From contig JAUQVK010000017.1 in assembly GCA_039794845.1 (NCBI GenBank), positions 1-40,107 on the forward strand: a stretch of 40,107 bases of DNA, read 5' to 3'. Positions 1 through 40,107 of the stretch are shown piece by piece (position 1 is the first letter of the stretch; every line of letters starts with the position of its first letter). This DNA is from Thermostichus sp. DRC_bins_24. GTDB taxonomy: Bacteria > Cyanobacteriota > Cyanobacteriia > Thermostichales > Thermostichaceae. Both the position numbers and the translations under genes were made by a program. Below the pieces are notes generated by a model, which saw only the letters and a program-made list of their open reading frames with translations, made no database searches and had not been told where the DNA came from.

Positions 1-96
1 TTTGTTGCCCTCGTCCACCAATACATAGACCAGCGTCAGGAGGGAGATCCCCGCCGTGCCGATCAAAACCCAGAGTAAATTGTTGTCTATCGTCAT
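1..96 (-). CDS. Partial (5' end) membrane protein, runs off the window edge
   Basis: ATG at 96 on the minus strand opens MTIDNNLLWVLIGTAGISLLTLVYVLVDEGNK with no stop before position 1; one clear hydrophobic helix; divergent from the pseudouridine synthase. Confidence 0.5.
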   Translation of the reverse strand, partial: MTIDNNLLWVLIGTAGISLLTLVYVLVDEGNK

Positions 97-220
97 GAGG
101 TGGGATCCATCAATGGCCAATCGCTGTCCCCGGAGGGAAGGAACATTGTTCCTTGAGACCTGATCTTACCGTTGAAGCCCCTCTGCCAACTCTTAAAGAT
201 TGGATCCGTTCCCGGGCATC

Positions 221-793
221 ATGCGCTATCTCAAGTTTTACAAGCCCTACGGCGTGCTCACTCAGTTCACCGATCCGGAGGGGCGGCTGACCCTCAAATC
301 TTTTATCGAGGTGCCGGAGGTATATCCGGTGGGGCGACTGGATCGGGATAGTGAGGGTTTGCTCCTACTCACAGATGATGGCGTCCTCAATGCCCGTCTG
401 ATCGACCCCAAATTTGGCCATACCCGCACCTATTGGGTTCAAGTGGAAGGGATCCCGACCCCACAAGCCCTAGAACAACTGCAAAAGGGGGTGAGGATCC
501 AGGGTCAGAAAACCCGCCCCGCCCAAGCTCACGTTCTCCCTGCAGAACCGGATCTCCCCCCGCGGGATCCACCCATTCGCTTTCGCCGCTCCATCCCCAC
601 CACCTGGCTAGAACTCACCCTGCGGGAAGGTCGCAATCGTCAGGTGCGTCGCATGACCGCTGCCGTTGGGATCCCAACCTTGAGATTGGTTCGGGTTGGA
701 TTGGGGCCACTCTCTCTAACGGGCCTCACACCCGGTGAATGGCAAGACCTGAACGAGACCGAACTGGCCCAGCTACGGCATTATTGCTCCTAA
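221..793 (+). CDS. rRNA pseudouridine synthase, RsuA/RluE family
   Basis: Motifs [26 protein letters not shown] and [13 protein letters not shown] at 221 preferred over TTG at 200. Confidence 0.92.
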
Positions 794-817
794 AGGGCTT
801 CTGAATGGCTGCATGGG

Positions 818-1048
818 TTACTGGGATCCCTCTCGGAGGATCAGAAGTAAAGTCCCTGCGATAACGGCGATGGCAGCACTGGCAATCAGGGTGTTGGCGC
901 GATTGGCAGTATCCTCAGCAAACTTGAAAAACCGCTCATCCCAGCGTTTCACTTCCTCCTTAAGTTCCTGCCGGGTCGCTTTGACTTCCTCAAGCACGTT
1001 TGCTAGGGAGTTCTCCAGTCGCTCCAGACGTTCATCGGTGCTGGTCAT
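818..1048 (-). CDS. Small coiled-coil protein with C-terminal transmembrane anchor
   Basis: 76 aa; heptad pattern (RLERLENSLANVLEEVK), then a hydrophobic tail; AGAGGT RBS-like sequence upstream. Confidence 0.7.
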   Translation of the reverse strand: MTSTDERLERLENSLANVLEEVKATRQELKEEVKRWDERFFKFAEDTANRANTLIASAAIAVIAGTLLLILREGSQ

Positions 1049-1088
1049 GCCACCTCTCTATTACTTACATCAGGAGCATTCATTATCA

Positions 1089-1772
1089 CTATTGTTTCAA
1101 GTGAACCCGCAGTTGCGCCAGCCGCTGTAAGGCGATCAAAATTTCGTCTTCCACCAAAGCCGCTAGCTCCAGCAGCAGATCCCGTCCATGCGCTTGGGCC
1201 ACCTGGGCTTTATCCATCAGTTGGTAGAGATCGGAATGCTGTAGTGTTGAGGTTTCCTCCTGTAAAACCTGAATGCGGCGGCGAATTTGCCGAATTTTGC
1301 GGGTGAGCCGTTCCAAATCCGCTTCTGTCCCTTCCCCACGCACCGACTCTGGACTCTGTTCCCAAGCAAGCAAAATTTGCCGTAGCCCCGCTTCGTCACC
1401 ATTGGCATAGGCTTGGTTGGCTGCAGCCATCAGTTCCTGCCGACGGTCATGCTCCACAGCGTCTGTAGCCAGATCGGGGTGAATGCGTTTGGCGACTTCT
1501 CGGTACAGTTGCTTCAGGTTGGCGGAGGGGCGAAATGAGTTCATCGCCTCTAAGGCCAGGGTGTACTGCTGAATTTGTTCTTCGATGCGCTGTAACTCCT
1601 GCCGTCGGCTGAGTACCACCCGCTGATAACGTTGTTCAAAGGCTCGCAACTCTCCCTGCAGACTGACAAAGGCCAACTCTTGTTCCGACAGATCCGCCTG
1701 CAAGGCTGCCAGTTCCTCCCGCCGCAGGGCCAACTCCTGCTCTGGATCAGCCGATGGGATGCTGTCGTTCAT
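1089..1772 (-). CDS. J-domain (DnaJ-like, class C) protein with flanking coiled coils
   Basis: LKQLYREVAKRIHPD...MAAANQAY matches J-domain helix II, the HPD loop and helix III. Confidence 0.8.
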   Translation of the reverse strand: MNDSIPSADPEQELALRREELAALQADLSEQELAFVSLQGELRAFEQRYQRVVLSRRQELQRIEEQIQQYTLALEAMNSFRPSANLKQLYREVAKRIHPDLATDAVEHDRRQELMAAANQAYANGDEAGLRQILLAWEQSPESVRGEGTEADLERLTRKIRQIRRRIQVLQEETSTLQHSDLYQLMDKAQVAQAHGRDLLLELAALVEDEILIALQRLAQLRVHLKQ

Positions 1773-1832
1773 GCCTGTGGCTTGGTGTGTGAACTACTAC
1801 ATGATCTACATTCTTTCAGGTATAGCGACATA

Positions 1833-1990
1833 GTGACGTACTCCCGACGCCGATGCAAGCATACGACGCGGGCTTCTCCCACGGCGCGAGTTTTACCTCT
1901 GGTTAGCCGATTCGAGCTTTTTATACTAAAAGCCTTCCAAGGTCCTTTCGTCAGGGATCCTTTCCAGAAACCTCAAATGGGTTCAAGGCA
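1833..1990 (-). mobile_element. Orphan IS200/IS605-type right end with structured upstream region; no tnpA/tnpB ORF
   Basis: Minus strand reads GAAGCCCGCGTCGTATGCTTGCATCGGCGTCGGGAGTACGTCAC, homologous to the right end at 9607-9652 and ending in TCAC; the upstream boundary is uncertain. Confidence 0.65.
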
Positions 1991-1995
1991 GCGTT

Positions 1996-3345
1996 TCAAT
2001 CGGGCATGAGGGCGTGAACCCGCTTGCCACCGTTTGGGTACAAAAGGGCACGCTTGGGGCCGTGGATCGGATCTTCCACGATGATCGTCTGGTCACGGCT
2101 AGCCCCCAAAGAGACGATGGCAATGGGCACCTGCATGAGCTGAGCCAAGAACTTCAGATAGTCATGGGCCTCAGGGGGCAGGTCTTCGATGGAGCGGCAC
2201 CCTTTTGTTGAACATTTCCAGCCCGGTAACGTTTCATAGATGGGTTGGCACTGGGCGAAGATACGAGCATCGCTGGGAAAGTGACGAATTTCTTGGCCCT
2301 GGCACTTGTAGGCCACGCATACCTTGATCTGATCCAAGCCATCCAACACATCCAACTTGGTGATTGCCAAACAATCTAAGCCATTCACCCGCACCGCGTA
2401 GCGACCGATCACCCCATCAAACCAGCCACAACGCCGTTGCCGCCCGGTGGTGGTACCAAATTCTGCGCCGGTTGCCCCCAAATAAGCCCCGGTTTCGTCT
2501 TTCAACTCGGTGGGGAAGGGGCCTTCTCCCACACGGGTGGTATAGGCTTTGGCCACCCCGATCACCCGGTCGATGTTGGTTGGGCCAATTCCAGCGCCGA
2601 TACAAGCTCCGCCGGCAATTGGGTGGGAAGAGGTGACGTAGGGGTAGGTGCCATAGTCCAGATCCAACAGCGTCCCTTGCGCCCCTTCAAACAAAATGTT
2701 TTCCCGCTCTTGAATGGCCTCTGTTAGGAGCAGGGCCGCATCGGTGACATAGGGGCGCAGCCGTTCGGCATAGGCCAGGTATTGCTCGATAATCGGCTCG
2801 GGCTCCAGCGGCGGCAGGTTGTAGATTTTCTCCAGTAAGACGTTTTTGTAGGGAATGGCCCAACTGAGGCGTTCCCGCAACTGGTCGGGGTACATCAAGT
2901 CCACGACGCGAATGCCCATGCGTTCCGATTTGTCGGCATAGGTAGGGCCGATCCCCCGTCCGGTGGTACCGAGTTTGTAAATGCCGCGCCGTTCTTCTTC
3001 TGCCAGGTCGATGACGCGATGGTAGGGCAGGGTAACGTGGGCGGTTTCGGCGATGAACAGGTTATCGGTGGAAATGCCAAATTGATGCAGCTGGTCGATC
3101 TCCGCGAGCAGTATCTCCGGATCGATAACGGTGCCACTGGCGATGATGCAGCGTTTGTCAGGGTAGAGGATGCCAGAAGGGATCAGGTGCAGCTTGAAGG
3201 TTTGACCCGCCACCACCAAGGTATGTCCTGCATTCACCCCCCCTTGGTAGCGGACGACCACATGCGCTTTTTCACTAAGGAGATCGGTGATCTTGCCTTT
3301 CCCTTCGTCGCCCCACTGGGCACCGACAACCACAACGTTTGCCAA
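1996..3345 (-). CDS. purA: Adenylosuccinate synthetase
   Basis: [23 protein letters not shown] and [14 protein letters not shown] motifs; start placed at TTG 3345 (GGAG upstream) rather than 3405. Confidence 0.97.
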
Positions 3346-3450
3346 GAGCTTCTCCAGTCCGTAGACGGCACAAAAAATCCCCTTCGCGGGGGCTTGCTGC
3401 ACCAATTTACCGCATCGATCCCGGCGATGTTGAGGGCCTACGACAAAAAT

Positions 3451-3467
3451 GTTAACAATCGATTAAC
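3451..3467. promoter_or_regulatory. Inverted repeat GTTAA-N7-TTAAC in the divergent purA/tatC region; possible LysR-type operator
   Basis: AAAAT-GTTAA-CAATCGA-TTAAC-TTTT is an AT-rich dyad in a GC-rich background and contains a T-N11-A core. Confidence 0.3.
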
Positions 3468-3530
3468 TTTTCTCGTCCTAAGGCCGCTGGGATCCCTCCA
3501 AGCCTATCTGACACAGACGCTCGGCTGAGG

Positions 3531-3637
3531 GCTTTTGCCCTACGGGCGACCCGAGGGGTCAACGCTCTTGCGGCGCGGCAGCGCTTTTGCCCTACGGGCG
3601 ACCCGAGAGGTCAACGCTCTTGCGGCGCGGCAGCGCT
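3531..3637. repeat. 52-bp tandem duplication of a hairpin-forming (REP/SDR-like) element
   Basis: GCTTTTGCCCTACGGGCGACCCGAG[G/A]GGTCAACGCTCTTGCGGCGCGGCAGC at 3531-3582 and 3583-3634, one mismatch. Confidence 0.9.
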
Positions 3638-3672
3638 AAGATATCGGAGAACATTTCGTCACACCTTGGCCC

Positions 3673-4461
3673 ATGACCCTCGCCTCTGAGACGGAATCCC
3701 TAGAGCAAGCCTCCAAAACAGCCGCCCCTGAGCCCAAGCCAGAGCCCGATCCGGAGTTTCCTTACGAGGTCGAGATGACCTTGATGGAGCATTTGGACGA
3801 GCTGCGTAGCCGCCTATTTGCCAGCGTGATTGCGGTGGTGGTGTGCATTGTCGCCTGCTTTGTGGTGGTAAACCGCATTGTTGCGCTGCTGGAAGTGCCC
3901 GCCCAGGGGGTGACCTTCTTGCAACTGGCCCCCGGAGAGTATTTCTTCGTGTCGATGAAGGTGGCGGCCTATTCCGGCCTGGTGTTGGCTACGCCCTTTT
4001 TGCTCTACCAGATCGCTCGCTTTGTTTTGCCGGGGTTGAGCGTGAAAGAGCGCAAATTGCTGGGGCCGGTGGTCCTTGGCTCGAGCCTCTTGTTTGTGGC
4101 TGGGTTGGTCTTCGCCTACTACCTGCTAATTCCGGCGGCCTTGAATTTCTTCATCCGTTATGGCGAAGGGGTGGTGGATCAGGCTTGGTCGATTGACCGC
4201 TACTTCGAGTTCGTGTTGCTGTTGTTGTTTAGCACGGGGGTGGCTTTTCAAGTGCCGATTCTCCAAGCTCTGCTGGGGGGGCTGGGATTGGTCAGTGCTG
4301 AGCAGATGTTTAAGGGCTGGCGATACGTCGTTTTGGGTTCGGTGGTGGCCGGGGCCATCCTGACCCCCTCGACGGATCCCCTCACCCAGAGCCTCCTGGC
4401 TGGGGCTGTTACATTCCTCTATCTATTTGGCATTGTCCTGGTGAAGCTGCTTGGTAAATGA
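3673..4461 (+). CDS. tatC: Twin-arginine translocase subunit TatC
   Basis: EMTLMEHLDELRSRL, YQIARFVLPGL, FQVP and GAILTPSTDP motifs; multiple TM helices. Confidence 0.96.
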   Translation: MTLASETESLEQASKTAAPEPKPEPDPEFPYEVEMTLMEHLDELRSRLFASVIAVVVCIVACFVVVNRIVALLEVPAQGVTFLQLAPGEYFFVSMKVAAYSGLVLATPFLLYQIARFVLPGLSVKERKLLGPVVLGSSLLFVAGLVFAYYLLIPAALNFFIRYGEGVVDQAWSIDRYFEFVLLLLFSTGVAFQVPILQALLGGLGLVSAEQMFKGWRYVVLGSVVAGAILTPSTDPLTQSLLAGAVTFLYLFGIVLVKLLGK

Positions 4462-5059
4462 ACTCAATGTGCATGCTCTGATCTTGGCGGCTGGGTTTTC
4501 CACTCGCATGGGGGAACCCAAGGCCCTCCTGCCTTGGAAAGAGGGCCAGACGCTGCTGTCCTATCAAGTTTCTCAGTGGCGACAGGCGGGTTTTCAGCCG
4601 TGGGTGGTGCTGGGATCCCATAACGCGGCGGCGGCTGAACCTCACTTGGCAGGGGCACAGGTGCTGATTAACCCCAAGCCAGAGGCGGGTAAGAGCGGGT
4701 CTATTCGCGTTGGGGTGGAGGGGATCCCGGCGGACTTTCAGGTGCTGGGGATCTCGGCAGTGGATCAGCCGCGTCCAGCTTGGATCTACCACAGCTTGTT
4801 GGAGTACCACCTACGCCATCGGGCTTGGGCCACGGTACCGGTGCACCGCGGACGACGCGGCCATCCCAGTTTGATCGACGGGCGCCTGCGGGAAGAATTG
4901 CTGCATCTCAAAGAAGAAACCCTTGGGTTAAGGCAGCTGCTTCAGAACTTGGATAAGCGGGTACAAGAGGTGGAGCTTTACACCGCGGATATCTTCTTGG
5001 ACTACAACACTCCCGCCGATTTAGAGGCCGGTGCTGCCGCAAGTGATACAATCCATTGA
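4451..5059 (+). CDS. NTP transferase, MocA/MobA-like (molybdenum cofactor nucleotidyltransferase family)
   Basis: ILAAGFSTRMGEPKALLPW, VDQP, RGHPSL and DYNTPADL motifs; start may be GTG at 4469. Confidence 0.85.
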   Translation: MVNELNVHALILAAGFSTRMGEPKALLPWKEGQTLLSYQVSQWRQAGFQPWVVLGSHNAAAAEPHLAGAQVLINPKPEAGKSGSIRVGVEGIPADFQVLGISAVDQPRPAWIYHSLLEYHLRHRAWATVPVHRGRRGHPSLIDGRLREELLHLKEETLGLRQLLQNLDKRVQEVELYTADIFLDYNTPADLEAGAAASDTIH

Positions 5060-5156
5060 CCGCACTTGGGTAGAGCTCCCGGGCGCATGTGTTGGCAGCT
5101 CACCTGAGTGGAGATGATTGGGGAAAGGGTTGTTCAAGCTGCTGAATGCTTCCCTT

Positions 5157-6494
5157 ATGGTGGCGCTTTATCCTCTCAGTACCTATGACCCGGCTTATCC
5201 TGTTGGCAGCTATTGGGACACCACCCTAACGGATTTCAGTTGGCGGGATCCCCCTCCGCTTCAGCAGGATCTCACCTGTGACGTGGCGATTTTGGGCGGT
5301 GGATTAACGGGGTTGTCGGCGGCTTTGCACCTAGCCCGTGATCACCAGATTCAGGCCCATGTTTTGGAAGCGGGATCCCTAGGGTGGGGAGCCTCAGGGC
5401 GCAATGGGGGCTTCTGCGGGGTAGGGGCGAGCAATCTGCCCCATGGGTGGATGGTGAAGTGGGTAGGGCCCGCGGAAACGGAGCGCTACTACCACAATCA
5501 ACGGCAAGCAGTAGAAGGGGTGCAGGAGCTGGCGGAGGCGGAGGGTTTTTCTGTGGATCCCCAGGGGCAGGGTTGTTTTGTGGTGGCCCATCGTCCACAC
5601 CGCTGGCGGGAACTCCAGGCAGAGCATCACCTTTACACCCAAATAGCGGGCTATCCGGCCCGGCTCTTTACAGCCGATGAACTGCGGGAAAGAGGCTTCG
5701 ACAGCCAAGAAAATTACGGTGCTCTGAATATTGGAGTTGGGTTTGGCCTCAACCCCCTTAAGCTTACCCAAGGGTTGGCCCAATCGGCCCGCCGGTGGGG
5801 GGCTCACCTTTATGGTGCTACCCCGGTGATGGGTTGGGAAAAGATCGGTGCCTGGCACTACTGGCAAACCCCCCGGGGAACGGTACGGGCCCGACAGGTG
5901 ATCGTGGCCAGCAACGGCTATACCCCAGAAGCCTTGCACCCGAGCTTGAAGGGATCCCTCTTGCCGGTGCTCTCCAACATTCTGGTGACACGCCCCCTGA
6001 CCCAAGCGGAAAAAGAGGCCCAGGGGTGGTGGGATCCCACCCCCCTCTACGACACACGACGGTTGCTGTTTTACTATCGGCTGCTGCCGGACGGGCGCCT
6101 GTTGTTTGGAGGGCGGGGAGGCACCCGAGATACCCCGCAGGAGCGGCAACACTTGCGGAGCTACATGAGCCAGCAGCTGCGCCGCTTGTTTCCCGCCTGG
6201 AAAGAGGTGGAAATCGAGTATTTCTGGAATGGCTTGGCCTGTTTGTCCAGCCAGCTGCATCCCCATATCGGTCGTTCGGCAGCGGATCCCAGCCTGTGGG
6301 TTGGGTTAGCCTATCACGGGAGCGGTGTTGCTACGGCGGTGTGGGCGGGAAAGGTTCTGGCTCAGGAGCTGGCGGGCTTGCAACCCCAGATCAGTGCCAT
6401 ATTCCGGCGGCCTTTGCGCCCTTTTCCCTGGCCACAACTGCGACTGCAGTATCTGCGACTGGGTTACCTTTTGGCGCAATGGACTGAGGGATAG
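5157..6494 (+). CDS. FAD-dependent oxidoreductase (DAO/PuuB-like)
   Basis: SYW, DVAILGGGLTGLSAA, GASGRNGG, LLFGG and YHGSGV motifs. Confidence 0.88.
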   Translation: MVALYPLSTYDPAYPVGSYWDTTLTDFSWRDPPPLQQDLTCDVAILGGGLTGLSAALHLARDHQIQAHVLEAGSLGWGASGRNGGFCGVGASNLPHGWMVKWVGPAETERYYHNQRQAVEGVQELAEAEGFSVDPQGQGCFVVAHRPHRWRELQAEHHLYTQIAGYPARLFTADELRERGFDSQENYGALNIGVGFGLNPLKLTQGLAQSARRWGAHLYGATPVMGWEKIGAWHYWQTPRGTVRARQVIVASNGYTPEALHPSLKGSLLPVLSNILVTRPLTQAEKEAQGWWDPTPLYDTRRLLFYYRLLPDGRLLFGGRGGTRDTPQERQHLRSYMSQQLRRLFPAWKEVEIEYFWNGLACLSSQLHPHIGRSAADPSLWVGLAYHGSGVATAVWAGKVLAQELAGLQPQISAIFRRPLRPFPWPQLRLQYLRLGYLLAQWTEG

Positions 6495-6608
6495 ACAACT
6501 CCGGGTATGCGGGGGATCCCACTGTTGGGTAGAAAGGGGATGTCCTACTGTAGGGACAAGAAAGCTGCATGGATTTTCGTCTATTCTGTACTATTCTGAG
6601 GTGCTAAC

Positions 6609-7451
6609 GTGCTGTACGCTTCTCGCCACTGGCCTGATCCGGGTCAATCTGCCTTCAAGGTTCGACCCTGGTGTGCGGGGCATCGGCTGGGGTTTGCTCT
6701 GCTGATCAGCCTACCCACGATGTTTTTTACTTGGCCTGGATTTGCTCAAATTGCCGGATCCCTGCTTAACCCTTTGGTGGCGGCCTGGATTCGTTCCGAA
6801 GTTCAGAATGTGGACAACCTGCAGGTGCAGATCGCCGGTTCCGACTCGCAAATTTTGAGCGGACAGATCCCCCAAGCCCAAGTGGCAGGAGATAACCTTA
6901 GCTACCAGGGGTTTCAGGTAAGCCGACTGCAGATTCGCGGCCAGGATATTCGCCTAAATGTGAGCGAGGCGATCCAGGGCCGCAGCCAACTGCGGTTGTT
7001 GGCCCCGGTGCCCGTGCATGTCAGCTTGCGCCTCACCGAGGCGGATCTTAACCACACCTTGCAAGCGCCTCTGATTCAGTCGCAACTGGCCCAAGCTCAG
7101 GTTCAGCTTCCCCTGGGGGATCAATCGGTGCCTTTTTTAATCAGTCAGCCCAATGTCTCTTTGGAAGAAGGGCGGGTGCGTATTCAGGCCAACCTGAGCA
7201 CCCCAGAGGGAGCGGAGGTACCCGTTACGGTGCTGACGGGGTTGCAGGCCCAGAACCAAAATCAACTGCGGTTGGTGAATCCCGTTTGGGTGAGCGAAGG
7301 TCAGGAGATCCCGGTGCCCGGTTTGGCGGATTTCCCCATTCAGTTGGATGCGGGGGTGCGCATTGATCGGCTGGAGCTACAGGCCGGTCAGATTCTCTAC
7401 GAGGGTATGTTGACCATTTACCCGGAAGCGGTGGCAGTACCCCAGGGCTAG
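6609..7451 (+). CDS. DUF2993/LmeA-like exported protein
   Basis: Signal-like N-terminus; WIRSEVQNVDNLQVQI...QILSGQIP and LTEADLN motifs typical of cyanobacterial DUF2993 proteins; start uncertain. Confidence 0.75.
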   Translation: MLYASRHWPDPGQSAFKVRPWCAGHRLGFALLISLPTMFFTWPGFAQIAGSLLNPLVAAWIRSEVQNVDNLQVQIAGSDSQILSGQIPQAQVAGDNLSYQGFQVSRLQIRGQDIRLNVSEAIQGRSQLRLLAPVPVHVSLRLTEADLNHTLQAPLIQSQLAQAQVQLPLGDQSVPFLISQPNVSLEEGRVRIQANLSTPEGAEVPVTVLTGLQAQNQNQLRLVNPVWVSEGQEIPVPGLADFPIQLDAGVRIDRLELQAGQILYEGMLTIYPEAVAVPQG

Positions 7452-7620
7452 ATTGGCTCCCTTTCCCCCGAACTCTGAAGTCAGTAGTGTGATCGGGATC
7501 AATTCCAACCTGTGGGGGTGAAGGGCATAACGATGGATGAAGACCCCTCCGGGCCGAGGGAAAGGGGCTTTGTGGCCTAAGTGGCCCCAATGGTGATGTG
7601 ACTGAGGTGAGGTGATAAGG

Positions 7621-9147
7621 ATGCAGGGATCCCCACGCCAGCGAGCCAATTCGCCATCCTTGCTCCAAATGGGGTGGTTAGCCATTCTAGGGATGGGGCT
7701 TGTGAGCGGCTGTTCGGACAATCCGGTCTCGACGGTTCCTTTGGATGGCACCGCCGTGGGCACGCGCACAGCAACCCCCGCCGGACAAACGTTTTCCGAT
7801 GTTCAACCCGGTCGGGATCCGCGCACCAAGCACCTCTGGGCCAGTTTTGTGGTCACGCCTGAACAGTTGCAGTCTGCCCGTGAAGCCCCGATTACCCTCA
7901 ATCCGCAGGCAATTTTGCCCTGCACCGACTGTGACACCATCCGGTGGCAGCCGGGATCCCCGCTCCCCACCCCTGCTTCCCGTGCCCTTGGCACCTACAC
8001 CCCTGCCGATCTCAGTTTCACCCTGCGCTTCCATCCTGGGGAGAACCAAACCCGTCTCAGCAGCCGGTTTGAGTTAGACACCACCACCCAGCTCATCCAT
8101 CCCGGCGAAGGGGTGCGCCTCTCTCTACAACAAGCCCTCTGGGGAGAATTGCCCCTGGATCCCCTCCCCCAACCCCTTGATTTCACCGCTAGCCAGCTCA
8201 CCCGTGGTCAATCGGAAGAACGCTCCTGGACGCTTCCTTTCTCTTTGCCTGAGGCCAATGACCTGGCTTCTGTGCTGCCCTTACGGCTGGATCTGCTGCT
8301 GACATCCCCAATTCCACCAGATTCCGCGCCCTTCCGACGGGGCAAACCCCTACCGCCACCGACGGGCAAGCTTTACCATGCCATCGCCTGGCCCGGATCC
8401 CCCACTTGGGATCAGCTCTACACCTATCGAGAGGCCATCGGCCAGCCCCCTGCCTGGGTGGAAGTGGAGCATCGTTGGGATCCCCGCCAGGATTTTCCTC
8501 AACCCTTAGCCAACCGCATTCGGGAAAGCGGGTCGGTGCCTTACCTACGATTGCGCTTTGATGAGGCCGACCTCTCGGCTCTGGCCGCTGGCGAACAGGA
8601 TGAGACCCTCCGCTCCTGGGCTGAGGCGATCCAGCGTTTTGCTACCCCCGTGATCTTGGCAGTCTCCGTCGGTGATGCGGAGGCAGCCGAGTTGCAAGCC
8701 GCCTATCGATATCTGATGCAGACGTTGCGCTCGGAAAAGAACTTGCTCTGGGTTTTGGAACTGGCTGGTGATGATCCCGAGGCTGTACCCGTCTGGGCTG
8801 GCTTTGCAGGCATGGATTGGTTGAAGGTGCATTTGGGTGGGGATCCCTCTGGGTTTGAGGAGTTGTATCGTCGCCTAGCTGCCTTGAGCCCCGGGATGCC
8901 GATTTTGGTGGGGGGACTCCGCCCCGGCACCGAGGGATCCGAAACCGTACTGGAGGGCTTAGAAACTCAACAATGGCCGCAGGTGATCGGCTGGAGTTGG
9001 ACCCTTGGCCCGGAAGGGATCCCACCTCAATCTGCACAAGCGTGGCGGCAGCACCTCCAAAGCTCCGACTCCGATCTCTGGCTGGGAGAAATTCGTGTAC
9101 AGCCCTCCACCGCCTCCCCAACCCCGACAACGTCTCCGCCCCCTTAA
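7621..9147 (+). CDS. Predicted lipoprotein with C-terminal GH26-like TIM barrel, probably non-catalytic
   Basis: Lipobox-like LVSGC; PPPTGKLYH...AWV...GSVPYLRL...WAEAI resembles cyanobacterial GH26-like proteins. Confidence 0.6.
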   Translation: MQGSPRQRANSPSLLQMGWLAILGMGLVSGCSDNPVSTVPLDGTAVGTRTATPAGQTFSDVQPGRDPRTKHLWASFVVTPEQLQSAREAPITLNPQAILPCTDCDTIRWQPGSPLPTPASRALGTYTPADLSFTLRFHPGENQTRLSSRFELDTTTQLIHPGEGVRLSLQQALWGELPLDPLPQPLDFTASQLTRGQSEERSWTLPFSLPEANDLASVLPLRLDLLLTSPIPPDSAPFRRGKPLPPPTGKLYHAIAWPGSPTWDQLYTYREAIGQPPAWVEVEHRWDPRQDFPQPLANRIRESGSVPYLRLRFDEADLSALAAGEQDETLRSWAEAIQRFATPVILAVSVGDAEAAELQAAYRYLMQTLRSEKNLLWVLELAGDDPEAVPVWAGFAGMDWLKVHLGGDPSGFEELYRRLAALSPGMPILVGGLRPGTEGSETVLEGLETQQWPQVIGWSWTLGPEGIPPQSAQAWRQHLQSSDSDLWLGEIRVQPSTASPTPTTSPPP

Positions 9148-9161
9148 CCAATGAGGGGTAA

Positions 9162-9214
9162 GCCTGCGGCACGCTGCGCTACGGGGAGTGGTGACCCTCC
9201 GGGTCGTCCGGAGC
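9162..9214. repeat. Small dispersed repeat cluster
   Basis: GCCTGCGGCACGCTGCGCTAC (SDR-like), then GAGTGGTGACCCTCCGGGTCGTCCGGAG, which matches the reverse complement of the 3531 repeat core at 22/28 positions by eye. Confidence 0.55.
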
Positions 9215-9217
9215 ACA

Positions 9218-9652
9218 ATAAGTCCCGCCCTCTACCCCCTAGGGTCAGCGTCGGGATACATGGACTCCCCGCGCTTGTCGATTCCCCTACATGGGCAGGA
9301 GACATCCATTCACCGTTCAGTCTGGCGAACGGTAGAACACAGCTACGCTGACCATGAACTACACCTATCGCATCTATTCGAATTCATCCCGATGCTCCAC
9401 AGCAGAGTCCTCTGCGGTCGGGGCTTGAACCCTGAAGAGGCCTGTATAACGAAGCAATTCCCGCATTGAGGCAAGGTGCATTCCCGGGTGTTGCAGACCA
9501 CAATTCGTAGAGTGCACGATACTTGGGAAGCGTCTCAGCTCGGTCTGTCGGGGGTTGCTGACCTGGATCAGTGGCGTGGGGCAGGAATGCTCAAGAGCGA
9601 TTTTGGGAAGCCCGCGCTCTACCCGCTAGGCATTGCGTCGGGAGGATGTCAC
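9218..9652 (+). mobile_element. Internally deleted IS200/IS605 element with left-end and right-end hairpins
   Basis: Left end AAGTCCCGCCCTCTACCCCCTAGGGTCAGCGTCGGGA (about 9220-9256) and right end GAAGCCCGCGCTCTACCCGCTAGGCATTGCGTCGGGAGGATGTCAC (9607-9652) are similar to each other; tnpB fragments lie between them. Confidence 0.85.
9345..9652 (+). pseudogene. tnpB: tnpB pseudogene fragments (N-terminal pieces joined to the C-terminal tail)
   Basis: (ACG)LTMNYTYRIY [10-nt insertion] PDAPQQ; KQFPH*GKVHSRVLQTTIRRVHDTWEA; GLSGVADLDQWRGAG...GKPALY; RuvC and zinc finger absent. Confidence 0.8.
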
Positions 9653-9671
9653 ATCTCTACACCCTGGAAAA

Positions 9672-10574
9672 TCAGAAAAAAGCCCAGGGATAGAGCAGAT
9701 ACTCCAGGTAAAACAGCTTCCAGATCAATTGGTAATAGGCAACGATTGCCTCGCGGCGGCTGAGATCCAGGCGGATGCCGTAGCCCAGAAGGATCCCTAG
9801 CCCCAGCCCATGCCCCACCAGCAGCCGGATCCCGTTTTGCACAGGGAAAAAATAGCTCCCCAACCCCATTAGCCCCAGGTAACAACCGGCCAAAATGCCA
9901 ATACAAAACCTTGAGATTCGCTCTTGCCCAAAGCGCAACGAGAAGGTGGCAATGGCAAACTTGCGATCCCCTTCCATGTCGGGAATATCTTTGTAGAGGG
10001 CGATCACCAGGCCAAAAATAGACATAAACCCGGTGAGCAACCCAATCGGGGCAGAAAGCTCGACCCTGCCCTGCATCAGCTGCTGGAAATGGCTGTAAAG
10101 GCCCAAATTGACGATCAAGCCCCGCACACCATAAATGCAGGCCGAGGCTGCCACCGGAAAACGCTTCAGCCGCAGTGGAGGCAAGGAATAAGCTGTGCCG
10201 ATCCCGTTGCTCAGGAGCACCGTCAGCAGCAGGTAAGGGATTCCGGTCAGGGCCAGCAGTAGGGATCCCACCCCACAGGCGGAGACAATGCCCACCCCCT
10301 GTCCCCAACTCAGGGATCCGGCGGCCAAAGGCAGATGGGGTTTGTTGATGCGGTCGATCTCGATATCTGTAAGCTGGTTGAGGCCGACGATGTAAACATT
10401 GGCTGCCAAACAAGCCCCCCAAGCCAAGCCCAAGTGGGGAAGTGCCGACAGAACCGGCTGCAGGGATCCACCCCCAACGAACCCCGCCAACAGGTAGAGA
10501 CCCAATACACTGGTACCGGTGCCGTAGATGGTATGGGGCCGAGCAAAACGCCAAAGGACCTGCAGAGTTAACAT
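9672..10574 (-). CDS. Homogentisate phytyltransferase (tocopherol synthesis, UbiA family)
   Basis: FARPHTIYGT, VGLNQLTDIEIDRINKPHLPLA, KDIPDMEGD and IWKLFYLEY motifs. Confidence 0.93.
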   Translation of the reverse strand: MLTLQVLWRFARPHTIYGTGTSVLGLYLLAGFVGGGSLQPVLSALPHLGLAWGACLAANVYIVGLNQLTDIEIDRINKPHLPLAAGSLSWGQGVGIVSACGVGSLLLALTGIPYLLLTVLLSNGIGTAYSLPPLRLKRFPVAASACIYGVRGLIVNLGLYSHFQQLMQGRVELSAPIGLLTGFMSIFGLVIALYKDIPDMEGDRKFAIATFSLRFGQERISRFCIGILAGCYLGLMGLGSYFFPVQNGIRLLVGHGLGLGILLGYGIRLDLSRREAIVAYYQLIWKLFYLEYLLYPWAFF

Positions 10575-10598
10575 TAGGCAGAAGGAGGCGGAACAGAA

Positions 10599-11096
10599 TT
10601 AGGGAGAGTCTTTGAGTAGGGATCCCAGGGCCGCCCAGCGGGGATCTACCAGTGGCCCAGAAGACTCCACCACAATGCCTTCGCAATCGGGGCGGCAGGG
10701 GAACTGGCGGGGCATCTGCAGATGCAAATGCTGGTAAATCCAGTCTTCGACATCCAGCTCACCGGTAGGGGGCAAGCTTTCCAGCAGATCCTCATCCCGC
10801 AATTCCAGCTCTAGAGGCAGGGGCTCGGGGCCGGGCTCCCGAATCAGGATAATCTCCTCAAACTCCAGATTCAGCCGGTGGTTAAACTGCTGCAGGCAGC
10901 GGTGACAAGTAAGGGTGACGATCGTGTGCGCCTCGGCGCTGATCTCGAGAAAATTGCCCCGATGGCTGATCTGAAGGGATCCCTCCACAGGAGTGAGGCT
11001 CTCGAAACCTGGAAAAAACTGCTTGAACTCCAACTCCTGGGTTTGCTGGGGCAACTGCCGCAGATCGGATAGACGAATGGGCCTTAACATCCACAC
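10599..11096 (-). CDS. YceD/DUF177 family protein
   Basis: CHRCL, CRPDCEG and DPRWAAL motifs. Confidence 0.9.
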   Translation of the reverse strand: MWMLRPIRLSDLRQLPQQTQELEFKQFFPGFESLTPVEGSLQISHRGNFLEISAEAHTIVTLTCHRCLQQFNHRLNLEFEEIILIREPGPEPLPLELELRDEDLLESLPPTGELDVEDWIYQHLHLQMPRQFPCRPDCEGIVVESSGPLVDPRWAALGSLLKDSP

Positions 11097-11175
11097 CCTC
11101 CTTCACAGCTCGCAGGGATCCCTAAAGTCGCCGCTAGGGGCAAGCGGTCTGAGTCTGTTGCGCCCTCCAGCCCCC

Positions 11176-11742
11176 TTAAGATACCGGACGAATCACCAAG
11201 CGGCGGTCAGGTTCTTTGCCACGGCTGAAGGTTTCTAGATCGGCATAGGCGGGGTCGCTCAAGAGGGTGTGAATTTGCCGACGCTCGGCAGCCGAAAGGG
11301 CTTGAAACTCATATTCCTGTCCGCTGGCTCGTACCTGTTCTACGGCGGTGGCGGCCATATCCTGAAGTTCCTGTAGGCGGCGCTGCCGGTACCCGTCCAA
11401 TTCCAGGGTGTAGGCCTGCTGATGGTCGTCCGGCCGGTTTAGGTTCAGAAGGGTATTGGCCAAGTATTGCAAAGCATCCAACACCACAGGGGAGCGATCC
11501 TCCTCAGGGCCAGGCTCTCGACCGGATGAAGGAGCTTTCGCCAGCAGCAGTTGCTTTTGCGCGGCCGTTAGGGAAGCAGCTTCAATTTCCACCACCTCCC
11601 CCACCACCTGTACCTTAGCCGGGATCCCCATGGCGGTGAGCACCTGCTGTAACCACTGTTTGGCCCGTTCTTGGTTTTCAGCAAAGGCAGCCTTGCTCGG
11701 GGGAGGGGCTGCTGTTCCCCTAGAGGACTCAGGGCGACTCAT
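11176..11742 (-). CDS. jag: Jag/KhpB-like RNA-binding protein with R3H domain
   Basis: LDALQYLAN, DGYRQRR and LSAAERRQIH..GKEPDRRLVI motifs; downstream of yidC; start placed at ATG 11742. Confidence 0.88.
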   Translation of the reverse strand: MSRPESSRGTAAPPPSKAAFAENQERAKQWLQQVLTAMGIPAKVQVVGEVVEIEAASLTAAQKQLLLAKAPSSGREPGPEEDRSPVVLDALQYLANTLLNLNRPDDHQQAYTLELDGYRQRRLQELQDMAATAVEQVRASGQEYEFQALSAAERRQIHTLLSDPAYADLETFSRGKEPDRRLVIRPVS

Positions 11743-11827
11743 CCTGGGCAACTCCCAATTCTGAAAGGGGCACCGAGGTGCTCTACAAAAGCGCACTTAA
11801 GGGTCCAGCTTGGCAGCAGGGGATCCC

Positions 11828-13018
11828 TTAAGGCTCAAAGGGCAGTGACTCCCGCCCTTCTCCACCGACCTTGGGCTTGGCGGATTTTTCCACCTCCTTG
11901 GCTTCCACCGTCACCACTTCGGCAGCACGACGACGCTCTTCTTCCACCAACTGCTGCAAATTCTCCGGCAAGGGCTCCCGCGAGAGCAGGAAGGTTTGCA
12001 CGGTCTGGAAGATATTGGAGACCAGGATGTAGAGCAAAACCCCAGCCGGCAACGGGAAGAACAGGAACATCGCCGAAAACAGCACAGGGGTAATGCGAGC
12101 CATCGAGCTTTGGCTGGGATCCTCCTTGCCCGAATCCTGTCCGGCGGTGGTCAGGGATTGGTTCAGGTAGATGGACACCCCGAAAATGACAATCATAGCG
12201 ATGATGTCCCAGTGGATGGTGCCGTCGGCGTCAAAGGCCCCGACCCGACCCAGTTTATCGATAAAAAGAAAGCCGGTATCGGAAGCCAAACCGGGAATGG
12301 AAACCTGTACCGTCACCTCTCCCGGCTCTAGGGCCAGCAACGTGCCGTCGGGCTTGAGTTGGGCGCGATCTTCCCCTTTGGTCAGCTTCCAGGTGGGTTG
12401 CAGCTTGCTGGGATCCCCACCCGCTTCCATCACCAACTGATCAAAGGCTTTGCCCCCCGCCCCTTGTAGCAAAAATTCCACCTGTTCCCCGACGCCGATC
12501 TTGGTGCCCTTAGGCTCCACCAACACCACCGGCTTGTGAAGGGAATCGGTCACGAAGATGTTCTTGCTGGGGCTGACGTAGGGAGCGGGCACCACCTCAG
12601 CGGCAACTTCTGGGGGCAGGATTTGCAGGTTAACGTCGTAGGTAACCGCCGCAAAAGGGGATCCCCGCAGGGTGGCAAACAGGGCAAAGAGCACCGGCAT
12701 TTGTACCAACAGCGGCAAGCATCCCCCCAAAGGATTGGCCCCCAACTCGCTGTAGAGCTTGGACTGAGCCTCACGGAGCTTTTGCGGATCGTCTCGATAC
12801 TTCTCCTGAATTTCCCGCATCCGCCGCTGCATCACCGGGTTGATCACCTTCATGCGCCGCATGTTGCGGATGGAGCCGACGTTAAGGGGATAGAGGGCAA
12901 AGCGGATCACCAACGTCAGGAAGATGATGGCCAGTCCGTAGCTGGGCACGATCCCGTAGAAAAAATCCAGGATCGGCAGCATGACGTTGTTGGAGAGAAA
13001 TCCGACTCCGAAATCCAT
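11828..13018 (-). CDS. yidC: Membrane protein insertase YidC
   Basis: MDFGVGFLSNNVMLPILDFFYG, NPLGGCLPLLVQMP and PAGVLLYILVSNIFQ motifs. Confidence 0.96.
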   Translation of the reverse strand: MDFGVGFLSNNVMLPILDFFYGIVPSYGLAIIFLTLVIRFALYPLNVGSIRNMRRMKVINPVMQRRMREIQEKYRDDPQKLREAQSKLYSELGANPLGGCLPLLVQMPVLFALFATLRGSPFAAVTYDVNLQILPPEVAAEVVPAPYVSPSKNIFVTDSLHKPVVLVEPKGTKIGVGEQVEFLLQGAGGKAFDQLVMEAGGDPSKLQPTWKLTKGEDRAQLKPDGTLLALEPGEVTVQVSIPGLASDTGFLFIDKLGRVGAFDADGTIHWDIIAMIVIFGVSIYLNQSLTTAGQDSGKEDPSQSSMARITPVLFSAMFLFFPLPAGVLLYILVSNIFQTVQTFLLSREPLPENLQQLVEEERRRAAEVVTVEAKEVEKSAKPKVGGEGRESLPFEP

Positions 13019-13153
13019 GAGGGGTGCTGGCGAATGTCCGTAACCTATTGTAATGGCTTCCGTCCGGTTGACGAGGGCGTTTTCAGGGTTTGTCTGCCGG
13101 GATCCCTCAAAAAGACAGGGCTGGGAAGGACAGGGTTCTCAACGTTCATTGGC

Positions 13154-13639
13154 TCAATTGCCCGTGGCCGTCCGCACTGCCAAGATCACCAGAGCCACGG
13201 TTGCAGAGCCAACCAGAGTAAAAGCTAGGTTCACAACCTGATTCGAGGCTTTTTGGTAGGCCTCTACGCGAGTGTTGGTTAGGGCTGTCTCTTGCTTGAG
13301 TCCTTCCAGGTCGCTGGATACCCGTTGCAGCTGGCTAAGGATGATCTGCTGATTGTGATCCAGCTGCTCGACCTTGGCATCCAGTCGCTCAACCCGAGCA
13401 TCTACTCCGGCAACTCTCGCACCTAGATCTCTAACTCGATCATCAAGATCTCTGACTCGGTCATCGAGATTCTGAACCCGGCTATCGAGATTCTGAACCC
13501 GGCTGTCGAGATTCTGAACCCGGCTATCGAGATTCTGAACCCGGCCATCCATCTCTCTCACTCGGTCATCTAAGTCAACGAAGACATCTCGCAGTTCAGC
13601 GACGCTGGAGATCAGACTGTTTTCTTGCTCGGGAGTCAT
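13154..13639 (-). CDS. Coiled-coil heptad-repeat protein with C-terminal TM anchor
   Basis: Repeated RVQNLDS/RVRDLDD heptads, then YQKASNQVVNLAFTLVGSATVALVILAVR. Confidence 0.8.
   Translation of the reverse strand: MTPEQENSLISSVAELRDVFVDLDDRVREMDGRVQNLDSRVQNLDSRVQNLDSRVQNLDDRVRDLDDRVRDLGARVAGVDARVERLDAKVEQLDHNQQIILSQLQRVSSDLEGLKQETALTNTRVEAYQKASNQVVNLAFTLVGSATVALVILAVRTATGN
13463..13546. repeat. 21-bp coding tandem repeat, 4 copies plus degenerate flanking units
   Basis: (A/G)TCGAGATTCTGAACCCGGC(T/C) four times in a row. Confidence 0.95.
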
Positions 13640-13788
13640 CCGCTTACCCCCACGTCCCCTACCAAGTTAAGGGTAGCGTCAAAATTTCCCAGGCTGGGGG
13701 TAGGGATCCCCAGCGCGGAAACGGGAAAAGCCCATTCAGGGCGGTTGCCTAGCGGTACTTCCTTCGCCTATGATGGGAAACGCTCCAA

Positions 13789-13860
13789 TCCTCGGTAGCT
13801 CAGCGGTAGAGCGGTCGGCTGTTAACCGATTGGTCGCAAGTTCGAATCTTGCCCGGGGAG
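13789..13860 (+). tRNA. trnN: tRNA-Asn (GTT)
   Basis: TCCTCGG...CCGGGGA acceptor stem, D-arm AGCTCAGCGGTAGAGC, anticodon loop CTGTTAA, T-loop GTTCGAAT; CCA not encoded. Confidence 0.97.
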
Positions 13861-13970
13861 TGTGTCAAAGTTTGCCTGTCGATACTCTCTGCCAGACCTC
13901 TCTGTTGGGGGGGAGCGCTTCGATTTATAATGCCCTCTGGCTGTTTATTCCTACTCCGAGGGTATTTGCT

Positions 13971-14483
13971 GTGATCGACTTGTCTCGGATCCCCGCCCAA
14001 CCGAAACCCGGCCTGCTCAACGTGCTAATTGAGATCCCCGGTGGCAGCAAAAACAAGTATGAGTTTGACAAAGACATGGGGGCAATGGCGCTAGACCGTG
14101 TGCTCTACTCCTCGGTGCAGTACCCCTACGATTATGGCTTTGTGCCCAATACCTTGGCCGGGGACGGGGATCCCTTGGATGGCATGGTGATTATGGATCA
14201 GCCCACGTTCCCCGGGTGTGTGATCACGGTGCGCCCGTTGGGGATGCTGCAGATGATCGATGGTGGGGATCCTGATGAGAAGCTGCTGTGTGTACCCGCA
14301 AAGGATCCCCGTTACGCCTCTGTGACGAAGTTGGAAGATATTGCTCAACACCGTCTGGATGAAATCGCAGAGTTTTTCGCCACTTACAAGCGCCTAGAGA
14401 AGAAGGAAACCCAAATCTTGGGTTGGAAAGGATTGGCGGAAACCGAAGCGATCATTGCCAGCAGTGTTGCCGCTTACACGTAA
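13971..14483 (+). CDS. ppa: Inorganic pyrophosphatase (family I)
   Basis: [36 protein letters not shown] and DEKLLCVP motifs; start GTG 13971. Confidence 0.96.
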
Positions 14484-14568
14484 ATTCCAACCCATGCCAA
14501 CCCATCACCGTCCGTCGGTCTAGAGCTCATCTGCTTGCTAGACTCAAGAAGATTGACCCGGATCCCCT

Positions 14569-15318
14569 ATGTTTGATGCCGTACAGCTTTGGCTTTACCA
14601 CCTAGAGCAGTGGGCAACTCAGCTGGTTCAGTTTCAGCTGCAGCACCTTTCTCCCGTGAGTCTGCTGGTGGTGGGTCTGGCGGGGGTGCTCACCAGTCTT
14701 TCCCCCTGTATGTTGTCCATGCTCCCGATCACCATTGGATACATCGGCGGCTATACCCCTAATTCTGGCCAAGCTACCGATGGGATCCGCTGGCAGGCGT
14801 TGGTTCAATCTCTGGGGTTTGCGTTTGGAGTGGCCTTTACCCTGACGCTGTTGGGTTTGGGGGCAGCCTTATTGGGTCGGGTTTACGGGCAAACGGGATC
14901 CTTCTGGCCCTATGTCATGGGGGGGATTGCCATCCTGATGGGGCTGAACCTATTGGAGGTGATCCCCCTGCGCTTTCCCGATTGGTTTAACCGCATCGAG
15001 ATCCCTGGGCAGTGGCCAAGGTTGAGTCGGGCGGTGCTGTTGGGGTTGACCTTTGGCTTGGTGGCTTCTCCTTGTAGTACGCCGGTTTTGGTGGCTTTGC
15101 TCAGTTGGGTTGCCACCACAAGGCAACCCTGGGTGGGGGCAGGGTTGCTGTTGGCCTATGGGTTGGGGTTGGTGTCGCCGCTGGTGTTGGCGGGGGTGTT
15201 CACCGGATCCCTCAAACAGCTGTTGTCGATGCGGCGCTGGTCGGGCTGGCTCACCTACGCCAGTGGGGTGGTGTTGGTTGGGTTTGGCACCTTGACGCTT
15301 CTGTCGGTTTGGGCTTGA
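14569..15318 (+). CDS. ccdA: Cytochrome c biogenesis protein CcdA
   Basis: SLSPCMLSMLPI and VASPCSTPVL cysteine motifs; multiple TM helices. Confidence 0.93.
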   Translation: MFDAVQLWLYHLEQWATQLVQFQLQHLSPVSLLVVGLAGVLTSLSPCMLSMLPITIGYIGGYTPNSGQATDGIRWQALVQSLGFAFGVAFTLTLLGLGAALLGRVYGQTGSFWPYVMGGIAILMGLNLLEVIPLRFPDWFNRIEIPGQWPRLSRAVLLGLTFGLVASPCSTPVLVALLSWVATTRQPWVGAGLLLAYGLGLVSPLVLAGVFTGSLKQLLSMRRWSGWLTYASGVVLVGFGTLTLLSVWA

Positions 15319-15374
15319 AGCGGGATCCTTATCACTGCGGGCTAAGATCAGTGGGTTAGCCTTGCATTTGTCCA

Positions 15375-16742
15375 ATGCCCATGCCCTTGGTCTCTTCTGT
15401 GCGGCGGTATTTTCGACATGAGCTGCTACCGTTGCTAGCGGATTTGCGCTTGGCAATTGGCTTACTGCTGGTGATCGCAGTTTTGAGCGCCACAGGCACG
15501 GTGATCGAACAGGATGAACCTGCGGCCTTTTATCAAGCCAACTATCCAGAACATCCGGCCCTGTTTGGTTTTCTCACCTGGCGGGTGATCCTGAACGTTG
15601 GTTTGGATCATGTCTATCGCACCCCTTGGTTTCTGGCGATTTTGATCCTGTTTGGCAGCAGCCTTGCTGCTTGTTCTTTGACCCGTCAATGGCCGATGTT
15701 GAAGGTGGCCCGCCGCTGGAGCTACTTCACCCGTCCGCAATCTTTCCAGCGCCTGCCATTTCGCACCCATCTGCCCCAAAGATCGCTGCAAGGGATCCCA
15801 GCTTATCTACGGCAGCAGGGCTATGCCGTGTTTCAGGAGGGGGATCGCCTCTATGCCCGTAAGGGATTGGTGGGCAAGTTTGGCCCGATTTTGGTGCATA
15901 TCAGCCTGCTGTTGATTTTGTTGGGGGCGATTTGGGGGGGCATCAGCGGCTTTAAGGCCCAGGAGCTGATCCCCAGCGGCAGCACTAGCCCGATTCAACA
16001 CCTAACGGGGGCTGGAGATCTGGCCCGCAACCACCTGCCCAACTGGCAGATCCGGGTGAACCGGTTCTGGATTGACTATTCCCCCGAGGGCCGGGTCAAG
16101 CAGTTTTACTCGGATCTCTCGATTTTGGATCAGGGTGTAGAGGCCAAACGGCAAACCATTTCCGTGAATCATCCCCTCAGCTACCGGGGGGTCACCCTCT
16201 ACCAAGCGGATTGGAGCATCGATAGCGCCCGCATTCGGGTGAACAACAGCCCCAGCTTTCAGATCCCCGTGGTGCCGGTGCGCACGGAGTCGGGCAGCAA
16301 ACTTTGGGGTGCTTTTGTGCCCACCCAGCCGGATATGAGCGAGGGGTTGACGATGCTGCTGCCGGATCTGCAGGGGACGGCGCTGCTCTACGACAGCGAG
16401 GGGCACTGGATCGGATCCCTGCGCCGGGGCATGAGCTTGGCCCTGAACGAGCGCCTCACCCTTTATCTGGACGACGTCATCGGGTCTACGGGCCTACAGA
16501 TCAAATCGGATCCGGGGATCCCTTGGGTGTATCTCGGGTTTGGGCTGTTGATGGTGGGGGTGGTGATGAGCTATTTCAGCTACAGCCAAATCTGGGCTTT
16601 ACAAACCGAAGCGGGCCTCTATCTGGGGGGCAAAACAAATCGTGCCTTGGTCACCTTTGAGCGAGAATTGGGCCGGTTGGTGGAGCAACAGCAGGCCCTC
16701 TTCCCCCACGCTGGGATCCCGGTAGAGGCTGAAGCTCCCTAG
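15375..16742 (+). CDS. ccsB: Cytochrome c biogenesis protein CcsB/Ccs1 (ResB family)
   Basis: DLRLAIGLLL, GTVIEQ, GPILVH, QFYSDLS, VNHPL and DPGIPWVYLGF motifs. Confidence 0.94.
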   Translation: MPMPLVSSVRRYFRHELLPLLADLRLAIGLLLVIAVLSATGTVIEQDEPAAFYQANYPEHPALFGFLTWRVILNVGLDHVYRTPWFLAILILFGSSLAACSLTRQWPMLKVARRWSYFTRPQSFQRLPFRTHLPQRSLQGIPAYLRQQGYAVFQEGDRLYARKGLVGKFGPILVHISLLLILLGAIWGGISGFKAQELIPSGSTSPIQHLTGAGDLARNHLPNWQIRVNRFWIDYSPEGRVKQFYSDLSILDQGVEAKRQTISVNHPLSYRGVTLYQADWSIDSARIRVNNSPSFQIPVVPVRTESGSKLWGAFVPTQPDMSEGLTMLLPDLQGTALLYDSEGHWIGSLRRGMSLALNERLTLYLDDVIGSTGLQIKSDPGIPWVYLGFGLLMVGVVMSYFSYSQIWALQTEAGLYLGGKTNRALVTFERELGRLVEQQQALFPHAGIPVEAEAP

Positions 16743-17055
16743 CCCCATCCAAACCATCTGAATCTGTATCCCTCTGTAGCCTACCAAACGAAATCTCGAG
16801 GAGGCATTTACAGTCCTTTCGTCGGTCACTTACAACCGCGGGACTTCCCTTCCTGGTGCTCCGCACCCTGCGTAGCGGGAACAGAAGGCGCAAGTCTTGC
16901 CATAGAAAACCCACACAAGGGCTGTATCTCCGCAGCAGCTTTGTCTCTTTCAGACGGGCTTTTTCCAACAAACTGTATAAAATCCGATCCAGGGTGCGCC
17001 GGATCCTGACCGACCGGGATCTGTCACCCGGGGACAAGCGAAATGGATTGGAACC

Positions 17056-17898
17056 ATGTGGAAACGGCTGCTTGTGGGTTGTGTGCTCTTGGGGATCCCT
17101 TTGGGGGCAGCTCCGGCCTGGGCCGGGTGCGGGTTCCCCCGTGGGGCAGGGCAAGTCTTTTTCTCGGTGCAGCCGGAGCTTTATCGACCGCGTACTCGCT
17201 TTGATGGTTCAGGGCGAGTGGTACCGGCCCTTTCTGAATTTGACACAACCACCTTCAACCTTTTTGCCGAAACGGGCCTGACGGAGCGCTTGACCGTGAA
17301 TGTGAATACGGCCTATGTTTTCCTAGAAAATCGCTTTGCCAGTGGCTCAGACACCATTACCCAACGCAATCAGGGCCTGCGGGATTTGGAAGTGGGCCTG
17401 CGCTACTCCTGGGGGGAAGGGGATCCCTTCTTTTCTGGGCAACTGACGGCCCTCATTCCCCCCGGTTACGACACATCCAACACCCCCTTGCCGCTGGGAT
17501 ATGGCGTCGTTGGCTATGACCTGAGTGGGGGCGTGGCGGCCTCTGGCCTGCTGGGATCCCTGCCCGGTTTTTTCGACTCCTGCCTCACCTTTCGGGATTA
17601 CCTGGGCTATCCAGGTAGCCGCATGAAAGCCAACCTGACCGTTGGGGCCGATCTGCTCCCCGGCCTACAAACCATCGCCTCGTTGGACGGAGACTTTACC
17701 CTGGGCAATGGCGCACCGCTGCTGCTGGAGGGCAGCCCTGTACAAGACCCGGACTACGACAACCTAAAACTCTCGGGCCAATTCAACTGGCGCGTGGATC
17801 CCAACTGGACACTTGGCTTGGGAGGATTTCACTATCTAACTGGGCGCAACACCAATGCTGGCGGTGGGATCACGGGCTATGTGTGGCTAAGTTATTGA
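17056..17898 (+). CDS. Putative outer-membrane beta-barrel protein
   Basis: Signal peptide ending in AWA; alternating amphipathic strands; GLRDLEVGLRY; C-terminal aromatic ending YVWLSY. Confidence 0.65.
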   Translation: MWKRLLVGCVLLGIPLGAAPAWAGCGFPRGAGQVFFSVQPELYRPRTRFDGSGRVVPALSEFDTTTFNLFAETGLTERLTVNVNTAYVFLENRFASGSDTITQRNQGLRDLEVGLRYSWGEGDPFFSGQLTALIPPGYDTSNTPLPLGYGVVGYDLSGGVAASGLLGSLPGFFDSCLTFRDYLGYPGSRMKANLTVGADLLPGLQTIASLDGDFTLGNGAPLLLEGSPVQDPDYDNLKLSGQFNWRVDPNWTLGLGGFHYLTGRNTNAGGGITGYVWLSY

Positions 17899-17986
17899 AT
17901 TAGACGAAATATTGCAGGATATCCGCTCCGGTAACAGGGATCCGCATGGGCGGATCTAGGATGAGTTTTGGCTCCTCAATCCAGGA

Positions 17987-18835
17987 ATGATCATGCCTCG
18001 ATTTGAAAACGTGATTGCCGCCATCGACGGCAGCGGTACCACTGAGCAGATGATCCACACCCTACTGTCGTTGCCGGCTTTTGCCAAAAGCAACGTGACC
18101 TTGCTCCATGCGGTGCCTTCCCAAACCACAGCGGAAGACATGCGCAACGAATGGCAAAAAGGGCAGGAGCTCTTGGCCAAAACCCTGCAAACCTTTCCGG
18201 CCCAACCGGGCGTGAAGATCAGCACCCAACTGGTGGAGGGGGATCCCAAGGTGGTGGTCTTGGAGGTGGCGGAATCCCTGCCCAACCCGCTGATCGTGAT
18301 GGGCTCCCGGGGCCGCGGTCGCATTATCGCCATTCTGCAAAACTCGGTCAGCCAGTACGTTTTCCAGCTGTCCTCCTGCCCGATGTTGCTGGTCAAAGAT
18401 GATGCCTACATCAAGCAGCCCAACCGCGTCATGGTGGCCCTGAACAATTCCCCCAGTGCCCAAGAAGCGCTCTCCACAGCCATGGAGTTGGTGGCGGGCA
18501 TTCCGGGTACCCAGATCTTCTTGGCTCGTGTCCAGCTGGACGCCGACAACCAAAGCAGCGATGAGGTTTTGAATCGGGCGATCGATACCCTTAAGCAGCG
18601 GCAAATTGGCTATCGGGTGTTTACCGCCGTCGGGGATCCCGGAACGGAGATTGTCCGTTTGGCTGAACAAAGCGATGCCGACCTCTTGGTGATGGGATCC
18701 CCAGATCGCCGCCCTACCATCGCCCGCAACATTCCCGATCTGGATCGGCTGTTGGGCCGTTCCATTTCCGATTATGTCCGGGTTCACATCGGTTGCCCGG
18801 TACTGATGGTGCGCTCCGCCCGCGACACCGACTAA
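17987..18835 (+). CDS. Universal stress protein (tandem USP domains)
   Basis: AAIDGS, EGDP..LIVMGSRG, SVSQYV, GDPG..LLVMGS and CPVLMV motifs. Confidence 0.92.
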   Translation: MIMPRFENVIAAIDGSGTTEQMIHTLLSLPAFAKSNVTLLHAVPSQTTAEDMRNEWQKGQELLAKTLQTFPAQPGVKISTQLVEGDPKVVVLEVAESLPNPLIVMGSRGRGRIIAILQNSVSQYVFQLSSCPMLLVKDDAYIKQPNRVMVALNNSPSAQEALSTAMELVAGIPGTQIFLARVQLDADNQSSDEVLNRAIDTLKQRQIGYRVFTAVGDPGTEIVRLAEQSDADLLVMGSPDRRPTIARNIPDLDRLLGRSISDYVRVHIGCPVLMVRSARDTD

Positions 18836-21507
18836 GACGAACTTAACCCACTTAAACCATCGGACTGACCGGTTCGGCCTTGGTCTTGAACTGGATGAAC
18901 TTGATCTTGAAGTTGCTGGTGTTGTAGCCAAGCACTGACATTCACCCGAATCCGTTGCCCCATCTGTAAAAGGCGGTGCAGGTTATCGGCAGAAATATCC
19001 TGACATTCTTCCTGAAGCCAAGCCGGGCAGCGAGGGGCGATCTGGTGCTCCAAACCTGTTAGGTAGAGCTCTTGCAAGCGATCTATATCGATGGGCAGGC
19101 GCAGATCTACCGCCAGTTGCAGCCACTCCTCCAGGTTGTAGAGCTGTTCGCTGAAGGTCTCGGGCTCAAAAGCATGGGCGAGGTGCCACATTCCCCGGTG
19201 CAGCAGCCGATTCAGGGACTGAGCCGCTTCTTCCCGCCGCAATTGACACCCCAACTGCTCCGCCTCCTGGGCAATGGCCCGCAACTCCATGAGATGATCC
19301 CGTCTGCCCTCCTCCATTTCCATTGCTCGTAGACTGGCCAAAAGCCGTTGGTTGAGGGTGATCTGGGCTGCTGCCAACAGCTCCTCGGGAATCGGTAGGC
19401 CATCGGCACGGAAGGCCATCAAAACCCCGTAGTTGTCCAAATAGGTTTGCCGGTAGAGCTGGCCCAAGCGAGCCAAGGTATCTTGGGTGAGCCAGCGCAT
19501 CATCTGTTGCCGATCTTCGTCGGCCAGAGCGTTCAGATCGTAGGTCTCCGGCCCGAACAGCTCTTTCAAGGTCAGGATCAGCTGCACCCGGCTGTGGGAT
19601 CCCCCCATCAATCGGCTCTTGAGGTGTTCGTAGGCGCGCCGCCCCGTGAAGGGCTTAACCCCGCACTGAAAGTCCCAGCCGCCAATGTGCAGCACCGCGT
19701 AGATCAGATCATGTTCTTCTCGGGTGGTGGGAAAGGTGAGCTTGACTCGCCCGATCACCAACGTCGATCCCCCCAACAACAGACGCTCCCGATCCACCTG
19801 ATCCAGCACATAGCCGTGGGATCCGGTTTGTCGGTGAGGCATACCGTCAAACAGAGAAGACATGGCATGGTGGGCCACAAGCCGATGGGGGCCCACCAGA
19901 CTGGGGCGCACCAGAGCGCGGTAGATGGCGTCCCCAGACTTGAAGGACTCGACGTTGCTGGGAGCCTTGCTCAGGCGGTGCAAAAATTCCTCTTCCAAAT
20001 TCAGATCCGCCACTTCGGCGGCCAACTCCATTGCCCGTGCCGCGTAGCGCAGGATCTGCACACCCTCCGGTCGGGAGAGCTCCTCGAAAAACCAGCCACA
20101 ACTGGTAAACATCAGCTGACTGTAGCGCTGCATCTCCAACAGGCGCAGCACCTCGACCTGATCCTCGGCTGTAAGGCGGTGACTCTGATGCTCCCGCAAA
20201 AAGGCCCCACAGCGTTCCCGATCCAAAATCACCTCGATGTAGCGATCCCGGGCCAGCCAGGGATCCCGTAGGTAGGCTTTGGCCTCGGTGTGGTAGAGAT
20301 CTGCCAGTTGATCCCGCAGCCAGTTGAGAGACTCCCGCAGCGGTTGCCGCCACCGTTGATGCCAGCCCCCACCCCCGCCACAACCGCAGTCGCGGGACCA
20401 GCGCCCTACCCCGTGGGCACAGCTCCAGGCGGTCACCGGCTTGAGTTGCACTTCCCAAGTGGGGGGATGCTGGCTAAGGAAATGGCTGTAATTGGTCACC
20501 TGCCAGCCGCGGCGGGGAAATTCTTCGGTAAAGGCATAGGCCAGGGTACGTTCCACACCGCGCTTATGGTGGCCGAAGGTTTCACCATCGGTGGCGCAGT
20601 TGATCAGTTGGGCCTCCAGCAGTGAACCCGGATCCTTAGCTGGGCGCAGGGCCGAGCGAATGCGTTCGGCCAGATGATAACTGCTGTAGACCACATCTCC
20701 AAAGCCCAGGTCTCGAGAGATGGGGCCATCGAAAAAGAAAATATCCAGGTAGCCATCCCGGTCAGGGGTAAAGCAGCGGTAGGGTCGCCGCGGATCGATC
20801 TGGTTCTGGCTAACATCCACCCATTCCGTTTGCCCGAAAGGACGAACCCGCTGGGCTTGGCTAGGGGCCAAAATGACGAAGCGGATCCCACACTCCACCA
20901 AAGCAACGACGGTGGCAGCATCGATGGCGGTCTCCGCCAGCCACATGCCCTGAGGGTGGCGCCCGAAGCGGTGCTGAAAATCGGCAATGCCCCACCGGAT
21001 TTGGGTGTATTTGTCTCGCTCGTTGGCCAGGGGCAAAATGACGTGGTTGTACACTTGGGCGATGCCGTTGCCATGGCCATTGAGTCGCTCGGCGCTGAGG
21101 CGGTCGGCAGCGAGAATGCGTTGGTAAACCTCAATGTCTTGCCGCTCTAACCATGACAACAAAGTCGGGCCAAAGTTGAAGCTGAGATATTCATAGTTAT
21201 TCACAATACGCACCACCTGCCCTTGATCATCTAGGATGCGGGCAAAGGCATTGGGGCGATAACACTCCGCCAAGATGCGCTCGTTCCAGTCGTGAAAGGG
21301 ACTGGCGCTTGGCTGGCGCTGAATGCGGTTGAGGCTGGGATCCTCACGGGGCGGCTGATAGAAATGACCGTGCACCACCACGTAGGGGGCGGTTGTGGTT
21401 GTCTGAGCTGGCCTAGAAGAAGCGGCGTCAGGTTGGGGGGGATCCGTATTGCCTTGGCCTGATTGTGCCGCTGGCTTAGCGGAGTTTTTGGAGCCACTCG
21501 GCATCAT
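18832..21507 (-). CDS. Glycoside hydrolase family 57 / DUF3536 protein
   Basis: HGHFYQPPRE, GMWLAETA, ATDGETFGHH and MFTSCGWFFEE motifs; start placed at ATG 21507. Confidence 0.92.
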   Translation of the reverse strand: MMPSGSKNSAKPAAQSGQGNTDPPQPDAASSRPAQTTTTAPYVVVHGHFYQPPREDPSLNRIQRQPSASPFHDWNERILAECYRPNAFARILDDQGQVVRIVNNYEYLSFNFGPTLLSWLERQDIEVYQRILAADRLSAERLNGHGNGIAQVYNHVILPLANERDKYTQIRWGIADFQHRFGRHPQGMWLAETAIDAATVVALVECGIRFVILAPSQAQRVRPFGQTEWVDVSQNQIDPRRPYRCFTPDRDGYLDIFFFDGPISRDLGFGDVVYSSYHLAERIRSALRPAKDPGSLLEAQLINCATDGETFGHHKRGVERTLAYAFTEEFPRRGWQVTNYSHFLSQHPPTWEVQLKPVTAWSCAHGVGRWSRDCGCGGGGGWHQRWRQPLRESLNWLRDQLADLYHTEAKAYLRDPWLARDRYIEVILDRERCGAFLREHQSHRLTAEDQVEVLRLLEMQRYSQLMFTSCGWFFEELSRPEGVQILRYAARAMELAAEVADLNLEEEFLHRLSKAPSNVESFKSGDAIYRALVRPSLVGPHRLVAHHAMSSLFDGMPHRQTGSHGYVLDQVDRERLLLGGSTLVIGRVKLTFPTTREEHDLIYAVLHIGGWDFQCGVKPFTGRRAYEHLKSRLMGGSHSRVQLILTLKELFGPETYDLNALADEDRQQMMRWLTQDTLARLGQLYRQTYLDNYGVLMAFRADGLPIPEELLAAAQITLNQRLLASLRAMEMEEGRRDHLMELRAIAQEAEQLGCQLRREEAAQSLNRLLHRGMWHLAHAFEPETFSEQLYNLEEWLQLAVDLRLPIDIDRLQELYLTGLEHQIAPRCPAWLQEECQDISADNLHRLLQMGQRIRVNVSAWLQHQQLQDQVHPVQDQGRTGQSDGLSGLSSS

Positions 21508-21721
21508 CGTTAACCTAAGTTCATATCCATACGTTACAGCGATCCCCAATCTGCGGCGGTGAATGTAAAGGATTTGGTCAGAATATTTGATGGCGAACAA
21601 ACATCAGCCAGCAATCTTTGCATTGGCGGAACCCAAAAGGGATCCGTACAGGTTAGGATCTTTCTTCTAGCCAGATATGGCTATTCCAGATTCAGATCCA
21701 GATTAGAAAGAGATGTTTAAG

Positions 21722-21760
21722 CCCCCTCTCCCGCTCCGGGAGAGGGGATGGGGTGAGGGC
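21722..21760. repeat. GC-rich palindromic dispersed repeat
   Basis: CCCCTCTCCCG-CTC-CGGGAGAGGGG perfect stem followed by ATGGGGTGAGGG, a common intergenic repeat type; may also act as a terminator. Confidence 0.75.
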
Positions 21761-21848
21761 AGGTGTGGCAAACTCAGTTCAAAGAACCCTAACACCGATC
21801 ACTACTTTGCAACTCTGAAACTCTGATCTCCAAGCTGAGCTGCGTTAG

Positions 21849-22997
21849 CTAGCTGGGGGCCGACTTGCCGGTGGCCATTTCCCACACCGAGTAATCCACC
21901 ACCGCCGCAGGGGGATCGGCACTGAGAATGCCCAGAGCCTTGAGGGTTTCCACATTGGCCTGATATACCGAGGGCACCAGCAATCCAGCGTTGCCCTCCA
22001 GGGTGGGGCCCGCCTGGTACAGCTTGGCAATTTCGGTCATTTGCCAGGTTTGGTGCTTGAGCGGATCCGATTCTGAGCCGGATCCCTGACAGGTGGCGCC
22101 ACAGAAGGTCAAGACCACTTGCACCGTTTCTTCTGGGTTGGCAACGGCGTAGTCCCAGCCCTCAAGGGAGGCTTTCACCAGTTTGGCGGCGATTGCTTTG
22201 CCCGATTGGCCGGATCCCTTGAAGTTGCTTTCGTTCAAGACGCGCTCGGTGGTAAAAAGCAAGTCTTCTAAGAGGTTAATGTCGTAGTCCGGCAGGTGGA
22301 TCACATTCAGCTCGCTCAGGGGATAGCCCAAACCGACGATTTGGTTCAACTCGTTGTAGAGCATGGCCGAGGCCACATCCACTTGATCGGGAAAGACCAA
22401 AGCCGGATCGAAACCGTAGGTGATCAGCTCCACATCCGGGTTGCTCACCCCCGTATCCAGGCTGGTGGTCAGGTCAAAGGCTTTCATCAGGGCCAAAGCC
22501 GGATACTCATTGCCTGAGGGCCAAATGCCCACCTTTTTGCCTTTGAAATCGTTCGGAGTCTCAATGCCACTGGATTTGAGAGAGACCATCGCATAGCCCG
22601 ACTGCTGGAAAATCTGGGCAATGTGAACCACCGGCAGGCCCTGGGCCCGTGCCGTCAGCAAGTCCGTGATCCAGGTATTGCCAAAGTCGGCCCCACCCAC
22701 GGCAACGGTCTGGATCGGGGACTGATCCCCGATCGGCAGCAGCTCGACATTCAGACCTTCTGCCTCGTAAAAGCCTTTTTCCTTGGCGATCAGGTAACCG
22801 GCAAATTGGGCTTGTGGGAACCATTTCAGTTGAAGTTTGACATCCACCAGCTGGCTTTGGGCTTGGGATCCCACCCCCAGTAGCGTTGTCAGCACCAGCG
22901 CCATGCCCACGACCCACGACAACAAAGGGATCCCGTGCCGGGCGGAGGGGCTTCTGAGGCGGGATAACCAGCGGAAAGAGTTACTGCCTAAATTCAT
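21849..22997 (-). CDS. ABC transporter substrate-binding protein, NMT1/THI5 family
   Basis: LQLKWFPQAQFAGYLIAKEKGFYEAEGL and SAMLYNE motifs; signal peptide; true start ATG 22997 (MNLGS). Confidence 0.9.
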   Translation of the reverse strand: MNLGSNSFRWLSRLRSPSARHGIPLLSWVVGMALVLTTLLGVGSQAQSQLVDVKLQLKWFPQAQFAGYLIAKEKGFYEAEGLNVELLPIGDQSPIQTVAVGGADFGNTWITDLLTARAQGLPVVHIAQIFQQSGYAMVSLKSSGIETPNDFKGKKVGIWPSGNEYPALALMKAFDLTTSLDTGVSNPDVELITYGFDPALVFPDQVDVASAMLYNELNQIVGLGYPLSELNVIHLPDYDINLLEDLLFTTERVLNESNFKGSGQSGKAIAAKLVKASLEGWDYAVANPEETVQVVLTFCGATCQGSGSESDPLKHQTWQMTEIAKLYQAGPTLEGNAGLLVPSVYQANVETLKALGILSADPPAAVVDYSVWEMATGKSAPS

Positions 22998-23143
22998 ACT
23001 GCGATCCTTATCTTCCGAGAGTGTCGTGCCAAGACTGTAGAGGATCCGCCGCTGGCGAGAATGTTCACCATGCTCACAATGTTGCCGAGGAGTACAACCC
23101 CAGGGATCCCTATCATGAGCGAAACCACGTTGCAGGAACTGAA

Positions 23144-24319
23144 TCAAACGCCTGACCCATGCCACCCAGCCCAGCCCAACCCCACCAGCAATGCCGTCAG
23201 AATGTAAAAGGATCCCACCACCTGTACCTCCGACCAGCCCCCCAGCTCCAGATGATGATGCAAGGGGGACATGCGCAGCAGCCGCTTGCCTTCGCCCGTT
23301 TTGCGCTTGCTGTACTTGAAGTAGCTCACCTGCAGAATCACCGAAAGGGCCTCTACCACCAGCACCCCGCCCATGAGTGCCAAAGCCCAGAGTTGATCCC
23401 CCAGCAGCGCCAGCCCCGCCAAAGCTCCCCCCAACCCCAGGGATCCGGTATCTCCCATAAATACCCGCGCCTTGTGGTGATTGTGGGCCAAGAACCCCCC
23501 ACAAGCTCCACTGAGGGCAAAAGCCAGCACCGCTAACTCCGGATCCCTGTGGATTAGCCCCAGCCCCACCAGCACAATGGCCACCACCCCTGCGGCCAAA
23601 CCATCCATGCCATCCGTCAGGTTGACCGCATTGTTGGTTCCCACCAGCGCAAACACCGCCAGCGGCCAAAACAGCCAACCCAAAGAGAGTGTGCCCACCC
23701 CCGGCAGCGTCAGGGCCGTCGGGATCCCTTGCCAAGCCAAGTAACCACAAAACAGCGCCGCGATCCCCAACTGCAAAAGCAGTTTTTGCCGGGGAGACAA
23801 GCCTTTGTTGGATTGCTGCCGGATCACCTGCCAATCATCCAGCCAACCGACAAAACCATAGGCCAAGGTCAGCAGGGCAACCGCCAGCACCTGGGGATCC
23901 CAAGCGCTCCAAGCCAGGGCCACCAGCAGCCCAACCGGCAAAAAGCTGATCCCACCCATGGTCGGAGTGCCGGCTTTTTTCAGATGAGATTGGGGCCCTT
24001 CCTGGCGAATCACCTGCCCCGCCTTCCACCGCCGCAACAAAGGGACGAGTAAAGCCCCAAGGGTAGCCGAACCCGCCACCCCAAAGGCAAAAACAGGCAA
24101 TGCCGATAAGCGCACGGCCGCCAGCAACCCCAGCAGGGATCCCAATAGCCCCAGCCACAGCCAGAGACCCCCCATGGATGCAGCGGGATCGGCATCGGGG
24201 GATCCTAAGCCCGCTAGCGGTGGGGATCCCTGGGCCGACGCAGGATCCGCACCATGAGCCGCTTGGGCAAGCAGCAGAGCATCATTATCCTCAGAACAAC
24301 GGGGAGCTTCAGCAGTCAC
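23144..24319 (-). CDS. mraY: Phospho-N-acetylmuramoyl-pentapeptide transferase
   Basis: [34 protein letters not shown] and [10 protein letters not shown] motifs. Confidence 0.96.
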
Positions 24320-24443
24320 AGGGGGTGCCTCCAGGAAATTGAGCGCATCGGGATACAGCGCCAGCCAGTCCTAGAAAACTGTATCCCGCCTCTGGAACAG
24401 ATGGAGAGGATTAGGGATCCCAGAGCACCTCGGGGTTAGCCCC

Positions 24444-26825
24444 TCAATAGGGCCATTTCCAGTTGCGCACCTCCGGCATATCCTCCCCATGCTCCCGCAC
24501 GTATTGCTTGTGCTCGACAAACTTGTTGTGAATGATCTGTTTGATGTGGGCCCGCTCATACTTGAAGCGTTCCACCCGATCCAGCACATCATCCGCCAAG
24601 CTGAAGCGATCCACCTCGTTGAGGACGCACATATCGAAGGGGGTGGTGGTGGTGCCTTCCTCTTTGTAGCCCCGCACGTGCAGGTTGCTGTGGTTGGGGC
24701 GCCGGTAGGTGAGGCGGTGAATCAACCAGGGGTAGCCGTGAAAGGCAAACACAATCGGCTTGTCGGGGGTAAAGATGCTGGCGTAATCTACATCGCTGAT
24801 GCCGTGGGGATGCTCGCTGGGGGGCTGAAGTTTCATCAGGTTGACCACATTCACCACCCGGATCTTGATATCCGGCAGGTGCTGCCGCAAAAAGTCCACC
24901 GCCGCCAGGGTTTCCATGGTCGGCACATCCCCGCAACAGGCCATGACCACATCCGGCTCGGATCCCTGGTCGTTGCTGGCCCACTCCCAAATGCCCAGAC
25001 CTTGGGTGCAGTGTTTGATGGCCGCATCCATATCCAGGTACTGCAGGGCGGGCTGTTTGCCCGCCACCACCACATTCACGTAGTGGCGGCTGCGCAGACA
25101 GTGATCCGTGACCGACAGCAGGGTGTTGGCATCCGGGGGCAGATAGACGCGAATCACATCGGCTTTTTTGTTGACCACATGATCCAAAAAGCCCGGATCC
25201 TGATGGCTAAAGCCGTTGTGATCCTGCCGCCACACATGGGAGGTGAGCAGGTAGTTCAAGGAGGGGATCGGACGCCGCCAGGGGATGTGGCGGGTGGTTT
25301 TCAACCATTTGGCGTGCTGGTTGAACATGGAGTCCACCAGGTGAATAAAGGCTTCGTAGCAGGAGAAGAACCCGTGCCGTCCGGTTAACAAGTACCCCTC
25401 CAGCCAGCCCTGGCAGGTGTGCTCGCTGAGGATCTCCATCACCCGCCCGTCGGGGGAGAGGTGCTCGTCGTAGTCGTAAGTTTCCGCCACCCAGGTACGG
25501 TCGCTGGCTTCAAACACGGCATTCCAACGGTTGGAGGCGGTTTCATCCGGGCCAAAGATGCGGAAGTTGCGCTGATCCTGGTTGAGCTTCAATACATCCC
25601 GCAAAAACTGCCCCATGACGCGGGTGGCTTCGGCTTCGGTGGTGCCGGGGTGGGGAACGGGCACTTCATAACGGCGAAAATCCGGCATTTTCAAATCCCG
25701 CGTCAGTAGGCCGCCATTGGCGTAGGGCAGTGCCCCCATGCGTTTTTCCCCCTTGGGGGCCAGTTCCTGCAATTCGGGAATCAGGCGACCGGACTCATCA
25801 AAGAGTTCCTCCGGTTTGTAGCTGCGCATCCAATTTTCCAGCAGTTGCACATGCTCCGGTTTGGAGGCCATTTCCGAAAAGGGCACCTGATGGGAACGCC
25901 AGTAATCTTCGGTTTTCTGGCCATCTACTTCTTTGGGGCCGGTCCAGCCTTTGGGGGAACGGAGAATGATCATCGGCCACTGGGGACGACTGGGATCCCC
26001 TTTGCTGCGGGCGTTGTGCTGAATTTCCTGGATCTCGTGGATGACGGTATCCAGGGTAGCGGCCATCAGTTGGTGCATTTCCGCCGGATCCGAGCCCTCC
26101 ACAAAGTAGGGTTTGTAGCCGTAGCCTACAAACAGGCTTTGCAACTCCTCATGGCTGAGACGGGCCAGGATAGTCGGATTGGCGATCTTGTAGCCGTTCA
26201 GGTGCAGGATCGGCAGTACCGCCCCGTCGTGGATGGGATTGAGGAACTTGTTGGAGTGCCAAGAGGTGGCCAGAGGACCGGTTTCCGCCTCGCCATCCCC
26301 CACCACACAGGCCACCAGCAAGTCGGGGTTATCAAAAGCCGCCCCAAAAGCATGGGAGAGGGCATAGCCCAATTCCCCCCCTTCGTGGATGGAGCCGGGG
26401 GTTTCCGGGGCCACGTGGCTGGGGATCCCACCGGGGAAGGAGAACTGTTTAAACAGCTTTTTCATGCCCTCGGCATCCTGGGAAATGTTGGGATACACCT
26501 CGCTGTAGGTGCCCTCCAGGTAGGTATTGGCCACCAAGCCAGGGCCACCATGGCCGGGGCCGGTGATGTAGAGGATGTTCAAATCCTCCCGTTTAATAAT
26601 GCGGTTCAGATGCACATAGATGAAGTTTAAGCCTGGAGTAGTGCCCCAGTGCCCCAACAGGCGCGGCTTGACATGTTCCAGCTTCAGGGGTTCCCGCAGC
26701 AGGGGGTTCTCCATTAGATAGATTTGCCCGACGGACAGATAGTTGGCGGCCCGCCAGTAGGCGTCCATTTTGCGCAGTTCTTCGGCAGTGAGCGGTTTTG
26801 TCGAGAGCTGTTCTGCCACAACCAT
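24444..26825 (-). CDS. xfp: Xylulose-5-P/fructose-6-P phosphoketolase
   Basis: [27 protein letters not shown] and [14 protein letters not shown] motifs. Confidence 0.96.
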
Positions 26826-27043
26826 AGCCGTACCTCATAGGTATCTCTACCCCCATGGTGATCCAGGTTTGGGGAATCCTTTGGGGATCTTGTGATTTCT
26901 TCTGAATTGGCCGAACGGGCCGAAAACCCACTTTGTCTGGCTAGACAGGGGCTGATGCATCCCGATAGGTTTTGCTCGTTCAATTATTCGACAATTATTC
27001 GAATAGAATGAAAAACGATTGAACAGATGAAAAAGAGGGGTGA

Positions 27044-28294
27044 TCAGTTACGATGCAAATAAGCCACTTCCCACTCTCCACCTTTGCGTTCTCTAATGGC
27101 AAAGGTACTCGATTGCTGAGTGATGAATGTCAGCAACTTACTCCCTTGGCCTCGTTGGCGCAAACCTTCCGAAATACTGTGGCCATATTTGGTGTTGTAG
27201 GCTGTACCAATCAAGCTCAGTTGGACGTATTCGCCGGCAGCTTTGCCTTGGCTACGTAGCAACTCCAGAATGATGTCAACCATCTCAACTGATTTTGGAT
27301 CCCGATAAGTCACCTTCGAAGACACCTTCCACTGTCCATCCTCGCTTTTCTTAGTGGCGAAGGCGTTCGATTGCTGAGTGATGAATGTCAGCAACTTACT
27401 CCCTTGGCCTCGTTGGCGCAAACCTTCCGAAATACTGTGGCCATATTTGGTGTTGTAGGCTGTAGCAATTAAGTTCAATTGGGTGTATTCGCCGGCAGCT
27501 TTGCCTTGGCTACGTAGCAACTCCAGAATGATGTCAACCATTTCTTCTGCTCGGTCAGCCCCCTGAGAAGTCGAGGAAGGCTCTTGAGTAGGAGGTGGCT
27601 TATATTCGTAGTTTTTTCCTGTTTGATAATTTTGAACTTGCAGGCAATGACCATGTTGAATGACTCGATAGTAGGCCACGCTATATTTGGAGAACGTAAC
27701 CGCCAGTACATCAAACGTGCGGTCGTTAGAGCAGATAAATACCTTCTCAATTTCTGGATAATGCTGATGTATTGTACCGGCAAAAGCAATCATCAGGCCA
27801 TCCGTCATATCGTCACCTGCCGGGGCATGCAGAAGATGATATCCCCGTTTTATTAAATCAACATCAGTATTACGGGCTTTCCAATTTGCAAAAGCGAAAC
27901 GATAGTTGATGGAAGTGTCCGTAACCTCCTGGATCCATTGCTCTTTGTCCACAGTTAAGGTTTGATTATCAGCATCTAACAAAATAGCTCCTACCAACTC
28001 AGTGGCTTCTGGCTGCCAAACCTGGCCGATGCAAGTCATCAACCGAGTAAAAGTCTTGGTTGCAAAAAATGTAGGTTGGAGTAATGTTTGCAGAAGACTC
28101 TCGGTTGTTCTGTTGATTCCTCTGCTTGGTTCATATCGTTCAAGAAATTGGGCAACTTTTGTTACAAAAGCCGATGAGGAAGGCTCCCACATTTGTCGGT
28201 CGGGGCGCCAGAGGTCGGGTTGATCCTGGCGAACCTGCGCCAAGGTTTCGGCAATCAGGAGGCTGACTTCAAACAGACGACGGGGTACACTCAT
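27044..28294 (-). CDS. NYN (LabA/PIN-like) domain protein with two C-terminal LOTUS/OST-HTH-like repeats
   Basis: AILLDADN, DDMTDGLMI and FICSNDRTF acidic motifs; twice-repeated EMVDIILELL..L..I.TAYNTKYG..GSKLLTFI winged-helix pattern; AT-rich. Confidence 0.75.
   Translation of the reverse strand: MSVPRRLFEVSLLIAETLAQVRQDQPDLWRPDRQMWEPSSSAFVTKVAQFLERYEPSRGINRTTESLLQTLLQPTFFATKTFTRLMTCIGQVWQPEATELVGAILLDADNQTLTVDKEQWIQEVTDTSINYRFAFANWKARNTDVDLIKRGYHLLHAPAGDDMTDGLMIAFAGTIHQHYPEIEKVFICSNDRTFDVLAVTFSKYSVAYYRVIQHGHCLQVQNYQTGKNYEYKPPPTQEPSSTSQGADRAEEMVDIILELLRSQGKAAGEYTQLNLIATAYNTKYGHSISEGLRQRGQGSKLLTFITQQSNAFATKKSEDGQWKVSSKVTYRDPKSVEMVDIILELLRSQGKAAGEYVQLSLIGTAYNTKYGHSISEGLRQRGQGSKLLTFITQQSSTFAIRERKGGEWEVAYLHRN
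27109..27541. repeat. 175-bp near-identical direct repeat, period 258 bp (86 aa)
   Basis: 27109-27283 versus 27367-27541; 6 mismatches counted by eye, all in one short cluster. Confidence 0.93.
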
Positions 28295-28564
28295 GGGGTC
28301 GATAAGTTTTGTTATTGATTATACAGAACTTGCAGATTACTGCAATTCTTTGTCTAGGCGTGTACATCAAAATTGCCTAGCATAGAATGGATTTCAGCTT
28401 TGCACAAAACAGTTGGCTCTCCTGACTTTACGGTGACAGATTCAGAGGATCCCAGTATCAATGCCTTATGGGGAAAGGATTTCAGGGCACCAGTGGAGCG
28501 CGCTTCACCACGTTTCCGGGAGAGCTGAACAGTTTTCAGTTTCGGCTGCGTCTGGAGGGATCCC

Positions 28565-31500
28565 ATGTATGTGTATTGTACGGCATCGGTCGAAGAGGCC
28601 GCGCGCGAATTGGATCTAACACAAAAATTGACGGACTTGGTGAGGCGGCTGGAGGCAGGGGATCCCATCCTGATCGAGCGACTGTTCGAACCGCGCCACC
28701 CTTTTTGGAAGCGTAGCCTCCGCAACAACATCCGCTTGCTGGGGGAGCGGCGCTGGCTGGGGCAGGTGCCCATTCTGGTTTTGTTTGGGCTGTGGCAGCG
28801 CGGTGGGCATGAATACAGAAAGTTTTTGGATAACCGGGAGACAAGTGCTTATCAGGACTGGGTGAGAGGGCTGGTGAGCGACGCCCAATTGTGGGCTTGG
28901 CTGGAGGAGCGGCAGTTGGAGGATAGGCCAGATGAGCCTTTGGAGTTGCCCACAGAACTCCTCGGTTGGACGCAATTTTTGCATGACCACGACTACCGAC
29001 AGCGGCTGGTTTTGGAGAGTGGGATGTGGGTGGAGCAGATGCAAGCGCTTGCTCAGGAGCAGCGACGCCAAGTGTATCGGGCCGTATCGGCCTGGGTGGA
29101 CGATGGGCAAGGGATCCGCTGCGGGCGGTTGGCGGAGTTTTATCCCGGGGCAGCGGTTAAATGTTGGCAGGAAGAAACGATGCATCTGGTGGTCAGTTGG
29201 GTGCAGGTCTGCGAGCACCAAGAGCTGTTTCCCTTCCTCATTGGGGTTTACGACCATATGCCCCAGCAAAGGGAAAGGTTTGAGTTGGGAAAACAAACGG
29301 GGTTGTTCGGGCAGGGAACATCTGAGTCAGCGATTCTCCAGTCTCCTCAACCTTTAGAAAGATGGAAGCAATATGCTCGCCGTGCCTACCCCGACTACAT
29401 GGTGGGAGATGAGGCCATTTGGCTGGAAATGCAGACAGAAAGGGAAGGCAACTTGGCCCTGTCGATGGAGGAGGAAGCCATCCTACAAGAGCAGGGGATG
29501 CCCTTGCTCATTAACGGGCGAGCCGGCAGTGGCAAATCTCTGATGTTGTACTACCGTTTTGCCGACTACTGCAGTTACTACCTCAAAACAGGCCGCTATG
29601 AGGCTCCGGAGTACCGGCCTCTTTTTTTAACCTACAGTTCGGGCTTGGTGCGACAAGCCCAGGCCAAAGTTAAGAAAATCCTGCGGGTTAGCCACCTGCA
29701 CCGTGCGGAGCGGCAGTTTTCCGAAGACGAGATTCGGGAGTGTGAAGTTTTTTTCAGCACTTTTCAGGAGTATCTGCTGAGCTGTCTGTCCCCGGAGCGG
29801 CAGGAACACTACCAACCGGACAAATACATCAACTTTTACCGATTTCGTCACCGCTATCCCCATCGCCGCGATGTGGAACTGGCCTGGCACACCATTCGTA
29901 CCTTGATCAAAGGCTACGAGGTCAGCGACTATCTGGATCCAGAAGGCTACGGGGAACTGCCCCAGGCCGATCGCAGCGTTGACGAGCAAATCTTTGAGCA
30001 GATCTATCGAACCATTTGGCCGGGTTATCACAGGCTAACAACCCACGAAGGCTACTGGGACGATCAGGATCTGGTCAGGGATGTCTTGGCAAATGGTACC
30101 CTCAAACCCATTCATCCCGTGATTTTCTGCGATGAGGTTCAAGATTTTACACGAGTTGAACTCAGTGTGATTTTGTGTTCATCTCCTTGGGGCCAATTCA
30201 GCCTCGACTGGAGGGTTCAATCGCTACCCTACGCCTTTGCCGGGGATCCCTTGCAGACCATTAACCCCACCGGGTTTCGTTGGAGTGTCCTTAAAAATCA
30301 TCTTCATGAGCATATTCGCGCTCACCGTTTGCCCAATCATCCCTTTCAGATGCCGGGTATCCAAGAACTGGGCAACAACTATCGTTGCAACCCCTGTATT
30401 ACCCGGTTTAGCAATCTGGTCAACTTATGGCGGCGGGTTCTTTTGAATGATGCGGAAATTGCACCTCAGCGGCCTTGGCGTCCGCACGAGCAGGGAATGC
30501 CGGTTCAGACGTTCATTCTGCAGGAAAACTTAACTCCGGCGGAGTTACGGGGGATGCTCAACAGCAGCACAGGGACGGTCTGCATTCTCCCTTGTTCTGT
30601 GGGGGAAGAACTGGACTATGTGCGGCGGGACCCGCAACTCCCAGCTGTTTTTGCTGAAGAACTCCGGCACAACCGCAAACCGGAGATCCTCCAGACGGTT
30701 ACAGCTATCAAGGGTATGGAGTTCAAAAAAATTCTTCTCTACAAGTTCGGAGAATATTATCAGCAAAACTTTAACCGTAGCCTTCAGCATTACGCCCAAG
30801 GGAATCTAGAGGAGATATCTCACAGGTTGCAGTATTTTCTCAACCAACTGTACGTGGGCATCACCCGTCCCATCGAAGCTTTGGCCATCGTGGATACGCA
30901 GACCGGTTGGCAGCAGTTCTGGGATCCGGCTGTGGAAACCCACTTTTGGTTGGATCAGTTGGGAGAAAGGCAACAGCAGTGGCAAGCGGATCCACCGTTG
31001 TTGAATTGCCCTGTTCGGGGGATGGGGATCCCGTACTGGACAAATGAAAATCTCCAGGAGGTGCTCCGCTCGGCTGTTGAATTTCTCAAGCAGGGTGCCG
31101 AGGAGGGGGATCTTCAATCCCTCAGGGATGCGCAGGCTTTTGCTGAGCGGGCGGGTAACCCGGAGTTGGCCCAGGAATGTGCAGCTTGGATGTCTCAGGT
31201 GGCGGGGCAGTACGTGGAGGCCGGGCAGCAGTTTTTGCGGTTGCAGGCTTTGGCTGTGCCCAATAGAACGCCCAAACGGGAAGCCTGGGAATGTTTCTGG
31301 AGAGGGAAGGCTTGGTCTGCTCTACAGCGGTATCGCAACGAGTTTGAGGGGATCCCCGACCTCCCTGACTATGGCCCCCTGGTTGATTTGATGACGCTGC
31401 TGGAGACAACTGCCAAATGCCCGGCCGCTACGCTCTTCCAGCCTGTAGTACGGGTACGAGATTGGCTGAGACCCGAAGTGAGCCCAAAGCAGTGGGATGC

Positions 31501-32653
31501 CACCTGGAAAGACGGCATCCAGGGATTTTTCAAGGCCCTAGAACAGGTGGTCAACGCTTTGGAAACGGTTTGTCCTCAGGAGGCGGAGCGGGGAGCGTTT
31601 CTGGAGGCAACCCGCGAAGCTTTGGATAATTCTCTAGCTTTCTTGGGGCAGAGACGGCCCTTTGCCGCTCAACACTCAATGATCTTGGGAATCTGTCATT
31701 TCCATCAGCAGCGGTTTGCCGAGGCGATAGCCATCTGGCAACAAGGAGACAACAAGGAGCATGCTCTCTATTACCGGGCCAAGGCCCAACTGGAGCCCCT
31801 TCCCGGCAAGGTGGAGTGGTTGAGCAAAGACCGCCAAGACCGGGAGGTGGTACGCCTTTGGCAGGAGTCTGGATTTCCCCTTCAGGGGGAGTGGCAGGAG
31901 TACGCCAAGGTGATCGTCACCAGTCTGGAGCGCTTGAAGCACTGGCCGTTGTTGCTGCGGGTTTTGATCCAACTGCACAATTGGGAGAAACTCTGGCAAA
32001 CCGCGCAGGCCCACCCTCAAGCATGGCAGCGGGGACACGACTACGAACTGGTGGCCACTTTGGCTCGGGATTCCACCATCGGGACAGACTGGGAAGCGCT
32101 GGAGCGGCAATCCCCCGGGCTGCGAGCTTTTGTGCGGGAGGTTCTTGCCACGTTAGAAGCAGAGCATGCTTGGCTATCCCAACGGCGGACGTTGGAGCTG
32201 GGGCTGGCCTACGAACGGCTCGGCCACTACCAAGACACCCTCAAGTTTTACAGCCACTTTACTGAAGCAAAAGAAATATCGGCTCGGGGACGCTCTAAGA
32301 TCCGACAGCGATGGCTGGCCACCCACAAAAGGTATCAGGATTTTCTCCAAAGCCAAGGACGGCCAACGGAGGGTTTGGCGGAGCAGCTCAAGGAAAGGCA
32401 AGAACGCTGGGGTGAGCAAATCCCCCAGGCAGAACCGGAGCTTCCCTCATGGGATCCCTGGCAATTCCCCCTGGTGGAGCTTCCCAGTCCTGTGCAAGGG
32501 TGGATCCTACAGCAAGGCCGAACGGACGGTGACAATCCCTCCCGCCCCGGCAAGCAGCAGCGCCTCAAAGCCGAGATTCTCCAGGCACTGGATCGGCTGA
32601 GTGAGGAGCAGTTGCAGCAAATTTGTACCCAGGTTCAACGGTTCATCCACTGA
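28565..32653 (+). CDS. Large SF1 (UvrD/Rep-like, TRANK1-like) helicase/ATPase with RelE-like N-terminus and helical-repeat C-terminus
   Basis: Walker A GRAGSGKS (aa 318), FLTYS, Walker B DEVQD (aa 523), AGDPLQTI, NNYRC, KGMEF and LYVGITR (aa 762). Confidence 0.85.
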   Translation: MYVYCTASVEEAARELDLTQKLTDLVRRLEAGDPILIERLFEPRHPFWKRSLRNNIRLLGERRWLGQVPILVLFGLWQRGGHEYRKFLDNRETSAYQDWVRGLVSDAQLWAWLEERQLEDRPDEPLELPTELLGWTQFLHDHDYRQRLVLESGMWVEQMQALAQEQRRQVYRAVSAWVDDGQGIRCGRLAEFYPGAAVKCWQEETMHLVVSWVQVCEHQELFPFLIGVYDHMPQQRERFELGKQTGLFGQGTSESAILQSPQPLERWKQYARRAYPDYMVGDEAIWLEMQTEREGNLALSMEEEAILQEQGMPLLINGRAGSGKSLMLYYRFADYCSYYLKTGRYEAPEYRPLFLTYSSGLVRQAQAKVKKILRVSHLHRAERQFSEDEIRECEVFFSTFQEYLLSCLSPERQEHYQPDKYINFYRFRHRYPHRRDVELAWHTIRTLIKGYEVSDYLDPEGYGELPQADRSVDEQIFEQIYRTIWPGYHRLTTHEGYWDDQDLVRDVLANGTLKPIHPVIFCDEVQDFTRVELSVILCSSPWGQFSLDWRVQSLPYAFAGDPLQTINPTGFRWSVLKNHLHEHIRAHRLPNHPFQMPGIQELGNNYRCNPCITRFSNLVNLWRRVLLNDAEIAPQRPWRPHEQGMPVQTFILQENLTPAELRGMLNSSTGTVCILPCSVGEELDYVRRDPQLPAVFAEELRHNRKPEILQTVTAIKGMEFKKILLYKFGEYYQQNFNRSLQHYAQGNLEEISHRLQYFLNQLYVGITRPIEALAIVDTQTGWQQFWDPAVETHFWLDQLGERQQQWQADPPLLNCPVRGMGIPYWTNENLQEVLRSAVEFLKQGAEEGDLQSLRDAQAFAERAGNPELAQECAAWMSQVAGQYVEAGQQFLRLQALAVPNRTPKREAWECFWRGKAWSALQRYRNEFEGIPDLPDYGPLVDLMTLLETTAKCPAATLFQPVVRVRDWLRPEVSPKQWDATWKDGIQGFFKALEQVVNALETVCPQEAERGAFLEATREALDNSLAFLGQRRPFAAQHSMILGICHFHQQRFAEAIAIWQQGDNKEHALYYRAKAQLEPLPGKVEWLSKDRQDREVVRLWQESGFPLQGEWQEYAKVIVTSLERLKHWPLLLRVLIQLHNWEKLWQTAQAHPQAWQRGHDYELVATLARDSTIGTDWEALERQSPGLRAFVREVLATLEAEHAWLSQRRTLELGLAYERLGHYQDTLKFYSHFTEAKEISARGRSKIRQRWLATHKRYQDFLQSQGRPTEGLAEQLKERQERWGEQIPQAEPELPSWDPWQFPLVELPSPVQGWILQQGRTDGDNPSRPGKQQRLKAEILQALDRLSEEQLQQICTQVQRFIH

Positions 32654-32706
32654 GTCAGCAAGTTGGGAAAAGCTTGGCCTCTCAAGGGCGCCCTGTTGCT
32701 CAAAAC

Positions 32707-33792
32707 CTACCACCACCAGGGCTTGAGGGGGGTACCATCGGGAAAGATCAAGCCCGCAATCCAGGCGCCACTGTGTTTGAACCCCTCGATCAGGGATCCC
32801 TCGAGGTTAGCCTGTTCGAGATGGGCCCCACTGAGATCGGCTCGGCGCAGGTTGGCCCCCTGAAACTGAGCTTGGCGTAGCTCGGCGCGCCTGAGATCCG
32901 CCCCTTCCAAATCGGCGTTTTGCAGCTGGGCTCCCCGCAGATCCGCCCGTTGCAAATTGGCCCCCCGCAAATCCGCCCCCTGCAACTGGGATCCCCGCAG
33001 GTCGGCACCCCTGAGGTCGCAATCTTTCAAGTTAATGCCGCTCAGGGATAGCTGCCGCAGATCGGCTTTGCTCAAGTCTTGGCCGGAGAGGTCTTGCCCT
33101 TCGCCCCCCTGGTTTTGCAATCGCCAAATGTGGCGCACCCGCTCTTCGAGGAGGGTATCTGGTGAAAGCTGGGATCCCCGCAAACTGGTGCCACTCACCT
33201 TTACCCCCCGCAAATCCGCTCCCCGCAGATCGGCCGCTTGGAGATCGGCTCCACTCAGCTTGGCCTGTTGCAGATCCGCCTGGCGCAGATCGGTTTGGTG
33301 CAGCTGGGCGCCATTGAAGTTGCAAAAGCGCAGATTGGCCCCCCGCAAATTGGCCTCCAGCAGGTTCACCCCTCCTAGTCGAGCCTCCGAGAGCTGGGAT
33401 CCCTCCAAGTCTGCGTAGGAAAAATCCCGTTCCCCACGCCGATAGGCCACGATCACCCCCTGCGCTCCCCCCACCGGGCGAAACGGGCTGTAGGTGCGAC
33501 AGGCAGCCTCTGCTTGCGGTTGACCCAACTGAGACAATAACCGCCAAGCCCCCAAGCGCACCGCCCAAGAGCTGTTCCCCGCCAAAGCCTCGATCAGAGT
33601 GCTCAAACCTGCCGACCCGTAGTTGAGCAGTTGCGGCAACGTGGCCAACCGCACGGATTCTTCTGCGTGGGTGAGCCGCCGCTGGGCTGCCTCCAAGCCC
33701 CCCAACACCAGGGCATGGCTGGGAGCACCCCCGGCTGCCCGTTGCCCCCCCAACACCAGATCCCAAGATTTTGGCTGGGGATGACCTGTCAT
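32707..33792 (-). CDS. Pentapeptide repeat protein with N-terminal HEAT-like helices
   Basis: Two long A(D/N)LxG arrays; N-terminal VRLATLPQLL / VRLGAWRLL helices. Confidence 0.92.
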   Translation of the reverse strand: MTGHPQPKSWDLVLGGQRAAGGAPSHALVLGGLEAAQRRLTHAEESVRLATLPQLLNYGSAGLSTLIEALAGNSSWAVRLGAWRLLSQLGQPQAEAACRTYSPFRPVGGAQGVIVAYRRGERDFSYADLEGSQLSEARLGGVNLLEANLRGANLRFCNFNGAQLHQTDLRQADLQQAKLSGADLQAADLRGADLRGVKVSGTSLRGSQLSPDTLLEERVRHIWRLQNQGGEGQDLSGQDLSKADLRQLSLSGINLKDCDLRGADLRGSQLQGADLRGANLQRADLRGAQLQNADLEGADLRRAELRQAQFQGANLRRADLSGAHLEQANLEGSLIEGFKHSGAWIAGLIFPDGTPLKPWWW

Positions 33793-33822
33793 GAGCGGAT
33801 CCCGAGGTGTTCTGGCCGTGAT

Positions 33823-34197
33823 CTATACCCAACGCCCCACCACCACACGGATGGTGCCATCTTCTAGCTGTTCTTCTGCTTCGATGGCAAAGCCCTGTTG
33901 TCGAGCCGAGCGCAGCAGCTGTTTGTGGGCATAGCGCTGCAAAATCGGCTGCAAAAAAGCCTGCTGATCGATGCCGGCCCCCCACAGATCCGCCACCAGT
34001 TCGTAGTGCTCGCCATTGCGCCGAAACCCAATATCGAAGCCATTTTTCTGGCGAATGACAAAATCGGCACGGGTGCGATTCCACAGATAGCCCCGCAGGC
34101 TGGCCTCCCGCTCAACGGTGTAGCCCAATTCTCGGAGGGTCTCTTCCAGAAGATCTGCCTCCTTAATTTGCACTTGCAGGGTGGTGAAGTGGGACAT
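33823..34197 (-). CDS. ycf35: Ycf35/DUF1257 family protein
   Basis: MSHFTT, DIGFRRNG..YELVADLW, QRYA and DGTIRVVVGRW motifs. Confidence 0.88.
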   Translation of the reverse strand: MSHFTTLQVQIKEADLLEETLRELGYTVEREASLRGYLWNRTRADFVIRQKNGFDIGFRRNGEHYELVADLWGAGIDQQAFLQPILQRYAHKQLLRSARQQGFAIEAEEQLEDGTIRVVVGRWV

Positions 34198-34298
34198 TGC
34201 AGGGCCGATCAACACACAAGAATGGGATCCTCACTATAAAAGCGGTCTTTCAGCAAAGCCAAAAAATTTTATGGAGCGTCACAATCCCTGCCAATCCC

Positions 34299-35468
34299 TC
34301 ATCCTTCCCGCAGCGAGCTTTCCGGCTGGGGATTTGTGAGAGGCTCCTCTGGGGGTTGGATCCCGTTCGGCTCTAACCCCTCGCCGCTGCTATCGAGCAT
34401 GAGCAAGGCCCGCGTTCGGGATCCGCTGGCTCCTGGCGGCCCCTGCCAAGCATCCAACACATCCCGAATCAGCACCTCCTGAATCCATACCTGCACAATC
34501 GCCGCCAAAGGCACCGCCAAAAACAGGCCCAACACCCCGAAGAAAAAGGCGGAGGTAATTTGCGCCACCAAGGTTAGGGCGGGTAGGAGGGACACCTGCC
34601 GTGACATGACAATCGGCGTAAAAACACTGCTCTCCAGCTGCTGGATCAGGATATACAGCCCCAGCACCGCCAAGGATTTCCAAGGGGCATCCGTCAGGGC
34701 CACCAGCATCGGGGCGACCACACTCAGGGTGGGGCCGATATTGGGGATAAAGTTAAACACCCCCGCCAGCACCGCGTTGGCCAGGATTAACGGCACCCCC
34801 AAGATCCACAGCCCGATCCCACTCAGCAGCATCACCAAGGTGCTGGTGAGCATGATCCCCAGCAGCCAACCCCGCAGGGCCAACTCACAGCGCTTGAGGA
34901 TGTAGCGAATGCGGGGCCGATAAAAGGCCGGGAAAACTGAGACAAAAGCGCGATTGTACGCTTGGGGATCCACCAGCAACAAAATGGTAAGGATGATGAC
35001 AAACAACAAATTGAGCAGGGTGGCGAAAAAAGCGGTAAAAGACTGAGAGAAAAAGTCTCGTGCCTGCCGCACCAATTCGGTTGCCTGGGGCACCAAGCTA
35101 TTGGCCAGTTCCCGCAATGTCGGCAGCTCAATATCCGTCGGCAAGGAAAGAATGAAGCTCTCGATCAACCGTTGTGCCTGGAAGATCCCATCCGGCACCA
35201 CATCGGTAAACAGCCGCCCCAACTGATCCGCCAAGGGGGGCACGACGATCAACCCAACCAAAATCGTCCCCACCAAGACCGTGAGGCCGGTGATGGCAAT
35301 CGAGGGGCCCCGCCGAAAGCCATAGCGCTGGGGGATCTGCGCCAGGGTATCCAGCGCCACCGCCAGCACGATCGCCCCAAACACCAATAAGACAATCTGC
35401 CGGATCTGCCAGAGCAGAATCAGCAAACCCAGCAATGCCCCCAACCCCAACCACTGGGCGAATGTCAC
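34299..35468 (-). CDS. AI-2E family transporter
   Basis: FNFIPNIGP, IQQLES..TP and GVLGLFLAVPL motifs. Confidence 0.92.
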   Translation of the reverse strand: MTFAQWLGLGALLGLLILLWQIRQIVLLVFGAIVLAVALDTLAQIPQRYGFRRGPSIAITGLTVLVGTILVGLIVVPPLADQLGRLFTDVVPDGIFQAQRLIESFILSLPTDIELPTLRELANSLVPQATELVRQARDFFSQSFTAFFATLLNLLFVIILTILLLVDPQAYNRAFVSVFPAFYRPRIRYILKRCELALRGWLLGIMLTSTLVMLLSGIGLWILGVPLILANAVLAGVFNFIPNIGPTLSVVAPMLVALTDAPWKSLAVLGLYILIQQLESSVFTPIVMSRQVSLLPALTLVAQITSAFFFGVLGLFLAVPLAAIVQVWIQEVLIRDVLDAWQGPPGASGSRTRALLMLDSSGEGLEPNGIQPPEEPLTNPQPESSLREG

Positions 35469-35574
35469 AGCTCAACCCAACGCCTCTGTTCGCCCTATCG
35501 TCGCATATTCCCGATGGGGATCCAGAGGAAAGTCGTCGGTATTCTGGTAAGCATGTGGTTGATGGCCCACTCGA

Positions 35575-36816
35575 ATGCGCGATCCTGCCCCCTTAGAAGC
35601 GGCCTTGGCCTTGGCCGATCTCACCGATGAAGCGCCGTTGCTCTCCGTAGGGGGGGTGTCGGGCTATTTGCAATCGTTGCTGGGCGGGGATCCCTACTTG
35701 GTCAGGCTCTGGGTGACGGGGGAAGTCTCCAGTTGCAATCGCAGCCGCAATGGGCACCTGTTTCTCACCCTGACGGATCCGGAAACCGGGGATGCCCTCA
35801 ACGGGGTGATCTGGCAAAGCCAAACCCTGAAGCTCAGCTTTTGGCCCGAGGTGGGTCAACAGGTCATCGCCCTCGGGCAAATCGGCATTTACAGCCGCAG
35901 CAGCCACTATCGCCTCGTCATTTGGCAACTGCTGCCCGCCGGAGCGGGGTTATTGGCGCTGCGATTTCAACAGCTAAAAGCCCGCCTCAGGGCCGAAGGG
36001 TTGTTTGACAATCAGCGTCCCTTGCCCCCTCACCCCCAGTGGGTTGGGGTGGTCAGCTCTCCCCACGCAGCAGGCTGGGGAGATATTCAACGCACCCTCA
36101 ACCAGCGCTATCCGGGCCTAAGGGTGCTTTTTTCCCCGGCCCAAGTTCAGGGAGATGCGGCTCCTGAGTCGATTGTGCGGGCGATTGAGCGGGTGGAACG
36201 GGATGGGCGGGCGGAGGTGCTCTTGGTGGCACGGGGTGGGGGGGCCAGTGAAGATTTGGCCTGCTTTAACGATGAACGGGTGGTGCGAGCCATTGCCGAG
36301 TGTCGGATCCCGGTGATCACGGGTATTGGCCACCAGCGGGATGAAACCCTGGCGGACTACGCTGCCGACTATGCCGCCCATACCCCAACGGCTGCTGCCG
36401 AGCGGATCGTGCCGGATCTGGGGGAGTTGCAACGACAGGGATCCCAGTTGCGCCAAACCCTGATCGAGGGCATGCGCCAAGCCCTCCAAAGGGCCAACCA
36501 GCACCTGCAGCAAACCCAACACCATCTGGCCCAAGTTCACCCCGAACGCTTGCTGCAACGAGCAGAAGATCATCTGATGCGGCAACGCCAACGCCTCATT
36601 CAAACCCTACGCTATCGCCTCCAGCAGCAACAGCAGCACCAACAGGCCCTGCGGGATCACCTGCAAGCCCTTGATCCTGAAGCTATTTTGAAACGGGGAT
36701 ATGCCCTGGTGCGAGATGAACAGGGATCCCTGGTGCGCACCCATCAGCTGCCTCCCCGAACCCGCTTGGTGATACAACTGGCCTCGGGAAGCCTGCGGGT
36801 ACAGGTGGAGGAATAA
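35575..36816 (+). CDS. xseA: Exodeoxyribonuclease VII large subunit
   Basis: WVTGEVS, ARGGGASEDLACFNDE, GIGHQRD, TPTAAAE and LKRGYA motifs. Confidence 0.96.
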   Translation: MRDPAPLEAALALADLTDEAPLLSVGGVSGYLQSLLGGDPYLVRLWVTGEVSSCNRSRNGHLFLTLTDPETGDALNGVIWQSQTLKLSFWPEVGQQVIALGQIGIYSRSSHYRLVIWQLLPAGAGLLALRFQQLKARLRAEGLFDNQRPLPPHPQWVGVVSSPHAAGWGDIQRTLNQRYPGLRVLFSPAQVQGDAAPESIVRAIERVERDGRAEVLLVARGGGASEDLACFNDERVVRAIAECRIPVITGIGHQRDETLADYAADYAAHTPTAAAERIVPDLGELQRQGSQLRQTLIEGMRQALQRANQHLQQTQHHLAQVHPERLLQRAEDHLMRQRQRLIQTLRYRLQQQQQHQQALRDHLQALDPEAILKRGYALVRDEQGSLVRTHQLPPRTRLVIQLASGSLRVQVEE

Positions 36817-36819
36817 AGA

Positions 36820-37053
36820 ATGAAACGGCGCAAAAGTGAGGATCCCTGGCGCTACGAAGAGGCGATCGCAGAAGTGGAAACCTTGATCGACCAGATCGAA
36901 TCGGGAGAACTGGATCTGGCGGAGGTGGTGGAGCGCTTTCAGCAAGCCGCCCAAACCCTGAAAACCTGCGAAGCCTTTCTCCAGCAAAAACGGCAACAGG
37001 TGGAGATCATCATCGAGCAACTGGGTCAAGAAGAGGATCCGGAACCGTTCTAG
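36820..37053 (+). CDS. xseB: Exodeoxyribonuclease VII small subunit
   Basis: [22 protein letters not shown]; directly follows xseA. Confidence 0.93.
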
Positions 37054-37118
37054 GGATCCCGTTCTTCACCCCTGTCGCAATTCTGCTTCACTGGTGGTGT
37101 CCGTCTCCCCGTGCCCAC

Positions 37119-37988
37119 ATGTCCGCAAAGCTCCTCGATGGCAAAGTTCTGTCCGCCCGCCTACAAGCTGAGATGGCCGCCCAGGTGCAAGCCTGGATCC
37201 CTCAGGTTGGTCGTCCACCGGGGTTGGCGGTGTTGCGGGTTGGGGAGGATCCCGCCAGTGCTGCCTATGTGCGGGGGAAAGAGCGGGCCTGTGAACGGGT
37301 CGGCATGGCTTCTTTTGGCCGGCATTTCTCCGCAGCGGATCCCCACACTCACCTGATCGACACCATCCTTCAGCTCAACCAGGACAAGCGCGTCGATGGC
37401 ATTTTGGTGCAATTGCCTCTGCCCCCAGGCTGGGATCCTATTCCACCCCTCTTGGCCATTGACCCCGATAAAGACGTGGATGGGTTACACCCGATCAACC
37501 TGGGTCGGCTCTTGCGTGGAGAGCCCGGCCTGCAAAGTTGTACCCCCTTGGGTGTGATGCGCCTGTTGCAAGCCGAAGGGATCCCGATTGCCGGCCAGAA
37601 AGCCGTGGTGGTGGGGCGCAGCATCTTAGTGGGCAAACCCTTGAGCTTAATGTTGTTGGCGGCCGATGCCACGGTGACCCTGGCCCATTCCCGCACCCCA
37701 GATTTGGCTGAGGTTACCCGTACAGCCGACATTGTGGTGATGGCGGTGGGCAAACCCCATCTGTTACGGGCCGACATGGTGAAGCCGGGGGCCGTGGTGA
37801 TCGATGTGGGCATCAACCGTATCCAAACCCCCGCAGGATTGATCCAGTTGGTGGGAGATGTGGATTACGAAGCCGTGAAGGAAGTGGCATCCGCCATTAC
37901 CCCGGTACCCGGAGGAGTAGGACCGATGACAGTAACGATGCTGTTGCAGAACACTCTGGAGAGCTACAAACTTTGCAACCATCTGTAG
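37119..37988 (+). CDS. folD: Methylenetetrahydrofolate dehydrogenase/cyclohydrolase
   Basis: [33 protein letters not shown] and [11 protein letters not shown] motifs. Confidence 0.97.
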
Positions 37989-38059
37989 GGCGCGTCACTG
38001 CCCCAAGAACACACTGGTGGGAACACGGAGCAGGTTTCACGAACGGGCGAGGCGCATCG

Positions 38060-38289
38060 AAGAATCCAAGCTTTATGCTTTATTGAGAATTGAGAATAGC
38101 GACGATGGAGTAGCCATCAACATCCTAGAGAAGGGACTCAACACCCTGGGGTACGCGGGAATTCACGCTTGGGGAGAGAACGACCGCTATCTGAATCAGG
38201 TAACTGGGACAGACAAGTCGGCTTGCTGTAGGCGAAGCCTTCTCGAAGAGGACCAAGAATTCCCCGTCTTTAGGCATGGGAAGGGTCAA
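38060..38289 (+). mobile_element. IS200/IS605 remnant: tnpB C-terminal tail plus right end
   Basis: Translates as AINILEKGLNTLGYAGIHAWGEND...KS...QEFPVFRHGKGQ (typical TnpB tail); right end AAGAATTCCCCGTCTTTAGGCATGGGAAGGGTCAA ends in TCAA; possible degenerate left end at about 38060-38088. Confidence 0.8.
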
Positions 38290-38996
38290 ATACAAGTGCT
38301 TGGAATCGGGATCCATGCACCTTCAAAGGATTGAAACAGTGGAATATGTCCGAGGCTACGTACCTTATTAGACCAATCAAACCCAACATCTTCTAGCTTC
38401 TTCTTCCAATCATGCCCCTCTGTCAAGACAACAACCAAACCGACCACCTCAGCTCCAACTCGCCGTAAAAGTTCTATGCTGGCCGCTGCCGTTCCCCCAG
38501 TATTGATTACATCATCCACAATTACCGTGCGTTTTCCCTTAACCCGACTGACCAAGCCGGGGTCAATGTAGAGGCGTTTTTGAGATCCAGGACGCGTAAT
38601 CGACTCTACCGGCACAGACATTTTCTCCTCATACCAAAATTTGCGGGAATTCCCCAGTGCTGTATATTGTGAAAACCCAAGAGACCGGGCAACCCGTCGA
38701 GCATAATCAAGCCCCAAGGTCGGAATACCCACAATGGCTTCTGGGTTAAACTGCCGAGCAAGATTCGTCAACAACGGCGTCAACTTTTCTTCGACAGAGA
38801 ATGGTGTTTGGTTGGACATTAATAGAGCAATCGCCATCTGTCCATCTGGGAAAGCTTTCAAAGGTAGCTCCAGAATACTTCCGTCCAATAATCTAACCGG
38901 GTAAACAGAATAATATGGAGGATTTGTCTGCAAGTCAGTATCTGCTTCTGAGAGCAGTCTAGCAAAATAAGGCTCACAGTTAACCACTTCAATCAT
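38286..38996 (-). CDS. Type I phosphoribosyltransferase (purine/pyrimidine PRTase-like)
   Basis: PRPP-binding motif VIVDDVINTGGT; GIPTLG motif. Confidence 0.9.
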   Translation of the reverse strand: MIEVVNCEPYFARLLSEADTDLQTNPPYYSVYPVRLLDGSILELPLKAFPDGQMAIALLMSNQTPFSVEEKLTPLLTNLARQFNPEAIVGIPTLGLDYARRVARSLGFSQYTALGNSRKFWYEEKMSVPVESITRPGSQKRLYIDPGLVSRVKGKRTVIVDDVINTGGTAAASIELLRRVGAEVVGLVVVLTEGHDWKKKLEDVGFDWSNKVRSLGHIPLFQSFEGAWIPIPSTCI

Positions 38997-39769
38997 AAAA
39001 TCAAAGCCTCCTGCAAAAGAACAAGTCCCACCGACATCACAAGATATAATGCCATAAAAGCATAGTCTCCCCTCTTAAACTTTAATTCGTAGATGCTGGT
39101 ACGCTGGCTTGTGCTTCCAAAGCGGTAGGTCAACAATGCAAATGACAAGGTTTGGCCTAAGCGTAACGACCTAAGCAGCAATGGAACAGCAATTGCTAAA
39201 TAGTTCCGTATACGTTCAAATAAACCACCTCGATCTAACTCTTGACCACGACTGCGCTGAGCATCCATAATATTCGAAAATTCTTGTGTGATTAGAGGCA
39301 AGATTTGTAAAGACAGGCCGACACCAAAAGCCAGAGAGTAAGGGATCCCAATCTGTGTCAAACCTACGATCATTGATCCAAAGTCTGTTGTTGCTAAAAG
39401 AGCGTAGAATGAGCCAGACATAATAAGAATTCTACATACAGCCGCAATGGCTAATGTTAATCCAGACTCAGTGAATCTTAGGAATCCCAAATCCAACAAC
39501 ACCAACCCATCATGGCTACCGATAAAATTCCACATCACAAAGGACGCTAACAGCAGTGGAGATATTGCAAAGATGAATTGGATACCCTGTTCTACAATCT
39601 GTCCAGTCCAACAGTAGAAAACCAGGCCGAGAAGCAATACGAAAAGAGGTAGAGGAGCACGGAGATACCATGCTAGAGCACTACACAAAACCATTGCCAA
39701 TAGCTTTGTGCGTGGATCCAACGCATGAATAGGAGAAAATCGATGGATATATTGGAAGAGCTGAGGCAT
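38993..39769 (-). CDS. ECF transporter transmembrane T component (EcfT/CbiQ)
   Basis: SPIHALDPRTKL and IMDAQRSRG motifs. Confidence 0.92.
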   Translation of the reverse strand: MPQLFQYIHRFSPIHALDPRTKLLAMVLCSALAWYLRAPLPLFVLLLGLVFYCWTGQIVEQGIQFIFAISPLLLASFVMWNFIGSHDGLVLLDLGFLRFTESGLTLAIAAVCRILIMSGSFYALLATTDFGSMIVGLTQIGIPYSLAFGVGLSLQILPLITQEFSNIMDAQRSRGQELDRGGLFERIRNYLAIAVPLLLRSLRLGQTLSFALLTYRFGSTSQRTSIYELKFKRGDYAFMALYLVMSVGLVLLQEALIL

Positions 39770-39771
39770 AT

Positions 39772-40107
39772 TTAACTACTACAAATCACTAAATGTTGAG
39801 CAAATTCTGAAGGTGTTAGGCAGGGAAACCCTAGAAGCTCATTAGATAGCTGAACATGAGCTGGAAGCGGAATCTGAAATCCCTCAAATTGCTTTGTTTC
39901 TCTAATCAACTCATGTGTAGGTTGGCAGCAAACTAAACGTCCATCCTTGAACACAATTAAGTCATCGGCATTCTCAATTAGTAGAGATAGATCATGAGAA
40001 ACACAAATAATTGTCTTTCCTTCTTGCAATAGCTGTTTGAGCAGTCGAATAAGTTGCTCTCGACCAAAGCGATCCATTCCGAAAGTAGGCTCATCCAAGA
40101 CCAGGAC
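39772..40107 (-). CDS. ECF/ABC transporter ATPase, C-terminal part (start lies beyond the window)
   Basis: VLVLDEPTFGMD Walker B/D-loop and VSHD H-loop. Confidence 0.9.
   Translation of the reverse strand, partial: VLVLDEPTFGMDRFGREQLIRLLKQLLQEGKTIICVSHDLSLLIENADDLIVFKDGRLVCCQPTHELIRETKQFEGFQIPLPAHVQLSNELLGFPCLTPSEFAQHLVICSS

Follow-up and report, generated by a model that had tools for sequence, protein, structure and literature searches.

Two divergent genes of a cyanobacterial genome raise the question of whether a putative NYN-LOTUS ribonuclease (P0001) and a large protein with RelE-like folds, an SF1 helicase core and a helical tail (P0002) act as one module or are independent genes sharing a locus. 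The window, i.e. the whole stretch of DNA analysed, covers 40,107 nucleotides of Thermostichus sp. DRC_bins_24 (contig JAUQVK010000017.1, here genome G000). A preliminary description had placed the two open reading frames, separated by a ~270-bp spacer, between xfp on one side and a pentapeptide gene and ycf35 on the other. Our coordinates for both genes agree exactly with it, and the neighbours are recovered by Pfam, Table 1.

Table 1. Features of the locus, with window positions and the basis of each assignment.
Feature	Position	Strand	Size or basis
xfp phosphoketolase gene	24444..26825		Pfam
Insert, compared with the uninterrupted pentapeptide-xfp site in G001, G005 and G006	26914..32706		approximate borders; contents are the two genes only
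NYN-LOTUS gene, P0001	27044..28294	-	416 aa
LOTUS/OST-HTH domain 2, aa 332-414	27053..27301	-	fold match
LOTUS/OST-HTH domain 1, aa 241-328	27311..27574	-	fold match
NYN/LabA-type PIN-like nuclease domain, aa 98-234	27593..28003	-	fold match and invariant acidic residues
N-terminal helical domain, aa 1-95	28010..28294	-	AF2 model; family-specific, scarcely probed by fold search
Divergent spacer	28295..28564		270 bp, 46.7% GC
RelE-RelE'-SF1-TPR gene, P0002	28565..32653	+	1362 aa
RelE-fold domain 1 with helical extension, aa 1-117	28565..28915	+	fold match, residue conservation
Second, weaker RelE-like fold, aa 146-239	29000..29281	+	fold, residue conservation
UvrD-like SF1 ATPase/helicase core, aa ~296-790	29450..30934	+	motifs I-VI
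C-terminal helical TPR-like region, aa ~800-1362	30962..32650	+	weak TPR matches; least conserved part of the protein
Pentapeptide-repeat gene	32707..33792		Pfam
DUF1257 (ycf35-type) gene	33823..34215		Pfam

The NYN-type acidic motifs and two winged-helix repeats previously read from the sequence of P0001 are borne out by its AF2 model (pLDDT 88). The nuclease domain matches the NYN domain of MARF1 (5yaa; Z 13.0, rmsd 3.4, 130 aligned) and VPA0982 (2qip; Z 11.7), the first LOTUS domain those of TDRD5 (Z 10.5) and MARF1 (Z 8.7), and the second those of Tejas (Z 9.7) and TDRD7 (Z 9.3). Six acidic residues of the NYN domain (D107, E118, D144, D162, D165 and D191) are unchanged in all 19 relatives compared and would map onto the MARF1 active site. 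P0001 itself has no match to the Pfam NYN family (PF01936) at E<=0.1 and scores 14.6 bits against OST-HTH (PF12872), under the cut-off of 23.8; among the 19 relatives, 11 match NYN (best 2.1e-08) and six OST-HTH. The PDB profile search with the NYN-family alignment gave chance-level matches only. A Foldseek search with the whole model returned mainly high-rmsd matches to multi-domain CARF proteins and E1 enzymes, which we discounted. At the DNA level, LOTUS domain 2 repeats 231 nt of the sequence encoding domain 1, in direct orientation and with 89% identity, a duplication that a separate repeat search detected and Tandem Repeats Finder did not.

Judging from its model, P0001 can be placed, as a divergent representative, among the bacterial LabA/'LK-nuclease' RNases that combine NYN and OST-HTH (LOTUS) domains; its gene would be an accessory one. 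Its relatives are found in housekeeping contexts, and at 7 of 20 loci they are divergent from ubiD. Most likely the two LOTUS domains would bind RNA and the metal-dependent NYN site would cut it, and the role of the protein may be RNA turnover or regulation, as inferred for its cyanobacterial relatives.

The first 117 residues of P0002 match RelE, HigB and Cami1 structures with Z-scores between 8.3 and 9.7, so that the RelE part named in the preliminary description is recovered in the predicted fold. The best structural match is Cami1, a CARF-RelE protein (Z 9.7, rmsd 3.2, 97 residues), and T. thermophilus RelE (Z 9.3, rmsd 2.4, 79 aligned) and HigB2 (Z 9.3) score similarly. The best Foldseek matches of the domain are mostly RelE, ParE, YoeB and HigB. 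None of 23 N-terminal sequences of the helicase family matches a RelE-type Pfam family, and the PDB search with the sequence profile of the N-terminus returned no RelE chain; the RelE assignment is one of predicted fold only. Among 110 family members, the positions of K49, R50 and S51 hold a lysine or arginine in 71-78%, R57 is an arginine in 94%, R79 is basic (K/R) in 86% and Y84 is a tyrosine in 88%. This basic patch at 49-51, with R57, R79 and Y84, may correspond to the catalytic K52/K54/R61/R81/Y87 of RelE. The first RelE-fold domain is probably a ribosome-dependent mRNA endonuclease. The second RelE-like fold, in which almost all of the same 110 members keep E151 (97%) and every one keeps W155 (100%), is probably degenerate.

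The SF1 motif set previously noted in P0002 is complete: the Walker A motif (G318-S325), DExQD (523-527), GDPxQT (560-565), NYR (605-607), KGxEF (716-720) and VxxxR (764-768) are all found, and across 18 relatives GxAGSGKS, DExQD, AGDPxQT, NYR, KGxEF and VxxxR are invariant. We take these to be SF1 motifs I, II, III, IV, V and VI. P0002 itself has no Pfam match above threshold to PF00580 or PF13361, while PF00580 is matched by 6 of the 18 relatives (best 1.1e-12), UvrD_C by 8 and UvrD_C_2 by 9, and the PDB profile of the family matches PcrA with an E-value of 2e-4. The helical-repeat tail proposed earlier is a putative TPR-like region, and the TPR matches themselves are weak: TPR_16 reaches an E-value of 1.1e-4, under the cut-off, a designed CTPR protein matches residues 1179-1235 (E 4.2e-06), and TPR_1 and TPR_2 are matched by 7 and 5 of the 18 relatives, respectively.

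These helicase features could be explained if P0002 were a UvrD/PcrA-type helicase that serves in DNA repair or recombination, with terminal extensions that are mere interaction scaffolds and RelE-like folds that are catalytically dead. The core motifs and the sole sequence-level matches are indeed to UvrD/PcrA/Rep-type helicases, and the RelE family is undetectable by sequence. However, in the first RelE fold the basic and tyrosine positions are kept across 110 diverse members, and the accessory, fast-evolving pattern described below is atypical of repair helicases. We consider this explanation very improbable.

An empty site is seen in three relatives (G001, G005 and G006), in which the ycf35, pentapeptide and xfp genes are contiguous, with a gap of ~100-115 bp and without the two genes. 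Similarity to this empty site ends at the stop codon of the pentapeptide gene and restarts at ~26913, so the two genes form one insert of ~5.8 kb with no other content. The GC content is 47.0% in the NYN gene and 55.6% in the helicase gene, compared with 56.9% in the genome. The sequence GGGATCCC occurs 64 times in the window against 1.9 expected; it is absent from 26430 to 28556, present once at 28557 and found five times within the helicase gene. The NYN genes of both the window genome (1251 nt) and the same-genus genome G008 (~1559 nt) have none, and the helicase genes of these two genomes carry 1.2-1.7 per kb. The preliminary description had noted these sites in the helicase and none in the NYN gene, and had cautioned that the genes may have arrived separately; this caution holds up. 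In the spacer, a block at ~28380-28420, which includes TAGCATAGAAT, is conserved between G000 and G008. The spacer also holds the palindrome TTGCAGATTACTGCAA at 28330-28345 and a putative promoter-like site at 28361-28388 on the forward strand.

The two families were then compared over 401 cyanobacterial genomes. Of these, 74 have the NYN family and 33 the helicase family; 10 have both, where 6.1 would be expected (hypergeometric p 0.06, with kinship ignored). Only in two of these 10 are the genes adjacent, namely G000 and its same-genus relative G008. For six of the other eight the flanks of both genes were inspected (~7-8 kb on either side, shorter at contig ends) and contain no partner. At 20 other genome loci of the NYN homologue there is no helicase up to about 8 kb away, and at 21 other helicase loci no NYN gene up to ~7-8 kb away. 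The metagenome scan for NYN relatives gave one locus, without a helicase 8 kb upstream or ~1.5 kb downstream. At the loci covered, homologues are not adjacent across lineages, which is one of the checks that the preliminary description proposed.

If the two genes formed a module of the kind proposed there, serving defence or RNA surveillance in this lineage, the helicase with its TPR region would be the sensor and the NYN RNase a second effector, possibly recruited by contact between its LOTUS domains and the helicase. A link is favoured by the two genes being the sole content of one insert, by their divergent order in both G000 and G008, with a spacer that these two genomes conserve in part, and by both being RNA-directed. 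The Tiamat preprint refers to LOTUS domains that regulate Vasa, a DEAD-box helicase; Kaur et al. 2020 (PMC7159879) speak of SF1 helicase modules 'typically accompanying the PIN domain' in connection with effectors; and in 10.1101/2024.01.29.577857 the NYN protein HEC-09 and the RelE protein HEC-07 were both tested as defence candidates. However, the adjacency is confined to same-genus kin, the two genes differ in composition and in GGGATCCC content, the NYN family elsewhere keeps to housekeeping contexts and the helicase family has no conserved neighbour. G193, whose helicase is the sister of that in the window in a quick tree, has no NYN match, and none was found in five same-genus genomes that keep the helicase at a hisC-like locus. 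A helicase that senses while the NYN protein cleaves is on this evidence improbable. From these sequence comparisons, the best reading would be that each is an accessory gene in its own right and that the two became neighbours in one lineage, rather than forming a conserved two-gene system. If the adjacency is a lineage-specific insertion accident, effort on a two-gene model is spared.

The helicase family is large. A profile of the first 300 residues of P0002 matches at least 714 clusters at 50% identity, and among the 150 matches listed nearly all are ~1400 aa long. According to the full-length alignment search, at least 359 species genomes contain relatives of P0002, which are common in filamentous cyanobacteria and scattered through at least six other phyla. 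All members whose names were looked up are called "hypothetical" or carry a generic domain label. The family has no PADLOC model and its RelE domain is undetected by Pfam and PADLOC v2; scans of P0001 and P0002 with Pfam, NCBIfam and PADLOC gave nothing above threshold.

Within cyanobacteria the distribution is patchy (33 of 401 genomes, 22 of 169 genera), usually with one copy per genome. Same-genus orthologues share 60-66% identity, against 90-95% for xfp. One relative (G003) keeps an internally deleted remnant and another (G004) a fragment with a stop codon, and the helicases of two other families (f19 and f21) fall inside the genus clade in a quick tree (SH-aLRT 99). Judged from these sequences, the family appears to evolve fast, to have been lost repeatedly and to have been transferred between cyanobacterial families.

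A housekeeping role is conceivable, in which P0002 is a translation or RNA quality-control factor whose SF1 motor works on mRNA or ribosomes, the RelE fold cleaving or releasing stalled messages in the A site. At most cyanobacterial loci the helicase has housekeeping neighbours with clade-level synteny (rhodanese, carotenoid isomerase-like), and five same-genus genomes hold it at a different, conserved locus, with a hisC-like gene on one side and two conserved genes on the other. The mostly single copy, the failure to find the family on phages, the single weak and partial match on plasmids and the majority of scanned loci without a nearby defence gene are all consistent with this role. However, the patchiness, the repeated loss that leaves remnants, the fast divergence and the transfer between families argue against it, as do members embedded in R-M and Hma loci and a fusion to PtuA. 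We regard the housekeeping factor as rather unlikely.

The defence associations vary in kind. In a Hydrogenedentes MAG the helicase gene is embedded in a Type I R-M operon, with hsdS and hsdR on its two sides, and PDC-S02 is also found; in a Saprospiraceae MAG it comes after HmaB-HmaC and in a Bacillota MAG after RTasDUF1848. PLD_Helicase is near the gene in G048 and WYL/Csx1 is a neighbour in G196, and one family member has a C-terminal PtuA. As to defence-island enrichment, named earlier as a check, a specific defence gene lies at most four genes away at ~6 of 37 loci (PADLOC), a raw count, uncorrected for background, that follows our own classing, with generic kinase, TnpB-like, 'mad3' and enzyme-like matches set aside. 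The G008 locus was considered as a defence island and rejected, the flanks of xfp and of the NYN 3' end being mostly housekeeping (RNase II, Ogt, glutamine synthetase, pyruvate kinase). No conserved helicase neighbour was found among sets of 22 and 80 loci. The commonest neighbour family occurs at no more than 9 of the 80, and consequently there is no conserved small antitoxin-like neighbour.

We give about an even chance to the reading in which the locus holds two independent genes, an RNA-regulatory NYN-LOTUS RNase and a self-contained RelE/SF1/TPR conflict protein of a large unnamed family. In this case P0002 would be a candidate for a RelE-type toxin of translation that is gated by ATP and complete in a single protein. 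A trigger, e.g. a foreign protein or nucleic acid, would be detected by the motor or by the TPR array, and the SF1 core, on binding or hydrolysing ATP, would lift an in-cis inhibition of the RelE domain, which would then cut mRNA on the ribosome and arrest translation. The outcome might be an abortive-infection or anti-mobile-element response. Because control is intramolecular in this proposal, P0002 would require no separate antitoxin, and since its RelE domain provides an RNase-type effector of its own, no partner would be required. The sensor-gated, RNA-cleaving abortive infection of the preliminary description is in this form plausible for the helicase, with no need of a NYN partner. We put forward tentatively, at somewhat less than an even chance, that the RelE-RelE'-UvrD-TPR proteins of ~1400 aa form a widespread immune system, made of one polypeptide and so far unrecognised, in which an SF1 motor gates a ribosome-dependent RelE mRNase in cis, a NYN-LOTUS helper having possibly been acquired here. 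If the large protein fits this anatomy, the joining of a RelE toxin with a helicase motor and repeat sensor in one chain would be a new way of controlling such a toxin without an antitoxin and, if true, a new single-gene candidate for the anti-phage repertoire. Members of the family abound in mat- and bloom-forming cyanobacteria, which are ecologically important and in which few defence systems have been tested.

Among known proteins, P0001 resembles the LabA/'LK-nuclease' (DUF88, PF01936) plus OST-HTH proteins, such as Synechocystis Slr1870/Slr0650 and eukaryotic MARF1, in having a NYN domain followed by two LOTUS domains, an architecture termed stereotypic for bacteria (PMC2848206). Unlike these relatives it has an extra N-terminal helical domain of ~95 aa, sub-threshold Pfam scores and no RRM domains, and it lies in a low-GC accessory insert instead of a ubiD neighbourhood.

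P0002 shares the UvrD-like SF1 motif set with Gabija GajB and other UvrD-type defence helicases, but it has a different N-terminal effector, a TPR tail and no GajA-type partner, xfp and the pentapeptide gene flanking the insert. Its match to the PADLOC GajB model is weak (~1e-3, best E 7.8e-4) and covers residues 710-780 of the C-terminal helicase domain only, and we rejected an assignment to Gabija. With Nhi the match (E 0.023) does not extend beyond the P-loop stretch. One sentence of the available preprint text gives the Tiamat-associated helicase a RelE-like N-terminus, and on this description alone the two proteins are alike. No other description of a RelE-UvrD-TPR family was found in the literature, as far as accessible (in Kaur et al. 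2020 the string 'RelE' matches just the word 'release'), and no Tiamat match occurs among 286 scanned neighbours of the helicase family.

Close parallels are Cami1 and the multidomain RelE/ParE defence toxins (Gerdes 2025; HEC-07, Payne et al.), in which a RelE effector is likewise fused to a regulator or sensor. In P0002, unlike in these, the RelE domain is N-terminal, is followed by a second RelE-like fold and has no Pfam RelE match, and the regulator is a UvrD-like SF1 ATPase with a TPR array; Gerdes 2025 never uses the words 'helicase', 'UvrD' or 'TPR'. STAND/Avs-type and NTP-dependent conflict systems (Kaur et al. 2020) also join an effector, an NTPase switch and superstructure-forming repeats, and 7 of the 18 P0002 relatives have weak STAND-family Pfam matches (best E 6.6e-06). 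The NTPase of these systems is however a STAND ATPase and that of P0002 an SF1 helicase, and the gating of RelE by an SF1 motor, as proposed here for the helicase family, would contrast with gating by a STAND or CARF module.

The gene pair seen in the preliminary description, flanked by xfp on one side and by a pentapeptide-repeat gene and ycf35 on the other, was observed correctly, and the ORF table and Pfam confirm both genes and their neighbours. The two ORFs diverge from a spacer of 270 bp. In three related genomes (G001, G005, G006) ycf35, the pentapeptide gene and xfp stand next to one another, the gap being ~100-115 bp. When the DNA is aligned to this empty site, homology stops at the pentapeptide stop codon and restarts at ~26913, about 88 bp upstream of xfp; therefore ~5.8 kb has been added, containing the NYN-LOTUS and helicase genes only.

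Features of the window and of the two proteins (nucleotide positions are those of the window; Z, fold-match score).
Feature	Position	Strand or place	Description
661-aa ORF	21849-24319	-	span shared with an overlapping 391-aa ORF; NMT1 domain at residues 342-569 of the 661-aa ORF
xfp phosphoketolase	24444-26825	flank	Pfam
NYN-LOTUS gene	27044..28294	-	416 aa, ORF table
LOTUS direct repeat	27061-27291 and 27319-27549		231 nt, 89% identity, spaced 258 nt
Spacer palindrome	28330-28345		perfect 6-4-6, TTGCAGATTACTGCAA
Spacer conserved block	28361-28420		conserved with G008; includes a TAGAAT -10-like element
Helicase gene	28565..32653	+	1362 aa, ORF table
Pentapeptide-repeat gene	32707-33792	flank	Pfam
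DUF1257/ycf35-type gene	33823-34215	flank	Pfam
Helical domain	first ~95 residues	NYN-LOTUS protein	family-specific
NYN domain	residues 98-234	NYN-LOTUS protein	MARF1 NYN Z 13.0, VPA0982 Z 11.7
LOTUS domain 1	residues 241-328	NYN-LOTUS protein	TDRD5 LOTUS Z 10.5, MARF1 LOTUS Z 8.7
LOTUS domain 2	residues 332-414	NYN-LOTUS protein	Tejas, TDRD7, Oskar LOTUS Z 8.0-9.7
RelE fold 1	residues 1-117	helicase	Cami1 RelE domain Z 9.7; T. thermophilus RelE Z 9.3; HigB Z 9.2-9.3
Second RelE-like fold	residues 146-239	helicase	E. coli RelE Z 6.7
TPR-like tail	C-terminal ~560 residues	helicase	weak TPR matches

The same order of NYN, helicase, pentapeptide and ycf35 genes is found in G008, a genome of the same genus. 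There, the NYN gene is split across two contigs with the break at the duplicated LOTUS part, and the DNA past it and alongside xfp is mostly housekeeping; we therefore regard the locus as a rearrangement point and reject a defence island. The palindrome and the conserved block of the spacer are, judged from the sequence, possible shared regulatory sites. Elsewhere in the window, the 661-aa ORF overlaps a 391-aa glycosyltransferase-4 ORF by ~690 nt in a different frame and is matched by relatives in separate pieces, so that its start may be mis-set or a frameshift may be present.

The GC content is 47.0% in the NYN gene, 46.7% in the spacer, 55.6% in the helicase gene and 56.9% in the genome. 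The octamer GGGATCCC has 64 copies in the window, where shuffled sequence predicts 1.9, and 4573 in the genome (1.31 per kb), and it behaves like a HIP-like iterated palindrome. It is missing from 26430-28556, occurs once at 28557 and five times within the helicase gene. Both here and in G008 the NYN gene lacks the octamer and the helicase carries it at host density, which agrees with the earlier caveat that the two genes may have arrived separately. At the loci of the transferred helicase copies in G048 and G193, genomes of two other families, GGGATCCC is almost missing, and the G193 locus has 18 GCGATCGC sites per 19.9 kb instead.

We followed the pairing in a near sample (40 relatives and the window's genome) and in a broad, class-wide sample of 401 genomes. 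In the near sample a full-length helicase is present in G001, G005, G006, G007, G008 and G011 (60-66% identity), G016 (43%) and G022 (38%), and of the 40 relatives only G008, G016 and two distant genomes gave a match to the NYN gene. The helicases of G001, G005, G006, G007 and G011 occupy another, conserved locus, bordered by a hisC-like gene and, at the opposite end, by two conserved genes; in the window's genome about 13 other ORFs, over ~14 kb, separate these flanks (contig C33, ~18798-32850). In the broad sample the NYN family is present in 74 genomes, the helicase family in 33 and both in 10, against 6.1 expected (p 0.06, kinship ignored). In G016, G055, G175, G273, G287 and G315 neither gene has the partner within the ~7-8 kb fetched on each side (shorter where a contig ends), in G065 and G357 the matches are on separate contigs, and one metagenome locus has the NYN gene with the helicase absent. 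The pairing is lineage-specific. The preliminary description had proposed a two-gene module, in which the helicase senses and the NYN RNase cleaves; with the two genes adjacent in only two of the ten genomes holding both (the window's and G008), we consider such a module quite improbable and prefer to read the pair as two independent accessory genes.

The domains first assigned from the sequence, NYN with two winged-helix repeats in one protein and RelE with a full SF1 motif set in the other, are borne out, the former by fold matches to MARF1 NYN and LOTUS domains, the latter by fold matches to Cami1, RelE and HigB and by UvrD-type motifs I-VI that are invariant in an alignment of 18 relatives.

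Direct family scans of the NYN-LOTUS protein gave matches below threshold, and among 19 relatives Pfam identifies NYN in 11 and OST-HTH in six. The domains were assigned on an AF2 model (pLDDT 88), and six acidic residues are invariant in the family alignment. The direct repeat encodes the two LOTUS units and looks like a recent internal duplication; protein alignment suggests that the first unit is divergent in relatives, and one relative (P0003) apparently has three. The surroundings of the relatives are housekeeping genes, with ubiD as the divergent neighbour in 7 of 20 loci, from several families. The gene belongs to an already known kind of protein, which would bind RNA via LOTUS and cut it by NYN, in RNA turnover or regulation. 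According to a Synechocystis study (PMC12232666), two LabA/NYN proteins, one also with OST-HTH, co-purify with ribosome-bound Rbp3.

For the helicase N-terminus, sequence methods do not detect any RelE family. A model of residues 1-300, built with 23 sequences (pLDDT 86.5), contains two RelE-like folds; the first aligns to T. thermophilus RelE with an rmsd of 2.4 across 79 residues, and the best Foldseek matches are mostly RelE/ParE/YoeB/HigB. In 110 diverse members, a basic patch at 49-51 (71-78% K/R), R57 (94%), R79 (86% K/R) and Y84 (88%) are conserved, positions that may correspond to K52/K54/R61/R81/Y87 of RelE. For the motor, Pfam finds PF00580 in 6 of 18 relatives and UvrD_C/UvrD_C_2 in 8-9, a PDB profile search finds PcrA, FBH1 and Rep weakly, and the protein atlas places the protein amid UvrD-like clusters. 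The C-terminal tail and the N-terminus are least conserved. Internal duplications are seen in the tails of the G193 copy and of one G048 copy (contig C2).

The helicase family is large and stands alone. Searching with a profile built on its N-terminal 300 aa brings up 714 cluster representatives, 529 of them at E<=1e-10, with a total length of ~1400 aa in nearly all of the 150 clusters listed, and a species-genome scan gave at least 359 confirmed relatives. Among the matches listed, most hosts are filamentous cyanobacteria (Coleofasciculus, Lyngbya, Planktothrix, Microcoleus, Spirulina, Symploca, Calothrix), joined by Obscuribacterales, Sericytochromatia, Ozemobacter/Riflebacteria, Hydrogenedentes, Bacillota, Saprospiraceae, Melioribacteraceae, Kapaibacterium and Fimbriimonadaceae. 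Of the members looked up, those with a name are mostly called "hypothetical protein", and the remainder bear generic labels, e.g. "AAA family ATPase" and "UvrD-like helicase C-terminal domain-containing protein". No neighbour family is common to more than 9 of 80 loci, nor to the first 22 loci, and the helicase therefore has no conserved partner or antitoxin. PADLOC on 33 members gave marginal GajB C-terminal matches only, apart from P0132 (1757 aa, Desulfobacteraceae MAG), where residues 1318-1755 form a complete PtuA (Septu ATPase) region (E 2e-124), which is a genuine fusion or else an artefact of merged gene calls.

Several features are signs of a conflict gene. The helicase diverges fast: between genomes whose xfp is 90-95% identical, its own identity is 60-66%. 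Its GC is below the surroundings in all seven genomes compared. It was not found in three more genomes of the genus, and two others hold remnants: in G003 (95559-98852 of contig C3) residues ~2-42 and ~1274-1362 are retained close together, indicating an internal deletion from the sequence, and in G004 (1260244-1263447 of contig C1) a ~50-68-aa piece contains a TGA stop. In a quick ML tree the G193 copy is sister to the window's helicase, and the two G048 copies (1361 and 1244 aa) are sister to the other clade of the genus (SH-aLRT 99).

Some neighbours belong to defence systems. In a Hydrogenedentes MAG hsdS and hsdR flank the helicase, which shares their strand, in a Type I R-M operon also with PDC-S02; in a Saprospiraceae MAG it stands between HmaB-HmaC and ZorA/B-like genes, and in a Bacillota MAG a DRT-associated DUF1848 gene precedes it. 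One G048 copy (contig C1) has a PDC-S03 gene nearby and is four genes from PLD_Helicase (PADLOC E 0), and the G196 copy neighbours a WYL/Csx1 gene. TnpB-like genes adjoin or lie near the helicase in G006 (6598-7752 of locus L019) and G273 (14191-15453 of L071), with matches to PADLOC Cas12f/Cas14 models (E 2.6e-51 and 4.2e-120). In the Payne et al. preprint, genes embedded in Hma/R-M loci are argued to be often defences, and RelE- and NYN-domain candidates are tested. About 31 of the 37 loci scanned have no specific defence neighbour, a raw count that follows our own classing and excludes generic kinase, TnpB-like, "mad3" and enzyme-like matches. Many cyanobacterial copies lie in clade-conserved housekeeping synteny, and phage and plasmid collections contain essentially no copies; all three observations count against a conflict gene.

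What is observed for the helicase is its domain order, intact ATPase motifs and a RelE fold with conserved basic and tyrosine positions. As a candidate self-contained defence protein, it would sense a trigger by the TPR array and/or the motor; the ATPase cycle would then lift a cis-acting inhibition of the RelE domain, which the second RelE-like fold may exert, and the freed domain would cut ribosome-bound mRNA, stopping translation. The literature searched has no description of this RelE-SF1-TPR architecture, apart from one sentence that mentions, close to Type I-K Tiamat, a helicase whose N-terminus is RelE-like and which may or may not belong to the present family. In the proposed mechanism the nearest functional counterpart is Cami1, a fusion in which a RelE domain is under the control of a CARF sensor, and the helicase is a variant of two known kinds, the multidomain RelE toxins and the effector-NTPase-repeat immune proteins.
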